A stretch of DNA of 64,000 nucleotides from an uncultured Desulfospira sp. (lineage in GTDB: Bacteria; Desulfobacterota; Desulfobacteria; Desulfobacterales; Desulfobacteraceae): positions 4,480,001 through 4,544,000 of the forward strand of contig OY760175.1 of assembly GCA_963663165.1 (NCBI GenBank). Reading direction: 5' to 3'. This document shows positions 1 through 64,000 of this stretch, piece by piece; positions within the stretch are counted from its first letter, which is position 1, and each line of letters opens with the position of its first letter. A program made the position numbers and the translations under genes. A model generated the notes under the pieces. That model worked only from the letters and a program-made list of their open reading frames with translations, was not told where the DNA came from and searched no databases.

Positions 1-203
1 TGTCCGGCGCCATGGGGTCTATTATGGCGGTGATGACCGTGGCCCACAGCCTGGGCATGTTTACCGGCTCTATCCTGGCCGGGCTGGCCATGGATTTTTT
101 CAACCTGGGCCTGGCATTTCCCTGGGGGGCCCTGTGCATGGTTCTGGGCGCGTTGGGGTATCTGATATTGGGGATGAAACATTTTAATAGGAGAACACCA
201 TGA
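1..203 (+). CDS. MFS transporter, C-terminal fragment (5' end outside window)
   Basis: Frame is open to the window edge; two hydrophobic helices with an MFS TM11-12-like pattern (MGSIMAV..AHSLGMFTGSILAGLAMD..FPWGAL). Confidence 0.7.
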   Translation, partial: SGAMGSIMAVMTVAHSLGMFTGSILAGLAMDFFNLGLAFPWGALCMVLGALGYLILGMKHFNRRTP

Positions 204-1138
204 CCTTCAAACCATCCATAGGCTTTAAAGCCAAAGCGAGAATCGGAAAAACAATGGCCGAGGCTTTTTATAAAAAGGCCGGTAAAAGGCTTGGGGCACA
301 GCTATATACCCACAAGGGCAGAACCCGTATCGAGTGGGCCAAAATTTCATCGGGCAACCCCGAAACCCTGCTGCTGGTCCATGGGTTTTCAGACCGGAAA
401 GAAAGCCTTTATTTCACCTCAAGGGGCTTAACCAAAAAATTTGACATCATTATTCCGGATCTGCCCGGATTCGGGCAAAGCAGCGCAGACCCCAATCTGT
501 TGTACAGTCTGGACAATTACATCCTCTGGCTGGGGGAGTTCATTGAACAGACCGGTCTGGATTCTTTTCACCTGGCCGGCTGTTCTCTGGGCGGGGCCAT
601 TGCCGCAAAGCTTGCCGCAGCCTTTCCCGCAAAGGTAAAGACCCTTTCTTTAGTAGGACCGGCCGGCTTTTACCAACTTATCGGCAGGTCCATCTATGAC
701 GATGCCCTTGCCGGCATTAATATTTTTGAAATCGAAAACCCTGAAGAATATGAGGCCCTGCAAAACCGAATATTTAAAAAAAGGCCGGCCATACCCGTCT
801 GTGTCAGGGAACACATGATCAGCCATGCCATAGAAAACAGGCTCTGGTACAAGAAGCTTTTAGATGAACTCATGGTTCTGGATGCCGTATCCTCAGACCC
901 GCAAGCCCTGGAACAGGCCTCCCTTAACCATTTGTGTCCGGACCTGACCATGCCCGTCATGCTGCTCTGGGGCCGCCACGACACCCTGTTCCCCTGTGAA
1001 ACCGCCCATTTTTTAAAAGAACGCCTGCCCCGGGCCCAGGTTCACATCTTTGAGGAATTCGGCCACGCCCCCCATTTGGAAGGGCCTAAGGCGCTGGCAG
1101 ACCGAATTCTGGCATTTATTAATTCGCAATCCTTTTAA
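200..1138 (+). CDS. Alpha/beta fold hydrolase (esterase/lipase-like)
   Basis: HGF oxyanion motif, PDLPGFGQS, nucleophile elbow GCSLGG, LWGRHD, GHAPH; ATGA overlap with the upstream gene. Confidence 0.92.
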   Translation: MTFKPSIGFKAKARIGKTMAEAFYKKAGKRLGAQLYTHKGRTRIEWAKISSGNPETLLLVHGFSDRKESLYFTSRGLTKKFDIIIPDLPGFGQSSADPNLLYSLDNYILWLGEFIEQTGLDSFHLAGCSLGGAIAAKLAAAFPAKVKTLSLVGPAGFYQLIGRSIYDDALAGINIFEIENPEEYEALQNRIFKKRPAIPVCVREHMISHAIENRLWYKKLLDELMVLDAVSSDPQALEQASLNHLCPDLTMPVMLLWGRHDTLFPCETAHFLKERLPRAQVHIFEEFGHAPHLEGPKALADRILAFINSQSF

Positions 1139-1142
1139 GTTA

Positions 1143-1206
1143 AACGCCGGCTGCCGCCGGGATCTGTATTTGATCCGGCAGCAGCCGACTTTCGTTTTCC
1201 GGCGTT
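1143..1206. terminator. GC-rich stem-loop between convergent genes
   Basis: AACGCCGG...CCGGCGTT outer arms and inner CGGCTGC/GCAGCCG arms between the stops at 1138 (+) and 1210 (-). Confidence 0.5.
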
Positions 1207-1209
1207 GGA

Positions 1210-2046
1210 TTATGCGGTTTTCCACCAGAGCGTCATGCCCTGCCAGGTATAGGGGAGAATGACTTTACCATTCTTTTTTTCCACCACAGTTTCATAGTAA
1301 TCTCTTATTTCAGACACCTGTTCCTGGGACAATTTCGGCATTCTCATGGTGAAATCAGCCACCATGTCGTCCAGGCTGTCAAAGTGATGTTCCATCTTTC
1401 CCGGGAAAACATCCACATTAGGATAGATGCCCTTTTGATAGAGAAGGTTGAAAATAACGTTTGCCTGGGGCATGCCAGGATATTCCATATTAAACAGGGT
1501 TTTAAAAATATATGTGGAATCCTTATCCCATGAGGGCGGGCCGGCAAACCAGAGCAGAAAAACATGGCCTTTGGACACTTTGAGCATCTTTTCAATGGCC
1601 AGGCCAATGTCCGGCATCCCCAGAGAAAAAGAGGCAACAACCACATCAAAGTAAGGTGAAAGGTCTTTTTGTTCGTCAACCTCTTCCCATTTCTTTTGGA
1701 CGCAGTCAACATTGGTCAGGTTGTTGGCCTTGATGTTCTCACGGAGTACTGCGGCCATGGCCCCTGACGGTTCTACGGCGGTAATATGCCCCACCTTAGG
1801 GGCTAAAGGGATGGTCAGGGTGCCGGGGCCGGCCCCCACATCCAGTATCCGGGAGGTTTCATCAACCGGGAAGGTGTCCAGCAGATCGTTTATCCATCCC
1901 TGCTCATTTAAGACCATCTGCCAGTAATTGCGGGCTGACGCCTCATTATCAAAGGCCCGGGCACAGTCTGATCCCCCCATGGCGGCAACCATAGCTGCCA
2001 TTTGTTGTTTCCAAATTTCATTCCAGTCCATCTGATTTATTTTCAT
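1210..2046 (-). CDS. Class I SAM-dependent methyltransferase
   Basis: Motif I ILDVGAGPG, AVEPS, FDVVVASFS; GGAG RBS; 14 bp downstream of the TonB receptor. Confidence 0.92.
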   Translation of the reverse strand: MKINQMDWNEIWKQQMAAMVAAMGGSDCARAFDNEASARNYWQMVLNEQGWINDLLDTFPVDETSRILDVGAGPGTLTIPLAPKVGHITAVEPSGAMAAVLRENIKANNLTNVDCVQKKWEEVDEQKDLSPYFDVVVASFSLGMPDIGLAIEKMLKVSKGHVFLLWFAGPPSWDKDSTYIFKTLFNMEYPGMPQANVIFNLLYQKGIYPNVDVFPGKMEHHFDSLDDMVADFTMRMPKLSQEQVSEIRDYYETVVEKKNGKVILPYTWQGMTLWWKTA

Positions 2047-2060
2047 TTTAAATATTCTCC

Positions 2061-4190
2061 TTAAAACTTATATCCGAGACTGATGCCAAATACCCTGCCG
2101 ACGGCCGGAATTTTGTATTCTTCTTCGTAATCGGTATCAAAAACGTTGGTGACATACAGTTTGACCTTGGCCTGCTGGTTTAAAAACCGTTGCTCAAATG
2201 CCAGATCCATGGTGGTAAAGGCGTCAATTTCCTGGTCCAGGCTGGTTTTTCTCTTGTCCACATACCGGACATTGCACATCAGGATACTGTTGTCGAAAAT
2301 GGCGTAGCTTAAGCCTAAAGCGGCTTTATGTTTGGGAAGCTGGTAATGGTCGTCGTAAAGCTGGCTCTCATCCACCTGGGTCGGGCCCAAGTCCGACTCC
2401 TGGTAGGTGTAGTTCAGATAACCGTTAAGCCCGTCAAAAAGGCTGAACCGGATTTCGGCTTCAATTCCTTTCAGCTTGAGATAGTCGGCATTAAAAACCA
2501 TATCTTCAATATTGCCGGCGGCAAGCAGGGCATTATAGTTCTGGTTAAACATAACGTAATTGTCGATATCATAATAGTAACAACCCAACCGAGCGGTAAT
2601 GTCTTCAGAAACCTTCTGGATAATGCCGCCTTCATATTCCATGGCGGTTTCCTTATCAAGGTAGATGCCTGTAGGAGCGCCCATCCAGAGCACTTCCATG
2701 CCCGTTGGGGTGCGGAACGCCCGGCTGATGTTCAGATACCCTGTGGTTCCGGGCCGAAATTCATAGTTGAGACGGGATTTGGGTGACCAGACATCGGTAT
2801 CCTCGGAAAAATCTTGATCTTCATATCCTGGATAGGATGCTTCAATTTCCATGTCGACCTTGTCATAACGAAGCCCTAAAGTCAGGCTCAGCTTATCCGT
2901 TATCTGCCAGGCATCCTCAATAAACGCTGCCTTATGGGTAATCATCTTGGCTGATGGCACATGCCATTCCATCATTCCCCCCATATCAGCGTTATACCCC
3001 AGATCATATTCACGCCCTTCTGCACCGATGGTGATATGATGGGCATCCGTCAGATAAAACCGGTTATGGATAATCCAGCCCCAGTCATCAAAGGTAACAT
3101 CCATGGGATAGTCATAGAAGCCGAAATAAGGGCTGTAATTGTAATGGCTTTCATCTCGGAATTCTTCAGATTTGTACAGGTGGAATTTCCAGTCCCCTAT
3201 GGGGGTGGACTGTTCATAGAAAAGATCAAAATATTCGGTTTCGCGTTTTTCAAAACTGTCGCTGCCCGGGTAGTTATTGCTTGATCCGGTCAACGCTTCA
3301 ATAACCGGATAACTGGAATCGTAAAAGCCTCCTGCCAGAACGTCGTCAGGATCATTAACCACATAAGGTTCCTTATCCTGGAAACTTCCCTTGTATCCAA
3401 AGGTCAGGCGGCCCTCAAAGGGAAAGGTATAGGATAAACGGCAGTTGACATCCTTGAGTTCATATTCACTGTTTTTCAGGTAACCGTCAGACGTCCTGTA
3501 AGCCCCGCCAACCGCATATCCAAAGGATTTAATGTTTCCTGCCAGCCCTGCTGTGGCTTTCTGGGTACCGTATTCGGAGATATCCACCATGACATTGGCC
3601 TCGGGCTTTTTGTCTTTTTTGGTGCTTCCTTTTTTGGTTACGATATTAATGGTACCCCCAATGGTTTCTCCGTAAACCGCTGAATGCCCGCCACGGATGA
3701 CTTCCACCCGCTCCACATTTTCCAGGGTCAAAGAGTTCCAGTCCACCAGTTTGTCCGAGAAACCCCCGGCATTCCGGATGGGCCGTCCGTCGATGCGGAG
3801 TAAAATCCGCCGGGCCCCCATGCCCCGTATTTTGACCACATCCTTCCCATCGGACAGGGTCTGGTCCCCCCGCTGAATATCGATGCCGGCCATGCTTTCC
3901 AGAATGTCCTGTACCGTGGTGGGGGTTTTGGCGCTTTCATAGGTCTCAATGACCACGCTGGTGGCGGTAGGGTCAATGGCGATACCCATGGCCTCACCTT
4001 CTCTGTCCGAAGTGACCACAATTTCGCCCAGCTCACAGGCTTCCTGGCTGTTATCATCAGAAACCGCCTGTGACGAGGTCCCCCATGCCGTCATGGGCAC
4101 TAGTATAAAAATCCCCAAAGCCGTCGCTATCATGCCCTTTCTCCAAGAGCCCGGGAACAGCCGTATTAACGTTTTGTCCTGCTTTTTCAT
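2061..4190 (-). CDS. TonB-dependent outer-membrane receptor
   Basis: Signal peptide, TonB box EIVVTS, plug motifs IRGM..LRIDG and VERVEVIRGGHSAVYG..GGTINIVTK, C-terminal GRVFGISLGYKF. Confidence 0.95.
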   Translation of the reverse strand: MKKQDKTLIRLFPGSWRKGMIATALGIFILVPMTAWGTSSQAVSDDNSQEACELGEIVVTSDREGEAMGIAIDPTATSVVIETYESAKTPTTVQDILESMAGIDIQRGDQTLSDGKDVVKIRGMGARRILLRIDGRPIRNAGGFSDKLVDWNSLTLENVERVEVIRGGHSAVYGETIGGTINIVTKKGSTKKDKKPEANVMVDISEYGTQKATAGLAGNIKSFGYAVGGAYRTSDGYLKNSEYELKDVNCRLSYTFPFEGRLTFGYKGSFQDKEPYVVNDPDDVLAGGFYDSSYPVIEALTGSSNNYPGSDSFEKRETEYFDLFYEQSTPIGDWKFHLYKSEEFRDESHYNYSPYFGFYDYPMDVTFDDWGWIIHNRFYLTDAHHITIGAEGREYDLGYNADMGGMMEWHVPSAKMITHKAAFIEDAWQITDKLSLTLGLRYDKVDMEIEASYPGYEDQDFSEDTDVWSPKSRLNYEFRPGTTGYLNISRAFRTPTGMEVLWMGAPTGIYLDKETAMEYEGGIIQKVSEDITARLGCYYYDIDNYVMFNQNYNALLAAGNIEDMVFNADYLKLKGIEAEIRFSLFDGLNGYLNYTYQESDLGPTQVDESQLYDDHYQLPKHKAALGLSYAIFDNSILMCNVRYVDKRKTSLDQEIDAFTTMDLAFEQRFLNQQAKVKLYVTNVFDTDYEEEYKIPAVGRVFGISLGYKF

Positions 4191-4259
4191 CCGGTTCTTC
4201 TCCTTTTCAAATCAGTAAATAATTAAGAACAACTCCTTTCTCGTTTCAGCGCTACAAAT

Positions 4260-4361
4260 AAAAAAAGCCACGGAAGACTATTCCGGAATTCCGGAATAAA
4301 AAGCCTCCGTGGCTTAATTTCTAATTAGACAACAAATAAAATAAGAACTGCCTTCTGGCAG
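4260..4361 (-). promoter_or_regulatory. Leader intrinsic terminator with overlapping alternative hairpin (candidate attenuator)
   Basis: Minus strand reads AAGCCACGGAGGCT-TTTTATTCCGGAATTCCGGAATA-GTCTTCCGTGGCTT-T run, about 70 nt before the TonB start. The 5' arm can refold as AAGCC-ACGGA-GGCTT, and CTGCC-AGAA-GGCAG lies upstream. Confidence 0.6.
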
Positions 4362-4456
4362 ATATTGACAGGTCTGATAGTATAAAATTTTGATTATGTC
4401 AAAGAATTAAATGTTTTTTTGCCCGGCACCAGACGAAACAAATCGAATCAAGGGCG

Positions 4457-4554
4457 TCGCCCTCTTTTTTATATGCTCACGCAAAGTCGCTAAGGCACAA
4501 AGAATAACAATGCCCAGGGCAATTTAAACTTTGCGCCTTTGCGTGAGTTTTTTT
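4457..4554 (+). repeat. Dispersed palindromic ~100-bp element, copy 1 (CTCACGCAAAG...CTTTGCGTGAG)
   Basis: Terminal inverted repeats; homologous to the reverse complement of 47810-47908. Confidence 0.8.
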
Positions 4555-4633
4555 AAGTGCATGGTAGTATGCCTGCTGAAAACACCACGTTCATGGCTGT
4601 GGAGGATCGAAGAATATGGAGATCTATTATTTC

Positions 4634-4672
4634 TTGACAATTCAAAATAAATCTGTACAGTAAACTGTACAG
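4634..4672 (+). promoter_or_regulatory. sigma70 promoter with YefM-type operator
   Basis: TTGACA at 4634, -10-like TACAGT at 4656; two CTGTACAG palindromes (4653-4660, 4665-4672). TGTACA is the known yefM-yoeB operator core. Confidence 0.8.
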
Positions 4673-4683
4673 GAGGTGCCGGA

Positions 4684-4935
4684 ATGGAAGCCATTACTTA
4701 TACAAATGCAAGGCAAAATCTCGCTAAAACCATGGAAAAGGTCTGTAATGACCGTGCCCCCATCATTGTGACCCGAAAATCTTCAGGTTCTGTGGTCATG
4801 ATATCACTTGAAGATTATGAAGCCCTTGAAGAAACCGCCTATCTTCTGCGGTCACCAAAAAACGCCAGGCGTCTTATCGAATCCATCGCCCAGCTTGAAA
4901 GCGGTAAAGGACAGGAAAGGAAGCTGCTGGAGTGA
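4684..4935 (+). CDS. yefM: Phd/YefM family antitoxin
   Basis: MEAITYTNARQNLAKTMEKV...ETAYLLRSPKNARRLIESIAQL is typical of YefM; AGGAGG RBS. Confidence 0.95.
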   Translation: MEAITYTNARQNLAKTMEKVCNDRAPIIVTRKSSGSVVMISLEDYEALEETAYLLRSPKNARRLIESIAQLESGKGQERKLLE

Positions 4936-5186
4936 AGCTCATTTTTTCGGACCATGCATGGAATGACTATCTCTTCTGGCAGAAAACCGATAAAAAAGTT
5001 CTACGCCGTATTAACACACTTATTAAAGATACAAAGCGAACCCCATTTGAGGGTGTTGGTAAGCCTGAACCTTTAAAACATGCGCTTTTCGGCTACTGGT
5101 CCAGACGGATAACCGATGAACACCGGTTTGTATACCGGGTTTTTGAAAATTCAATTGAAGTTGCTCAACTGCGATACCACTATTGA
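4932..5186 (+). CDS. yoeB: Txe/YoeB family toxin
   Basis: GKPEPLKH..GYWSRRITDEHR..Y...RYHY; GTGA overlap with yefM. Confidence 0.95.
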   Translation: MKLIFSDHAWNDYLFWQKTDKKVLRRINTLIKDTKRTPFEGVGKPEPLKHALFGYWSRRITDEHRFVYRVFENSIEVAQLRYHY

Positions 5187-6037
5187 TTTAAAACCACGCA
5201 GGCCATGATGTTGTAGACCAGCTGGGCGGCGGTAAAAGAGCAGGAATGAAGATAAGGGATCGGCGCCAGTTCAACCACATCAAAGCCGATACAGGTCCGG
5301 TTTTTTGTGATCGGTTTGATCAGGTCCATGGCCTGGAACCAGCCAAGGCCGCCGGGAACCGGGGTGCCGGTGGCCGGGACCAGGGACGGGTCCAAGCCGT
5401 CAATGTCAAAGGTGATATAGATTTGTTCGGGAAAATCGTCGGGCAGGGGGTTTTTCGGCAAATGCCGGTGGATCTCTTCGCTGTCAAAAAAGGGGATGGC
5501 GTGCTGTTGCCGGTATTCCTGCTCTTCAAGGCAATAACTCCGGGTGCCGACCTGGACCAGCGGAATGCCAAGCTCGTGTACCCGGCGCATGACACAGGCA
5601 TGGCTTAATGGGTTCTCTTCATAAATATTTCTTAAATCGGCATGGGCGTCAAACTGGACTACGCCAAACTGGGGGTGCCGTTTTCTCAAAGCGTTGACCG
5701 CGCCCAGGGTCACGGTATGTTCGCCGCCGAGAACAACCGGGATGCTGCGGGCAAGGCTTACCTCGTCTTCAATTCGTTCCAGCACTGCAGACACCGGGCC
5801 TTGGCAGTCAATGGGGGCTGCGGTATGAATGCCGTGGATGGAGGGATCAACCCCTAAGGCCAGGGTCTCCAGCTGGCAGGAGGCTTCAAGAATGGCGCTG
5901 GGGCCGTTGGCCGTACCGGTGCCGTAGGAGACAGACTGCTCTAAAGGAACCGGGATAACGTGGAACAGGGCGTCTTCAGGTGATGACGGGGCAACGTCAT
6001 CACCATGAAAATGAAGGTGCCGGGCTTCTTTTTTCAT
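5180..6037 (-). CDS. speB: Agmatinase
   Basis: Ureohydrolase motifs GGEHT, DAHAD, SHAC, DIDGLDP, TGTPVPGG; in an operon with speA. Confidence 0.92.
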   Translation of the reverse strand: MKKEARHLHFHGDDVAPSSPEDALFHVIPVPLEQSVSYGTGTANGPSAILEASCQLETLALGVDPSIHGIHTAAPIDCQGPVSAVLERIEDEVSLARSIPVVLGGEHTVTLGAVNALRKRHPQFGVVQFDAHADLRNIYEENPLSHACVMRRVHELGIPLVQVGTRSYCLEEQEYRQQHAIPFFDSEEIHRHLPKNPLPDDFPEQIYITFDIDGLDPSLVPATGTPVPGGLGWFQAMDLIKPITKNRTCIGFDVVELAPIPYLHSCSFTAAQLVYNIMACVVLNQ

Positions 6038-7209
6038 TTGATCCTCCCCAGGTAATCGTCGTAACCAAAGGACTTTACCAGCCGGGGGGAATCATCCTTG
6101 CCTGAAAAAGTATAGATGGCCGGCAGCTCTACCCCGTTAAACGTAGTGTTTTTTACAAAAGTGTACAGGGCCATATCCGTTAAAACCAGCCGCTCCCCTG
6201 TCCTAAGGGGCGCAGCAAAAGAATAGTCGCCGATAATATCCCCGGCAAGGCAGGAAATTCCCCCTAACCGGAAGGTGTGGGCAAATTCTTCCGGTGTACC
6301 TGATCCCAGAATGTGGGGCCGATAGGGCATGGCCAGCACATCGGGCATGTGGGTTTCGGCTGAGCAGTCCAGCACGGCAATGTCAAGATCGTTGTGAATG
6401 ATGTCCGCCACCGAGGTGACAAAGACCCCGGCGTCAAGGACCACGGCTTCCCCGGGTTCAAGATAGACATCCACATGGTACTGTCTGCGAAACCGGTTGA
6501 TGGTGTCACAGAGCAGGTCAATGTCGTAGCCGGAGCGGGTGATATGGTGCCCCCCGCCCAGGTTGATCCATTCCATTTGCTGGATATAGGGTTTGAACCG
6601 GTCCTCGAAGCTTTCTAAAACCCGGACCAGCACATTGGCTCCCTGTTCGCAAAGGGCGTGAAAGTGAAGCCCGGTGATGCCTGACAGGTCTGCCCCTTCA
6701 AGGTCTTTGGCAGACACCCCGAACCGGGAGCCCGGCAGGCAGGGGTTGTATAAATCCACTTTAACCTCGGCATGGCCCGGGTTTACCCGGAGCCCTGCCT
6801 TAATCTTCCCTTTTTGGTTTACCTGCTCTTTATACCGGTTCCACTGGCCCATGGAGTTGAAGATCACATGATCAGAATAGGTTAACACCCGCGCCATCTG
6901 GGACGGTGTATAGGCCGGTGCATAGGTGTGGACCTGGCCGCCGAACTCCTCCCGGCCAAGCCTGGCCTCGATGGGGCCGGAGGCGCAGACCCCGGAAAGG
7001 TACCGGGAAAGCAGGGGAAATACCGCGGGCAGGGCAAAGGCCTTGAGGGCCAGCAGGATTTTAACACCGGCCTGTTCCCGGACCCGGGAAAGGATCCGGC
7101 CGTTGCGGTGCAGGACATCCTCGCTGATCAGGTAGCAGGGGGTTTTTACCTGATCAATGATCCGGATCGGAAAATACGCCAGGGTTTTCTGATCAAGGGC
7201 CTTGTTCAC
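6034..7209 (-). CDS. nspC: Carboxy(nor)spermidine decarboxylase
   Basis: TPCY, PLP-Lys LALKAF, LHFHALCEQ, NLGGGHHIT, HMPDVL.MPYRP, CLAGD, TTFNG. Start placed at GTG 7209 after GGAG; the ORF-track start at 7299 overlaps the upstream gene. Confidence 0.93.
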   Translation of the reverse strand: MNKALDQKTLAYFPIRIIDQVKTPCYLISEDVLHRNGRILSRVREQAGVKILLALKAFALPAVFPLLSRYLSGVCASGPIEARLGREEFGGQVHTYAPAYTPSQMARVLTYSDHVIFNSMGQWNRYKEQVNQKGKIKAGLRVNPGHAEVKVDLYNPCLPGSRFGVSAKDLEGADLSGITGLHFHALCEQGANVLVRVLESFEDRFKPYIQQMEWINLGGGHHITRSGYDIDLLCDTINRFRRQYHVDVYLEPGEAVVLDAGVFVTSVADIIHNDLDIAVLDCSAETHMPDVLAMPYRPHILGSGTPEEFAHTFRLGGISCLAGDIIGDYSFAAPLRTGERLVLTDMALYTFVKNTTFNGVELPAIYTFSGKDDSPRLVKSFGYDDYLGRIK

Positions 7210-7213
7210 CGCA

Positions 7214-8431
7214 TTACTCCGGAAGGCTGCCCGTAAAGTCAACGGCCTGCCAGGGAAGCCCGTTCTGGTTGAGCTCTTCCATAAAGGGGTCCGGGTCAAG
7301 TTGCTCCACGTTAAACACCCCCTGCCCTTTCCAGATGCCTTTGACCATCATCATGGCCCCGATCATGGCCGGCACACCGGTGGTGTAGGAGACGGCCTGG
7401 GCCTGCACCTCTTTAAAGGCCTCGGCATGGTCGCAGACATTGTAAATATATTTCTGAACGGGATTCCCGTCTTTTTCCCCTTTAACCACACAGCCGATAA
7501 CGGTTTTGCCCGTGTAGTTGCTCCCAAGGGAACCGGGATCGGGAAGCAGGGCCTTTAAAAACCGGATGGGGACGATCTTCTGCCCTTGAAACTCAATTTC
7601 ATCAATCCGGGTCATCCCCACGTTTTCCAGGACCTTAAGATGGGTCAGGTAAGGCTGCCCAAAGGTCATCCAGAACCGGATCCGTTTCAGGCCCGGGATA
7701 TGCCTGACCAAGGATTCCATTTCTTCGTGATACAGCAGATAGCTTTCCTTTGGGCCGGCCACCGGGTAGTCAAAGGTAAAGTGGACGCAGTCGTCTTCCA
7801 GGATCGGCGGGGTTTCCACCCAGGTGCCCTCCTGCCAGTGGCGGACCACCTGGGTGACTTCCCGGATATTGATTTCCGGGTTAAAGTTGGTGGCAAAAGG
7901 GTGGCCGTGGTCACCGGCATTGCAGTCCAGGATATCAATGGTTTCAATGGAAGAAAACAGATGCTTCTGGGCCCAGGCGCAGAAAATGTTGGTAACACCG
8001 GGATCAAACCCGCACCCCAGCAGGGCCATGAGCCCTTTTTCCTTAAATTTATCCTGGTAGGCCCATTGCCAGCTGTATTCAAAGTGGGCCGTGTCCTCGG
8101 GCTCATAATTGGCCGTGTCCATATAGTTGACCCCGCATGCAAGGCAGGCGTCCATAATGGACAGGTCCTGGTAGGGCAGGGCCACATTAATCACCAGTTC
8201 CGGCCGGCACCGCTCAAGCAGTTCAACCAGGTCATCCACCTTGTCGGCATCCACCTGGGCCGTGGTGATGGAAACGGTGCACAATTTTTCCACTTCTTCA
8301 GCGATGGCTTCGCATTTGGACAAGGTCCGGCTGGCAAGCCATATATCAGAAAATACATTTTTGTGCATGGCGCATTTTTTGGCGACCACGTTGCCGACGC
8401 CGCCGGCGCCGATAATCAGGACACGTGACAT
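7214..8431 (-). CDS. Carboxy(nor)spermidine dehydrogenase (saccharopine dehydrogenase family)
   Basis: IIGAGGVG, NVALPYQDL, DTANYEP, GCGFDPG, FATNFNPEINIRE, QAVSYTTGVP; adjacent to nspC. Confidence 0.93.
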   Translation of the reverse strand: MSRVLIIGAGGVGNVVAKKCAMHKNVFSDIWLASRTLSKCEAIAEEVEKLCTVSITTAQVDADKVDDLVELLERCRPELVINVALPYQDLSIMDACLACGVNYMDTANYEPEDTAHFEYSWQWAYQDKFKEKGLMALLGCGFDPGVTNIFCAWAQKHLFSSIETIDILDCNAGDHGHPFATNFNPEINIREVTQVVRHWQEGTWVETPPILEDDCVHFTFDYPVAGPKESYLLYHEEMESLVRHIPGLKRIRFWMTFGQPYLTHLKVLENVGMTRIDEIEFQGQKIVPIRFLKALLPDPGSLGSNYTGKTVIGCVVKGEKDGNPVQKYIYNVCDHAEAFKEVQAQAVSYTTGVPAMIGAMMMVKGIWKGQGVFNVEQLDPDPFMEELNQNGLPWQAVDFTGSLPE

Positions 8432-8442
8432 ATTTTTCCTCC

Positions 8443-10344
8443 TTACTCTTTTTCAAAATAGGTGTAGCCCCGCAGGCCCTCTTCAAATTTCTTGAGAATG
8501 GTCTTGCGTTCTTTTGTTTTGATCAGCCCTTTTTCAATGGATTCTTCGGCTATCGCTTTGAGCCGCCCTTTAAAGGCCCGAAGGTCGTATTCCACATAAG
8601 ACAGGATATCTTCCACGGAGTCCCCCTCAATTTCATGGGCAAACTGGTAAGACCCGTCGGGGTTTGCCCTGATGGAGACAATATTGGTATCCCCGAACAG
8701 GTTGTGCAGGTCGCCTAAGGTTTCCTGGTAGGCCCCGACCAGGAAAACCCCCAGATAATACTCTTCATTTTCACGCAAAGGGTGAAGGGGAATCCGGTTT
8801 CTTTCCTGGTCTACCCCGGGAAAGGTGTCTAATTTACCGTCGCAGTCACAGGTGATATCGGAAATAATGGCCGGCCGGGTGGGTTCCTCGGTGAGCCGGT
8901 GAATGGGCATGATGGGCATGATCTGGTCTATGGCCCAGACATCGGGCAGGGATTGGAACAAGCTGAAATTGCCGTAATAGATGTCATAGACCAGCTCTTC
9001 AATGTTTTTGACCTCTTTGGGAACCCGGGTCAGGGTTTTGGCCACCTGGCTGATTTTAATCAGGATATGCTGGACCAGGTTTTCGGCAAGGGCCCGCTCC
9101 CGGATGGAGATCTGGCCGTGTTTGAACAACTGCCGGGCCTGGCTCCGGTAAAACAGGACATCGTTGCAGCACTCCTGCAGGTCCTTTGGGCTGACCATAT
9201 GATAATTGGCCAGTAAATTGTCAATCAGGTCATGGGCGGTTTCGGGCAGGTTTTCAGGAACAGGGGGCGGCTCAAAGGAGCTGACATCCAGAATGTTAAA
9301 CAGCAGAACAGATGAATAGGCCACCGTTGCCCTGCCCGATTCGGTGATGATAGTGGGGTGGGGAATCCCGCTTTTATCGAGCATGGTGATGATGGACTCC
9401 ACAATGTCGGTGCAGTATTCCTCCAAGGTGTAGTTCCGGCTTGAGGGGGTGTTGGAGTGGGACCCGTCATAGTCCACGGCAAGGCCACCGCCAAGGTCAA
9501 TAAACCCCATGGGAGCGCCTTCTTTGATCAGTTCTTCGTAAAGCCGGCACGCCTCCATGGCCCCGGCCCGGATGTCGCTGATGTTGGGAATCTGGGAGCC
9601 GATGTGGTAGTGGAGCAGTTTTAAAGTGGACAGCATATTTTCCTGTTTAAGCCGGTCAATGACATCTATCACATGGCTCATGGTCAGGCCAAAGACGCTG
9701 CTGTCCCCGCCGGATTCCGTCCATTTCCCTTCGGCCTGGGTGGACAGTTTGATCCTAAGGCCGATGTTGGGGGATATGGAAAGAACATGGGCCCGTTCAA
9801 TGATCAAATCGATTTCTCCGGGAACCTCCACCACAAAAATGACCTGGAACCCCATTTTAATGGCAAAAAGGCCAAGATCAATGAATTCTTCATCCTTGTA
9901 CCCGTTGCAGACCAGGCAGGCATCCCGGTTGTCCAGCATGGATATGGCGGCAATGAGCTCTGATTTGCTGCCCGCTTCAAGGCCGTGATTGTATTCCCTG
10001 CCGTATTTGGTGATGGTTTCCACCACCTGTTCCTGCTGGTTTACCTTTATGGGATAAACTCCCTTATATTCACCGGTATATCCGTTTTCTTTAATGGCGG
10101 TTCGAAACGCATCATGGAGAGATCCGATCTGGGAGCCAAGGATGTTTTCAATGCGAAGCAGAACCGGCATGGAATGGCCCCGGGCCTCTATTTCCCGGAT
10201 GATGTCAAACAGGCTGACTTTTGTATTGTTCCGGGCGCCAAACGGGGCAACAACCACCTCTCCCCGGTCATTTATGCTAAAGTATTCTGCCCCCCATTTG
10301 TCCACACCGTACAATTCGGTGGCCTGTTCCAGTGTCCAGGTCAT
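8443..10344 (-). CDS. speA: Biosynthetic arginine decarboxylase
   Basis: GVYPIKVNQ, GLEAGSK, HIGSQI, DLGGGLAVDYDG, ITESGR, DITCDCDG, GAYQETLGDLHNLFG. Confidence 0.96.
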   Translation of the reverse strand: MTWTLEQATELYGVDKWGAEYFSINDRGEVVVAPFGARNNTKVSLFDIIREIEARGHSMPVLLRIENILGSQIGSLHDAFRTAIKENGYTGEYKGVYPIKVNQQEQVVETITKYGREYNHGLEAGSKSELIAAISMLDNRDACLVCNGYKDEEFIDLGLFAIKMGFQVIFVVEVPGEIDLIIERAHVLSISPNIGLRIKLSTQAEGKWTESGGDSSVFGLTMSHVIDVIDRLKQENMLSTLKLLHYHIGSQIPNISDIRAGAMEACRLYEELIKEGAPMGFIDLGGGLAVDYDGSHSNTPSSRNYTLEEYCTDIVESIITMLDKSGIPHPTIITESGRATVAYSSVLLFNILDVSSFEPPPVPENLPETAHDLIDNLLANYHMVSPKDLQECCNDVLFYRSQARQLFKHGQISIRERALAENLVQHILIKISQVAKTLTRVPKEVKNIEELVYDIYYGNFSLFQSLPDVWAIDQIMPIMPIHRLTEEPTRPAIISDITCDCDGKLDTFPGVDQERNRIPLHPLRENEEYYLGVFLVGAYQETLGDLHNLFGDTNIVSIRANPDGSYQFAHEIEGDSVEDILSYVEYDLRAFKGRLKAIAEESIEKGLIKTKERKTILKKFEEGLRGYTYFEKE

Positions 10345-10414
10345 GGGCGTGTATCCTTTCTTTGTCCATATTGTTCAATGATACATTAATGTGTGAACCA
10401 TAACAGAAAAACTG

Positions 10415-10443
10415 CTTTTACGTAATAGCACAATTATTGTCAA
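10415..10443 (-). promoter_or_regulatory. Putative sigma70 promoter of the speA operon
   Basis: Minus strand TTGACA-17 nt-TAAAAG, about 70 nt upstream of the speA ATG. Confidence 0.6.
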
Positions 10444-10607
10444 TAACAATGAAAAGGAAGGCGGTTGATTTTTTTATACCGTTAAAAAATTTGCATTTAT
10501 GTAATTTTTTTAAAGACTGAAGGCTGCTGGCCCGGATATGTCACGACCTGTTGTTGTCTCAGGGACAGGGCCATTTTGACAGACAGTGCCTGGGCAAACA
10601 CACCCAT

Positions 10608-10733
10608 AAAAAAGGCCGGAAAGGAGGAGCGTCCTTTCCGGCCTGTGGCCCTGCGGAGGGAACTTAAAGGAGGGGTGCGGCAGCGTTGGGAGGAGGAGGG
10701 CCGCTGCCGCGGGTGTAACGCAAGCAGGAACCT
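10608..10733 (-). ncRNA. Candidate 3'UTR-derived sRNA with anti-SD (CCUCC) loops, ending in an intrinsic terminator
   Basis: Hairpin GCGGCAGCG/CGCUGCCGC with loop GCCCUCCUCCUCCCAA; unpaired CCCCUCCUUUA and CCCUCC; 13-bp terminator hairpin plus U-run. Confidence 0.55.
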
Positions 10734-10934
10734 TTAGCCTACTTTAAGATGGATATTATGGGATGCCAGGGTCGAGGTGACGGCCTGGTTCATTTGGGCA
10801 GGCGTCAGGTTTGACCGGTATTTCCCGCCAATCTCATTGATCTCAATTCCATCTATATTTTTCCGGGTCAGTTTAAGCAGTACGCTGAGCCCGAATGTTT
10901 TTTTAACTTCAAATAATTCTTTGGTGCTGTCCAT
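10734..10934 (-). CDS. Small hypothetical protein (66 aa)
   Basis: AAGGA RBS, sigma54 promoter just upstream, terminator downstream, protein-like composition. Confidence 0.75.
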   Translation of the reverse strand: MDSTKELFEVKKTFGLSVLLKLTRKNIDGIEINEIGGKYRSNLTPAQMNQAVTSTLASHNIHLKVG

Positions 10935-10980
10935 TTTATATATGTCCTTAAATTGCGTGTTAAACTATGAAAATTTATAA

Positions 10981-10997
10981 TGCAAACCGTGTGCCAA
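10981..10997 (-). promoter_or_regulatory. sigma54 (-24/-12) promoter
   Basis: Minus strand TTGGCAC-ACGGT-TTGCA, an exact TGGCAC-N5-TTGCA consensus, about 45 nt above the 66-aa ORF. Confidence 0.85.
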
Positions 10998-11376
10998 ATT
11001 TTTCAAACTGGACAAAAAATTTTAAAAGCCTTGGGGGTAAACGGATTTCAAGGGGTAAAAACGCAATGCCCGGGGGGTGATATTGAAATGGCAGAAAATA
11101 AATAACATTTTTGTTTTTATCTGGCCGGGGGGTATGGCGGGAAGCGAAGGCGCTGTTTTAATGTTTTCAATATGTTGGCATAAAATACAAGGCCTGGTTT
11201 TCCGCCGGGTAATTTTATGCAAAAAATACAGAATATGTTGCGTTTACCACAGATTTACTGTTATGGTGGCCTTTATTGAAACCGTGGACCCACCGGGATT
11301 TTTTTCAAGGTATTGAAGCCCTGGACGGCCATTGGTTTTATTCATGTTCTTTCAATTTAACCCACAGGAGAGATCA

Positions 11377-11895
11377 ATGACCGGAACCATTGCAGCCCTG
11401 GTTGCTGTGGCCGCGGCTATAGGAATAGGCGTGACGGTGTTAAAAAAAAAGAAGCCGGCCCCGGCTTCTTCCGAGCCACCGCCCCCTGAGCCGGAACAGC
11501 CCCCTAAAGATGAGACAGAGTTCAGAACTGTCCTGGATTCTTTACTCAAGCTTAATTTGATGGTCAGAACCGATGCCGGGTTCCCTTCAGACCTGACCCT
11601 TGAGATTGAGGCCATCATGGATGACTTAAAATCCGTAATTCCTCCCATGATGGAGCGGTACCCGGGTGAAGCCCTGACCTATGAACTCAAAAAAATCGGG
11701 GGAAACCACCTTCATAAAATTGTAAAGGAATTTCTGGATCTTTCCGCTGAGAGCAGAAAGGCCCAGGACAATATTTTTAGAAATTCCATCAAGAACCTGC
11801 AAGAGGTGACCAAACGCTCCCGGCAGATTATTGAAAGCAATGAAACCGCTGAGTTTAAAACCATGGCGCACTTTCTGGCCGGAAAGTTCTCCTGA
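11377..11895 (+). CDS. Membrane-anchored helical protein, XpaC-like partner of TelA
   Basis: AGGAGAG RBS before ATG 11377; N-terminal TM helix, KKKK, Pro-rich linker, helical domain; sits directly upstream of a TelA homolog. Confidence 0.6.
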   Translation: MTGTIAALVAVAAAIGIGVTVLKKKKPAPASSEPPPPEPEQPPKDETEFRTVLDSLLKLNLMVRTDAGFPSDLTLEIEAIMDDLKSVIPPMMERYPGEALTYELKKIGGNHLHKIVKEFLDLSAESRKAQDNIFRNSIKNLQEVTKRSRQIIESNETAEFKTMAHFLAGKFS

Positions 11896-12049
11896 AAATT
11901 TCGGACGAACCCTCACCCGGCTGCTGCAAAAATTTGTATCCGGGTAAATTTGGTCCAACGCCAAATCGATAATATTGAAAAACAGATGAAGGCCGCCGGA
12001 TAATCATTTTCATCCTTTATCCCTCATCCTTTCATACAAGGAGAGATCC

Positions 12050-13282
12050 ATGAGCGAGGCAGTACAAGATCTTCAAAGTGTTGTGAGCCAGGCAAAGGCC
12101 CCGGTTCTGGCAGAAGTTACAGAAACGTCAGGTCAGGGCGCGTTAACGCCGGTTCAGGCTCCCTCCAACCTGGTGCCGGTGGAACCCAGACACCTGGCCC
12201 CTGAAGACCTCAAGGCCCTGGAGGCTGAGGCCGACGAATTTATAGAAAAGGTTAAAGCCGATCCGTCCAACTGGCAGCTGGGAAATTTTGTCTTTTCCTT
12301 AGGCCAGGAGATCATGGAACAGACCCAGGCCCAGGTCAGCCTTTATGACCGGAAAATGGGCAGTGTCCTTAAAAACGTGGCCACGGATGAATCCTCCCCG
12401 GTGGGGAAAAATATTCTGGCCATCAAAGTCGAGCTGGACAAGGTCAACCCCACCGTGGTGGCCAGAACCGAAATGCCCTTTCCCAAAAAGGTGATGGGCC
12501 TGTTTACAAGGACCGTAAACCGGCTGCCCAAGGGGGATGAGATCCTTAGAATTATTTCGGAAAGACGGGAAACCGTGAATTCCACCATTGACGGCATCCG
12601 GACCCATCTGCGCAACGAGGCCGACCAGGTGGCCTTTGATGCCTCGGAACTGGCCGTAATCTGTGATGCCTTAAAAGAGGTCCAGCCGGCCCTTCAGGAA
12701 AGAATTTTCCTGGGCCAGTTGATCTGGACCCGGCTTATGGCCCAGATTGAACAGGCCCAGGACCCCCGGATCAAGGAAGCCCTGACCACCCTCACCTCAG
12801 ACCTTGCCATGGCCGTGGTAGACCTTCAGACCATTGACAACTCCAATCTCCAGACCCGGTTCGGCGGGGAGATGATGGTTAGAAATTCCCATCTGGTCAA
12901 ACGGCTGGTCCAGAGAACCGACATGATCCTGTCCACGGCCGTGAAAAACGCGTTGGCCGTCCGGGTGGCGGCTGAACAGCAGATGGAAACCATGCAGCAT
13001 CTGGACATGGTCCAGCAGGCGGCCGCTGAAACCATGAAAGACACGGCCAAAGTAATTGGTGCTGCAGCAGTCAAGGGGGCCCAGATGAGCCAGTCCATGA
13101 CCGTGAATATTGATGCTTTGGAAGAGGCCTGCCAGACCTATGAACAGGCATTTGAAGCCTATGCCCAGATTTCAAAGGAGACCATCAGCATTGCCTCCCA
13201 GAGTTCCACGGCCTTAGGGCAGATGAATGAAAAATTCCGTGCCAGGACCGATGCCCTGACCGCCAGAAGACAGGAGACATAA
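12050..13282 (+). CDS. Toxic anion resistance protein (TelA/KlaA/YaaN family)
   Basis: 410-aa all-helical coiled-coil protein with TelA-like layout (FSLGQEI..Q, ELDKVNP, KKVMGLF, VNIDALEEA). Confidence 0.7.
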   Translation: MSEAVQDLQSVVSQAKAPVLAEVTETSGQGALTPVQAPSNLVPVEPRHLAPEDLKALEAEADEFIEKVKADPSNWQLGNFVFSLGQEIMEQTQAQVSLYDRKMGSVLKNVATDESSPVGKNILAIKVELDKVNPTVVARTEMPFPKKVMGLFTRTVNRLPKGDEILRIISERRETVNSTIDGIRTHLRNEADQVAFDASELAVICDALKEVQPALQERIFLGQLIWTRLMAQIEQAQDPRIKEALTTLTSDLAMAVVDLQTIDNSNLQTRFGGEMMVRNSHLVKRLVQRTDMILSTAVKNALAVRVAAEQQMETMQHLDMVQQAAAETMKDTAKVIGAAAVKGAQMSQSMTVNIDALEEACQTYEQAFEAYAQISKETISIASQSSTALGQMNEKFRARTDALTARRQET

Positions 13283-13410
13283 GCGTTTGAACGACAATTC
13301 ACCCATCTGCGGCGTGGCTTCACAAATGATGTAATCCCCACAACCCTGAAGGTTGCTCCGGTTACAAATTTGCCTGCGCCTTGCATTTTAAGCAAATTCT
13401 CGTCCAAACC
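13283..13410. mobile_element. ~125-bp MITE-like element
   Basis: Imperfect terminal inverted repeats GTTTGAACGA / TCGTCCAAAC directly after the stop codon, with internal palindromy; a shorter similar element lies at 11896-11960. Confidence 0.5.
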
Positions 13411-13555
13411 CAGGCCCCCGGCCAGACATTAAAGTATATATAAAATATGTAGATTATAAATTCACAACAAACCATGAAAGCCATGAAGGTCATGGCACTG
13501 GCAACCCTAACAGCCTTCAGCCTATGCCCCTTCAGTCTTTCATACGGGAGAAACT

Positions 13556-14194
13556 ATGATTGATCCGGCAGTGAAAAAATCCTATGAGGAACGGTTTTCC
13601 ATTATCCGGACCCTGACACCCGAAGCCCTGGTTCCGGAAAGGCAGCAGATGGAACTGACCCTGAAAGACATCGGGGCCGGGGCTTTTTTCAGCTTTGAAG
13701 GCCAAAGTTTTTATGTCAAAGAAACGGCCGTTTATGAGGAAACCTCTGAAAATTTCAAGACCCGCCAGGGATATACGGTTACTGAACTGACCTGTCTGTG
13801 TCTTGAAACCGGTGAGACCATCTGGTTTGAATGGGAATATGACGATGAGCTGGAAATCAGCCTGACCCAGGAACGGATTTCTTTTCGGCAACTGACGGAT
13901 GAAGACGGGGAGTCCATTGATGAGGATGACCTGGACCAGATTGCCGATGACCAGGATGTCGTGGTATATAAAGGGGAGAAATTCTGGTATGAAGACGACT
14001 GGGCCGCCATCTATGAACGGGGCGGCCAGGAAGAGAAGCTCTTTGTTTATGAGTTTGAAAACGAGGCGGGAAACCGGTACCTCTCCATTGAGGAATGGCA
14101 GGGCTCGGTCAGGGAAGAATACCAGATCTATACCAGCAGGCCTGTGGCCCCCGGTGCCGTCAATATTATCGCTGCAAAGACTGAAGGGAAATAG
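13556..14194 (+). CDS. DUF4178-like acidic beta-rich protein
   Basis: Two beta repeats (IWFEWEYDDELEISL; YEFENEAGNRYLSIEEW); DUF350/SpeE operon context. Confidence 0.7.
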   Translation: MIDPAVKKSYEERFSIIRTLTPEALVPERQQMELTLKDIGAGAFFSFEGQSFYVKETAVYEETSENFKTRQGYTVTELTCLCLETGETIWFEWEYDDELEISLTQERISFRQLTDEDGESIDEDDLDQIADDQDVVVYKGEKFWYEDDWAAIYERGGQEEKLFVYEFENEAGNRYLSIEEWQGSVREEYQIYTSRPVAPGAVNIIAAKTEGK

Positions 14195-14251
14195 ACTGAA
14201 GGCTGAAGGTTGCTCATACTTCAGCCTAACACCCTTCAGCCTAAGACCTAA
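14179..14251. repeat. Inverted heptamer repeat cluster (GGCTGAA / TTCAGCC)
   Basis: GACTGAAGGCTGAAGG ... CTTCAGCCTAACACCCTTCAGCCTAAGACCTAA; near-identical to 15964-15992. Confidence 0.75.
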
Positions 14252-14273
14252 TACAAAAGGAGACTGATACAGG

Positions 14274-15905
14274 ATGTTTATAGGACACAGGAAGCTTTTC
14301 CAAAAGCTTATTCCCATCCTGATCCTGATTCCGGCACTGCTGGGATTGTCAGGATGCGGCCCCGGTCTTCCCGACCAGGTAAAACAAAAGGCCAAGGAAA
14401 TCCCCGGTGCCATAGAAAAATCGCGAACCACCCTGGAAGACCAGAGGAAAAAATTTTCTGTTCTTGTTTCCAGCCCGGATTTTAACCCCTTTGCTTCCTA
14501 TGCCCAAAAAGAGGACTGGGAGGGTAACTTTCAAAAAGCCGCCACCGGCCTTGACCGGGCAGAGACCCTTTTTAAACAGGATTTAAAGCCCCTGATCAAA
14601 CAGGACAAGCCGGAACTGTCCGGGCCCGTAACCGCCCAGACCCTGCGGATTAACAAGGTGATCAAAGAGGCTGGCCAGCAGGCCCGGTATCCCTTCGAGC
14701 GGTTTGCAAAGTTTAAAATTGCCCGGGAAAACATGGCCGGTATCCAGAAAGAGGCCCAGGACCAGGCCCGGAAAATTCAGGCCCTGGTGAACGACCTTGA
14801 AGGGACCGAAGTGGCAAAGGCCAAAACAGATTTTCCCGATGCGGTTGAAAAAATCGATGCCCGGTTTGCCCCGTTTGTGAAAATGCGCCGGGACTGCCAG
14901 GCCGCAACCAAAGCCATTGAAAAAGAGGTCAAAAACAAACAGGCCGGGCAGGCGGTTGACCTGGCGTTGTTCGTTGACAGCGCCGATGCCGTGGCAGAGG
15001 ATTATACCCTTGCAGCCGAGTCTGAAAAAAAATTCAAATCATCCATAGCCGGGCTTTACCAAAGCTATACCAAGGTCCTTCAGGATATGAAGCAGGAGTA
15101 TGCTGTGACCATCAAGCGCGAATCCTGGGATGAGCGGTCTGATTACAACACCTCCAAGATTGAGGTCTACAGACAGCCGGTGGATGCCCAGACCTTTGAG
15201 GCCCTGAATGACACCGAGCTTGACTCTATTGCATCCATTGTCCCGGGATTTTCTTCCAGCAGCCTGAAAAACCGGATCGGCCCGGCCTGGGATGCGCTGA
15301 ACATCAACCCCACAGAGCGCTGGCCTTCCGGGCATAATGCGGCCGAGTTCTGGGTTGACCAGACCGTGGTCCGCTGTTTTCACAAGTATCTTCTGGAAGA
15401 GGAAGGAAAAACCCGGGAAACCGACTGGGAAGAGGTGAACCCAAGTTTTTTTGAACAAAACTTTGAAAATTTGGGCATGGCCATTGTGTCCAAGCCTTAC
15501 GGGGTATTTGAGGAAGACTGCCTTACCCAGGCGGCCCCCCCGGGCATGGCCTATGTGGGCAACCCGGAATACGGGGAGTGGAAAACCGATAACAACGGGG
15601 ACCGCTTCTGGTCCTGGTACGGCAGATATGCCTTTTTCTCCAACCTGTTCTTTTTTCCGCCCTATTATTACTCTTACCGCTCCTGGCGGGGCTGGCATGA
15701 CAACTACCGGTATAAAAAGCCCTACTACGGCACCACGGCATCCGGGGGGAAGACGTTCGGCACCTCTGGCTCAACGGTTAAAACCTCGCCCCGGTATCAA
15801 GGTTCAACCTTTTCCAAGTCCGGCGGCTTTAAAACCAAGGCTCCGTCCGTCAGGGGGGCAAGCTCCAGGGTCCGGGGCGGCGGCCCGGGGGCAAGAGGGA
15901 AGTAG
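14274..15905 (+). CDS. Lipoprotein with coiled-coil body and Gly/Ser/Arg-rich tail
   Basis: Lipobox LSGC; conserved-looking APPGMAYVGNPEYGEW..FWSWYGRYAFF; basic tail ending SSRVRGGGPGARGK. Confidence 0.8.
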   Translation: MFIGHRKLFQKLIPILILIPALLGLSGCGPGLPDQVKQKAKEIPGAIEKSRTTLEDQRKKFSVLVSSPDFNPFASYAQKEDWEGNFQKAATGLDRAETLFKQDLKPLIKQDKPELSGPVTAQTLRINKVIKEAGQQARYPFERFAKFKIARENMAGIQKEAQDQARKIQALVNDLEGTEVAKAKTDFPDAVEKIDARFAPFVKMRRDCQAATKAIEKEVKNKQAGQAVDLALFVDSADAVAEDYTLAAESEKKFKSSIAGLYQSYTKVLQDMKQEYAVTIKRESWDERSDYNTSKIEVYRQPVDAQTFEALNDTELDSIASIVPGFSSSSLKNRIGPAWDALNINPTERWPSGHNAAEFWVDQTVVRCFHKYLLEEEGKTRETDWEEVNPSFFEQNFENLGMAIVSKPYGVFEEDCLTQAAPPGMAYVGNPEYGEWKTDNNGDRFWSWYGRYAFFSNLFFFPPYYYSYRSWRGWHDNYRYKKPYYGTTASGGKTFGTSGSTVKTSPRYQGSTFSKSGGFKTKAPSVRGASSRVRGGGPGARGK

Positions 15906-15910
15906 GGCAT

Positions 15911-16012
15911 TTAGGTGGATAGGCTGAAGACTGAAGGTCATTTTTAAGAATAGGGATTAACAACATACTTCAGCCTAAACCCCTTCAGCCTATCAGCTAA
16001 GCTTACAGCTAA
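15911..16012. repeat. Inverted heptamer repeat cluster (GGCTGAA / TTCAGCC)
   Basis: TAGGCTGAAGACTGAAGG ... CTTCAGCCTAAACCCCTTCAGCCTATCAGCTAA. Confidence 0.75.
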
Positions 16013-16031
16013 TTAAAAGGAGACATATATC

Positions 16032-16922
16032 ATGACGGCAGGAGGCATCTTCACAGGTCTGTTCCAGGGATTTTTCTTTTCCCTGGTCAGTATTTTTTTT
16101 ATATGGCTTGCCAAAATTGCTGATGACCGGCGGACCCGGGATTTTGATGATGATGAGCACATTGACAATGGAAACCTGGCCGTGGGCCTTCGGCGGGGCG
16201 GCCTTTATCTCGGGATTGCCCTTGGCCTGTCAGGCGCCCTTGACGGCCCTTCAGTTGGGTTTTTTACAGATACCTTCCATCTGATTGTCGACGGGGTCCT
16301 GGTGGTGGGGTTTTTGTTTTTATCCCGGTTTATCAATGACTTTCTCATGCTGGGCCATGTGTCCAATGATGAGGAGTGTGTCAGACAGTTTATTTTGGAG
16401 GACGGCCGGACCATTGTGGGAAATACGGCGGTGGGGCTGGTGGAAGCCGGCATGTATATTGCCACAGGGCTGATCCTTAAAGGCAGCCTGTCCGGCGGGG
16501 GCGGCACCTTTTTTCAGTCTCTGGGCAGTGCGGTTCTGTTTTTCATCTTAGGCCAGCTCGCCCTTTTGATTTTCGGATTTCTCTATGAACTGGCCACCCG
16601 GTTTAATATCAGGGATGAAATCAAAAAGAACAACCCGGCCGCAGGCTTAAGCCTTGGCGGCATCCTCATTGCCTTAGGGGTAATTTTAATGGGAAGCGTT
16701 TCCGGCCCGTTCCTGGGGTGGGGAGCCGACGTTGCCGGATTTTTTGTCTATACCGTATACGGCATTATCCTGCTGCTGGCATTCCGGCTGCTCATTGACC
16801 GGCTTTTGCTGCCCACCACCAATATGGCTGTTGAAATCACCGAAGACCAGAATGTTTCGGCCATGGTTGTGGTGGAATGTGCTATGACGGCGGTGGCCCT
16901 GGTGATTGCCTTTGCCATGTAA
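16032..16922 (+). CDS. DUF350 domain membrane protein (internally duplicated)
   Basis: Repeated GNLAVG / GNTAVG / NNPAAG / QNVSAM helical-hairpin motifs; about 8 TM helices. Confidence 0.85.
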   Translation: MTAGGIFTGLFQGFFFSLVSIFFIWLAKIADDRRTRDFDDDEHIDNGNLAVGLRRGGLYLGIALGLSGALDGPSVGFFTDTFHLIVDGVLVVGFLFLSRFINDFLMLGHVSNDEECVRQFILEDGRTIVGNTAVGLVEAGMYIATGLILKGSLSGGGGTFFQSLGSAVLFFILGQLALLIFGFLYELATRFNIRDEIKKNNPAAGLSLGGILIALGVILMGSVSGPFLGWGADVAGFFVYTVYGIILLLAFRLLIDRLLLPTTNMAVEITEDQNVSAMVVVECAMTAVALVIAFAM

Positions 16923-17010
16923 TTTGGGGATATGGGACTTGGGACCTGGGATGTGGGGTGCGCTGTCGGATAACCCCAAACCCCATGTCCCATATCCCAA
17001 ACCCCATGTC
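16923..17010. repeat. Inverted heptamer repeat cluster (ANNTGGG / CCCANN)
   Basis: ATATGGG ACTTGGG ACCTGGG ATGTGGG ... CCCCAAA CCCCATG TCCCATA TCCCAAA CCCCATG. Confidence 0.75.
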
Positions 17011-18706
17011 TTTTAAAGATCCTTTGACATCACCGTTTAAAAATAGATCCTTCAACTTTGCCTCTTTTCTGCTGGCCTCCTGCATGCTGGCGTCCGGGGC
17101 CTGCGGGATTATTCTGGAGTATATCCAGGCATCCCTGGCCTCCATGATCCTGGGCAATGCCTTTGAGCAGTGGGCCATGGTCATCGGGCTGATGCTGTTC
17201 TGGATGGGGTTCGGCAGCCTGATTCAAAAAAATATCCCTAAAGCCCTTTTGATTCCCGCCTTTATCGGCATTGAAACCGGGCTGGCCCTGGCCGGGGGAT
17301 TTTCCCCGACCTTGACCTATCTGTCTTACGGGTATACGGGCCATTATCCCCTGATTCTCTATTTTTTTGTCAGCCTGATCGGTATCCTCATCGGGCTTGA
17401 GATTCCGGTGATCATAAGGATCAACAACGATTATTCAACCGAGCTGTCCACCAATCTGGGCCATATCCTGAGCGCCGACTATATCGGGTCTTTGATCGGG
17501 GCCCTGGTTTATGTCTTTGTCCTGCTCCGGTTCTTTCCCATTACCGAGGGGGCGTTTCTGACCGCCGGGATCAACTTTTCCCTGGCCCTGGTGACCTTTG
17601 TCTATTTTACGAAAAAAAAGTTGATTCCGGGGGGCGGGCTTCTTTTTGTGCTGATGGCCCTGGTGTGTGCGGCCCTTGTCTTCGGGTATCACAACAGCCG
17701 ACAGTGGCAGGTCAAAAACGAACAGCCCCTTTATGATGATCCGGTGGTGTTCAGTAAAACCACCCGGTATCAGCACATTGTCATTACCCATTACAAGCCG
17801 TTGGATGAGATCCGGCTGTTTTTAAACGGCAACCTTCAGCTTTCCAGCCTGGATGAAGACCGGTACCATGAGTCGCTGGTCCACCCGGCCATGAACCTGG
17901 CCGTTGCCAAAACCAGGGTGTTGATCCTGGGCGGGGGAGACGGCTGTGCGTTACGGGAGGTCCTTAAATACCCTGAGGTCAAAGCGGTGGTCCTGGTGGA
18001 CCTTGACCCGGATATGACCCTCCTTGCCGCATCCCACCCCCTGCTGGTCCGGCTCAATGGGGGCGCATTCAAGGACAGCCGGCTGGTTTGCCTTGACGGT
18101 TCCGGAATCAGCCCGGGAGAAGATCGCAAGGTTTATGTGAATACCGGTTCCAGAAAAAAAGGAACCCTGAAGGCAAAGGAACTTGCCCGGGTCAATATCA
18201 TGAATATTGATGCGGACCGGTTTTTGTCTAAGGTGAAAGGGTTCTGGGACGTGATCATTGTGGACCTGCCCGATCCCTCCACCCCGGAGCTTGCCAAGCT
18301 TTACTCAAAGGAGTTTTATGCCAAAATCAAGCGAAAACTGGGCAAAACCGGCCTGGCCGTGATCCAGGCCACCTCCCCGTATTTTGCAAAGCAAAGCTTT
18401 CTTTGTATCGGCAGGACTCTTGAAGCCGCAGGCCTTTGTATCCTTCCCTTCCACGAAAACGTGCCCAGCTTCGGCGACTGGGGCTGGTTCCTGGCCTGGA
18501 ACCCGGTGCTGGGTGAACCCTTTGTCTCAGGCCGGATGAATCAGCTTGAAATTCCGGTTCCCACCCGGTTCATCAGCCCTGAGGTGTTTAAGCGCCAGAC
18601 GATTTTCGGCAAAGGCATGCTCAAGACCCAGGAAACATCAGTCAACACCCTGCTTTATCCGGTGCTGCTCACTTTGTACAACCATGAATCCTGGCTTACG
18701 GAATAA
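17006..18706 (+). CDS. speE: Membrane-bound polyamine aminopropyltransferase (spermidine synthase family)
   Basis: N-terminal ~7 TM domain (GLEIP, ADYIGSLIG); LFLNGNLQ, YHESLVHP, LILGGGDG, LVDLD, DLPDP, VPSFGDWG. Start could be 16985 or 17006. Confidence 0.9.
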   Translation: MSFKDPLTSPFKNRSFNFASFLLASCMLASGACGIILEYIQASLASMILGNAFEQWAMVIGLMLFWMGFGSLIQKNIPKALLIPAFIGIETGLALAGGFSPTLTYLSYGYTGHYPLILYFFVSLIGILIGLEIPVIIRINNDYSTELSTNLGHILSADYIGSLIGALVYVFVLLRFFPITEGAFLTAGINFSLALVTFVYFTKKKLIPGGGLLFVLMALVCAALVFGYHNSRQWQVKNEQPLYDDPVVFSKTTRYQHIVITHYKPLDEIRLFLNGNLQLSSLDEDRYHESLVHPAMNLAVAKTRVLILGGGDGCALREVLKYPEVKAVVLVDLDPDMTLLAASHPLLVRLNGGAFKDSRLVCLDGSGISPGEDRKVYVNTGSRKKGTLKAKELARVNIMNIDADRFLSKVKGFWDVIIVDLPDPSTPELAKLYSKEFYAKIKRKLGKTGLAVIQATSPYFAKQSFLCIGRTLEAAGLCILPFHENVPSFGDWGWFLAWNPVLGEPFVSGRMNQLEIPVPTRFISPEVFKRQTIFGKGMLKTQETSVNTLLYPVLLTLYNHESWLTE

Positions 18707-18708
18707 AA

Positions 18709-20100
18709 TTAGCCGGCCGACAGGCAGGAAAACACAGGGGCCAGATCAAAGGTTTTTGAAAAACACAGATCAAAGGCCTCCTGAAGTTGCGTCAGGGCGT
18801 TATCGTCCAGCACTCCCGAAGCAATGGCCCTGAATTTGGACTCTGTCTCTATGGGGCTCATGGGGTTTCTGGGGTCTCCTTTTGGGATCCGGACTTCTTT
18901 TTTATAAACGCTTCCGTCTTTGGCCGTCACCGCCACCCGGGACATCAGTTCCCGGTTTACCAGAGGATAAAGTTCATTGGCCTCATCCCACTGGTCAATG
19001 GTTACTTTCCGTGCCGTGGCCAGGATGCTTTCATCTGAAAGAAAATCTTCTCTGAACCAGTCGGGGCCCGGGGGAATCCGGTGCATCACCAGGGAGGCCA
19101 CATAAGGGGCACTGAACACGATATCAAAGGGCAGGCTGGGCATGGAGGTGTAATCTTGGGCCACCTCATAAAAGGTTGAGATCCGGATGCTTTGGATATC
19201 CTCAGGTGGCAGGCAGGTTTCCGATGCCACAGCGGTCAGACCGTCCAGGGTCGGATGGATATGCCGGCAGGCACAATAGGGTTTGGTGTGGACTTTAAGG
19301 GTTTTGAATTCATTCAGGGGCTGGTGGAGCTTTTCATAATCGCACCGGTCTGAAGAGGCCATAATCCAGAATCCGTCTTCCCCGTCAAAAATGGTGGTGT
19401 CGGCAATAAAGCCCTCTTTGGCCAGCATGGCGGACAACACCCCGCCGTAGGAGGTATAACCGAAGTTGTTTTTCAGCCATTGGATTTTTCCGTCAATAAA
19501 TCCCCATTTGCGCAGGGACGGCACCGTGGCATGGATGGCCGCATGGCCAAAGGCGTGGGCGGTCTGTTCCAGATCCAGGTCCATGATTTTGGCGGCAACT
19601 GCTGTGGCGCAGAAAATCTGCCAGGTATTGATCCCCCGGACCACCCGGGTTCGTTCCGGTGTGGGTTTGATCCCGTCAGAAACCCGGATCCCGATTTCGT
19701 ATCCGGCCACCACGGCTTCAATGAGTTTTTTGGCGGATATGCCTTTTTGGCAGGCCAGGGTTAAGGCCACCGGAACAATGGTTGAGCCCGGATGCCCGTC
19801 ATAGGTATCATCCATGTCCAGCACTGTGGAGAGATACGCATTGACATATACAGCGTTGAGCAGCGGCAGCTTTTTGTCGGTACCAAAGATGTCCGCGTCC
19901 CCGACCCCGCCCATGGCGCTGTACAGATTGATGACCTTTTTTCCTTGTTCCATTACCACACCGCCCAGCATGCAGCCTAAAGAATCAAAAATCAGCTCTC
20001 TGGCCTTTTCTACAACCTCCCCGGGCAGGGCATCGTACCGGATCTGCTGTGTGAGGTCCGCCAGGACATATGTGGTTCTTAATTTTTTATCCATATTCAT
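18709..20100 (-). CDS. MmgE/PrpD family protein
   Basis: DSLGCMLGG, LDMDD..GHPG, AGYEIG, KPYCACRHIH, PKGDPRNPM. Confidence 0.92.
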   Translation of the reverse strand: MNMDKKLRTTYVLADLTQQIRYDALPGEVVEKARELIFDSLGCMLGGVVMEQGKKVINLYSAMGGVGDADIFGTDKKLPLLNAVYVNAYLSTVLDMDDTYDGHPGSTIVPVALTLACQKGISAKKLIEAVVAGYEIGIRVSDGIKPTPERTRVVRGINTWQIFCATAVAAKIMDLDLEQTAHAFGHAAIHATVPSLRKWGFIDGKIQWLKNNFGYTSYGGVLSAMLAKEGFIADTTIFDGEDGFWIMASSDRCDYEKLHQPLNEFKTLKVHTKPYCACRHIHPTLDGLTAVASETCLPPEDIQSIRISTFYEVAQDYTSMPSLPFDIVFSAPYVASLVMHRIPPGPDWFREDFLSDESILATARKVTIDQWDEANELYPLVNRELMSRVAVTAKDGSVYKKEVRIPKGDPRNPMSPIETESKFRAIASGVLDDNALTQLQEAFDLCFSKTFDLAPVFSCLSAG

Positions 20101-20120
20101 ACCTCAATTCTAACCATAAA

Positions 20121-20146
20121 CAGCAGGGAGGCTTCCCTCCCTGCTG
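20121..20146. terminator. Intra-operon stem-loop after the ABC binding-protein gene
   Basis: CAGCAGGGAG-GCTTCC-CTCCCTGCTG, a perfect 10-bp stem. Confidence 0.55.
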
Positions 20147-20181
20147 CATAGCATGGTCAATTCAAGACGTTAAACCCGCAT

Positions 20182-21407
20182 CTAACGGTCTTTCCAGGCC
20201 GGGATGGGATATTTGACCTGGCCTGTGGCCACGGCTTCAGGATAGAGCAGCACAATATTGGGCTTGCCGTCCACTTTCTGAACCTGGGTGACGATAAAGG
20301 GCATCTGAAGCTGTTTGCCCGCATCATCGATTTCATAGGGGCCGGTCATAACGGTCACCTTGTTGGACAGATCCAGGGCAGCCTTTTTCAGGGCGGCGCC
20401 CTCAAGGGAATCGGCGGTTTCGATGAATTTTTCAAGCAGGACACCGGCACCGTAAGCCAGAGAGCTCTGGAAGTCCGGGGGATTCTCGGCTTTGGGATAG
20501 GTTTCGTTGAACACTTTTTCAAATTCAATCCGGGTCAGGCCGGCGTTGACCTTCCAGTTCAGGCTGTTGTGGTAAAGGGTGTGGCCGAAGATGTAAAGGC
20601 CGTCGTCCCCCTGGTCAAACCATTGGGGCATGCCCGAGTACACCATGTAAACATAGGGGAACATGAGGTTGGCCTCTTTCATCTGACGGACCATAATTTT
20701 CTGGTCATCCATATAGGCAGAGGCATAGAACGCATCCGGTTTGGAAATGCGGACCTTCTGGAGGAGGATGGAAAAGTCCTTGGTTCCCGGAGAGAATTTT
20801 TCATACATGACCACTTCAATGCCCTGTTCTTCGGCCAGCCGTTTGGCATGCTTGGCCAGACCGGAGGGGAAGGGCTCGTCCACATAGACAATGGCCAGTT
20901 TCTTGACTCCCAAAGCGGCCATGTGATCCACTTCGGGTTTGGGCATCAGGGAAACCGGGGCTTCCGTAGCCGAAACAACGGTCTTGTAGCCCTGCTCATA
21001 AATGGCGTCTGATGCGGCAGACCAGATCACCAGCATTTTGCCGTATTTTTCCGTAATGGCGGCTGCCGCACCGGTCAGGGTGGAACCAAAGGGGGCAAAG
21101 CAGATGTCCACCTTGTCCTCGTTAATCAGCTTTTCATAGAGCTTGACAACGGTTTCCTTGTCGCTTCGGTCATCGTAATAGACCAGTTTTACCGGCAGCT
21201 TTTTCCCGTCAAGGGTGATGCCGCCGTTTTGTTGACCTGGTCCGCCCAGATGGAAACCCCTTTGAATCCCTGGGAAGAGGCAAAGGTATACTTGCCGCTG
21301 GTGGAAACGGTCAAACCGATTTTAATTACATCTTTGGCATAGGCAGAGCCTGAAAAACTCAGGGCCAGCAAGGCCAGTACAATTAACGCCAATGATTTTT
21401 TCTTCAT
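20182..21407 (-). pseudogene. Liv-type ABC substrate-binding protein, frameshifted (pseudogene or sequencing error)
   Basis: Signal peptide MKKKSLALIVL.. at 21407 with GGAGG RBS. Adding one A to the A4 run at 21227-21230 restores VNKNGGITLDGKKLPVKLVYYDDRSD..KVDICFAPFGS and joins ORFs 21189..21482 and 20182..21111. Confidence 0.88.
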
Positions 21408-21488
21408 GGATAGATCCTCCTTAAAAATAGCTACTTTATAGATTAGACGGAACATTGAGGGGCACAAAGCCGGTCCGGACATGACGTG

Positions 21489-22205
21489 TTAATCCAGCCA
21501 TCCTTTGATCATCTCTTTAAGTCCGCTGTCAAACGCTTCTTTGGTGCCTGTGACCTTGTTTTGTCCAAGCTCCAGGACACAGATGGTATCGGAGATGTCA
21601 AAGGCCTGGCGGATCCGCTGATCCACCATGACAATGGTCATCTCCTCTTTTTTTAAATCAAGGATGGTCGAATAGATCTCCTTGGCAATACTCGGGGCCA
21701 GGGTGGCCGTGGGCTCATCGAAAAGACAGATTTCAGGGTCCGTAAGCAAAGACCTGCCGATTTCAAGGATCTTCTGCTGGCCCCCGCTTAATAGCCCGGC
21801 CCGGTCCTTTCTTTTTTGGTACAGGATGGGGAACCGGTCCCAGACCTTTTCAATGGCGAGGTTCACCCGTTTTTTGTCCTTTTTAAATATCCAGGTGCCC
21901 AGCTCCAGGTTCTCCTTGACCGTCAGTTCCGGAAAAATGGAGCGCAGCTGGGGCACATAGGTCACCCCAAGGCCGATGAACTCGTGAACTTTTCTTCGGG
22001 TAACGTCTTCATTGTTGAGCAGGACAGATCCTTTTTTGGGCTTTAACAGGCCGTAAAGGGATTTTAAAAGGGTGGATTTTCCGGCCCCGTTGGGACCGAT
22101 AATGGTGGTGATCTGCCCTTTTTCCGCCTTTAAGGAAACGTTTTTTAAAATTTCAATGTCCCCATGGTAGGACACGGTGATCTCTTTGGCTTCAAGCAGT
22201 GTCAT
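21489..22205 (-). CDS. Branched-chain amino acid-type ABC ATPase (LivF-like)
   Basis: GPNGAGKST, LSGGQQK, LFDEP. Confidence 0.93.
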   Translation of the reverse strand: MTLLEAKEITVSYHGDIEILKNVSLKAEKGQITTIIGPNGAGKSTLLKSLYGLLKPKKGSVLLNNEDVTRRKVHEFIGLGVTYVPQLRSIFPELTVKENLELGTWIFKKDKKRVNLAIEKVWDRFPILYQKRKDRAGLLSGGQQKILEIGRSLLTDPEICLFDEPTATLAPSIAKEIYSTILDLKKEEMTIVMVDQRIRQAFDISDTICVLELGQNKVTGTKEAFDSGLKEMIKGWLD

Positions 22206-22207
22206 GG

Positions 22208-22930
22208 CTAGTTTCCCAGATAGGCCTCAATGACCTGGTCGTTGTTCTTGATGTCGTCCTGGCTTCCCTTGGCAATGATTTTGCCTAAGTCAAAAACGAT
22301 GATTTCATCGGACAGGGTATAAACGGACTTCATATCATGGCTGATGAGAATAAAGGTTTTTCCCATGTCCTTGAGGGCCAGGATCTCATTGTAAAATAAA
22401 GATTTCAGCTCCGGATGGACCCCGGCAAAGGGCTCGTCCAGAAGAACGAGGTCCGCATCCATGATCCAGACCCGCAACAGTTCGATGAGCTTTTGCTGGC
22501 CCCCGGACAATTCACCGCCCAGGCTGTCCTTTTTGTCGGCCATGCCCACCCGTTCCAGCAGGGCCAGGGCCTGTTCCCTCAAATCCGTCATATCGGTGGG
22601 GGAATCCAGGACCGGTGCCAGGATATTGTCAATAACGGAAATCTTCTGGAACATCCGGGCCACCTGAAAGGTCCGGCTGATGCCCATCCGGGCGATCTCG
22701 TGGACCTTTTTGCCGGTAATTTCCCGGCCGTTAAACCGTATGGTCCCTTTTTCCGGGGTGTAGATGCCGTTGATACAGTTCAAAAAGGTTGTTTTGCCCG
22801 ATCCGTTGGGACCGATGATGGAAACCACGGAATTTTCAGGTACGGATAGGGAGATATCCTCCAGGGCTTTATTGCCGCCAAAGGATTTTTCAATGTGTTC
22901 CGCTTCAATCAGGTTGTTCATTTTTTTCAC
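22208..22930 (-). CDS. Branched-chain amino acid-type ABC ATPase (LivG-like)
   Basis: GPNGSGKTT, RTFQ, LSGGQ, LLDEPFAG, VIEAYLG. Confidence 0.93.
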   Translation of the reverse strand: MKKMNNLIEAEHIEKSFGGNKALEDISLSVPENSVVSIIGPNGSGKTTFLNCINGIYTPEKGTIRFNGREITGKKVHEIARMGISRTFQVARMFQKISVIDNILAPVLDSPTDMTDLREQALALLERVGMADKKDSLGGELSGGQQKLIELLRVWIMDADLVLLDEPFAGVHPELKSLFYNEILALKDMGKTFILISHDMKSVYTLSDEIIVFDLGKIIAKGSQDDIKNNDQVIEAYLGN

Positions 22931-22931
22931 C

Positions 22932-23816
22932 TTAAATCCGGGTGGATACCTTGCCTAACAGGCCCTGGGGGCGAACCATGACCATGAATATCAAAATAAC
23001 AAACCCCACCACGGGAGACAGGGCCACGGGCATGAACACGGAGCTTAAACTTTCGGCCACCCCGTAAATCAGGCCGCCTAAAAGGGCGCCAAGGGGGGTG
23101 CCAAGGCCTCCCAAAACGATGACCAGAAAGGCAATGGTGGTATAGAACTGCCCCTGGACCGGGGTGATGACCGGAAAGCTTAAAGTGATCAGGCATCCGG
23201 TGATGGCCACAATGGCCAGGCCGGCCCCGAACACCAGGGCCGACACCCGTTTAACGTCAATCCCCAAAATGGAGACCGCTTCCCGGTTTTCGATAATGGC
23301 CCGCACCGCCTTTCCCATGGAGGTCCGGTACAAAAACAGGGTCAGCAGGATGATGACCAGAATGCAGATGCCCGCCGAAATCAGCCGTCCCATGGGCAGG
23401 AAAATGGGACCGATAAAAACCGATACCCGTTCAAAAGGAAAGGGGATGCTTCTTGGGTCGGCTTCCCAGATCTGGAGGATCAGGGCCGTGATGATCAGGG
23501 AAACCCCGAAAAAAACCAGAAACGAGGCCACCTCAGGATCATCGGACCGCTGAATCCGTTCATATAAAAACGAGTGCAGGACAAACCCCAGCAGGAAAAA
23601 AACCGGGATCACGATAAAAATGCTCTGGAGGGCGTTGAGCCCGAATCCCTTGCTCAGGGCATAGGCCAGGTATGCGCCCAGCATCATGAATTCCCCATGG
23701 GCAAAGTTAACGATGCGCATGACCCCGTAAAGGATATTCATGCCGATGCCCACAAGCCCGTAGATTAACCCCATCAATATACCGGAGGCCAGTGCCATGA
23801 GAATTAATTCCTTCAT
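22932..23816 (-). CDS. ABC permease (LivH-like)
   Basis: YGVMRIVNFAHGEF, GKAVRA, VLGGLG, VRPQGLLG. Confidence 0.93.
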   Translation of the reverse strand: MKELILMALASGILMGLIYGLVGIGMNILYGVMRIVNFAHGEFMMLGAYLAYALSKGFGLNALQSIFIVIPVFFLLGFVLHSFLYERIQRSDDPEVASFLVFFGVSLIITALILQIWEADPRSIPFPFERVSVFIGPIFLPMGRLISAGICILVIILLTLFLYRTSMGKAVRAIIENREAVSILGIDVKRVSALVFGAGLAIVAITGCLITLSFPVITPVQGQFYTTIAFLVIVLGGLGTPLGALLGGLIYGVAESLSSVFMPVALSPVVGFVILIFMVMVRPQGLLGKVSTRI

Positions 23817-23833
23817 TTGTATTTTCCTCCAGG

Positions 23834-24757
23834 TTATTTAATGACCTGCCGCAGGCGGGGCCGTTTGTGGAGAAGGGTCCCCACAACCCCCTTGGGCAGG
23901 AAAAGGATTAAAAAAACCACCATGATTCCCAAGGCCATCAGGTTCATCAAAGGGAAATGGCCCCAGATAAAATCATCCAGTTCGTACATGAACAAACTGC
24001 CGAACACGGGGCCGGTGATGGTGCCAAGGCCGCCGAACATGGCGTAGACAATGGATTTGGCTGTAAACATGGCGTTAAACGAGGTGTCCGGGTCCACAAT
24101 GGCGGTAAACCAGGTTTCGATGCCGCCGGCAAGGGAAGGGAACAAGGCCGCCAGACACCAGGCCTTAAGGCGGCTCATCTGCACGTTGATTCCCATGACC
24201 ATGGCGGCGGCCTCATCATCCCGGATGCAGCGCAGGGCAATCCCGAGCCTTGACCCGGACAGCCACAGAGAAACCCCCACGGTGACCACCATAAGCACCA
24301 GCATCAGGTAATATCCGGCCACAGGGTTGTAGGCCCCGGTCAGGGTGATGCCGAAACTGCCCCCGGTCCAGGATTCGGGCAGGTTGGACACCAGTATTCG
24401 CAGAATCATGGCCGAAGAAAAGTTGACAATGGCAAAATAGATGCCCTTAAGGCGCAGGGTGGGGGCAAACAGCAGGGCAAGGCCCACCCCCACCGCACCG
24501 GACATCAGGATCCCTAAGGGAACCGGCACCTGGAACCGGCTCCACAAAATGGCCGTGGTATAGGTTCCCACCCCGTAGAACATGACATACCCAAAGGGCA
24601 GGTATCCCACAAACCCGTATATAATGTTAAACGCACTTGCCACAACGACCCAGAACATCAGGTAGAAGAAATAGGGCTGGGACAGGGGCAGTACCGGTAT
24701 GGCGGCAAAAAACAAAACCGCTGCAACAACCATAATCCTTATTAGTCTGGTACCCAT
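23834..24757 (-). CDS. ABC permease (LivM-like)
   Basis: LRLKGIYFAI, WTGG, CIRDDEAAA, GGLGTITGP, LPKGVVG. Confidence 0.93.
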   Translation of the reverse strand: MGTRLIRIMVVAAVLFFAAIPVLPLSQPYFFYLMFWVVVASAFNIIYGFVGYLPFGYVMFYGVGTYTTAILWSRFQVPVPLGILMSGAVGVGLALLFAPTLRLKGIYFAIVNFSSAMILRILVSNLPESWTGGSFGITLTGAYNPVAGYYLMLVLMVVTVGVSLWLSGSRLGIALRCIRDDEAAAMVMGINVQMSRLKAWCLAALFPSLAGGIETWFTAIVDPDTSFNAMFTAKSIVYAMFGGLGTITGPVFGSLFMYELDDFIWGHFPLMNLMALGIMVVFLILFLPKGVVGTLLHKRPRLRQVIK

Positions 24758-24805
24758 TGTTAAACCATATTTGTTAAATGTTTGGAGGACCCGGTCTGAT
24801 TCGTC

Positions 24806-26128
24806 CTAAATATTGACATAAGTCTTAAGTTCCCAGGGATGGACCGTGGCGGCAAACTGCGCCACATCTTTGCGCTTTAACGCCAGATAAGTATCGGTGA
24901 ATGCCGGGCCAAAGGCCTTGCACAGCACCTCATCGGCCTCAAAGGCATCCAGGGCTTCTTTCAGGCCGGCCGGCAGGTTGCCGATGCCGTGGGCCTTTTT
25001 TTCTTCCGGCGTCAGGTCATAGATGTTCCCGTTGTAAGGTTCCGGGGGAGCCGCTTTTCTGCGCAGCCCGTCAAGGCCGGCCGAGAGAATGGCCCCAAAG
25101 GCCAGATAGGGGTTGCAGCTTGAATCGGGATTTCTTGTTTCCACCCGCCGTGCCTTGGGGTTGCCGTTGGGGATGCGCAAAAGGCTTGAGCGGTTGCCAA
25201 ACCCCCATGACACATAAACCGGGGCTTCCCAGCCCGGCACCAGCCGTTTATAAGAGTTGATGGTGGGGTTGGTGATTCCGGCAAGCCCCTGGGCATGGTC
25301 GATCAGGCCGGCGATGAAATGCCGGGCCGTATCGGACAGGAAATCCGGTTTGGCCTCATCGTAAAACAGGTTGCTTTTTTGGGCGGCATCCTGAAGGCTT
25401 AAATGGACATGCATGCCGCAGCCGTAAGTCCAGTCAAAGGGTTTGGCCATAAAACAGGCGGTCAGTCCCTTCTGGGCGGCCAGCTGTTTGACCACCTGCC
25501 GGTAGACCATGGTCATGTCGGCAACGGCCAGGGCATCGCTGTACTCAAATGTGATCTCATGTTTTCCCGGCGGGACCTCATGGTGGTTCTTCTCCGTGTT
25601 GATCCCCACGGAATCCAGGGCACGGCTGATGTCCTTGCGGAATTCACACCCCTGGTCATAGGGCGGGATCTCAAAATAGGATCCCCGGTCCGCCGGGATA
25701 TAGTTTCCGTTTTCGTCCTTGTCCAAAAGGAAAAATTCGATTTCCGGGGCGAGCATCAGCTCCCAGTCGGCGCCGAACTCTTCTTTCATCTGGGCGATCA
25801 TCCGTTTGAGCATGCCCCTGGGATCGGACTCAAAGGGGACGGTGCCGTCTCCTGAATAGACATCACAGATAAAGGATGCGGTTTTGTTTTCAGGCCGGCC
25901 CCAGGGCAGGACCCGGTAGGTTGAAAGGTCCGGAATCAGGCAAAGGTCACTTTGGTTGACGGGCACATATCCACAGGATGAACCGTCAAAGGCCAGGCCG
26001 TCTTTTAAAAGGGATTCAAGGTTTTTGGCAGGATTGATGAGCTGGCGGATGCTGCCGTTGATGGTGGTGAACTGGAAATTGATGAACTGGATCTCATCTT
26101 CTTTCAAACGCTTTATGGTTGCTTCCAT
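24806..26128 (-). CDS. Glutamine synthetase family protein (type I-like)
   Basis: FDGSS, PEIEFF, HHEV, GMHVH, NSYKRLVPGWEAP, NRS, RVETRNPD, NPYLA; start MEATIK at 26128 after AGGAG. Confidence 0.92.
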   Translation of the reverse strand: MEATIKRLKEDEIQFINFQFTTINGSIRQLINPAKNLESLLKDGLAFDGSSCGYVPVNQSDLCLIPDLSTYRVLPWGRPENKTASFICDVYSGDGTVPFESDPRGMLKRMIAQMKEEFGADWELMLAPEIEFFLLDKDENGNYIPADRGSYFEIPPYDQGCEFRKDISRALDSVGINTEKNHHEVPPGKHEITFEYSDALAVADMTMVYRQVVKQLAAQKGLTACFMAKPFDWTYGCGMHVHLSLQDAAQKSNLFYDEAKPDFLSDTARHFIAGLIDHAQGLAGITNPTINSYKRLVPGWEAPVYVSWGFGNRSSLLRIPNGNPKARRVETRNPDSSCNPYLAFGAILSAGLDGLRRKAAPPEPYNGNIYDLTPEEKKAHGIGNLPAGLKEALDAFEADEVLCKAFGPAFTDTYLALKRKDVAQFAATVHPWELKTYVNI

Positions 26129-26142
26129 GGTGGGTATTCTCC

Positions 26143-27411
26143 TTAATTTGGGTTGTCTAAAATCAATAACGCCTCTAAAAGACATTGGGCGCCTTTTACC
26201 AGTTGGTCGGTGGTTGTAAATTCTTCAGGGCAGTGGCTTAAGCCCCCTTTGCAGGGGATAAAGATCATGCCGGCTTTGGAGATGCTGCCCATGTGGGCGG
26301 CGTCGTGGCCGGCCATGCTGGCCTGGTTCATATAGGAAAGCCCCAATTTATCACAGGCCCGGGAGATGGCCCGGATCACCTGGGGATCAAACTTTGTGAT
26401 GGGCTTGTTGTAGTCAACACGGCGTTCAACAGCGACCCCTCTTTTTTTCTTGAGGTCTTTTACGCCGGTATTGATTTTGCTTTTTATGGTTTCAAGGCTG
26501 TCCGGGTAAAAGGTTCGAATTTCAAAATTGAGGCGGACCCGGCCGGGAATGATGTTGATGGCGTTGGGAAATACGTTCAAGGTCCCCACCGTGGCCACGG
26601 CCCGTCCGTCTTCTTCGGCTGCGGCGGATTCAACGGCAAGGACAAATTCGGCTGCCGCACACAGGGCGTCTTTTCTGTCGGCCATGGGGGTGGTGCCGCA
26701 GTGGCCGGCTTTTCCCTCAATGGTGACGGCTTCCCTGTATATGGCCGTCACCCCTTCCACAACGCCGATGTCTTTGTTTTCTCTTTCCAGAAAAGGCATC
26801 TGCTCGATGTGGAGCTCCACAAAGTGCTTGATCCGGTCCGGTCCGATCTTTGCGTCTTCAACGGATTCAAGATCAATTCCAATGGTTTTCACGGCATCGC
26901 CGATCAGGGTCCCCTTTGCGTCCTTAAGGGGCCTTAACATATCGGCGGTGGTCTTTCCGGTAACGATCTGGCTGCCGAAGGTGGATATGCCGAAGGTGTT
27001 GGGCTCTTCGGAGGTCATGACGCACAACTCAAATGGATGGCGGGTCTGGATGCCGGCAAGATCCAGTGCGCGAAAGGCCTCAAAGGCACAAAACACACCG
27101 GCAGGGCCGTCATATTTTCCGCCGTTTCGAACCGAGTCCAGATGAGAGCCGGCCATGATGACCGGAAGGTCGGGCCGGCTGCCCTGCCGCAAGGCAAACA
27201 GATTTCCGGCCGCATCCATGCGGACTTCAAGGTTGAGTTCCTTTTTGACCATGTCGCAGAACAGATCCCTTGCGGCTTTGTCCTCCTTGCTGAAGGCCAG
27301 GCGGGAAATTCCACCGGCCGGGTCTGCCCCGATCCGGGCAAAGGTTTCGATTAAATGTTCCATCCGGGAGTTTGAGAAAAACGACGCTGGGTTTTGATGG
27401 TTGGTGTTCAT
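26143..27411 (-). CDS. M20 Zn-dependent amidohydrolase (N-carbamoyl-amino acid/allantoate amidohydrolase family)
   Basis: GSHLDSV.NGGKYDG, SEE, ELHIEQ, GHCGTTPM, AGHDA, SHCPEE. Confidence 0.93.
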   Translation of the reverse strand: MNTNHQNPASFFSNSRMEHLIETFARIGADPAGGISRLAFSKEDKAARDLFCDMVKKELNLEVRMDAAGNLFALRQGSRPDLPVIMAGSHLDSVRNGGKYDGPAGVFCAFEAFRALDLAGIQTRHPFELCVMTSEEPNTFGISTFGSQIVTGKTTADMLRPLKDAKGTLIGDAVKTIGIDLESVEDAKIGPDRIKHFVELHIEQMPFLERENKDIGVVEGVTAIYREAVTIEGKAGHCGTTPMADRKDALCAAAEFVLAVESAAAEEDGRAVATVGTLNVFPNAINIIPGRVRLNFEIRTFYPDSLETIKSKINTGVKDLKKKRGVAVERRVDYNKPITKFDPQVIRAISRACDKLGLSYMNQASMAGHDAAHMGSISKAGMIFIPCKGGLSHCPEEFTTTDQLVKGAQCLLEALLILDNPN

Positions 27412-27444
27412 ATATAAAATTTCAATGTTCCTTTAAACTGCGGG

Positions 27445-28299
27445 TCATAAAAATGTTCGGGTATCCCTTGCCAGGGTTTCGAAAGCCCGTGACAAGGCCT
27501 GGGACTCTTTGCTGTTTTTGCGGCCCACCTGGGTGACGATACTGTTAAAGAGGCAAAGCAGCGAACTGTAGGAGTCAAAAAGGGTGCTGAAGGTAATGGG
27601 GATTACGGTCAGTGTGGAGACCACCCGGCCCAGGGGGGAGTCGATTTTATCGCTGATGCCGATGGTGGTCATGCCGTTCTTTTTGCAATATGCCGCGATT
27701 TCAATGGTTTCCCTGGGGTAACGGGGAAAGGCCATGGGGATGACAAGGGTGTTGGGCGGTGCATTGAGCAGTTGGTCGTAGGCATCGGTGGAGCCGTTTA
27801 CCATGGGAAAGACTCCGGATTTTACCTTGGCCAGGAAATAGGCAAAGTACTGGGCTAAGGATGCCGTTCCCCGGGTGCCGATGATAAACACCTTGTCGCT
27901 GGTGCAAATCCGGTCCACCAGAAGATCAAACTCCTGCTGGGGAAATTCATTGGACAGCTGCTCCAAGGTCTGAATTTCCCGGGAGATGATGTCCAGAGCA
28001 GCGCTCTCCGGATCTTTACCGTTTTTAAGGCTCAGGTTCAGGCGGTCGGTGGAGGTCAGGTCTTCATTGAGGACCTTTCTGAAGGCTTCTACAAACAGGT
28101 TGTACTGGGGGAATCCTAAAAACTGGGCAAACCGGATGACCGTGGGCTGGCTGACCCCGGCCTTTTTGGCAAGCTCGGTGGCCGTTAAAAACCCCATGTC
28201 CTTATAATTTTCGATAAGGTAAGCCGCAACCTTAAGCTGCTGCTTTGAGAACTCTCCCCGTTTTTCCTTGATGTATTGAATGATGTTGCCGGCTGCCAT
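27445..28299 (-). CDS. MurR/RpiR family transcriptional regulator
   Basis: HTH TATELAKKAGVSQPTVIRFAQFLGF plus SIS domain (FPRYPRET, ISDKIDSPL). Confidence 0.93.
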   Translation of the reverse strand: MAAGNIIQYIKEKRGEFSKQQLKVAAYLIENYKDMGFLTATELAKKAGVSQPTVIRFAQFLGFPQYNLFVEAFRKVLNEDLTSTDRLNLSLKNGKDPESAALDIISREIQTLEQLSNEFPQQEFDLLVDRICTSDKVFIIGTRGTASLAQYFAYFLAKVKSGVFPMVNGSTDAYDQLLNAPPNTLVIPMAFPRYPRETIEIAAYCKKNGMTTIGISDKIDSPLGRVVSTLTVIPITFSTLFDSYSSLLCLFNSIVTQVGRKNSKESQALSRAFETLARDTRTFL

Positions 28300-28312
28300 G
28301 CTACCTTCTCTG

Positions 28313-28376
28313 TTTGAAGAATATTATTCTTTATTTTCTTTTTTTGATGAATACTATTCTTCAAAGTCGGCGTCAA
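28313..28376 (-). promoter_or_regulatory. Promoter with tandem palindromic operator (putative RpiR sites)
   Basis: GAATATTATTC (28319) and GAATACTATTC (28349) are 30 bp apart inside TTTGAAGAATA...TATTCTTCAAA; they overlap minus-strand TTGACG-17-TATTCA. Confidence 0.6.
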
Positions 28377-28702
28377 GTGATAAATTCATTTTTTTTAATT
28401 TATTTTAGTTGCAATATTGTATATTTATATAATTAGAAAGGTGGTCATTATTGTAGTTTTTTGCAGAAGGCTTGTTTTTTATCATTTATTAATGTGTTTG
28501 CGGCCTGTATTGCCGGCACAAGCTATGGGACGTCCTGTCGGGCAGCTTATCCATTAAGCAGGCTTTGCCGACCATGGTGCGATCTTTAGAACAAGATCAT
28601 TCTCATTTGAGTTGATAATTTAATCAAATTGTTATAGAGTTTGGGCGGCATAAATGTCACGGCCCGCCTTGGATTCAACTTCCTTGCCAGGACCGGAAAC
28701 GA

Positions 28703-28775
28703 TTAGCCTTTAGCTTTTGGTTTGCAGCGGTCAGTTAAAAGCTAACGGCTAATGGCTAACGGCTAACAGCTAACA
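28703..28775. repeat. Inverted heptamer repeat cluster (TTAGC.. / GCTAACR x5)
   Basis: GCTAACG GCTAATG GCTAACG GCTAACA GCTAACA at 28741-28775, with complementary units at 28703-28723. Confidence 0.8.
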
Positions 28776-28799
28776 CAACATTGCGGATAAGGACAAAGA

Positions 28800-32341
<3,542 letters not shown>

Positions 32342-32396
32342 CCCCTTATGGTTAAGCCTTCTTAGGCACAGGGAAACCGCATTGACAAGTTAACGT

Positions 32397-32453
32397 GCCA
32401 TCCAAATCGGAATAGAACATATTTCGATTTGGATGGCGATTTCCATGGAAATC
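32397..32453. terminator. Long hairpin plus perfect palindrome downstream of gyrB
   Basis: GCCATCCAAATCG..CGATTTGGATGGC (32397-32437), immediately followed by GATTTCCATGGAAATC. Confidence 0.5.
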
Positions 32454-32559
32454 CGGCCTGCAAAGATAATGGTAGTTCTGTTCCTTTCCGGTAATTGACA
32501 TCTCAAAGAAGAGGCCGGTGCGCCGTTAATCGTAATTTTAAAATGGGTATCCGTTACCA

Positions 32560-35500
32560 ATGCGTCTTTACCGATTTAAGCGCTTCAAGCATGTTTTTGT
32601 TCTGTCTGTATGGCTGATGGCGGTTCTCCTGCTTTTGCCGGCGGCCCCTGCCGGGGCCGGAGAATTGGTTCGGGCAGGGGTTTATGACAACCCTCCTAAA
32701 GTTTTTATTACCCGGAACGGGACGGCGGCAGGGCTGTACCCGGACATTCTCAACGCCATGGCCCGTGAAAGGGGGTGGACCCTTCAATTTGTCCCCGGCA
32801 CCTGGCAGGAATGCCTGGATCGCCTGAAGTCACAAGAAATTGATCTGCTGGTGGATATTGGAAAGACCAAAGAGCGAGAGGCCCTTTTTTCTTTTAGTGA
32901 AGAAGTGGTGATTACCAACTGGGGGGCCGTTTACACGGGAAAAAATTCTTTTATTTTATCCTTTGAAGATTTAAAAGACCGGACCGTGGCCGTGGTCTCA
33001 GGCGATGTCTATAACACCGGAGATCGTGGAATTCGTGGGCTTTTGTCCTCCTTGGATATCTCCTGCCGGTTTGTGGAGGTGGGCAGTTACGCCGATGCCA
33101 TGATGCTGGTGGACAGCGCCCAGGTGGATGCCTGTGTGGTCAACCGCCTTTTCGGTATTTTAAATGAAGCCGAATACGATGTGACCACCACCCCCTTGAT
33201 TTTCAGCCCCATGGTGCTTCTCTTTGCCGCTCCCAGGGACGGGGAACATTCTCAAGCGCTGCTGGATCAGATTGACCAGAGCCTCCGGAAATATAAGCAG
33301 GACCCGGACTCGGTTTACCACAAAGCCATGGGCCATTATATGAACGGCGGCAGAATCAGGCTGGATATGCTCAAAGACGAGCCCCTCCCGTTTCTTGACC
33401 TGTCTTTCAAGGAGAAACAGTGGGTCCGGGATCACCCTGTGGTGAAATTCAGCACAGACCCTTATTTTTCACCCTTTGAATCCCTGTCTCAGGACGGCCG
33501 GTTCACCGGTATTGCCGCAGACTATCTCGAACTGATCCATAAGAAAACCGGCCTGAATTTTCAAAGAATCGGATTTAATACCTGGGGCCAGGCCGTTAAA
33601 GCCGCCCGGTCAAGACAGATCGACATGCTGCCCTGCCTGGCGGACACCCCCGGTCGGCAGCCGTTTCTTTCCTTTACCAATCCATATATCCAGTTTTCCC
33701 GGGTGATCATTACCACGCTGGATTCACCGCTTTGTGGAGAAATTGGGCTTTCAGGGCTTTCAGGGCTTAAGGTTGGGGTTCAGGCGGACAGGTCTTGCCA
33801 GGACGCCTTAACACATGACACCGGCATCACGGTGGTTTCCTATCCAACCTTTCTGGATGCCCTGGTTTCGGTTTCCAGTAAAAAGGTTGATGCCGCCATC
33901 GGAAACCTGGCCGTGGCATCCCATGACATTAAAAAGTTGTCTTTGACCAACCTGAAGATTGCCGGTTATGCCGACCCCGAACCCCAGTCACTGTCCATGG
34001 GGATTCGAAAGGACTGGCCCGAGCTGGCCGGGATTCTCAACCGGGCCCTGGCGTCGGTCTCCTTCAGGGAGAAAGATCAGATTCTGTCAAAGTGGCTGCC
34101 CCTGCCTCTGGATTCCCAGAAACAGATCCAGCTGACCGACAAGGAGCGTGAGTGGCTGCTCATGAATCCCCGGATCAGGGTGGCCTGGGACCGGCACTGG
34201 GCGCCCCTTGAGTTTGTTGATAAAGATGGTGCCCCCCAAGGGGTTTCCATGGACTACTTAAACGCCATTTCAAAGATGCTGGGCCTGGAATTTGACATGG
34301 GGCGCGACCTGGGCTGGCCGAAAATCGAATCAAAGCTTGAAAAAAAAGAGCTGGACATGTGTACCTGTCTGGCGGTTACCCCGAAGCGGCTGTCTTTTCT
34401 TAAATTTACCAAACCTTATCTGTCCCTGCCGGTGGTTATTTTTTCCGGAAAGGATATGCCCTATGTCCGGAACCTGTCTGAGATTTCTAAGATGAAAGTG
34501 GCCGTGGTCAAGGATTATGCCGTTGATCAATGGGTGTCCCATGATTTTCCCGATCTTTCCCTGGCCCGGGTGGATACGGTAAAAGACGGGTTTGCCCTTC
34601 TTGAGAAGAAAAAAGTGGACGCATTTTTGTGTAATGTCCTGCCGGGAAATTATTATTTAAGCCGGTTAAAAGACCACGATATTAAAATCGCCGGCACAAC
34701 CCGGTACACCTATAAATTGCGAATGGCGGTCAGAAAAGACTGGCCTGAGCTTGCCGGGATTCTAGAAAAAGCCCTGGACCGTCTCCCCGATGCGGAAAAA
34801 AATTATTTTTACCGGAAATGGGCCCTGATCAAATATGAAAAAGGGTTTGACTATGTGTTTTTTAAAAAAAGCATGGTGGTTGTCCTGGCGGTGATTCTGG
34901 TCATGCTTTTATGGAACCGGCAGATGGTCTGGGAGGTTTCCCAGCGACGAATCGCCGAGGCCACCCTGGCGATCCGGGAGGCCCAGCTTAAACGGACAAA
35001 CAGAGAACTTAAAAAAGTGGAAGCCTTAAAGGACAACCTGGCCCATATGATGATTCGTGATATGCGGTTTCCGTTGTCGGTGATCACCGGCAATCTGGAC
35101 CTTCTGGAATCGGGCCTGGACCAGTATCCCACCGTTCAAAAACATCTTAGAGCCGCCCGGGAGGGAGCGGGCATGCTCAACCGGATGATGCGCTCTTTTC
35201 TGGATACCTTCAGGCTTGAGTCCAATGAAATGGTCCTTAAACCGGAAAAATTTGACCTTAAGGAACTGGCGCAAACTGTTTTGGCAGAAATGAAAGGCCT
35301 GGCTGAAATGAATGAACAGCAGTTGTCGTTATCCGGTAAATCCTGCATGGGATATTTTGACCCGCAAATGATCAGAAAGGTGTTGGTTAATCTGGTTGAA
35401 AACGGCCTTAAAGCTTCACCAAGGGGGGGGTGGTTAGAGGTCTTTGTCGGTGAGGTGGAATCCTGTCTGATGGTGGAGGTTAAGGATTCAGGAAATGGCA

Positions 35501-35751
35501 TTCCCGTTGAATTTCAGGATAAAATTTTTGATAAGTTCAGCCGGCTTGAACAGGGGCCCAAGACCGCAGTGCCGTCCTATGGACTGGGGCTGACCTTTTG
35601 CAAACTGGCCGTTGAGGCCCACAAAGGCACCATCGGGGTGAGAAACCAGGACTTTGGCGGGTCTGTGTTTTATTTTTCCCTTCCCGGGACAGGGGAGAAT
35701 GGGTTAGGTGGCGGCCAAAGACCGGAGACCGGAAACCGTGAGCCAAACTGA
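32560..35751 (+). CDS. Sensor histidine kinase-like protein with three periplasmic SBP_bac_3 domains (H-box His replaced by Arg)
   Basis: Signal/TM, three PBP2 repeats, TM, DHp AHMMIRDMRFPL, N-box NLVENGLK, DSGNGIP, F-box IFDKF, YGLGL. Confidence 0.9.
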   Translation: MRLYRFKRFKHVFVLSVWLMAVLLLLPAAPAGAGELVRAGVYDNPPKVFITRNGTAAGLYPDILNAMARERGWTLQFVPGTWQECLDRLKSQEIDLLVDIGKTKEREALFSFSEEVVITNWGAVYTGKNSFILSFEDLKDRTVAVVSGDVYNTGDRGIRGLLSSLDISCRFVEVGSYADAMMLVDSAQVDACVVNRLFGILNEAEYDVTTTPLIFSPMVLLFAAPRDGEHSQALLDQIDQSLRKYKQDPDSVYHKAMGHYMNGGRIRLDMLKDEPLPFLDLSFKEKQWVRDHPVVKFSTDPYFSPFESLSQDGRFTGIAADYLELIHKKTGLNFQRIGFNTWGQAVKAARSRQIDMLPCLADTPGRQPFLSFTNPYIQFSRVIITTLDSPLCGEIGLSGLSGLKVGVQADRSCQDALTHDTGITVVSYPTFLDALVSVSSKKVDAAIGNLAVASHDIKKLSLTNLKIAGYADPEPQSLSMGIRKDWPELAGILNRALASVSFREKDQILSKWLPLPLDSQKQIQLTDKEREWLLMNPRIRVAWDRHWAPLEFVDKDGAPQGVSMDYLNAISKMLGLEFDMGRDLGWPKIESKLEKKELDMCTCLAVTPKRLSFLKFTKPYLSLPVVIFSGKDMPYVRNLSEISKMKVAVVKDYAVDQWVSHDFPDLSLARVDTVKDGFALLEKKKVDAFLCNVLPGNYYLSRLKDHDIKIAGTTRYTYKLRMAVRKDWPELAGILEKALDRLPDAEKNYFYRKWALIKYEKGFDYVFFKKSMVVVLAVILVMLLWNRQMVWEVSQRRIAEATLAIREAQLKRTNRELKKVEALKDNLAHMMIRDMRFPLSVITGNLDLLESGLDQYPTVQKHLRAAREGAGMLNRMMRSFLDTFRLESNEMVLKPEKFDLKELAQTVLAEMKGLAEMNEQQLSLSGKSCMGYFDPQMIRKVLVNLVENGLKASPRGGWLEVFVGEVESCLMVEVKDSGNGIPVEFQDKIFDKFSRLEQGPKTAVPSYGLGLTFCKLAVEAHKGTIGVRNQDFGGSVFYFSLPGTGENGLGGGQRPETGNREPN

Positions 35752-35800
35752 AAATTTGAAGCAGATGGTCTTCAGCGCACTTCAGGCTTTAAAAAGCCGA

Positions 35801-35829
35801 TTGACGGATGTTTTTTGCCAATGCATAAT
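35801..35829 (+). promoter_or_regulatory. Putative sigma70 promoter
   Basis: TTGACG-17 nt-CATAAT upstream of the dehydrogenase gene. Confidence 0.6.
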
Positions 35830-35898
35830 GGTCCTCGTCAGCAGCTATTGATTCGGAGAGGACATGGTTCTATCCTTAACCGTTAGAGATGATTGAAA

Positions 35899-36834
35899 AT
35901 GGAAAGTCTGGTTATCAGGGTTGACCCCCGGCGGCGGCAATGGTGGAAGCAGATCATTCAGTCCAGACTGCCGGAGTTGAAGGTGGTGCTTTTGGATGAG
36001 GATGACTATGATCCTTTGGATGTTCACTATGCCATTGTCTGGAATCCGCCCATGGGGATGTTTGACCGGTTTCCCAATCTAAAATGTGTGGCCTCGGTAG
36101 GGGCCGGGGTGTCCCACATTTTAAAAGATCCGGGGTATCCCGCACAGATTCCCATCATCCGGTGTGTCAGTGAAGCCTTGAGAATGAGAATGGCCGAATA
36201 CATTGTGCTGCATGTCCTGCGGTTTCATAAACGGCTGCCGGAAGTTGAAGCGACCCATGCCCGAAAGCTGTGGTGCCAGATCATCTCGCCTTTGGCAAGC
36301 GACATCACCGTCGGCATACTGGGAATGGGAAATTTGGGCGGGTATGCCGCCGGGCGGCTTAAGGCCATGGGGTATCATGTGGCCGGATGGTCCAGACGAA
36401 AAAAGGATATGGAACATATAACCAGCTATGCCGGAAATGAACAATTGCATGACTTTTTGTCAACCGTTCACATCCTTATCTGTATGCTGCCCCATACCCG
36501 GGAAACCGAACGTATTTTATCCAAAGAAACCCTGTCAAAGTTGCCTGAGGGCGCTTATTTAATTAATGTGGGGCGGGGAGAGTGCCTGATTGAAACCGAT
36601 TTAATTGAGCTATTGGATGCCGGGCATCTCAACGGCGCTACCCTTGATGTGTTTAACACGGAACCCCTGCCGGCGGATCACCCGTTCTGGTCCCACGAAA
36701 AAATTTTGGTGACCTGCCATAGTGCCGGAATAATTGATCCGGCCATTGGCGGGGAGACTATTGCCGATAATATTAAAAAATTTATAAATGGAGAGCCGGT
36801 TCCCGATATGGTGGATATTGGTAAAGGATACTAA
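35899..36834 (+). CDS. ghrA: D-2-hydroxyacid dehydrogenase, glyoxylate/hydroxypyruvate reductase A-like
   Basis: WNPP, SVGAGV, GILGMGNLG, GWSR, LPHT, INVGRG, LDVF..EPLP..HPFW. Confidence 0.85.
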   Translation: MESLVIRVDPRRRQWWKQIIQSRLPELKVVLLDEDDYDPLDVHYAIVWNPPMGMFDRFPNLKCVASVGAGVSHILKDPGYPAQIPIIRCVSEALRMRMAEYIVLHVLRFHKRLPEVEATHARKLWCQIISPLASDITVGILGMGNLGGYAAGRLKAMGYHVAGWSRRKKDMEHITSYAGNEQLHDFLSTVHILICMLPHTRETERILSKETLSKLPEGAYLINVGRGECLIETDLIELLDAGHLNGATLDVFNTEPLPADHPFWSHEKILVTCHSAGIIDPAIGGETIADNIKKFINGEPVPDMVDIGKGY

Positions 36835-36993
36835 TTACATGTAATCTGTGCGATTTTTGGTTCTGATATCGCCTTAAAATCCATATGATTTATCTTCTGC
36901 CCGTCCTTTTTTTTAACCTCCGAATATAAAAAACTTATTAAAATTACTGGACATTGGTTTTTGTATCTGTTATGAAGTTCCGTTGATAGATAT

Positions 36994-37091
36994 AATTGCT
37001 AATATTTGGCAGATTGGCAATCAGAATTGTCAACATTTGGCCGAATGGCAATCGAAAATTGCTAATATTTGGCAGAATGACAATCAGAATT
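36994..37091. repeat. Three tandem 31-32-bp repeats upstream of the acyl-CoA synthetase operon
   Basis: AATTGCTAATATTTGGCAGATTGGCAATCAG / AATTGTCAACATTTGGCCGAATGGCAATCGAA / AATTGCTAATATTTGGCAGAATGACAATCAG. Confidence 0.85.
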
Positions 37092-37123
37092 TACCGAATT
37101 TTTATAATACTAAAGAGGGAGTA

Positions 37124-37822
37124 ATGAAACCACAAGAAATTTTGGATCAAGCCAGGCAAGAAAAGCGTTCCGTCCTTACTGAGATTGAAGCCAAGCAGAT
37201 TCTGATGCAGTCGGGTATCAATTGTACGGACACTCAGCTGGCCGAGACCAAAGAGGCCGCTGTAGAGTTGAGTGAAAAGTTTGGATATCCCGTAGTGTTG
37301 AAAGTATCTTCGGTTGATATCAGCCACAAGAGCGATGCCGGTGGCGTAAAAGTCAACCTGAAGACCAAAGCCGAGGTCGAGAATGCTTATGACACCATTC
37401 TTGAATCCTGCAAGGCTGCGGTTCCCGGCGCCAACATTGAGGGCGTTTCGGTACAACCCATGGGAAAAGCCGGTACCGAAGTCATCATCGGCATGATCAA
37501 GGATGCCAGTTTCGGCCCGGTCATCATGTTCGGCTTAGGCGGTGTGTTTGTCGAAGTATTAAAGGATGTTTCTTTCCGCGTTGTACCCATTGACGAGTCC
37601 GACGCTGAAGATATGGTCAACGAAATCAAGGGCAAGAAACTGCTGGAAGGCTACCGCGGCCAGGAACCGGCCGACGTGGCCACCCTTCAGCAGATGCTTA
37701 TCAAACTTTCCGACCTTGTTAATGCGACACCGGAAATCCAGGAAATCGATATGAACCCGGTATTCGCTTACAAAGACGGGGCCGTTGTTGTGGACGCACG
37801 TATCATTATTTCAGTAGATTAG
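37124..37822 (+). CDS. ADP-forming acyl-CoA synthetase, beta (ATP-grasp) subunit
   Basis: LTEIEAK, GYPVVLK, HKSDAGGV, FGPVIMFGLGG, EIDMNP, VDARI; GAGGGAG RBS before ATG 37124. Confidence 0.92.
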   Translation: MKPQEILDQARQEKRSVLTEIEAKQILMQSGINCTDTQLAETKEAAVELSEKFGYPVVLKVSSVDISHKSDAGGVKVNLKTKAEVENAYDTILESCKAAVPGANIEGVSVQPMGKAGTEVIIGMIKDASFGPVIMFGLGGVFVEVLKDVSFRVVPIDESDAEDMVNEIKGKKLLEGYRGQEPADVATLQQMLIKLSDLVNATPEIQEIDMNPVFAYKDGAVVVDARIIISVD

Positions 37823-37895
37823 CGTTGGCGGCAAGCCCATCTATATATAAGGTTCATAATTGATACAAAAACGATAAAAGGAACGGTGAATAATC

Positions 37896-39287
37896 ATGGA
37901 ATTGATGGATCGATTTTTTAAACCAAGATCTGTGGCAGTTATCGGGGCCAGCGGAACTGTCGGAAAACTTGGGTATGTAATCATGAAAAATATTGCCGAT
38001 AGCGACTTTTCCGGAGATGTTTATCCGGTAAACCCGAAATCGGATGAAATACTGGGATATAAAGTATATCGGAGCGTAACCGAAATCCCCGGCGAGGTTG
38101 ACCTGGTGGTCACGGCGCTTCCGTCACCGAAAATTACCCTTGCCGCAGTAGAACAATGTGCTGAAAAAGGCGTTAAAGCCGTCATCATTGAATCTGCCGG
38201 ATTTGGTGAGATCGGCGGAGAGGGCAAGGTCATTCAGGATCAGATCGTTGCTGTGGCCAAGAAAAACAATATCCGGGTCATCGGGCCCAACTGCTCCGGC
38301 ATTGTATCCCGGAATATCGTGACATCCATTTATCCGATCATCAAAAAGGTTCCCAACGGGAACGTTGTGCTGATCGGGCAGTCAGGTATCCTGGCTGCCG
38401 GCATGGCCGCAGACCTGGTCGGCAATGAAAGCCTGGACATCAATAAGGTCTGCTCCATTGGGAACAAATGCGATGTCAGCGAAAATGACCTGCTCGAATA
38501 CTTTGGCAATGAAGACGATGTTGATGTTATTTCCATGTATCTGGAAACCGTTTCCGACGGTGCCAACCTCACCCGGATCGCCAAGGAAGTCACCCTTAAA
38601 AAACCCATTGTTTTCCTGAGCGGGGGCCGGACCGAAGCCGGTGCCCAGGCGGCCATGAGCCATACCGGCTCTATCGCCAGCAATGCCAAGATCGTCGAAG
38701 CCGCTGCCAAACAGACCGGCATGATCATGGCTGATGATTTCATGGAACTCAAAGACTTTGCCAAAGTCTTTTCTACTCAGCCGCTGCCCAAGGGCAACCG
38801 CGTTGCCGTTGTTACCGTGGCAGGCTCTGTCGGCGTAAATGTATCAGACCTTTGCGCAAGCCATGGCCTGGTGCTTCCCAAGCTGTCCCCTGAAACCATT
38901 GCAGAAGTTGAAGATAAATTTGACACCCCCGTAGGCAACCCGGTTGACCTGTACTTTTCCGTCACCAAGATCGGGTTTACCAAAACCCTGGAAATCACTT
39001 TCCCTGCCGCTATCAAAGATCCCAACATTGATGCTGTGATCCTGATGCTGGCCGGTTTTGACTACACCAAAGAAGCCATTGAGAAAAAGATCATCCAGAA
39101 AATCGTGGGCGAGCTTGGCAAACCCGTGGTGATCTGCCTGGTGGTTGGATACAACGAGAACAAGAATGTTATTCTGAACGAACTCGGCAAAGACCTGCCG
39201 GTGTTCCCGTCTTTGATTTCCGGCGTAAAAGCATTAAGCAAGCTGTGTGAATACGGGATGTTCAGAGCCAAAAAAGAATCTGCCTAA
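37896..39287 (+). CDS. ADP-forming acyl-CoA synthetase, alpha (CoA-binding) subunit
   Basis: PRSVAVIGAS, YPVNP, GPNC, QSG, phospho-His SHTGS, NPVDL. Confidence 0.92.
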   Translation: MELMDRFFKPRSVAVIGASGTVGKLGYVIMKNIADSDFSGDVYPVNPKSDEILGYKVYRSVTEIPGEVDLVVTALPSPKITLAAVEQCAEKGVKAVIIESAGFGEIGGEGKVIQDQIVAVAKKNNIRVIGPNCSGIVSRNIVTSIYPIIKKVPNGNVVLIGQSGILAAGMAADLVGNESLDINKVCSIGNKCDVSENDLLEYFGNEDDVDVISMYLETVSDGANLTRIAKEVTLKKPIVFLSGGRTEAGAQAAMSHTGSIASNAKIVEAAAKQTGMIMADDFMELKDFAKVFSTQPLPKGNRVAVVTVAGSVGVNVSDLCASHGLVLPKLSPETIAEVEDKFDTPVGNPVDLYFSVTKIGFTKTLEITFPAAIKDPNIDAVILMLAGFDYTKEAIEKKIIQKIVGELGKPVVICLVVGYNENKNVILNELGKDLPVFPSLISGVKALSKLCEYGMFRAKKESA

Positions 39288-39310
39288 TCCTAATCAAGGG
39301 AGGGAATGTT

Positions 39311-40078
39311 ATGGATTACGAAAATATGCTTTTGGAAAAAGAAGATCATATTGCCATACTCACCTTTAACCGTCCGGATGCAAGAAACGCCGTTAACAAT
39401 CAAGTTAGGGCCGAATTTGCCGCAGCCATTGAAGAAATCGAGGCTGACGACGACATAAGGGTCATGATCCTTACCGGAAAGGGCAAAGCCTTTGCCTCCG
39501 GTGTGGATATCAAGGAGTTCAATCAAACCAAGCCATACCATGCCCATACCTTAATCCGTTTAGGGGAGCGGGTCGAAAAGTTGTCCAAACCGGTGATTGC
39601 TGCGGTCAATGGGTTTTGTCTGGGCGGGGGCAACGAGATTGCCCTGGGCTGCGACATTATCATTGCTTCGGAAAAGGCCAAGTTCGGACAGCCTGAGCTG
39701 AATATCGGTATTATCCCCGGGGGAGGCGCCACCCAGCGCCTGCCCCGGCTGATCGGTCCGTGCAAGGCCAAGGAACTGATCTTCACCAGTGACATCGTTA
39801 CGGCCCAGGAGGCCCTGGGCATGGGAATGATCAATCAGGTGGTCCCCGATGAAGAGCTCCTGGACAAGGCCAGAGAGATGGCCAAAAAAATTGCCAAGAA
39901 AAGCCCGGCTTCCCTGAAACTGGCCAAACAAGCCGTTAATTTTTCCATGCAGTCCAGCCTGGAGTGCGGCCTGAAATTTGAATATGAGCTTTACAGCCTT
40001 TCTCTGGGACTTGAAGACAAGTTCGAGGGGGTTGCGGCCTTTGTTGAAAAAAGAGCCCCGAATTTTGTGGGCCGGTAA
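39311..40078 (+). CDS. Enoyl-CoA hydratase (crotonase family)
   Basis: AFASGVDI, GGGNE, FGQPE, PGGGATQRL; both catalytic Glu present. Confidence 0.93.
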   Translation: MDYENMLLEKEDHIAILTFNRPDARNAVNNQVRAEFAAAIEEIEADDDIRVMILTGKGKAFASGVDIKEFNQTKPYHAHTLIRLGERVEKLSKPVIAAVNGFCLGGGNEIALGCDIIIASEKAKFGQPELNIGIIPGGGATQRLPRLIGPCKAKELIFTSDIVTAQEALGMGMINQVVPDEELLDKAREMAKKIAKKSPASLKLAKQAVNFSMQSSLECGLKFEYELYSLSLGLEDKFEGVAAFVEKRAPNFVGR

Positions 40079-40129
40079 CGGCAGGGTTTTACGGAACAAT
40101 AGTTTAAGCGTGACTAATATAACGGCCAC

Positions 40130-40215
40130 GGGCCGCCTTGGTTATCCAACCAAGCACCGCCCACAACAAATATTGAAAGTCTTCTCAGGACGTTAGTGAG
40201 ACTTTCATATAAATT
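40130..40215. repeat. Dispersed two-hairpin ~85-bp element, copy 1
   Basis: GGGC..TTGGTTATCCAACCAAG..CGCCCACAACAAATATTGAAAGT...ACTTTCATATAAATT; second copy at 42843-42928. Confidence 0.85.
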
Positions 40216-40226
40216 CACTAGGAGGA

Positions 40227-40670
40227 ATGAAACGAATGGAAAACACGTCAAATATGGTAGCCCGGATACCAGGTTTGGTTGACTGGTCCACCGATGAAGT
40301 CAGATTAATCGGCGCAAAATGCAAATCATGCGGAACCTGCTTTTTCCCCAAGGGACATTACCAGCATGCCCCGGGGTGTGCAAGGGAAGGCAACGAAGAC
40401 ATCCTGTTTCCCAATAAAGGCAAACTGGCAAGCTATGTTATTCAGCATTATATGCCCCCGCCACCATTTAAAACAGAAAAGAAAATTGTTCCTTATGCAA
40501 TTGGTCTGGTTGAATTTGAAGATGAAAAAATTCAAATTGCAGGCATCCTTAAGGGTGTTGACCTCAACAACATTGAACTTGGAACTGAAATGGAAACCAC
40601 GACCCTCAAACTGTTTTCCAATGACGAAAAACAGGATGTTGTGACCTGGGCATTTCAGCCGGTAAAATAA
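40227..40670 (+). CDS. DUF35 Zn-ribbon/OB-fold protein (thiolase partner)
   Basis: CKSCGTCFFP..HAPGC, PPPPF, PYAIGLVE, WAFQP; directly upstream of the thiolase. Confidence 0.9.
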   Translation: MKRMENTSNMVARIPGLVDWSTDEVRLIGAKCKSCGTCFFPKGHYQHAPGCAREGNEDILFPNKGKLASYVIQHYMPPPPFKTEKKIVPYAIGLVEFEDEKIQIAGILKGVDLNNIELGTEMETTTLKLFSNDEKQDVVTWAFQPVK

Positions 40671-40706
40671 TTGAATAAACCAATTTCATAAGGAGACATA
40701 TATAAA

Positions 40707-41891
40707 ATGAGAGATGTATATCTTGTTGGAACAGGGATATCGCCATGGCAGGGATTCTCAGAGACCAACTTCAGCGATTTCGGTACCGTAGCCGTTGACA
40801 ACGCCATGAAAGACGCCGGCGTTGACTGGAAAAAAATTGAAGCCATCATGTCCGGGATTTATATCTGGGGCGGCAACGCAGGTCACCTCTCCGGCCAGTA
40901 CCTGGAAAGTATTTTCGGTGAAACCGGCGTACCTGTCGTCAATGTTTACAATGCCTGTGCCACCGGTACCGCCTCTTTGAGAATGGCCTACAACAGCGTT
41001 GCTTCCGGCGAAACCGATACCTGTCTGGCCTATGGTGCCGACGTATCTCCCAAAGGCTTTTTTGGCGCCAAAACCGATGACCCCACCCAGGACCGTGACG
41101 TTATCCGGTGGAAAATGGTCGGTATGCCCAACCCGGTTTTCTGGGCCCTGGAATGCCGCAAAAGAATGGCCAAATACGGTACCACCGAGGAAGATCTGGC
41201 CAGAGTCAAGGTGATCATGAGTAAATACGGTAACATGAACCCCATGGCCCGGTTTAAAAAAGCCTATACCATTGAAGAAGTACTCAATTCCGCATATGTT
41301 TGCGATCCTTTAAGACTTTACATGATCTGCCCGGTTTCCACCGGTGCTGCCGCTTGTATCGTTACCGCCGACAAGGACCTCATTGCCAAGGCCGACAAAC
41401 CGGTTAAGATCAATGCCGTTACCATGGGTTCCGCCATGTACGGCGATCCCACCATCCGCATAGGTGTGGTGTCCTGCCCGGCCGGCAACAATGCCCCCAT
41501 GCTCAGTGAGAGCTATGCGGCTTCTCACAAATGCTATGAAAAAGCCGGTATCGGACCTGACGAGATCGAATATCTCGAACTTCCCGATAACAGCTCCTGG
41601 CATTACCTGGTATACCTCGAAACCTGCGGATTCTGCAAAGAAGGTGAAGCCGACAAGATGCTGCGCGACGGTGAAACCGAGATCGACGGCAGACTGCCCA
41701 CCAACCTGAGCGGCGGATTCTCCTCCCATGGTGAAGCCGTGGCTGCCCAGGCCCTGTGGCAGGTCATTGAATGTTCTGACCAGCTCAGGAAAAGAGCCGG
41801 CAACCGTCAGGTTCCCAAAGACATCAAGGTTGCCATGGCCCAGACTTACGGCCTTATGGGCAACAGCGGTACCACCATTATGAGCATCTAA
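40707..41891 (+). CDS. Thiolase-family protein (SCP-x / lipid-transfer-protein type)
   Basis: VVNVYNACATG, NPMARF, DPLRLYMICPVSTGAAA, LPTNLSGG, QLR..AG.RQV. Confidence 0.9.
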   Translation: MRDVYLVGTGISPWQGFSETNFSDFGTVAVDNAMKDAGVDWKKIEAIMSGIYIWGGNAGHLSGQYLESIFGETGVPVVNVYNACATGTASLRMAYNSVASGETDTCLAYGADVSPKGFFGAKTDDPTQDRDVIRWKMVGMPNPVFWALECRKRMAKYGTTEEDLARVKVIMSKYGNMNPMARFKKAYTIEEVLNSAYVCDPLRLYMICPVSTGAAACIVTADKDLIAKADKPVKINAVTMGSAMYGDPTIRIGVVSCPAGNNAPMLSESYAASHKCYEKAGIGPDEIEYLELPDNSSWHYLVYLETCGFCKEGEADKMLRDGETEIDGRLPTNLSGGFSSHGEAVAAQALWQVIECSDQLRKRAGNRQVPKDIKVAMAQTYGLMGNSGTTIMSI

Positions 41892-41924
41892 TACATCCCT
41901 TCACGGGAAAGTTGTCATAATATT

Positions 41925-41954
41925 AAAGGGGCGCAAATTTTTGCGCCCCTTTTT
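41925..41954 (+). terminator. Intrinsic terminator
   Basis: AAAGGGGCGCAAA-T-TTTTGCGCCCCTTTTT after the thiolase gene. Confidence 0.85.
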
Positions 41955-42054
41955 ATTTGCTGACTCGATTCCCGGAAAATCTAAGCGTAAGCATTTAAAC
42001 ATGAAATCTCGAGCATTCGGTTTGATATTTCATGTTTCAATGGCCTTTTTCCAC

Positions 42055-42774
42055 TTATTCCTGAATCTGGTAAGCGGTCAGCTCGTAAATTGTACCGCCA
42101 CTTGAACTGGTGGATTCATATACCCGCTTTACCCATCCTATCCCGGGCGCATACCAACGGATCATGGAGGTAGTTTGGTTGCCGCGGTTGATCAAGATTT
42201 TAATGCAGTTTTGGAACGTTCCTGCCGGGACGGTAACATCCTCAATTCCCAGCAGGGTAAGCGTCCATACATTTACAGTGCTGCCTTGGGGTTCTTCTTC
42301 GAAATACTCTAACGTAGATACAAAGTGTCCACCCCAGGATTCTCCAATCCGTTTGGTAACATCCGGCAGCGTTTCAATCGATGACGGATTGTAGGTGCGT
42401 GTACCGTACAAGGTGTCTTCAGAATCATAATACTCTTCCCTGTCATCATAGTATTTAGTGCTGCTGCCATTTTCATAAGTCCATGTTGCAACATTTTCCC
42501 CACTGGTTACCGTTAAGGTGGTGTCGTAATACCAAGGGGCTTCTTTTGTGAATCTCCGGATGTTGACGGTTTTAACCATTCCGGATGGGGCGCGGTAGTC
42601 TTCAAGGTTAACGGTAGAAGTGCTGCACCCCGTACTCCCAAAATTCAGGGCCAGCTCAGACAAATCCTTGGCATCCACGTCACCATCCAAGTCAATATCC
42701 CCCGGGCATTCAGACCAGGCCGGCGGCGACAAAAAAATCATGACGGCAAGACCAAAAAAGAAAAACGACTTCAT
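42055..42774 (-). CDS. Secreted protein with N-terminal dockerin-like Ca-binding motif and beta-rich domain
   Basis: Signal peptide; CPGDIDLDGDVDAKDLSELALNFG...C; C-terminal EDVTVPAGTF..CIKI..WYAPGIGWVK; GGAGG RBS. Confidence 0.8.
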   Translation of the reverse strand: MKSFFFFGLAVMIFLSPPAWSECPGDIDLDGDVDAKDLSELALNFGSTGCSTSTVNLEDYRAPSGMVKTVNIRRFTKEAPWYYDTTLTVTSGENVATWTYENGSSTKYYDDREEYYDSEDTLYGTRTYNPSSIETLPDVTKRIGESWGGHFVSTLEYFEEEPQGSTVNVWTLTLLGIEDVTVPAGTFQNCIKILINRGNQTTSMIRWYAPGIGWVKRVYESTSSSGGTIYELTAYQIQE

Positions 42775-42842
42775 AGCACCCTCCTTGTTTGTGATTGGTT
42801 ACAGATTTTTATATAACAGCCATACCCTAAAGGGCAGAAACC

Positions 42843-42928
42843 GGGCTGATTTGGTTATCCAACCAAGATCCGCCCACAACAAATATTGAAAGTATTTACG
42901 GGTAGTTAGTGATACTTTCATATAAATT
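42843..42928. repeat. Dispersed two-hairpin ~85-bp element, copy 2
   Basis: Homologous to 40130-40215 with a compensatory stem change. Confidence 0.85.
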
Positions 42929-43106
42929 ACAAATGATTATGTCCGGATATAGGATAAGAATTTCCTCGTTGTCAACCCCTTTTTGACCCCCAGCCGAATT
43001 TCAGGCAATGCCTGCCCTTGACAAAATTATGGGAAAGAGTTAATTTTGTGGCAGAATGCGACAAAGTTTAGCGGTTAGCATCATAATTGGGAGGAAGGAG
43101 GACGGT

Positions 43107-43511
43107 ATGGCCACAAAATCAATCAGAATCAGTGAACAGCTGGCTTTCCAGGCACAGGCAGCCGGAGCCCTTTATCACCGGAGCATCCCTAATCAGTTGG
43201 AGTATTGGGCAACCCTGGGGAAGATGATATCCAGCAAAATTAATATGGAAGATGCCCTGGCTGTTTTGCAGGGTTTAAAAACCGTGAAAGTTGAGGCCGT
43301 ACCCTCTGCCCCGGTTGATCCTGATGCGGTCTTTGAGCAGCTTGAATCTGACCGGACCACAGGTTTTAACGGCAAACCCGTGACAGGTGCCCCTGTTTTT
43401 TATGAGGCAAGTCTCTCTAAACCCGGCTGCATTGACCAGGTGAATACACAAACCGGAGAAAGGAACACCGGCCGGTTCCGGAATGGCGTGTTTGAGGCCG
43501 CCGATGCCTGA
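43107..43511 (+). CDS. ParD-like (RHH) antitoxin-family protein
   Basis: MATKSIRISEQL..A......RSIPNQLEYWATLGK; AGGAGG RBS before ATG 43107. Confidence 0.75.
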   Translation: MATKSIRISEQLAFQAQAAGALYHRSIPNQLEYWATLGKMISSKINMEDALAVLQGLKTVKVEAVPSAPVDPDAVFEQLESDRTTGFNGKPVTGAPVFYEASLSKPGCIDQVNTQTGERNTGRFRNGVFEAADA

Positions 43512-44082
43512 AGAAAAACAACTTTGGCTTTTGGCCGGTGCAAACGGGGCCGGCAAATCTACCTTTTACAAACAGTATCTGTCAAAACATGGTATTCAAT
43601 TTGTCAATGCCGATTTGATCGCCAGGGAAATTGATCTGGATAACCCGGAAACCGTCAGCTATGAGGCGGCCAATGCGGCGGCAGGCATCCGTTCGGAAAT
43701 GCTGGATCAGGGGGCTTCATTCTGTTTTGAAACCGTATTTTCCCATCCTTCAAAAATCGAATTTATCCAGCAGGCTAAAAATAAACAGTATGATATAGTT
43801 CTGGTTTATATTCACCTGATAAATCCAGAGTTGAATGAAGCCCGTGTTCATCAAAGAACCCTTGAAGGCGGCCACAATGTCCCTACCCAAAAGATTTATT
43901 CCAGGATTCCAAGAACGATAAAACACATCAAGGAGGCATTGACCCTGGTAAACCAGGCCTGGATTTTAGACAATTCATCAGAAAAGGACCGCTTCAAACA
44001 AATTGCTGTAATGAAAAACGGTCGGTTTGAATTCAAGGTCCATCCATTGCCGGAATGGATAAATGAGATTCTGCCATGGTGA
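43504..44082 (+). CDS. Zeta-toxin-like P-loop kinase/ATPase
   Basis: Walker A AGANGAGKST, FVNADLIA, FETVFSH, RV..R...GGHNVP, LDNS; overlaps the upstream gene by 8 bp. Confidence 0.85.
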   Translation: MPEEKQLWLLAGANGAGKSTFYKQYLSKHGIQFVNADLIAREIDLDNPETVSYEAANAAAGIRSEMLDQGASFCFETVFSHPSKIEFIQQAKNKQYDIVLVYIHLINPELNEARVHQRTLEGGHNVPTQKIYSRIPRTIKHIKEALTLVNQAWILDNSSEKDRFKQIAVMKNGRFEFKVHPLPEWINEILPW

Positions 44083-44198
44083 AACCCTTAATCTGATCCT
44101 GGAATCCTTTGAATTTAAATCCCAGGGGCATCATGTCTAATTATTGATCGACAATTTATCTCCAATATTATATTCAACAGGGAGACGCAGGTATTCAT

Positions 44199-45518
44199 AT
44201 GCCAAATGCAAAAATGGTTAAAGAGAGAACGAAAATTACATCCGGGCTGGACGGCCTGGACCGGATCATCACAGGACTTTACATCGGGGACAATGTTCTC
44301 TGGCACGATGTGGCCGGGACCCTGGCCCTGGATTTCTGCCTTGAATTTATCCGGTCGTCAAGGGCGCAAAACAAATCCATTGTCTATGTCTCCTTTGACC
44401 GGTCACCTAAAAACCTCATCGAAAAACTGGGAAAGCTTGCCGAAAATCAGCAGCTGACCGTTCTGGACTGCTTTACCAACGGCAAGGGCGACAATGCGCA
44501 GATTTTTAACAAGTTTTACGAAAAAGACGGGGCCCAGTGGCCTTACCAGGTGATCAAAATCACCCATCCGGAAAATCCAGATGCGGTATTGGAAGCCATT
44601 CTCGGGCTTCATAAAACCCTGGTCAACGATGTCCGGTTTGTTTTTGAAAGCCTGACCGGTATGGCTGACTTATGGGGGGGCGAAGACAAGGTGATCAGGT
44701 TTTATTCGCACACCTGCCCCAGGCTTTATGAACTGGACACCATTGCCTACTGGATACTGGAAAAAGAAGCCCATTCCAACCGCCTTAAGGCCCATATCAA
44801 CCAGATTGCCCAGGTGGTGATCGACCTGTCCATAGATCAGGGCCATACCTGCCTGACGGTGATTAAAACGGAAAACCGTTCCCCCGGGATTCTGGGAAAA
44901 CCCCTTTGCTATTCGTTTGAAGAAAATGAGTTCCTGGTTGAAGAGGACGCGCAGTCCCCTGTCCAGAATGATCTTGGCGGGATTATCCGGGGGGTCCGGA
45001 AAAGTCAGGGCATGTCCCAGAAGGAGCTGGCCGGGCTGGTGGGGGTGACCCCGAGCAATATCTCCCAGATTGAAACCAATCAGGTGTTTCCCTCAATCCC
45101 GGCGCTGTATAAAATTGCCACACACCTTTCCGTCCACGTGGGCTCTTTTTTTCAGGATCCGGCCAGGATTGACAGCGTGGCATTCCATCCCGGGCAGAAA
45201 ATTGCGGTCCAGATGTCAAAGGGGTTTGAAAAGAAACTGGAAATCTACCAGCTGACCCCCTTTGATTTTAAGGGAAAAGCCCAGGTGTTTGAGGTCATTA
45301 TTTACCCTGGGGCCAAAATCAATTCTCATTTTTTTCAGTACAAGGGAGAAGAAATCGGCTGCCTGACATCGGGAAACATTCAGATGGTCTACCAGGAGCA
45401 GCGGCATGACCTTGAACCGGGGCACACCGTTTATTTCAGGACAGACACCCCGTCACAGTGGATCAACAGGACCAAAGATGCCGTAAGAATGATATGGATA
45501 ACCCTTAAGGTTAATTAG
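44199..45518 (+). CDS. XRE-family regulator: degenerate KaiC/RecA-like domain + HTH + cupin
   Basis: ITSGLDGLDRIITGL (RecA/KaiC-like start, no GKT); HTH MSQKELAGLVGVTPSNISQIE; cupin KGEEIGCLTSG..L.PG.TVYF. Confidence 0.82.
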   Translation: MPNAKMVKERTKITSGLDGLDRIITGLYIGDNVLWHDVAGTLALDFCLEFIRSSRAQNKSIVYVSFDRSPKNLIEKLGKLAENQQLTVLDCFTNGKGDNAQIFNKFYEKDGAQWPYQVIKITHPENPDAVLEAILGLHKTLVNDVRFVFESLTGMADLWGGEDKVIRFYSHTCPRLYELDTIAYWILEKEAHSNRLKAHINQIAQVVIDLSIDQGHTCLTVIKTENRSPGILGKPLCYSFEENEFLVEEDAQSPVQNDLGGIIRGVRKSQGMSQKELAGLVGVTPSNISQIETNQVFPSIPALYKIATHLSVHVGSFFQDPARIDSVAFHPGQKIAVQMSKGFEKKLEIYQLTPFDFKGKAQVFEVIIYPGAKINSHFFQYKGEEIGCLTSGNIQMVYQEQRHDLEPGHTVYFRTDTPSQWINRTKDAVRMIWITLKVN

Positions 45519-45640
45519 TGCTTGAACGGTTCGATAGGGGAGCGTCAGCTCACAAAGTTATCTATCTGCCAGGGAAATCGCATGAAAAAAAAATGGTCCC
45601 CGATGAGTATCATTTACATATGCATTCAGGGTCCGGACCC

Positions 45641-45804
45641 CTCTGTGGTGTTTGGCGGAAGCCAAACCTTGGTGCCCTCTGTGGTTTAAAAATATGAAAT
45701 CCCGAAGGGGTTGAATTATTCTTCTTTAACCTCCTGGTTTTATAAATTGTGGGCTTCGTCCACTCTTTAAATTTAACCACAGATGGGCACAGAGAAGCAC
45801 AGAG
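45641..45804. repeat. Degenerate inverted-repeat element (CTCTGTG / CACAGAG family)
   Basis: GTGCCCTCTGTGGTTTAAA (45672-45690) pairs with TTTAACCACAGATGGGCAC (45772-45790); additional CACAGAG units. Confidence 0.6.
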
Positions 45805-45899
45805 TTTCAGTGCTGCGCACTGAAATTGCATTCAGTAAGTTTAAACGGCAGGCAACTTTTCGCCCAAACACGGGTTTTCCTTCATGCACACAAATTAGA

Positions 45900-45932
45900 A
45901 CCGGATATTTCATGATTCATGAAATATCCGGT
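45900..45932. terminator. Near-perfect palindrome downstream of the glutamate synthase-like gene
   Basis: ACCGGATATTTCATGA-T-TCATGAAATATCCGGT, 16-bp arms. Confidence 0.6.
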
Positions 45933-45960
45933 CGGTACAATAATTGAGAACTCTAACAGC

Positions 45961-47619
45961 TTAGGAGTTCAGGATTTTTTTGGCGCTTTCGTTGTTCACA
46001 TCTGCCAGATGGGGAATGCCGGTTTCAAACGCGGTTTCCCGGTTTGCCGAGAACAGTTCGTTTCTGGTGATCTGGTTTAATGAAAATTTCCTGGCCCCGG
46101 CCATCAGCTGCTGCAGGCCGCAGCCAAGCTTGTCGGCAAGGGTATAGAAGGCAATGGCGCCATAGGGAATCTGGCTCATTTCATCCTTGCCCAGTTTCTT
46201 TTCAAGGTCGTGGTAACCGGCAAAAATTTCATCAGCGGTTTTCCCCACTTCCAGAACGGTCTTGGGAAGCTCGTTCCAGTTGCCGTTCACACTGGCTCTC
46301 CGGTCAGGATAAATGGCTCCTTCAATATTGGCCCCGAGAAATCCCGGAATCATGATGGCCCGGCCCATACAGACCAGTTTGGTGTAAGGGGCGCCAAGGG
46401 CCAGGGCTTTAAAAATGTGGTCTTCCAGGGCAAAACCGCCGGCAAAGGACATGTCCACCACCTGTCTTCCTTTAGAGGACAGAATGCTCGCATATTCATG
46501 GGCTTTGGCGTGCAGGTTGATGGAAGGGACCCCCCAGCTTTGCATCATGTTCCAGGGGCTCATACCGGTTCCCCCGCCGGATCCGTCAATGGTCAGAAGG
46601 TCAAGCTGGGCATCGGTTGAAAATTTAATGGCCATGGCCAGCTCTTCCATGCCGTAGGAGCCTGTTTTCAGGGTGACCCGTTCAAATCCCAGCCCCCGCA
46701 GGTATTCCACGGCATTCATGAAGCCTTCCTGGACCTGGGCCACCGTGGACAAATGGGTTGCCCCCAAGCGGCTGTGCCGGGCAAAAGATTTGATGGCGCC
46801 CTGTTCAAAGGCCTGCTGGACCTCGGGGATGGAGGGATCCGGGTCAACCACATACCCTCTTTCTTTGAGGAACAGCGCATAATCAAGACTTCTGACCTGG
46901 ATTTCGCCGCCAATGTTTTTGGCGCCCTGGCCCCATTTAAGTTCAATGATACACTTGTCCCCATACTTGTCGGCCACATATTCGGCAACGCCGTTCCGGG
47001 TGTCTTCCACGTTGAGCTGGACAATGATGGCCCCGTATTGGTCATAGTATCTCAGATAGGTTTCGATTCTCCGGTCAAGTTCAGGCGCGCTGACGATTTT
47101 GCCTTTTTTGCTCTGCTGGGGGCCGATTTCCGAATTCCGGTCCACGCCCACCACATTTTCCCCGATCACAACGGGAATCCCCACCAGGGCGCCGCCGATG
47201 GCAAAGGAATCCCAATACTTTTCAGCAATGAATGTCGATCCCAAAGCACCGGTCATCAAGGGCATCCGGATTTTGGTTTTGATGTTTTTGCCAAACTCGG
47301 TTTCCAGGCTGACATTGGGGAAAATACAGTCATCCGGGCTGTTGGTCAGATCCGGGCCCATTCCGGATGCGCCATAGGCATATCCTTGTATTCTCAAGGC
47401 ATTATAGGACACCCCCACATGGGTGGTGTTGTTAGCACCTGCCGTGACCAGGCCGAAACTTCTCGGGTAGAGCAGTTTGCGCCCCACCATGGAAGACTGC
47501 CAGGTCTCACACTTGCCCTGGCAGTCTGCCCGGCAAAGGGTGCAAAGGCTTGACTCACATGGATTACCCCGGTTTTTAGTTCCCAGGACATCGTTTCCTT
47601 TAGAAAATCTCATCTCCAT
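45961..47619 (-). CDS. Stand-alone FMN-binding glutamate synthase family protein with N-terminal Cys cluster
   Basis: CESSLCTLCRADCQGKCE; TGALGS, IELKWGQGAK..GG, IDGSGGGTG, AGG, KALALGA; GGAGG RBS. Confidence 0.9.
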   Translation of the reverse strand: MEMRFSKGNDVLGTKNRGNPCESSLCTLCRADCQGKCETWQSSMVGRKLLYPRSFGLVTAGANNTTHVGVSYNALRIQGYAYGASGMGPDLTNSPDDCIFPNVSLETEFGKNIKTKIRMPLMTGALGSTFIAEKYWDSFAIGGALVGIPVVIGENVVGVDRNSEIGPQQSKKGKIVSAPELDRRIETYLRYYDQYGAIIVQLNVEDTRNGVAEYVADKYGDKCIIELKWGQGAKNIGGEIQVRSLDYALFLKERGYVVDPDPSIPEVQQAFEQGAIKSFARHSRLGATHLSTVAQVQEGFMNAVEYLRGLGFERVTLKTGSYGMEELAMAIKFSTDAQLDLLTIDGSGGGTGMSPWNMMQSWGVPSINLHAKAHEYASILSSKGRQVVDMSFAGGFALEDHIFKALALGAPYTKLVCMGRAIMIPGFLGANIEGAIYPDRRASVNGNWNELPKTVLEVGKTADEIFAGYHDLEKKLGKDEMSQIPYGAIAFYTLADKLGCGLQQLMAGARKFSLNQITRNELFSANRETAFETGIPHLADVNNESAKKILNS

Positions 47620-47809
47620 TTTTCAACCTCCTTTTGTTTAATCATCAGCTAAAAATACTTGGTGAAGTATCCGGGTAGAGGTAGAAATATCCCGGGGGGG
47701 CGCTTTATGTCAACTTAATTATTTTATAAATTTTTAAATATACTTATATTAAACTCGAAAAATATAAATAAAGATTATTTTATATGAAATTTTCCATGTA
47801 AAGAGTTAC

Positions 47810-47908
47810 AAAAAAACTCACATAAAGGCACAAAGACGCAAAGCTCAAATGGCTTTGGGGGAATGCTATTCTTTGCGCTCTTTCGTGAGAATATAAAAAA
47901 GAGGGCGA
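47810..47908 (-). repeat. Dispersed palindromic ~100-bp element, copy 2
   Basis: Reverse complement reads TCGCCCTCTTTTTTATATTCTCACGAAAG...CAAAGAATA...CTTTGCG...GTGAGTTTTTTT, matching 4457-4554. Confidence 0.8.
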
Positions 47909-48068
47909 AACCCTCAATTTTACCACCACGGCAAGCGCTTTGATTTTGTAGAAAAACCCGTTGAAAAGGGCTGCGAATAAAATTCCTGATGACAATTCAA
48001 TTTGCCGGGGGATTTGCCTTGCGCGGCCCCCGGCAGGTTGAATTGAGGAACAAATACTGGGCCTGTGA

Positions 48069-51000
48069 TTATTCCTGTTTGCAGCCCAAATGGACCACAA
48101 AATAGGGAAAATCCAGGTGATTGATCCGGCCGTCTCCGTTGAAATCGGCCTTTGAGTCGGTCTCATAATCCGGATCACTGGCATTCAGTTCACGCCCCAT
48201 ACGGCTGCTGAAGAAAAGGATATCCTGGCCGTCCACATCCCCGTCTGAGTCCAGGTCCGCATCTGAGCATGATCCTTTGAACAGATAGCCGTAGATATGG
48301 GCGAACAGTACAAGATCCAGTTTATCAATGACCCCGTCGCTGTTAAAGTCGGCCTTGGCGTCAAAGCCGTCATCGGCCGAAGTCAGATTGAGCAGGGACA
48401 TGAGCCGGAAAAGATCGGTGCCGTCGATGTCCAGGTCCCCGTCCAGGTCGCCGTATTTAGGCGGATAGGGCGGCCTGCTGGAGGCATTGAGTGGATCGGT
48501 TTGGGCGTAAAATTCTTCGCCGTCGGTATAACTGTCCTTGTCCGTGTCACTGTCAAAGGGATCGGTGCCGTAGGAAATTTCCAGGCCGTTGGTCAGATCG
48601 TCGTTGTCGGCATCCCCATCTTCGGCAAATGTAGTGAACTGCCAGACCGGGCTTTCCGTGACCTGGTTATAACTGTCCGTGGCCAGGACCTGCCACCAGT
48701 AGGTGGTGCTGAATCCCTCTAATGCCAGCAGGCATCCGGTATCCGGCAGGTTTTTACAAGTTTCATCAATGGTAAAGCTGCCATCTTCAGTTTTGTACTG
48801 GACGGAATACATGACCGTATCCCCCTCATCCGGATCACCCCCGGTCCAGGAGAGGGCCAGATCAACAGAGACATCGGTGTCGCCATTTGAAGGCGTGGGG
48901 GATGAAGGTGCTGATGGCTTATGGTTGACGGTAACGGCACCGGCCGCATAAGCGGTGACGGTGCTGGTGCCATCGGCAATCTGGGCGTAAATGTAATAGG
49001 TGCCGCCGGCCATGCCGGAAAGGTTCCATTCATAGGTGTCGGACTCATCGGAATCTTCTGAAATACCCGAAACAATCAGGGTGCCGTCCTCTCCTGAATC
49101 GTTATCGTCATAGTACAGGGAGATCTGGGCATCGGAATCCGGGTCGGTATCGTCCCAGGAAATGGCCAGCACGGTATCTGAACCGGACACTGTAATAACC
49201 GTACCCGTGTCCGGTGCGGTCAAGGTGATGGCGGGCGGATCATCGGTGGTATCCTCCTTGACGAAAAAGGCCTGAACCTCGCTCCAGTCGCCTTCAATGC
49301 CGTGGGCATCCATAAGTTTGGCCCGCCAATAGTACCAGGTGGCGTTTTCAAGTTCCTGGGAAACCATCAGGGCAAGGTCGTCTGAGGATTCTTCAACCAC
49401 CAGATCGGTTAGGTCTTTATCGGTGTAAACCTCAACCATCATCTCAACGGTATCATTGTCGGGTTCTTCCACCGGGTGGACAGATAATTCAGGGGTCAGG
49501 GTATCCACCCATGCCAGGGCCCCCGGATTTTTGAGTACAGGGGTGCCCGGGGCATCGTTGTAGGTATTAATAAAAAATTGACCCACCACCCATTGGCTTG
49601 CCGACTCGTTGTCACGGGATCTGGCCCGCCAGTAGTAAGTGGTGTTGTCGTTTAAGCCTTGAACCTGCCACTGGGCGGTGCCGTCGGAGATGGTCATCTC
49701 TTGTGCCGTTGAAAAATCCTTTGAAACATCAATCTGAAAATCATACTCAACATCGGCCCCTTCAGGGTCTGTGACTAACCCGACAGACAGCACCACCGCT
49801 GTATTTTTAACTTCTTCGCCCACTGCCGGTGAATCAATTTCTGGAACCGGCGGGGTCTGGTTGGATGTATCCGGAGTAAAGGCAAAAACCTCACTTTGGA
49901 CCGCATTTCCATCAGTATCCTCAACGGTTGCCTGCCAGTAATACGTGCTGCCGTCTGCAAGGTCTTCACTGACCTGGAAAGAGACCATGCCGGAGGCTTC
50001 ATCTAGGGTGCCCTGGCCGGAACAGACCGGATTGGAAAGATCCTGGTTCAGGGATATCGTAAAGGTATAGGTCAGGGAATCCTTTTCCGGATCGGTACTA
50101 TACCCGGACACAAGGACCGGGGTGAGTGAATCCACACTGCCGGAATCTTCCGGCGTCAGCAGTTCCGGTATTCCCGGCGGATCATTGGTTTCACTGACCA
50201 GGAATGATCCGTGGGTCCACAGAGAATAGGCCGTGCCGTCATAGGCCCTGGCCCGCCAGTAATAAGTCTGGTTTTCCACAAGGGTTTCAGTGACGGTCCA
50301 GGGAACCATATTACCCGATTCCGGAAGGCCGCTTTCACGTTCCACAAGGGCGGTGTACCCTTCGTCAGAGAAAAGCTCAAATTCATAGGTTAATGTGTCC
50401 CCGTCAGCGTCTGTGCTGCAAAGAACGGACAATTCCGGATAAAGGGAAGATACAACCCCGTCAACTTCAGGGGCATTGACAACCGGAACGCTGGGGGCGT
50501 TTTCGGTTCCGGTGGGATTGGTGCCGTTTAAAAATTCATCCAGATCTGAAATGCCGTCACCGTCAAAGTCGCCGGTGCCGTCCCGGTCCAGGGTGCCGAA
50601 ATGTTCCTCCTCCCAGTCATCGTCCATGCCGTCACAGTCTATATCATTGACAGGGCAGATGGTCAGGGTGGCGGTCTGGGAGTCGGTCAGGGCTCCGTCC
50701 GAGGCCTTGAACTTGATGGCATAGGATCCGGCCTGGCCGGCGGCCGGGGTCCACATAAAAAGACCTGTGCCGTCGCCGTTGTCTTCAAAGGATGCCCCTG
50801 CCGGTAAGGATGAGGTGGAAAGGGCGGGAATCGTCCCGTTGGCATCACTTGCCTCAACAATAAAGTTGAGCTGTTCTTCTTCGCTGCGCTGCCGGTCAGG
50901 GATATACTGCAGGACCGGGGCGGTGGCAAGGACCGACGCATCTTCAAATACAATGGTGTAGGTCCCCGGGGTGTTCACATCAAACAGATAAACATAGCAG

Positions 51001-52268
51001 TCCCAGGGGTCATCCTTTTCTCTGGTTTTATAGAGCCAGACATTGTCTTCGGATATGGCTTTGCCGTCGGAACGGGTGGCGGACAGGATCACCTTCTCAT
51101 CGGAGAAAGGGTCCTCAAGCTTGACCACCATGGGGCCGGTGGTGGCCGGCACGGTCAGGGTATAGGTGGCCTGGGTGCCTGAGGTGCTGCTTTTTACCAG
51201 TGTGGCGGATGCACTCCGGTCGGTGACGCCGGTATTCACATTGTCTGATTCATAGACAGTGTATGCGGTCCCGTCCAGGGCCAGAAAATCCCGGATCTCG
51301 TCACGGCCGGGCAGGTCCACCAGCACATCATGGACCAGAAAATGGGTGTTCACCGAATCGATCAAAGAGGTCAGCTCCCCGCCCAGCTCGTCGGAATGGG
51401 TAAACTCGGCGGTAAACTCCACAAACTTGCCGTAAAGGGAACAGGTCATGAGCCATCGGGCAGTACCGGCCTCATTGGGCCCAATGTCCCCAAAGTCCAC
51501 CAGAAGGCTTGCGGTCTCCGCTTCCCCGTTCACCTCGCTGCCCTGGATAAAAAAGTTGATCAAAAGCCCCTGCTCGTTTTCCACGATCTTGGGCTGGGCC
51601 GATTCGATTTTCAGAGACCTGGCCGCACCGTCTCCCTGGTTGCTTACCCTCACCCCCAACGAAAAGGGGATTTCTTCTTCTATTTCGGTGGTAAAGGGAT
51701 CATCCCCGTATACGTCGTTGGGAATGAAATAATCCAGCACCAGATCCGGCATGGGCTTGACATAGATATAGTCCGGCGAAACTTCAGTGACATGCTCTTG
51801 CCCGCCAATGGTATAGATCAGCCGAGCCCCCACATAGTAAAGGGTGCCGGACTCAAGGCCGTTGCTGGCCCCCTGGGCCGGGATGATCAGCCAGTGGATA
51901 TCGGCCACGGTGTCGGGTTCCACAACGCCGTCCCCGTTAACGTCGTCAATGTTGCTCATGGTATCGATCCGGATGAAAAACAGGGCGTCGGTATTGCTCG
52001 AATCCGATGAGGCCAGGACATTGGTGCCCTCTTCATCGGCAAAGGAGACTTGGATCTCCACATCTTCCAAAGCGACATGGGTCAGCCCGTTGGTAATTTT
52101 CATGTGGGCATCAAAGGCCTGGCGTTCCAGGGTCAGTTCCTGCTCAATCTGGATTTTAACCCGGGCGCATACGGTCTCGTCGGCCATGGCAGACAAGGGA
52201 ATCCATAACCCCATGAAAAAGAGCATCATCAGGGCCGGACTCAGGACGGAATATTTGGATTTTTTCAT
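48069..52268 (-). CDS. Large secreted protein (1399 aa): N-terminal ~440-aa domain, putative Ig, TSP3-like Ca loops, FN3/Ig repeats, C-terminal dockerin-like repeats
   Basis: Signal peptide MKKSKY..AMA; LPAGASF.DNGDGTG..WTP; DIDCDGMDDDWE / DFDGDGISDLDEF; repeated TYYWRAR; four DxDxDGxID..D..F motifs at the end. Confidence 0.88.
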   Translation of the reverse strand: MKKSKYSVLSPALMMLFFMGLWIPLSAMADETVCARVKIQIEQELTLERQAFDAHMKITNGLTHVALEDVEIQVSFADEEGTNVLASSDSSNTDALFFIRIDTMSNIDDVNGDGVVEPDTVADIHWLIIPAQGASNGLESGTLYYVGARLIYTIGGQEHVTEVSPDYIYVKPMPDLVLDYFIPNDVYGDDPFTTEIEEEIPFSLGVRVSNQGDGAARSLKIESAQPKIVENEQGLLINFFIQGSEVNGEAETASLLVDFGDIGPNEAGTARWLMTCSLYGKFVEFTAEFTHSDELGGELTSLIDSVNTHFLVHDVLVDLPGRDEIRDFLALDGTAYTVYESDNVNTGVTDRSASATLVKSSTSGTQATYTLTVPATTGPMVVKLEDPFSDEKVILSATRSDGKAISEDNVWLYKTREKDDPWDCYVYLFDVNTPGTYTIVFEDASVLATAPVLQYIPDRQRSEEEQLNFIVEASDANGTIPALSTSSLPAGASFEDNGDGTGLFMWTPAAGQAGSYAIKFKASDGALTDSQTATLTICPVNDIDCDGMDDDWEEEHFGTLDRDGTGDFDGDGISDLDEFLNGTNPTGTENAPSVPVVNAPEVDGVVSSLYPELSVLCSTDADGDTLTYEFELFSDEGYTALVERESGLPESGNMVPWTVTETLVENQTYYWRARAYDGTAYSLWTHGSFLVSETNDPPGIPELLTPEDSGSVDSLTPVLVSGYSTDPEKDSLTYTFTISLNQDLSNPVCSGQGTLDEASGMVSFQVSEDLADGSTYYWQATVEDTDGNAVQSEVFAFTPDTSNQTPPVPEIDSPAVGEEVKNTAVVLSVGLVTDPEGADVEYDFQIDVSKDFSTAQEMTISDGTAQWQVQGLNDNTTYYWRARSRDNESASQWVVGQFFINTYNDAPGTPVLKNPGALAWVDTLTPELSVHPVEEPDNDTVEMMVEVYTDKDLTDLVVEESSDDLALMVSQELENATWYYWRAKLMDAHGIEGDWSEVQAFFVKEDTTDDPPAITLTAPDTGTVITVSGSDTVLAISWDDTDPDSDAQISLYYDDNDSGEDGTLIVSGISEDSDESDTYEWNLSGMAGGTYYIYAQIADGTSTVTAYAAGAVTVNHKPSAPSSPTPSNGDTDVSVDLALSWTGGDPDEGDTVMYSVQYKTEDGSFTIDETCKNLPDTGCLLALEGFSTTYWWQVLATDSYNQVTESPVWQFTTFAEDGDADNDDLTNGLEISYGTDPFDSDTDKDSYTDGEEFYAQTDPLNASSRPPYPPKYGDLDGDLDIDGTDLFRLMSLLNLTSADDGFDAKADFNSDGVIDKLDLVLFAHIYGYLFKGSCSDADLDSDGDVDGQDILFFSSRMGRELNASDPDYETDSKADFNGDGRINHLDFPYFVVHLGCKQE

Positions 52269-52287
52269 TGTTTTTCCCTTGATCAAT

Positions 52288-55200
52288 TTAAAATGAAACA
52301 CTGGCACAGCCTCCGGCAGAGCAGGATGGCCCCTTGGTAATGGCGTCGGTCATTCCAAGGGAAACCCCCACGGTTTTACACCCATATGCAAATTTGCCGG
52401 ACGGAAACGACTTGACGGTATAGCTGACTGAACACGTAATTCCAAACCCGCTGCACGAGGCTTTCAGGCTGGCGGACCATTCGGGACTGGTGGGACAGCA
52501 TTTGGTCCCTTCAACCTTACCGATTTTTTTCAGTGAGGGCAGCGATACCCCTATGCATCCGTGTATACACGCTTCAATGGTTGTTTTCCATTCCATCTGC
52601 TTGGTGTCACAGTTACAGCAGCGGGTGAATTGAAGTTTTCCTGAAATTTTAATGCCCGCCGGTGCAATGGGGCCAAGGGGGATACAGCCAAGAGATCCTT
52701 TGACCCCGCCGGAAAAGCTGAATGTCCCAAAAGGATCAATCTTGTTGACGGGGTTGGCATCGGCATATAGATAATAGTTGATATCAACATCGGAAAAAGA
52801 GCCTGCACAGGACTTCCCGGTCAGGTGTTCGCCGGCATCGGGACGGTTTCCCATGCCAATGGGGTCGGTTTCCAGGTACCGGCCTGTGTCGGGGTCATAA
52901 TACCTGGCATAGTTGTAGTGCAGGCCCGATTCTTCATCAAAATACTGGCCCGGCAGCCGTAAATTGCTGACGATGGTCGACCCTTCATCAACACTGGCCT
53001 TTCCATATTCATCATAAACCGCTGACCACACAACGGCGCCGGCCATATCGGTTATTTTCACCGGTTTTTTGACGGTGTCGTTGTGGTAAAAATAATAGGC
53101 GGCGCCGATTTTGACAAACACCGGATCAATGGAGCCTTTGGCCCCGGGCACATACCCATAGGACTTAAGGATTTCTCCCTTATCGTTATATTCTGCCGTA
53201 AGGCCTTCATCGGCATAGCCAAAATAGGTTGTTTCATCGTCCACCGTTTTGCTGATACGCCGCCCAAAGGGATCATAGCTATAAGCGGCCATCACCCCTT
53301 GTAGATCCGAGGTGATCTGAACCAGCCGGTTTTCAAAATCATAGGTGTATTCAAAGGTCTCGGTACCGGTTGTTTTGGTGGCCATATTGCCGTCGGCATC
53401 ATAGGTGACGGTGGTATCGGCATAAGCCGTCAGCTGATCGTTATCATTATATTCCCAGTCCCCGGTGGTTCCGGTTTGTGACAGTCTGTTGCCCATGGGG
53501 TCAAGGGTATAGCTGATGGTTTCACCGGAAGGTCTGGTGGCGGATACCAGGTGGTACTGGTCATCATAATTATAAGCGGTGGTCCCGGTGGACGTAGAAA
53601 TTGAGGTGATATTGAGTTCCTGGTCATATTCAAAACTTTGATTCATGACCGGGTTTTCCCCCGGATCTTTGACGGCAATGCCCGTGGTCCGGTAGAAGGT
53701 GTCGTATTCAAATTCTTTTCGGGTGCCCCCGGGCAGCAGGACGGTGTTGGGGCTGGTCCACTCATAGTCGTTGTAGGAAATGGTGCCGGCTCCCGGAATG
53801 GTGATGGACTCAATTCTGTTGTCCTGGGTATAGGTATATCCATAAGCGGTGCCATCCGGGCCGGTATACCCTTTTTTTAATCCATTGCCGTAATAGTCGT
53901 ACTGATAGGTGGTTGAAAATGCCCCGTAATTAACCGTTTCACTGATTTTCCGATGGGATTGATCGTATTCGTAATGGACACTGATCTGTCCATCGGTGTA
54001 ATCCGTCAGCTGGCCGGCCTTATTATAGGAAAGGGTAAGGGTTTTTTCCGGGGTGCCGGCACTGCTGTTTTCATAATACCGGACTTTTACGGGTTTGTTG
54101 ACGGCATTATAGTCATATTCAGCCACCTGTCCCCGGGCGTTGGTTTTGCGGGCAAGATTGCCGTTGGCATCATATTCATAGGTCGTTGTCTTTTCATCGG
54201 GTCTGATTTCTGCCGTCATCCGGTTGTTCCGGTCATATTGGAACCGGGTCACATGGCCATTGGCGTCGGTTAAGCTGATCAGGTTCTTTCGGTCATCATA
54301 GGCGTACTCGATACGGCTGCCGTCGGGCCGGACCTCCGCGACTTTCCGGCCCACACCATTGTATTCGTAGGCTGTGGTCAGTCCGTTCTGGTCGGTCACC
54401 GCTGAGATACTGTCCATATCATTGTATTCGGTGAGCCGTTCACGCAGCGTTTCCCCCTCTTCGGACTTATAGATATCTTCTATTTTTCGTCCAAGGCTGT
54501 CATACACCTGATGCAGCAGCAGATGGGGATACCGGATCAGGGAGGGTTCCCCGGTGCTGCCGGCGGAACAGGAAGAACACCCCACCGCCGATTCTTCATC
54601 ATATTCGTATGTCACCTGTTTTCCCGCTGAATTGCTCTTGGAGATCAAACGGCCAAGCTTGTCATACTCATAGGTGAGATATCGTCCTTCAGGATCCGTA
54701 TCCTGAAGCACTTTGCCTTCAAAATTGAGCTCATAGACCGTGGTCTGACCTGAAGGATTGGTCTGCCGGATCAACCGGTCCTTACCATCAAAAGCGTACT
54801 CATATTCCCCTCCCATGGCATCGGTCTGTTTTATTTGGTTGCCCACGGCATCATATTCATAGGTGACGGTGTTCCCTAAGGGATCGGTTTCCTCAAGGAT
54901 GCTGCCGTCAACATCATACACATAGGTCCATGTGCCCCCCAGGGGATCTTCCCGGGTCAGGGGCATCCCTAAACTGTTATAGGTGTAACGGGTCGTATGG
55001 CCTTCCGGATCCGTAATGGAGGCCATGTTCCCGTATTCATCATATGTCATTACGGTGAGGCTCTCCAGGGTGTTGTCATCTCCCAGAATCCTTTGGGTCA
55101 GCTGGTTTCCGTCGCTGTCATAGGTGAACTGGTAGGTGATTTCATCATCTGTCCCCGGGGCCAGAATTCTCTGGGTGATATTGCCGTGATCATCGTATTC

Positions 55201-58200
55201 ATAGGTGGCGACGGTTCCGTTTCTCTCCGTCCGTTTGACTTTGAGTTTGGTGTCCGGGTCATATTCGGTCTCTTCTGTTGACCCGTCCGGATAGGTCTTT
55301 TTAATTAACTGGTTCCATTCGTCAAATTCATAGGTCGTTGTATGGCCCCGTTCATCGGTTTTATACCGTTTCCGGTTCTCATACACACTCTCTTCCATGG
55401 TGGTGCCGTTCAGGTCCACACGGGTCACCCGGCCAAGCTCATCGTACCAGGTCTCTTTTATCCGGCCGTTGGGGTAGGTGATCATGTTGTACAGTTCGCT
55501 TTGGGAATCGCCCTGGGCGTAACTGTATTCTGTCCGGTTGCCGTTGGGGTCAATGATGGCGGAAATCCATCCAAAGGAGTTGTACTCCATTTGTGTGGTT
55601 CGCCCGGCCTGATCGGTCTTGGAGGTCATCCGCCCGTCAGAATCATAAGTGTAGTAGAACTCATTTCCCAAAAGGTCCGTGACCGTGGTCAATTGCCCGC
55701 TGGTGTACTGATAGGAGACCTGGCGGCCGTCACCGTCTCGGACCAGCAGGACCCGGCCGTCCGGGTCATATTCATACCAGAGAACCGTATCCCCGAGACT
55801 GTCAACGATATGGACAAGAAGATCGGGATCATCCTCATCATAAACATAAGAGAAGCTGGTTCTGTCCTGGCTTCCCCTGGACAGGATTTTGCCGTCAAGA
55901 TCATAACGGATCCAGCTGCCGACCTTGTCTTTCCATAAATAGCCCTCGTCATCTCTGGTGATGGTTTTAACCTTGTCATAGGTGTAAACCGTTCCGGCCG
56001 TGTCGGACTTTTCGTAATCCACCCCGTCTTTGGTAATGCTTTCCGGTACCGAGGCGTCCACATCATAATTAAACTCAAGCCCCATGCCGGTATCACTGAA
56101 ATGCCAGGTTTGATCATAGTAATACCGGTGCACGGACAGGGTGTCCCCCGGGATTTTCAGGGACATGTCGGCAACATCATCTTCATATTCGCCGTTCATC
56201 AGGTCAACGTAACTTCCAACCATCTCCCGTGCCCTGGTTTTACAGCACTCGTCGGTCACCTCGCACACCGCAACCGGTGTACAGACCACACCGTCGGGAA
56301 TGGAATCCGACGGGGTGTATCCACTGCCGCTGGAGCCGGTAAAGAGTCTGCCGGAAACACCTCCCCACCAGCCCCCGGAGCCTGACCCGGTGCTCCCCCC
56401 GGTGCCGGTGCTGCCGGTGCCGGTACTGCTGCCGGAGCCCACACCGCCGATGCCGTCATCACCGGAGCAGTCCCCCATAGCATGGGTAAAGACAACACAC
56501 CGGACATCTTCATAGCTGGTCCCATTGGAACAGACGTACAGATACCAGAGGCAGGTGGATTTCGTATAGGTAAAACAACTGCCGCCGGCGCCTTCATCCT
56601 CGCCGCTTAAGCTGGAAAGGCAGGTCACCCGGTAGGGAACGGTAATGGATTCTTTGGCACCGATGCTTTCCGGTATACTGGCTAAAAATTCATACTTGAA
56701 GTACTGGTCGGATTCGGGCAGGGCAAATTCAATTTCATCGGCCCGGATAAGGCCGTAGTTGGTAAACCGGATCTCCCCTAACAGCACATCCCCGGGTTCC
56801 ATGTCCGGCAACGTGATGGACGCCGGGTCTGCAATCACCACAGCGGCCGGGACGTCGGTCTCATAGGTGGCGGAAAGCACAATCTCGTACTTGTCTTCAA
56901 TGGTGGTTTCGGTCACCGTCCACTCCACCGATACCAGATTGTAGGACATGAACACGTCTTCCGTAACCGTGATCCCCGGCTTGATCCAGACCCTGCCGGT
57001 GACCTGGTCATGGTTGTCGGCAGTCAGGTAGTATTTATACCGTCCCGTGGGCAGGTCTGATAACAAAATCTCCCCGTATTCGTCGGTGCTCCCGCTGTAG
57101 GAGATGCTCGTGACCGTCTCATTTTGAAAGGTCAGGGCCGCACCGGAAAGTCCCTGGATCATCTCGCCGGTTTCAGCGTCAATGGTGGCGGTGTAGATAT
57201 CCGATACCTTGAACAGCACGTTGCCGATGCCGGAACCGGTCACGGCCGCATGGACAAGAATGTTGGCGGTATCGCAGTTGGAACCGGCCACCTGGATGTA
57301 AAAGTCATATTCCCCTTCCTCAACCGTATCTTCGGTGGGGTAAAACATCAGTGTGAGTTCAACACTCTCCCCGACGTCAATGGACCCCTGGTCTGAGGGC
57401 AGGTTCAGCACCACCCAGTCCGGGGCGGCGGTTCCGTCGGTATTGATCAGTTCCACAGACAGGTCCGCAAGTTCAGAAAAGCCCTTGTTTTCAAGGGTCA
57501 GGGTTTCGGAAGCACTGTCATCCAGGGCCAGGCCGGTCTCCACATAGCTTGGTGAGTAGGAAAGGACAGGGCCTGCGTCGGAACTGTCCGGTTCAACACA
57601 CTTGATGTTGACGGTAAGGGTTCCGATGCCCTCATCAGCGGTTTCATCACTGACCAGGCGCAGCACAACGGTATCATCCTCATCGGCCGTATTGTCGGCC
57701 CATACCGTGACGGTCATGGTTTGGGTGCCACCGGCCCCAAGGCTTGATACCACCTCTCCCGTATCCACATGAATGCCCGTGGGCAGGGTCTGTCCGTCCT
57801 GATCCGATGCATCATAGACAAACTCAAGGTGGGTGGCCTGGGCCGCATTGCCGGCGGTAACCGTGACCGGTATGTCGTACTCATAATTTCTCAGGGCGGT
57901 GAGGTTGTAGGTGGCCGGTGTAAAATTGATGGCCGTGCTGCCCTGTTCAATGATGGAAAAACGGGCCTGCACCGGCCGGTCGCTGAGATCCGGGTGAACG
58001 GCACAGACCTGATATTCCCCGTACACGCCGTCTATGGGGTCAAAGGCATAGGAAAAACTGCCGTCACTGACGGTGTACACATCAATGATTTTTTCAAATC
58101 CGTTAATGGTGATGACCAGGGTTAAAGGCACTTGGGCCAGGGGTTCACCGTCATTGCGGTCCACGGCCCGGCCCGTGATTTCAATGTCCTCGTCTCCATA

Positions 58201-61200
58201 GGACTCTTTGGGGGCCACACTCAAGATCTCGCCGTAATAGGCCGTATCGATCAGGGTGATCTCCCTGCTGGTCTTAACCCCTTCCATTTCCACCTGCTGG
58301 GCGTCCCCGATACTGTAATAAATGCTGCTGATCTCAAGAATCAGTGACAGTTCATCGGGGGCACCGGACGGGACCCCAATACTCATGGCCTTGGATTCAA
58401 AGGTGCTGCCGGCATCAATCCGGGCAACCGTAAGGCCGTTGGAAAGACAGACCACGTTGCCGCCAAAGGTCTGGGTGTAAGATCCCGTGGCAAGAGTATT
58501 GCCGTCTTGGTCGGTCAGATACAGGGTGATGTCGGCTGATGCACTGCCACCGGATTGGGCCGTAACGATTTCAATCTGCTCATCTCCGGTGTTTTCCAGG
58601 GTAAAGACGATCTCTCCTGAAGTGCCCCGGACAAACTCGTCATTGGTAAAGGAAAGCTTGAGCATGCCGGTGCCCACTTCGATCTCAGCGTTGGTTTCAA
58701 TGAGCACCGTTTCGCCGTCATTGGGCTCAATTTCAATGACGGTTTTAAGGGCTGCCGTGTCCGGCAGATCACTGTATCCGCCGATCACCACGGACACGGT
58801 TCTCGATTCTCCGGCACCCAGGTCAAAGGCCTCTGAAACGTGTTCATAGCTTTCCACGGTTACCCGTAACACGGCATCTTCCACGACCGAAGTGCCGCTG
58901 TTGGTCACGGTATAAGAAAGGCGGTTCATAAGCCCCCGCTTAAGACCGGCACCTTCGGGCAGCGCCGCAATCAACGCAGGCAGGACTATGCTTCGGCCAA
59001 GACTTTCCTCATTGTTGTTGTCCACGGCAATGACCGTGTAACGCCGGTCATTTTTGTCGTATCCGCTGTCCGTATAGGTGGACTCGGTCAACTGTCCGGT
59101 GTTCAGCCGGGTGAGGCTGTCCTTTGCACCCAGGTAAATATTGAACCCGGAAATGGTGGACCCCGAATGGGCCCAGGTAATCACCGGGTTCTCTTCATCC
59201 ACCCGGGTCACGGTTAAATCGTTCACCGGCAGCAGGTCAAAGTTAAGATAAGGACTGTTGGACGGGGCTGATTCGTTGCCCACGGCATCAACGGCGGTGA
59301 CCGCATAACGGTGACAGGTATCCGACGGGTTGGTATCCATGGCCGTGACATCTTCAATACCGGTCCGTATGGGGGTCAGCCCTTCCACGGAAGTGATTTC
59401 GACCGTATCGGCCCGGTATAGGGAATAGGTGACGGCTTCGGTATAGGCCGGGGCCGTCCAGGCGGACTGGATGCCCTGGGCGGTGAGTTCAAGGGCCAGA
59501 TCCGTGGGGGCCCCCGGAGCCGTAGCGTCGGATTCAACCTCAATGGAGGCACTTTTGCCGCTTTCAGCCGTCTGGCCATTTTCATTTCTAAGGCTTGCCA
59601 CGGCATAGGTATAGGTGCCGTCCAGGCCGGGGTTGTCCGTATATTCAGTGTCCGCTTCCAGGGTGACCAAAAGGGTTAAGCCAGATTCTCCCGGTGCCTG
59701 CCGGTAGAGCACATAGCCGGATGCCAGGTCAACCTCATCCCAGGAAAGTTTGATGTCGCCTGCAGCCAGGGATGTCCCGGAAAGATTTGTCGGGGCATCC
59801 AGCGGGGGCAGGTCTCCCTGGTAGATCTGGAAGGCGTTGTCTGCGGTAATTTCATCGGAAGAGTTGTCCAGATCATCCACGGCGGAATAGATAAATTCAA
59901 GGGTCTGGGCCCCGGTCAGGCCGGCATCACCGGGCAGGGTAAACACGGCCTGGAAGGATTGGGCATGGCCGTCTTGGGTCTCTATAAGACTGATGTCGGT
60001 AATCGCAATGGCGGTCCCATCTCCCCCTGAGAGCAGATAAGAGAGGACAGGTGTCTCACCGTCTTTGACCTCCTCATCAAGGCCCAGGACCACGGTCAGC
60101 TCAACCGGTTCGGTTTCGTCGTTCTTTACAGGTGAGTCCGGTTCCATCCGGATGTCGATAAGAGACGGGCCTTCAGTGTCAATTTCCACGGACCCGCCTG
60201 AAGATATGGTATCCCCCCGGTTCCCGGCGTCATCCCTTGCCGAGAATACGGCATAGGCCGTCCCTGTGGGCGCGCTGGATTCAATGACAAACAACCCGGT
60301 GTAGACCAGATCCGATGCCTGATCCAGATCGATGGTCATGGGGGTGGCCCCCAGGGGATTGATGCTCAAAAAGGGCGTGGCGGCAAGGGGTTCACTCACG
60401 GTCAGGGTCAGGTAAACCATCCCCGGTCCCATGCGGCCGGTATCTGAATCATATGCCCCCTGGGGAGCGTATTCAATGGACACCGCCTGGGGCGCTGCCC
60501 GGTCGGATGTCCCGGCAGCCAGGGCGGACAAGGCGCTTTCATTTCCGGCATAATCCACGGCCGTGACGCCATAGTAATACTGTCCATCCTCATCGGGAAG
60601 GTCTGTCAGGGCGGTTGCCGTGATCAGATTCGTGTTAAGGACTTGCGCCCCGCCGGTTGTTTCAAAGGATGCCGTCGACCGGTACAGGTTATACCCTTCA
60701 ACGGTGCTGTTAAGGGGCTTGAGCCAGCTCAATACCACGGTGCCCGATGTGCCGGAGGAAGCCTCCAGGTGGGTGGGGCTGTCCGGGATGTCCGTATCCA
60801 GGGTGACGGTGACCGCCGTACTTAAAGGCCCTTCTCCTGCCCTGTTCCGGGCTTTCACCTGGATGCTGTTCTCTCCTTCTGACAGGACGGCCTCAAGGCT
60901 GAAGCTTCCGTTCGCTCCTGCCGCAGTCCAGCTGCCGGTTTCAGCCCCGTTCAGGTAAACCATAACATCGGCAAGGGCCTGGGCCGTTCCCGATATGGTA
61001 ATGGATGGGTCATTGACCAGTTCGCCGCTGGCCGGCGCGGTAATTACCGGTGCCGGGGGCAGCGGCAGGGCCACGGTGACGGTGGTGGAGACCGTGGTGG
61101 TGTTCCCTAAAGTGTCGTAGGCCGTAATCTGGATGGTAAACGAGCCGTCATCAGCGGTAAGGATGTCCCATTGGCATGTGTAATTTGATCCGCTGGTGTC

Positions 61201-64000
61201 GGAAAACACGGTCCCGTTGATCAGGAACTCAACCCGGGATACCCCGCTTTCATCGGATGCATTGCAATTGATGGTGGCTGTACTGTCCACTGTCATGCCG
61301 CTGGTAAGGGGTTCGCCGTTCAATGTGATGTTGGAAATCACAGGGCCAAAGGAATCCATCCGGGGGGTGGCCGGAACGGCTGTTACGCCATTCTGGTCCT
61401 CGCCGCCGGACAGGTTCACCGTTGTCACGGTAAAATAGTAAGTTGTGCCGTTGGCAAGTCCAGCGATGCTTGCCGATGTGCCGGCCGTGGTCAGCACCGG
61501 CGACATGCCCTCAACACTGTCGAAACTTCCGGTGCTCTTGTAAATACGGTAAATTTTAACGTATTCCGATGGTTGTGCCGCACTCCAGGAAAGGGTGATC
61601 CGGCCGTTGAGTTCTTCAATGGTGTGAATACTTGGGTTTTCCATAACCGTGTAGGCGGTCACGGATGCCCCCGAACTTTCATTGCCGCTGGTATCTACGG
61701 CCGTGATTTTAAATGAATAGGCCGTAGAAGACGCAAGGCCGGTTGCTTCATATTGATTTTCATTTTTGGAAAGGGTTACGGCCTCGCCATTGTTGAAATA
61801 GATCAGGTAATGGGAAAGGTCTCCCGTGGTATCAGCGGAGTGATCCCAGGTAAAGGCCAGGCTGTCGGAACCGCTTTTGACCGAAATATTGGTTACATCT
61901 TCAGGGGCATTCTGGATGATAAAGGAACGAACCGCCGGGGTGGCGTCTTCATTGCCCGAATCATCTTTTGTCTTGACCCTGAACACATGCTCCCCGTCGG
62001 CAAGGCCGGTATATTGAATACTGGTATCCGTTGAATATGCCGTCCAGTCATTATCATCCAGCTGGGTGGCATAGGTCAGCAGCCACTGGACATTATCTTC
62101 CCCTGACCAGCTAAAGCCTGCCGTGTTGGTGTACAGAATTTCCCCATCGGCAGGGCCGGAGGAAATGGTGGTTTCCGGCGGGTCCGTATCCAGCAGGGTT
62201 GAAAACGAGGTTTCATCAGAATAATCGGTCCAGCTGCCCCGGCTGTCCAGGTAGCGGACCTGCCAGTAATAGGTCGTGTCAAGGGCCAGGGTCCCGTAGG
62301 AGAGGGTGATGGCGGTCAGGTCCGTGGCGGTCTCTTTAAAAAAGACAGGGTCGTCATAAGAACCGTCAGCTGAACGGACCTGCCATTGGGTGGAGGTGTG
62401 GGTATCCTCCGGGTCCGCATCCTGGAACGTAGATGCCGTCAGGGTCACGTTGGGGTTAATATCTTCGTCCCCGTCTGCCGGGGTTAAATTTACAGGCGGG
62501 TCTGCCCGGTTGTTTTCAAAGGTAATGGTGATGGTATCTGCAGGACTTTCATTGCCGGACCCATCCAGGCTGGTGACGGTGAAAACATGGTCGCCAATGG
62601 AAAGCTCGGCCTCATAGGACCAGGTGGTGCCGCCCGGAGTATAGATGACGCCCTCTTCAGAGCCATTGACCAGGATGGCCGCTGCATCTTCCGTGCAGGT
62701 GCCTTCCAGAACAAAGGAGGCCGACTGAACGGTCATGTCGCCGCCGGCATTGGTGGTAATGGCCGGGGCCCCGGCCGGTGTGGTATCAAGGGTAATGATG
62801 ATCAGGGTCCTGCCGCTGGGGGTATCGGTCCCGTCTAAGGCCTGGACGTAAATATAGTTGTGCCCTTCTGCCAGTGAAACAGCCGCTTGCCAGGTTGTTT
62901 CACCGGATAAATAGGTCACATTGTCTTCTGTATCGTTAACCAGAATCCGGGCCGTTTCTGAAGGGCAGGTCCCTTCCAGTACTATATTTGCGTCACTGGT
63001 GGTAAAATCAATACCGGTATTGGTGGTAATGATGGGATTGGCATACCCCGGGATATAGATGGTGCCGTCTTCGCCGGTTTCATTTCCGTTGGCACCTGAG
63101 ACCGTCACATGTTCAAGAATCTCATCGCCGGGGGAAAGGGTAAAATAATTGAGGGCGATCCTTCCGCCGGCCCCGCCGCCACCGCTGTAGTATCCGGTGC
63201 CGCCATTGGCTGAGATATACCCTGATCCGGTAATGCCCCAGGCCGTGATGTAAATGGAACCACCGGAGCCCCCGCCGGTATACCCGTATCCATTATAGCC
63301 GTTGGCCCCGTTGGCCAGGATATTTCCATTCAGGTTGACGGTCCCGCCGACGGTCAGCCTGAGGGCGCCGCCGCCGGCACCGCCGTCACGGTCGTAATAG
63401 GTGTTGTTGCCGCCGCCGCTGCCCAAAGTGGTCGGTTCAACATTGTCGCCATAACTCGGGCCGCCGTCGGCATATCGCCCGCTGCCGCCCTGTCCGCCGT
63501 GTCCGGCACCACCGGTGCCGGAAGAACCGGCATAATCATCTCCCTGGCCCGGGCCTTCTCCGCCGGCATATCCTTTTTCACTGACATCAATGCTGGCGCC
63601 TGATTCAATATTGATATCCCCGGTTACAGTCAGGTTTAAGGTGTATTCCTGATCACTTTCGTTGGCGCGGTGGGAAAGCGTGGTATCTTCGCTGATTGTC
63701 AGGGTTGTCATGGAAATCGAGCCGGTCTGCTCCAAAGAAATCTTACAGCGGCCCCGGACGATTATCTCGCCATAGTCACCGGAGACGGGCGTTATTCCGC
63801 TGGTCATATCGTTGGCCAGGAGTAAATCCGACAGGCTGTTTTTTGATGATTTTAGGTAGATGGTGCCTGCTCCGCCGTTTTTATACCCGGACCTGCCATA
63901 AGCGGACATGACAATTTGAGAGTCAAGGGTATCGTAGTAAACGGCAATCCTTCCGCCGGCCCCGCCGCCGCCGCTGTAGTAGCCGGTGCCGCCATTGGCT
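52288..64000 (-). CDS. Giant Ig/FN3-repeat RHS (YD-repeat) protein, 5'-truncated (>3900 aa)
   Basis: Frame is open to the window edge. Gly-rich GGGSGG/GGRIA repeats, many FN3/Ig domains, carboxypeptidase-regulatory-like domain, Cys-rich linker, DUF6531-like plug, YD repeats, core PGQYFDEESGLHYNYARYYDP..GRY...DPIG and NPVNKIDPFG, then a 145-aa C-terminal domain. Confidence 0.95.
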   Translation of the reverse strand, partial: ANGGTGYYSGGGGAGGRIAVYYDTLDSQIVMSAYGRSGYKNGGAGTIYLKSSKNSLSDLLLANDMTSGITPVSGDYGEIIVRGRCKISLEQTGSISMTTLTISEDTTLSHRANESDQEYTLNLTVTGDINIESGASIDVSEKGYAGGEGPGQGDDYAGSSGTGGAGHGGQGGSGRYADGGPSYGDNVEPTTLGSGGGNNTYYDRDGGAGGGALRLTVGGTVNLNGNILANGANGYNGYGYTGGGSGGSIYITAWGITGSGYISANGGTGYYSGGGGAGGRIALNYFTLSPGDEILEHVTVSGANGNETGEDGTIYIPGYANPIITTNTGIDFTTSDANIVLEGTCPSETARILVNDTEDNVTYLSGETTWQAAVSLAEGHNYIYVQALDGTDTPSGRTLIIITLDTTPAGAPAITTNAGGDMTVQSASFVLEGTCTEDAAAILVNGSEEGVIYTPGGTTWSYEAELSIGDHVFTVTSLDGSGNESPADTITITFENNRADPPVNLTPADGDEDINPNVTLTASTFQDADPEDTHTSTQWQVRSADGSYDDPVFFKETATDLTAITLSYGTLALDTTYYWQVRYLDSRGSWTDYSDETSFSTLLDTDPPETTISSGPADGEILYTNTAGFSWSGEDNVQWLLTYATQLDDNDWTAYSTDTSIQYTGLADGEHVFRVKTKDDSGNEDATPAVRSFIIQNAPEDVTNISVKSGSDSLAFTWDHSADTTGDLSHYLIYFNNGEAVTLSKNENQYEATGLASSTAYSFKITAVDTSGNESSGASVTAYTVMENPSIHTIEELNGRITLSWSAAQPSEYVKIYRIYKSTGSFDSVEGMSPVLTTAGTSASIAGLANGTTYYFTVTTVNLSGGEDQNGVTAVPATPRMDSFGPVISNITLNGEPLTSGMTVDSTATINCNASDESGVSRVEFLINGTVFSDTSGSNYTCQWDILTADDGSFTIQITAYDTLGNTTTVSTTVTVALPLPPAPVITAPASGELVNDPSITISGTAQALADVMVYLNGAETGSWTAAGANGSFSLEAVLSEGENSIQVKARNRAGEGPLSTAVTVTLDTDIPDSPTHLEASSGTSGTVVLSWLKPLNSTVEGYNLYRSTASFETTGGAQVLNTNLITATALTDLPDEDGQYYYGVTAVDYAGNESALSALAAGTSDRAAPQAVSIEYAPQGAYDSDTGRMGPGMVYLTLTVSEPLAATPFLSINPLGATPMTIDLDQASDLVYTGLFVIESSAPTGTAYAVFSARDDAGNRGDTISSGGSVEIDTEGPSLIDIRMEPDSPVKNDETEPVELTVVLGLDEEVKDGETPVLSYLLSGGDGTAIAITDISLIETQDGHAQSFQAVFTLPGDAGLTGAQTLEFIYSAVDDLDNSSDEITADNAFQIYQGDLPPLDAPTNLSGTSLAAGDIKLSWDEVDLASGYVLYRQAPGESGLTLLVTLEADTEYTDNPGLDGTYTYAVASLRNENGQTAESGKSASIEVESDATAPGAPTDLALELTAQGIQSAWTAPAYTEAVTYSLYRADTVEITSVEGLTPIRTGIEDVTAMDTNPSDTCHRYAVTAVDAVGNESAPSNSPYLNFDLLPVNDLTVTRVDEENPVITWAHSGSTISGFNIYLGAKDSLTRLNTGQLTESTYTDSGYDKNDRRYTVIAVDNNNEESLGRSIVLPALIAALPEGAGLKRGLMNRLSYTVTNSGTSVVEDAVLRVTVESYEHVSEAFDLGAGESRTVSVVIGGYSDLPDTAALKTVIEIEPNDGETVLIETNAEIEVGTGMLKLSFTNDEFVRGTSGEIVFTLENTGDEQIEIVTAQSGGSASADITLYLTDQDGNTLATGSYTQTFGGNVVCLSNGLTVARIDAGSTFESKAMSIGVPSGAPDELSLILEISSIYYSIGDAQQVEMEGVKTSREITLIDTAYYGEILSVAPKESYGDEDIEITGRAVDRNDGEPLAQVPLTLVITINGFEKIIDVYTVSDGSFSYAFDPIDGVYGEYQVCAVHPDLSDRPVQARFSIIEQGSTAINFTPATYNLTALRNYEYDIPVTVTAGNAAQATHLEFVYDASDQDGQTLPTGIHVDTGEVVSSLGAGGTQTMTVTVWADNTADEDDTVVLRLVSDETADEGIGTLTVNIKCVEPDSSDAGPVLSYSPSYVETGLALDDSASETLTLENKGFSELADLSVELINTDGTAAPDWVVLNLPSDQGSIDVGESVELTLMFYPTEDTVEEGEYDFYIQVAGSNCDTANILVHAAVTGSGIGNVLFKVSDIYTATIDAETGEMIQGLSGAALTFQNETVTSISYSGSTDEYGEILLSDLPTGRYKYYLTADNHDQVTGRVWIKPGITVTEDVFMSYNLVSVEWTVTETTIEDKYEIVLSATYETDVPAAVVIADPASITLPDMEPGDVLLGEIRFTNYGLIRADEIEFALPESDQYFKYEFLASIPESIGAKESITVPYRVTCLSSLSGEDEGAGGSCFTYTKSTCLWYLYVCSNGTSYEDVRCVVFTHAMGDCSGDDGIGGVGSGSSTGTGSTGTGGSTGSGSGGWWGGVSGRLFTGSSGSGYTPSDSIPDGVVCTPVAVCEVTDECCKTRAREMVGSYVDLMNGEYEDDVADMSLKIPGDTLSVHRYYYDQTWHFSDTGMGLEFNYDVDASVPESITKDGVDYEKSDTAGTVYTYDKVKTITRDDEGYLWKDKVGSWIRYDLDGKILSRGSQDRTSFSYVYDEDDPDLLVHIVDSLGDTVLWYEYDPDGRVLLVRDGDGRQVSYQYTSGQLTTVTDLLGNEFYYTYDSDGRMTSKTDQAGRTTQMEYNSFGWISAIIDPNGNRTEYSYAQGDSQSELYNMITYPNGRIKETWYDELGRVTRVDLNGTTMEESVYENRKRYKTDERGHTTTYEFDEWNQLIKKTYPDGSTEETEYDPDTKLKVKRTERNGTVATYEYDDHGNITQRILAPGTDDEITYQFTYDSDGNQLTQRILGDDNTLESLTVMTYDEYGNMASITDPEGHTTRYTYNSLGMPLTREDPLGGTWTYVYDVDGSILEETDPLGNTVTYEYDAVGNQIKQTDAMGGEYEYAFDGKDRLIRQTNPSGQTTVYELNFEGKVLQDTDPEGRYLTYEYDKLGRLISKSNSAGKQVTYEYDEESAVGCSSCSAGSTGEPSLIRYPHLLLHQVYDSLGRKIEDIYKSEEGETLRERLTEYNDMDSISAVTDQNGLTTAYEYNGVGRKVAEVRPDGSRIEYAYDDRKNLISLTDANGHVTRFQYDRNNRMTAEIRPDEKTTTYEYDANGNLARKTNARGQVAEYDYNAVNKPVKVRYYENSSAGTPEKTLTLSYNKAGQLTDYTDGQISVHYEYDQSHRKISETVNYGAFSTTYQYDYYGNGLKKGYTGPDGTAYGYTYTQDNRIESITIPGAGTISYNDYEWTSPNTVLLPGGTRKEFEYDTFYRTTGIAVKDPGENPVMNQSFEYDQELNITSISTSTGTTAYNYDDQYHLVSATRPSGETISYTLDPMGNRLSQTGTTGDWEYNDNDQLTAYADTTVTYDADGNMATKTTGTETFEYTYDFENRLVQITSDLQGVMAAYSYDPFGRRISKTVDDETTYFGYADEGLTAEYNDKGEILKSYGYVPGAKGSIDPVFVKIGAAYYFYHNDTVKKPVKITDMAGAVVWSAVYDEYGKASVDEGSTIVSNLRLPGQYFDEESGLHYNYARYYDPDTGRYLETDPIGMGNRPDAGEHLTGKSCAGSFSDVDINYYLYADANPVNKIDPFGTFSFSGGVKGSLGCIPLGPIAPAGIKISGKLQFTRCCNCDTKQMEWKTTIEACIHGCIGVSLPSLKKIGKVEGTKCCPTSPEWSASLKASCSGFGITCSVSYTVKSFPSGKFAYGCKTVGVSLGMTDAITKGPSCSAGGCASVSF

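Follow-up and report, generated by a model that had tools for sequence, protein, structure and literature searches.

RNAs that carry anti-Shine-Dalgarno (anti-SD) motifs are already known from Alphaproteobacteria and Firmicutes. Cuckoo RNAs consist of two to four adjacent hairpins, each with CCUCCUCCC in its loop, and all 321 of them, drawn from 2,689 genomes, are alphaproteobacterial (PMC4615179). The related CcsR1-4 RNAs arise by RNase E cleavage within the 3′ UTR of ccaF1, a DUF1127 gene under RpoH control (PMC8034643), and NfeR1 acts on ntrB as a silencer that uses redundant anti-SD loops and no Hfq (PMC10746234). In Staphylococcus aureus, RsaE blocks ribosome binding with unpaired UCCC motifs and without Hfq (PMC2790875), and icaR, whose long 3′ UTR contains an anti-SD motif, shows 5′-3′ UTR pairing (PMC3868564). 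GlnZ, an sRNA from the glnA 3′ UTR of Enterobacteriaceae, needs Hfq and pairs far upstream of the start codon (PMC9731577). A literature search that subscription journals largely escaped returned no paper on such RNAs in Desulfobacteraceae. Here we describe a small-protein gene of this family whose 3′ tail we read as a convergent variant of the anti-SD riboregulators and not as a conserved unit.

The window is a stretch of 64,000 nucleotides from an uncultured Desulfospira sp., a sulfate reducer, whose genome (G000; 6.74 Mb in one contig, 96.7% complete) was compared throughout with that of a sister species (G012). A sequence-only reading of the window had proposed a sigma54 promoter, a ribosome-binding site, a 66-aa ORF, a hairpin, linker motifs and a terminator with a U-run, and we found all of these present on the minus strand (Table 1).

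Table 1. Features of the 66-aa gene, its 3′ tail and the adjoining speA gene, in window coordinates.
Feature	Position	Strand	Basis or remark
ACA-N4-TGT site (ACAAAAATGT), candidate enhancer-binding-protein site	11105..11114	(-)	118 nt upstream of the -24 element; role inferred
Sigma54 (RpoN)-type -24/-12 motif, TGGCAC-N5-TTGCA	10981..10996	(-)	transcription start inferred at ~10970
Shine-Dalgarno core AGGA of the 66-aa gene	10945..10948	(-)	read from sequence
66-aa ORF, unnamed Desulfobacteraceae family	10734..10934	(-)	homologs and predicted small alpha/beta fold
Outer helix P1, 6 bp, 10729-10724 with 10654-10649	10649..10729	(-)	predicted fold; closes the motif-bearing region
Hairpin P2, 9 bp Watson-Crick, 10710-10702/10685-10677, loop GCCCUCCUCCUCCCAA (16 nt)	10677..10710	(-)	predicted fold
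22-nt single-stranded linker ACCCCUCCUUUAAGUUCCCUCC, two anti-SD motifs	10655..10676	(-)	predicted fold
Linker motifs CCCCUCCUUUA and CCCUCC	10675-10665; 10660-10655	(-)	unpaired in predicted fold
Intrinsic terminator: 13-bp stem (10644-10613), loop CGCUCC, U-run	10608..10644	(-)	fourth motif overlaps loop and 3′ stem
Sigma70-like promoter candidate for speA, TTGACA-17-TAAAAG	10415..10443	(-)	outside the unit; TTGACA kept in G012
speA (arginine decarboxylase)	8443..10344	(-)	TIGR01273 above cut-off; neighbour only

The 66-aa gene belongs to a real protein family of the Desulfobacteraceae. Conservation of the small protein, claimed from the sequence alone, was borne out by 54 clusters in a large protein search and by matches in 52 of 151 Desulfobacteraceae genomes, which represent 6 of 19 genera and hold up to four copies. 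A 50%-identity library gave 37 clusters, two of them repeat-protein noise. The closest named relatives are an uncultured Desulfospira sp. (98% identical protein) and Desulfobacter spp., and a profile of the protein found no homolog among 300 further genomes across the phylum (1 from the same family). The protein had no Pfam match at E 0.1 and none in PHROGs or PDB sequences, an ESM Atlas search gave no usable match, and an NCBIfam scan of 52 family members assigned no family (5 isolated weak matches). AlphaFold2 modelled a confident small alpha/beta fold (pLDDT 86), for which Foldseek returned a best E of 0.23 and VIA a best Z of 4.5 (rmsd 3.7, 59 aligned), with no hit at Z of 5 or above; considered against ferredoxin-like and RNA-binding small alpha-beta folds, none of these hits was significant. 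A homodimer prediction scored 0.02, which is evidence neither way.

The promoter is shared across much of this family. From 69 matches in the 151 genomes, 68 were fetched (the one omitted lay at a contig edge) and one was not recovered by tblastn, which left 67 distinct loci. A -24/-12 motif lies within 200 nt upstream at 44 of these 67 loci, compared to 73 of 4868 G000 genes (1.5%; the genes are predictions of a simple gene caller made for this analysis), and the sigma54-type motif of the sequence-only reading is thus a conserved one. The 6.74-Mb genome, which also encodes rpoN, contains 5 copies of the exact TGGCAC-N5-TTGCA pattern. Farther upstream, 70-170 nt from the sigma54 motif, ACA-N4-TGT is found at 18 of the 19 closest loci (at least 64% identity); overall it precedes 24 of the 43 loci with a usable upstream region, against 1.8% of 10913 intergenic 110-nt windows. 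Promoter and upstream-site counts are not independent, because the genomes are kin. We regard ACA-N4-TGT as a candidate activator site.

Downstream of the stop codon, the tail comprises 126 nt (10733-10608), predicted to fold as P1 around P2 and the linker, followed by the terminator and U-run. P1, which the earlier reading had missed, encloses the first three anti-SD motifs in this predicted fold. These three are open, with unpaired probabilities of 0.9-1.0; the fourth lies mostly inside the terminator stem, its three overlapping 5-mers having mean unpaired probabilities of 0.82, 0.42 and 0.22. The P2 loop is fully unpaired and contains the cuckoo nonamer CCUCCUCCC, and CCTCCTCCTCCC occurs once in the whole 6.74-Mb genome. 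With the terminator included, the fold has a z of -4.67 that none of 200 shuffles reached. The clustering of anti-SD motifs exceeds chance: this gene alone among the 4868 has four CCUCC/CUCCU groups in its 3′ 130 nt (4347 others have none, 478 one, 41 two and 1 three), and 24 of 5000 dinucleotide shuffles reached four.

The tail does not follow the gene through the family. The 66-aa orthologs stop at the same codon and the DNA downstream of it is unrelated; among 66 ortholog loci with at least 150 nt of downstream sequence, four motif groups occur in 2 (G000 and G012), one in 6 and none in 58. BLAST against 161 family genomes recovered a full-length copy in G012 alone (93%) and none in the other 159. 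A covariance model built from the two copies, which themselves score 166-170 bits, found nothing else above 32 bits over 150 genomes, and its weaker matches were mostly plain terminators. A search of sequencing runs listed no RNA run among the carriers, and in the contigs of 4 runs the tail appeared only in the window form or a G012-like form. A metagenome pattern scan, a weak test, gave at least 119 stretches, and the 80 examined were low-complexity C/T DNA without gene or tail (2 of them with a chance stem of at least 5 bp). With the tail at 2 of 66 loci, the loops are not kept behind orthologs, an outcome that the sequence-only reading had itself named as refuting, and therefore the proposal of a conserved small-protein and sRNA unit fails.

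Between G000 and G012, the tail nevertheless looks constrained. Its 76-nt core has 2 changes, compared to 41 at 261 nearby fourfold-degenerate sites (Fisher p 0.0015), and the whole tail has 8 in 126 (p 0.009 in the same comparison); against the upstream intergenic region, the core gives p 0.027 and the whole tail p 0.16, which is not significant. All 28 tail pairs are retained in G012, two of them via double changes: a compensatory C-G to U-A in P1, and an A-U to C-G at the base of the terminator stem that depends on how an indel is placed in the U-run. P2 is identical and the linker has one U-to-C change. Because only two species carry the tail, the covariation is without statistical power (124 of 500 shuffles matched it). 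The DNA directly past the terminator has been replaced between the two genomes. The best reading of these patterns is that the tail would be a recent gain of the two-species lineage, added to a promoter, enhancer-like site and ORF that appear old.

We compared this arrangement to the described systems. No Rfam family matched at gathering score across the window; below threshold, the tail scored 31.9 of 58.8 bits with ar14 (RF02344) and 24.7 of 65.3 with CcsR1 (RF02791), a model that several further genomes of the order match at 24-26.5 bits, often within long ORFs. As in the cuckoo systems, a small-protein gene read from an alternative sigma factor's promoter precedes a 3′ RNA with a CCUCCUCCC hairpin loop and redundant anti-SD motifs. 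Unlike them, the window tail has a single such loop, its other motifs being shorter and placed in the linker or half in the terminator stem; the protein is not DUF1127, given its lack of a Pfam match and its alpha/beta model; the promoter is of the sigma54 type and not RpoH-dependent; the host is a member of the Desulfobacteraceae; and the tail is not conserved with its gene. The one loop, the Rfam scores far below cut-off and the absence of DUF1127 rule out membership in the cuckoo/CcsR group. The earlier description of the unit as analogous but unrelated therefore fits: by analogy, the tail could work like a cuckoo RNA without being one. The DUF1127 gene that G000 does possess (L137:1420-2694, C1 near 4851500) lies 360 kb away and has no cuckoo or C-rich hairpins behind it; it is divergent from a regulator gene, LysR-like by eye. 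A second ar14 match in G012 (L134) is false, being a CRISPR-like repeat array with CCCCUCCC in its repeat.

The parent transcript of GlnZ is sigma54-dependent, and the GlnZ seed is of the G/U type. The window tail resembles GlnZ in belonging to the 3′ UTR of a sigma54-type transcript with an intrinsic terminator at its end, here as judged by motif and conservation alone. It differs in its anti-SD motifs, in their retention in only 2 of 66 ortholog 3′ UTRs, and in the genome's lack of a detected Hfq. A search for Hfq (PF17209) found none in G000 or 5 relatives (96-100% complete), with a control search positive in 5 of 14 known genomes. G000 encodes two RNase E/G genes. RsaE shares the unpaired C-rich motifs and shows that such a design can arise independently, although RsaE and the UCCC-motif sRNAs are stand-alone Firmicutes sRNA genes.

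We consider the tail real, very young and probably functional. The chances seem to us about even that it is a recent anti-SD riboregulator in the 3′ UTR of a sigma54 transcript, and one independent of Hfq, since Hfq was not detected in G000 or the five relatives. Sigma54 activation would lead to transcription of the stand-alone 66-aa gene, and the resulting mRNA of ~360 nt would carry the tail, or RNase E/G might cut it off. The open C/U-rich loops may then pair with several other mRNAs at the ribosome-binding site and so lower their translation when the promoter fires, without Hfq, as with NfeR1 and RsaE. Duplex scans of 4868 translation-start regions gave generic G-rich matches only and no standout target. 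If the tail acts in trans, it would be a cuckoo-like regulator of very recent and convergent origin in a lineage without detected Hfq, and a regulatory 3′ end gained by an old gene.

The main rival, possible though on balance unlikely, is that the tail is an ordinary structured 3′ UTR that stabilises the mRNA end, with C-rich loops that have no pairing role and are common to two close species by descent. Species-specific 3′ UTRs are indeed frequent, those of orthologous genes often varying from one species to the next (PMC7049690), and the motif cluster is missing from 64 of the 66 ortholog loci. Single C-rich loops are also common in G000, where 238 hairpins of at least 7 bp have CCTCC or CTCCT in the loop, and the whole tail is not significantly conserved against upstream intergenic DNA (p 0.16). 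Against this stand the four groups within 126 nt, unique among 4868 3′ ends, and the near-identity (2 changes in 76) of loop and linkers whose sequence would be free to vary if stability were their only role. Should the tail merely stabilise, what is left is a conserved small-protein gene driven by sigma54.

Two further conserved anti-SD tails, which lend the riboregulator reading some support, came to light behind sigma54 genes of the same family. An ar14 scan of 141 family genomes returned a distinct element in the glnK-amtB 3′ UTR, its best score of 36.4 bits being below cut-off. This conserved tail is 170-190 nt long and multi-hairpin, and its C-rich anti-SD motifs number up to three or four (L113, L114, L117-L121, L124, L127, L129, L261-L277). 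Among the 25 genomes of genus g3, a model of 10 copies scored above 129 bits in 17, in every case (17/17) behind amtB and in 15 of 17 with at least two anti-SD groups, and all 12 glnK-amtB operons checked have a sigma54 motif. The amtB tail is thus a candidate nitrogen-linked 3′ UTR sRNA; its model did not match the window tail. In G000 and in G028, a genome of the same genus, amtB is extended by codons that run over what in g3 is the first non-coding hairpin (L140:1306-1427, the G000 amtB end). The G000 end retains the terminator stem and one CUCCUUUAA motif, and that of G028 the terminator stem only.

A second tail follows the DVU0772-family gene (NF045682), which is present in 143 of 161 genomes and has a sigma54 motif at 87 of the 90 loci examined (L307-L396). 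We take this gene to be linked to oxidative stress; no paper naming 'DVU0772' was found in the literature searched. A CCUCC...GUUCC pattern was called in the 3′ region of 33 of the 90 loci (19/19 in g19, 8/17 in g3, 4/8 in g13, 1/23 in g11 and 1 in g6), although three calls (L329, L339, L380) fall in the terminator or downstream DNA and look spurious. Across an alignment of 21 copies, selected for having the motif, ACC(G/A)(C/U)CUCC and GUUCC are nearly invariant, while covariation in the terminator stem is free. Within the 3′ UTR, AAGUUCC..GCCAG pairs with the last part of the coding sequence, and ACCGCCUCC is displayed in a loop ahead of the terminator. Two DVU0772 3′ ends (L341 and L318) had no Rfam match at E 0.05. 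In a permutation test on 27 pairs, DVU0772 tails paired with their own ribosome-binding site no better than with those of other genomes (p 0.95; p 0.21 within g19). The amtB tail (17 of 25 g3 genomes) and the DVU0772 tail (19 of 19 g19 loci and three further genera) are stronger and more testable candidates than the window tail.

A doubtful history, compatible with the riboregulator reading, is that the middle of the window tail was recruited from the DVU0772 3′ end and lost there in exactly G000 and G012. It was suggested by the window-tail model, which retrieved two DVU0772 3′ ends (G044, 30.8 bits; G098, 20.4 bits), and by 17 shared nucleotides (window 10673-10657), CCUCC(C/U)UUAAGUUCCCU, at which the G012 form equals the G131 locus in 17 of 17 positions. 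The DVU0772-tail model also finds G028, of the same genus, at 70.7 bits and has no match in G000 or G012, in both of which a convergent gene comes directly after DVU0772; the G000 gene (C1:45645-45995) has no tail. The reverse searches were not significant, however, and for that reason we hold the idea to be unlikely. The DVU0772-tail model gives the window tail 11.2 bits (E 1.3), and a profile of 32 segments ranks it third in the genome (E 0.53), its 12.8 bits standing beside top scores of 12.9, 10.7 and 12.6 in shuffled genomes. Moreover, the seed-plus-GUUCC pattern is missing from 57 of 90 DVU0772 loci anyway, and the lead was chosen out of a search across 150 genomes. Still more speculative, and distinctly improbable in our view, is a general scheme in which Desulfobacteraceae, with no Hfq found, would use portable anti-SD tails on sigma54 transcripts, namely those of the 66-aa gene, glnK-amtB and the DVU0772-family gene; the window tail would have moved from DVU0772 and acquired its cuckoo-like loop afterwards or on the way, with the 66-aa protein perhaps an RNA-binding partner like CcaF1 for CcsR.

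Control in cis, with the tail folding onto its own ribosome-binding site to limit synthesis of the 66-aa protein, would follow the icaR precedent (PMC3868564), which has in common with the tail an anti-SD motif in the 3′ UTR and a possible helix at the ribosome-binding site of the same transcript. In both species, C(U/C)UUAAGUU of the tail can form a 9-bp helix with AAUUUAAGG of the 5′ UTR; the linker U-to-C change turns a G-U into a G-C pair, and the helix is part of the G012 minimum-energy fold. Such a helix is nevertheless permitted with both variants by 3.7% of all genes, the duplex of the tail with its own site is weak (-6.2 kcal/mol, equalled or bettered by 79.5% of genes), and the expected 5′-3′ pairs (4.5 and 8.5) are inside the range of non-cognate grafts. 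Cognate pairing is, unlike in icaR, no better than in these grafted controls, and 24 of 40 ortholog transcripts reach at least 4 expected pairs without the tail. This mode of control, which would also leave the CCUCCUCCC loop unexplained, strikes us as quite improbable.

The remaining explanations have very little in their favour. A GGA-rich CsrA sponge on the plus strand, offered as an alternative in the sequence-only reading, would draw on the CsrA encoded in G000 and on a plus strand that folds stably (z -2.79) with GGA repeats in the P2 loop. Yet no plus-strand promoter was predicted in 10300-11400, the plus strand has no terminator, and the U-run follows the terminator hairpin on the minus strand only, in keeping with the strand that reading had preferred. 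The GGA motifs are not distributed over several short hairpin loops, and csrA is directly followed by fliW, as in the flagellar type of CsrA, which is controlled by the FliW protein. We consider the sponge most unlikely.

Equally hard to credit is a coding origin of the conservation, as a short plus-strand peptide or as read-through of the TAA in the 66-aa frame. Both frames are open across the tail, and six of the 8 substitutions share one codon phase and are mostly synonymous in both frames (p 0.02 for the given phase), but p rises to ~0.06 when any phase is allowed. No start or end common to G000 and G012 was found that would fit a plausible coding frame across the tail: an indel separates the two genomes in the upstream part of the plus frame, its only shared GTG is 1 nt past a GGAGG, and read-through on the minus strand would stop at a different length in each. 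The stop codon common to the orthologs, with unrelated DNA beyond it, also argues against this explanation.

A leader or attenuator of the speA polyamine operon is hardly tenable either: speA is on the same strand as the tail, 264 nt downstream of it, but speA comes next after the 66-aa gene at 2 of 67 loci, the spacer from terminator to speA has been replaced between those two (G000 and G012), speA has its own TTGACA-17-TAAAAG candidate, and the predicted folds contain no alternative anti-terminator. The position just upstream of speA, true of the window, is thus not conserved, and we regard the polyamine link as accidental because speA is a rare neighbour, its spacer was replaced and it has a sigma70-like candidate of its own. 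This candidate was not listed by the promoter scanner because its -10 element has no final T.

The 66-aa gene stands alone and its neighbours vary among loci. At most g3 loci (Desulfobacter titles) it lies between a divergent sigma54 response regulator and crcB; in G000, crcB and a kinase-regulator pair are adjacent without the 66-aa gene, 110 kb away. Some 200-230 nt past the 66-aa gene, several loci (L025, L028, L032, L033, L036-L039) have, ahead of crcB, a small conserved hairpin, GAGGTGG(C/T)ATTCACC(T), with TATGACTG after it. We presume that this hairpin and TATGACTG may form a divergent fluoride-riboswitch-like leader; L028 gave no Rfam match at E 0.05. The palindrome ACATTAATGT, which has the ACA-N4-TGT form of the upstream site and is a possible regulator site, occurs in the speA leader (window 10383-10392). 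It has 6 genome copies, and another of them separates crcB from the kinase gene in G000. Behind 11 Desulfobacter-type orthologs, the palindrome or a variant of it is found at a distance of 117-155 nt, ahead of crcB. The window also holds a minus-strand polyamine cluster (5180-10344: speA, a saccharopine-dehydrogenase-like gene, nspC and agmatinase) and a plus-strand cluster (11377-18706: TelA, DUF4178, DUF350 and polyamine aminopropyltransferase). Convergent with agmatinase, at 4684-5186, are a YoeB-like toxin gene and an upstream gene for an 83-aa partner, likely a type II toxin-antitoxin pair.

Follow-up and report, generated by a model that had tools for sequence, protein, structure and literature searches.

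The window analysed here, a stretch of 64,000 nucleotides from an uncultured Desulfospira sp., holds the larger part of a giant RHS gene (A1) and its partner gene (B1), both on the minus strand. On balance, A1 is probably a signal-peptide-bearing giant RHS polymorphic toxin without linkage to a type VI secretion system (T6SS), predicted to form a surface module with B1 and with a transglutaminase-like protein (TG). The module holds three genes, A, B and TG, as frequent neighbours, and in this respect the sequence-only reading of the same DNA, which had described a two-gene module, has to be corrected: TG travels with B, and the A1-B1 pair belongs to a family that is present in several copies. 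The broader interpretation given there, of a surface device with teneurin-like logic, is partly supported, since the genes co-occur and no T6SS is linked to them, but the number of genes differs and the NHL domain of teneurin-like proteins is absent. The features of the locus are collected in Table 1.

Table 1. Features of the A1-B1 locus in window coordinates, with the basis of each assignment.
Feature	Position	Strand	Basis
A1, giant RHS protein, C-terminal 3903 of 5454 residues	52288..64000	(-)	ORF list, translation, full genome, Pfam/NCBIfam
Last stretch of the glycine-rich repeats of A1	63100..64000	(-)	internal DNA and protein repeats
Ig/FN3/CARDB-like stalk of A1, ~1950 aa	57238..63099	(-)	fn3, Big_13, Big_7, Y_Y_Y, Ig_Rha78A_N, Glucodextran_B
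Pre-RHS module, A1 residues 3806-4064, best conserved	56461..57237	(-)	conservation profile; 20-sequence alignment
Gly/Ser-rich linker, stalk to RHS shell	56290..56460	(-)	translation
RHS/YD shell ending ...NPVNKIDPFG	52726..56232	(-)	RHS_repeat x13, RHS, TIGR03696, motif scan, relatives' tails
Tip (predicted cargo) of A1, 145 aa	52291..52725	(-)	alignments, AF2, fold searches
A1-B1 spacer, 19 nt, with AAGGGA ribosome-binding-like motif	52269..52287	(-)	sequence
B1, 1399 aa from ATG 52268	48069..52268	(-)	ORF list, translation, Pfam
Conserved N-terminal module of B, 556 aa	50508..52175	(-)	homologue search, AF2, fold searches
Variable FN3/PhoD_N/Ig_Rha78A_N-type repeats of B	48800..50507	(-)	Pfam; indels in paralogue alignment
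Two dockerin modules (four Ca loops) of B1	48108-48257, 48306-48455	(-)	Dockerin_1 matches
Terminator-like hairpin and T-run, 154 nt past the B1 stop	47901..47915	(-)	consensus match only

The A1 frame (52288..63999) is still open at the end of the window, and reading on in the whole genome extends it to window-equivalent position 68652 and a length of 5454 aa; the earlier description of an RHS protein of more than 3900 aa was thus true but understated. The full-length gene begins with a signal peptide, and the 643 nt upstream of it gave no Rfam match at E <= 1. Glycine-rich repeats with a unit of ~258-273 aa occupy approximately residues 60-1830 (~1800 aa, mostly beyond the window) and probably form a beta-helix. 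They match no Pfam family (one spurious match, 20.9 bits) and no PDB sequence, and an Atlas search with them returned unnamed clusters and no named family, and in relatives the corresponding N-terminal region is Beta_helix/NosD. The Ig/FN3 stalk, RHS shell and intact DPxG core read earlier from the sequence are all borne out by family matches and by the presence of both motifs: the in-window part of A1 has Pfam matches to fn3 (three), Big_13, Big_7, Y_Y_Y and Ig_Rha78A_N, RHS_repeat matches it in 13 stretches (E 4e-72), YD_repeat_2x matches at E 5e-61, and the RHS core model TIGR03696 reaches 64.9 bits (cut-off 32.5). The two DPxG motifs (...DPIGMG... and ...NKIDPFG) flank an insert of ~25 aa that carries a conserved Cys, and the core is predicted to be an intact self-cleavage site. 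Conservation along A1 is highest (72%) at residues 3901-3950, inside the pre-RHS module, which holds a putative transthyretin-like domain, a beta-sandwich and a Cys-rich knot; CarboxypepD_reg matches the putative transthyretin-like domain weakly (21-28 bits, below the 32.3-bit cut-off). The gene stops with TAA at 52290..52288, and no ORF fits between it and B1.

B1 is the 1399-aa signal-peptide protein that had been noted 19 nt after the A1 stop, and the spacer is confirmed. By eye its N-terminus, MKKSKYSVLSPALMMLFFMGLWIPLSAMA, is signal-peptide-like, and an alternative start giving 1412 aa (GTG 52307) is less likely because of its overlap with the RHS gene. The conserved N-terminal module consists of about four beta-sandwich domains without a Pfam family, a He_PIG/cadherin-like Ig domain and TSP3-like Ca-binding repeats; it has more than 1750 homologues, with 55-100% identity among the 120 matches listed, and its AF2 model (pLDDT 88.3) is all-beta. 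Fold searches with this module gave generic Ig matches only and thus indicate no specific activity: for the first ~415 residues of B, Foldseek returned rows of a generic tandem-Ig kind (TM below 0.25), the VIA list was filled by the He_PIG-like domain (residues 417-508), the same domain was the sole match in a PDB sequence search, and an Atlas search returned unnamed hypothetical clusters, in which DUF11 (0.81) was a weak lead. At the other end, bacterial TSP3 repeats precede the dockerins, and the four dockerin-like Ca loops proposed earlier are found again as two Dockerin_1 stretches in the C-terminal 243 aa (42.5 bits, cut-off 22.9), in which four DxDxDG-type loops can be read. The C-terminal binding modules swap across homologues, two dockerins being the version present here, and we read B as a putative conserved adaptor with a swappable anchor. 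The hairpin beyond B1 likely marks the end of the operon.

Two candidates for an immunity protein were considered and rejected. A 134-aa ORF (47780..48184) has no family match, overlaps the end of B1, contains the terminator-like hairpin and is absent after B3 and B4. B itself has a conserved part that is constant across tip types, and in most genomes it precedes A.

The source genome encodes six giant RHS proteins (3730-5454 aa, with tips of 115-170 aa) and six B proteins, arranged as A1-B1, TG-A2-B2, A3-B3, TG-A4-B4 and B5-TG-A5, with A6 lacking a B and B7 lacking an A. The TG-A2-B2 copy lies directly upstream of A1-B1, and A and B are spaced by 19-63 nt in four of the five A-B neighbourhoods. 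A search with the B N-terminal module found 291 genomic relatives, from which 80 loci in other genomes were kept; these span six named phyla, and their modules are 49-79% identical to the window copy. A-type sequence is present in 33 of the 80 and TG in 55. In 72 loci the sequence reached 1 kb or more ahead of B; in 46 of them TG lies directly upstream of B, and in 11 an RHS end lies within 2.5 kb upstream. Downstream of B, where 35 loci extended for 3 kb or more, an A homologue follows in 11 and another ORF of at least 600 aa in nine, four of the latter opening with Beta_helix/NosD repeats; in the other 15 there is no giant ORF downstream, and six of these 15 have an RHS end upstream. A check proposed by the sequence-only reading, that the two genes co-occur, was therefore answered positively by five A-B neighbourhoods in one genome and A-type genes beside B elsewhere. 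Gene order varies (TG-B-A, A-B, B-TG-A), B is patchy (present in 11 out of 100 further genomes from the same family), and a quick tree of the module intermixes the phyla. A patchy spread that mixes phyla is what one would predict of a mobile system for conflict or social behaviour in sediment communities.

The third gene, for a predicted secreted transglutaminase-like enzyme, matches Transglut_core (PF01841, E 9e-21) and keeps the Cys-His-Asp triad C201/H239/D254 in 49 of 49 sequences. The source genome has just three TG genes for its six A genes.

Between genomes, only the region after the DPxG motif varies, as a second proposed comparison had anticipated. Three tip types occur among the A copies of the source genome, further types are found in its orphan cassettes, and related loci carry fourteen other tips; several of the swapped tips look membrane-active (glycine zippers) or Hint-like. 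Each of the orphan RHS cassettes at 1.23-1.27 Mb is followed by a small multi-TM ORF, and in three related loci (L069, L097 and L106) A and B are separated by ORFs of 92-186 aa. The variation after DPxG, together with these small membrane-protein ORFs in relatives, suggests that the A family is a polymorphic toxin family not dependent on the T6SS. The absence of an immunity gene, as claimed for A1, holds for the Cys-rich tip, since B lies directly 3' and no immunity-sized ORF follows in five of five genes that bear it (A1, A2, A3, L031 and L033), but it does not extend to relatives with other tips, which carry immunity-like small membrane ORFs. Those ORFs make the earlier alternative of a structural rather than toxic role the weaker branch.

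The tip of A1 belongs to a rare family, with six representatives among 1.84 billion proteins, in which alignments show 12 invariant Cys and the last residue is aromatic in eight of ten members; the A1 and A2 tips are of this one family and ~42% identical. Its AF2 model is moderately confident (pLDDT 68.5) and has eight long beta strands, from which a beta-hairpin meander or barrel is predicted. Outer-membrane barrels make up most of the top VIA rows (Omp33, Z 5.8, rmsd 3.0, 88 aligned; KdgM, Z 5.1; NanC, Z 5.0), soluble eight-strand barrels are similar (VapB, Z 5.2; VapG, Z 5.1), and autotransporter beta-domains appear among the weak rows (Z 4.5-4.9), all of these Z scores being below 6, the class that VIA terms common arrangement. 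Foldseek gave no match to the model at E <= 0.001, and comparison of the tip with PDB sequences gave nothing below E 0.85. Twelve invariant cysteines would be unusual in a membrane barrel. Shell-encased toxins with predicted "OMP" C-terminal domains, one of them from a Desulfobacterales species, have been described, and OMP-like tips are likewise reported from Paenibacillaceae, Gram-positive bacteria that lack an outer membrane (Raoelijaona et al. 2026, PMC13018210).

T6SS markers were searched for across the whole 6.74-Mb genome, in which the module lies at 4.53 Mb. PAAR (PF05488) has no match anywhere in it, the single VgrG-type Phage_GPD match lies at 6.586 Mb, more than 2 Mb from the locus, and both TssC matches (6.595 and 3.305 Mb) are more than 1 Mb away; together with the Sec signal peptide found upstream, this agrees with the earlier remark that no PAAR or VgrG linkage is visible. 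Possible anchors for the dockerins of B1 are two small cohesin candidates (30.5 and 21.7 bits, cut-off 24.1), both of which end PEP-CTERM-like, with both motif matches below the Pfam cut-off. The genome has three exosortase matches, and the module array is preceded by a FemAB XrtA/PEP-CTERM-associated gene. There are 20 dockerin matches in the genome, so dockerins are not specific to the A-B-TG module. The module adjoins PEP-CTERM/exopolysaccharide-type genes.

Shell-encased RHS toxins bearing just a signal peptide are already known. The Sec-dependent (T2SS-class) RHS toxins of Zhang et al. 2012 (PMC3482391) resemble A in having a signal peptide, RHS repeats and C-terminal tips that can be swapped, and orphan cassettes with small immunity-like ORFs are found alike there and in the source genome. 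Transglutaminase domains are also joined to such Sec-type toxins beside bacterial Ig domains, but there the domain is fused and its triad lost, whereas TG is a separate secreted protein that keeps it in every sequence aligned (49/49); moreover, neither a B-type partner nor dockerins are described in the available text of that paper, and the A1 tip has no immunity ORF. Teneurin-like proteins (TLPs), defined by an FN-plug, NHL and YD shell (Raoelijaona et al. 2026, PMC13018210), have in common with A1 a Sec signal, an adhesion-domain N-terminus, a YD shell with DPxG core, a polymorphic tip of ~15 kDa and no known delivery machinery; their transthyretin-like domain ahead of the shell has a putative counterpart in A1, and the pre-RHS module of A1 could be the equivalent of their FN-plug/TIP domains. 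However, A1 is without the defining NHL domain, for which there was no match at E <= 10 in a stretch of 1167 aa that leads up to the shell and enters it (only ~130 aa follow the linker before the RHS repeats start), and without the downstream immunity gene that almost all TLPs have, while TG and B go unmentioned for TLPs in the available text of the study. T6SS Rhs effectors share the RHS shell, self-cleaving core and encapsulated polymorphic tip with A1, but have PAAR/prePAAR where A1 has a signal peptide, and A1 has an additional N-terminal stalk of ~4000 aa.

For the partner genes, likenesses come from elsewhere. In the Lap system, the transglutaminase-like protease LapG cuts the giant adhesin LapA off the cell (PMC3032545), and in both cases the gene for a giant surface protein is accompanied by one for a transglutaminase-fold cysteine enzyme that is periplasmic or secreted, a parallel that bears on the role of TG by analogy only; T1SS, RTX repeats and a LapD-type regulator, which are features of Lap, were not seen at the module locus. 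Dockerin-bearing surface proteins and cohesins of Desulfobacterota, for instance of syntrophic sulfate reducers, have been proposed as adhesins (PMC10553843). Compared with these non-cellulosomal cohesin-dockerin systems, the dockerins here end a conserved RHS-linked partner and the cohesins are PEP-CTERM-like ended; in the open literature searched we found no paper joining PEP-CTERM, cohesin and dockerin. Likewise, no paper found in the open literature describes an RHS gene with a B-type partner or a separate transglutaminase-like gene.

One may argue that A and B serve adhesion or recognition rather than killing, as a teneurin-like fibre in aggregates whose Cys-rich tip is a structural or ligand domain. 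This would explain the absent immunity gene in all five Cys-rich-tip genes, and it fits the tip family shared by A1 and A2 at ~42% identity, the adhesion-type domains of which the stalk and B are built, the adjoining PEP-CTERM/exopolysaccharide-type genes and the communication role that is left possible for shell proteins (PMC13018210). We nevertheless consider it unlikely, because the RHS core kept with both DPxG motifs fits cargo cleavage and encapsulation, and because relatives swap their tips, several for membrane-active-looking or Hint-like ones, and have immunity-like membrane ORFs 3' of other tips. Quite unlikely, too, is that B and TG make up a surface or matrix system of their own that shares islands with RHS genes but is uncoupled from A. 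The solitary B7 and A6, the 15 of 35 loci without a giant ORF after B (tempered by the six with an RHS end upstream), the unfixed gene order and the 20 dockerin matches would all be accommodated by such an uncoupling, but A-type genes adjoin B in several phyla despite the patchiness of B (11 of 100 genomes of the family), five separate A-B neighbourhoods occur in one genome, and the gap between A and B is 19-63 nt in four pairs.

The eight predicted strands of the tip, its aromatic terminal residue (8/10), the weak VIA rows to autotransporter beta-domains and the likely beta-helix at the N-terminus of A recall an autotransporter, with the tip as the producer's own outer-membrane anchor or translocator and beta-helix, stalk and shell as passenger. 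Type V autotransporters have a C-terminal translocator domain of 12 strands, and to our knowledge eight are too few for the known autotransporter translocators. There is also no Autotransporter Pfam match, unrelated tips occupy the same place in paralogues, the intact RHS self-cleavage core ahead of the tip would cut it off and leave it enclosed, and OMP-like tips are reported from Paenibacillaceae, where there is no outer membrane to hold them (PMC13018210); we therefore think this arrangement very improbable. The way in which the gene for an RHS capsule is paired with that for a large protein also recalls Tc (ABC) toxins, in which TcA forms a helical channel and TcB/TcC a split shell, and B might by comparison be a TcA-like delivery subunit that binds the target, perhaps chosen by its variable C-terminal modules, and conducts the cargo across the target membrane. 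There is very little to recommend this, since the conserved module is predicted to be all-beta and Ig-like with no helical channel (the model being that of the N-terminal module), no Tc family is found among the Pfam/NCBIfam matches, and the dockerins point to the producer's own cohesins.

Returning to A1 as a Sec-exported polymorphic toxin in a surface module, a course of events can be proposed. A would be exported by Sec, after which its shell would enclose the self-cleaved tip, and the conserved module of B would hold or position A while the dockerins tether B to exosortase-sorted cohesin proteins. TG might then cross-link or cut one of the partners, as LapG does in the release of LapA, and the Cys-rich tip may insert into the target membrane from outside, which would explain why this tip has no immunity gene. 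More tentatively, and we regard this as doubtful, TG-B-A could be a so far unrecognised apparatus, mobile by horizontal transfer, that delivers its cargo on contact and in which B is a universal adaptor to host anchors (dockerin, PKD or carbohydrate-binding modules), TG frees or cross-links the capsule, and disulfide-stapled tips of beta-barrel type enter the outer membrane of a neighbour.

If true, Sec-exported RHS capsules would be armed without an injection machine, and TG-B-A would supply the delivery or display machinery that is missing for teneurin-like proteins (PMC13018210). The Cys-rich tip represents an uncharacterised cargo family that is consistently without an immunity gene. How shell-encased toxins are held on the cell and handed over to the target is stated as open by Raoelijaona et al. 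2026 (PMC13018210), and B and TG are testable candidates for both the holding and the hand-over of shell-encased RHS toxins.

The RHS giant of the window, A1, and its dockerin-tailed partner, B1, are both encoded on the minus strand of a genome that forms a single contig of 6.74 Mb. The sequence-only reading, which described an RHS giant followed by a dockerin-bearing partner, was right, but the giant has 1550 aa more than the part inside the window: its frame is open at the window end, and the whole-genome ORF (4532288..4548652) encodes 5454 aa. By eye, its N-terminus, a long charged stretch, then a hydrophobic core some 21 residues long and finally ...VNDA/EE, reads as a putative Sec signal peptide; no family match was found for the glycine-rich units of A1. 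Between the A1 stop codon and the ATG of B1, a protein of 1399 aa, are 19 nt that contain AAGGGA. About 4 kb from this module, at window 43056-44082 (+), lie two overlapping genes, one for a ParD-like antitoxin (151 aa) and one for a zeta-toxin/AAA_33 kinase (199 aa), which form a predicted type II toxin-antitoxin pair.

Features of A1 and B1, module copies in the genome, and candidate anchoring proteins
Feature	Position or extent	Strand	Remarks
A1 glycine-rich units	~1800 aa in total		internal repeats, units of 258-273 aa
A1 stalk	C-terminal of glycine-rich units		Ig/FN3-type domain matches
A1 pre-RHS module			well conserved; weak transthyretin-like match
A1 linker	between pre-RHS module and RHS shell		Gly/Ser
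A1 RHS shell			13 RHS_repeat stretches; core 64.9 bits on TIGR03696
~25-aa insert in A1 RHS core	within window 52726-52900	-	
A1 tip	145 aa		after ...NKIDPFG
B1 N-terminus			signal-peptide-like start
B1 stretch	~420 aa		no family match
B1 He_PIG Ig domain and TSP3-like Ca repeats			
B1 FN3-like repeats			
B1 dockerins			two
Terminator-like hairpin 3' of B1	47915..47901		
A2-B2 region with TG and FemAB gene	genome 4549296-4570298 (window-equivalent 69296-90298)		just past window end; L010, L011
A3-B3	3.55 Mb		
TG-A4-B4	3.66-3.68 Mb		
B5-TG-A5	1.20-1.22 Mb		then three orphan RHS cassettes and IS-type ORF
A6			without B
B7			without A
Cohesin/PEP-CTERM-like small protein 1	L014:1288-1983, genome ~5.635 Mb	+	
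Cohesin/PEP-CTERM-like small protein 2	L015:1381-1902, genome ~5.967 Mb	-	

Directly upstream of A1-B1 lies a second pair in tandem, A2 (5247 aa) and B2 (1439 aa), with 62% identity between the two giants and 77% between the two partners, and 59 nt before A2 is a gene for a secreted transglutaminase-like protein of 300 aa (TG). The gap from B2 to A1 (L009:4653-5295, genome 4548653-4549295) is 643 nt of non-coding DNA with no Rfam match, and in several other genomes B and A are likewise separated, by about 0.8-1.2 kb (L044, L053, L062, L096, L103). Further copies were located by tblastn searches and ORF maps of the genome. A3 (genome 3556066-3568785, L024) is shorter, at 3730 aa, and has no A1-type glycine-rich repeats; it is closely preceded by a distinct same-strand ORF of 495 aa, and the A3 gene may be split or have a different N-terminus.

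The N-terminal 556 aa of B, used as a query, matched more than 1750 proteins, and the 120 matches listed are 55-100% identical across the whole query, whereas their C-terminal domains are of many kinds (dockerin, PKD, CHB_HEX_C, CarboxypepD_reg and others). When one genome per species was scanned with this module, 291 relatives emerged and 80 loci were retained; the taxa named in their titles are Desulfobacterales families, Syntrophaceae, Syntrophorhabdaceae, Thiotrichaceae and Parabeggiatoa, as well as Lentisphaerota, Chitinispirillaceae, Nitrospirae and Myxococcota. By hand count, and with many contigs short, a TG homologue is present in 55 of the 80 and an A-type sequence in 33. Where at least 1 kb lies upstream of B (72 loci), 46 have TG as the immediate upstream gene, 11 have an RHS end no more than 2.5 kb away, and 15 have neither; where at least 3 kb lies downstream (35 loci), there is an A homologue in 11, another ORF of at least 600 aa in nine, and none in 15, six of which have an RHS gene upstream instead. 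Four of the nine other ORFs start with Beta_helix/NosD repeats, as expected of a variable A N-terminus. The usual gene order is TG-B-A; the A-B order of the window also occurs (e.g. L031, L033, L035, L069, L076, L084, L097), and TG often overlaps the start of B (e.g. L041, L050, L105, L108, L109). The TG triad (C201/H239/D254) is intact in all 49 sequences. Of 100 other genomes in the window's taxonomic family, 11 carry the B module, as do 7 of the 19 genera, and phyla are mixed in a quick, unfinished tree; this patchy distribution and mixing are suggestive of horizontal transfer, but no more than that. Upstream of TG-B elsewhere, genes for B12-binding radical SAM proteins (five loci) or asparagine synthase (two loci) recur (L041, L048, L052, L066, L071, L096, L099), which may reflect a common exopolysaccharide/PEP-CTERM neighbourhood.

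The conserved N-module of B is confidently predicted as a row of beta-sandwiches (pLDDT 88.3), and structure, PDB-sequence and Atlas searches yielded nothing beyond generic matches to Ig, cadherin and adhesin proteins. In beta-sandwich and Ig-type folds, sequence usually drifts freely; the 49-79% identity of the B module therefore argues for a fixed binding partner. The constant neighbours of B are the conserved core of A (residues about 2250-4050) and TG.

As to surface anchoring, the genome encodes two small cohesin-matching proteins that carry a signal peptide and end in a VPxPSA-hydrophobic-basic stretch; there are three exosortase matches, and the A2-B2/A1-B1 array is closely preceded by a FemAB XrtA/PEP-CTERM-associated gene (TIGR03019, E 9e-66, below its cut-off). 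Since the cohesin and PEP-CTERM scores straddle curated cut-offs, cohesin/PEP-CTERM anchoring of the module is put forward as a lead, and no paper combining PEP-CTERM, cohesin and dockerin was found in the literature searched. Dockerin-bearing genes lie near the second cohesin protein, at 5962032 and 5969750. B3 is followed by a gene whose 208-aa product ends in a PEP-CTERM-like sequence (16.5 bits, below cut-off; L024:53-679 (-), genome 3552752-3553378).

Among known systems, the TG-B-A module belongs to the class of Sec-type RHS polymorphic toxins (PMC3482391); that account already describes transglutaminase domains on such toxins, but fused and inactive ones, whereas the TG of the module is separate and its triad intact. 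The module would work like bacterial teneurin-like proteins (PMC13018210), but A1 has no match to NHL, the feature that defines them. A T6SS Rhs effector identity was rejected: PAAR has no match in the genome, and the single VgrG-type match (6.586 Mb) and TssC (6.595 and 3.305 Mb) are distant from every mapped module copy. The Tc toxin analogy was also rejected because the B fold does not fit. LapA/LapG, in which an enzyme of transglutaminase fold governs a giant protein at the cell surface, offers a functional precedent by analogy only. No description of either B or the set of three genes was found in the open literature searched.

The expectation that the pair would be conserved while only the part after DPxG varies was borne out. 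A1, A2 and A3 share a Cys-rich tip (42-50% identity), A4 has a hydrophobic, glycine-zipper tip, still other tips occur in A5, A6 and the orphan cassettes, and 14 further tips in other genomes differ in kind. In the B5-TG-A5 region (genome 1204104-1269208; L026, L027, L030), the orphan cassettes (1862, 1962 and 1671 aa) carry tips that are all different, and each is followed by a multi-TM ORF (154, 174 and 109 aa, respectively), and a 465-aa IS-type ORF also lies downstream of B5-TG-A5; the cassettes with their ORFs make up a classic orphan toxin/immunity array. ORFs of 92-186 aa also lie between A and B in L069, L097 and L106. Both sets have the place and size expected for immunity genes, and together with the varying tips they indicate that the RHS family behaves as polymorphic toxins.

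Genes with the Cys-rich tip depart from this pattern: in all five of them (A1, A2, A3, L031, L033), B follows directly with no immunity-sized ORF. The tip profile found only six representatives among 1.84 billion proteins, all C-terminal, after the RHS core; ten sequences share 12 invariant Cys, and eight of them end in an aromatic residue. Between the two DPxG motifs, an insert of some 25 aa that includes a conserved Cys (GNRPDAG...C...DIDIN) is common to this tip family and absent from A4; because it tracks tip type, the swapped cassette seems to begin N-terminal of the first DPxG. The AF2 model has eight long strands (pLDDT 68.5), and Foldseek returned nothing at E ≤ 0.001. The best VIA rows are mostly outer-membrane barrels (Omp33, Z 5.8, rmsd 3.0, 88 aligned), tied with small soluble barrels (VapB, Z 5.2), all in the tool's 'common' range. 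The tip is thus predicted to be a beta-meander or barrel, possibly membrane-inserting. PMC13018210 predicts 'OMP' tips for shell proteins from a Desulfobacterales species and from Gram-positive Paenibacillaceae, and it shows one hydrophobic tip to permeabilise E. coli only when exported. By analogy, these observations fit an A1-type cargo that would act from outside.
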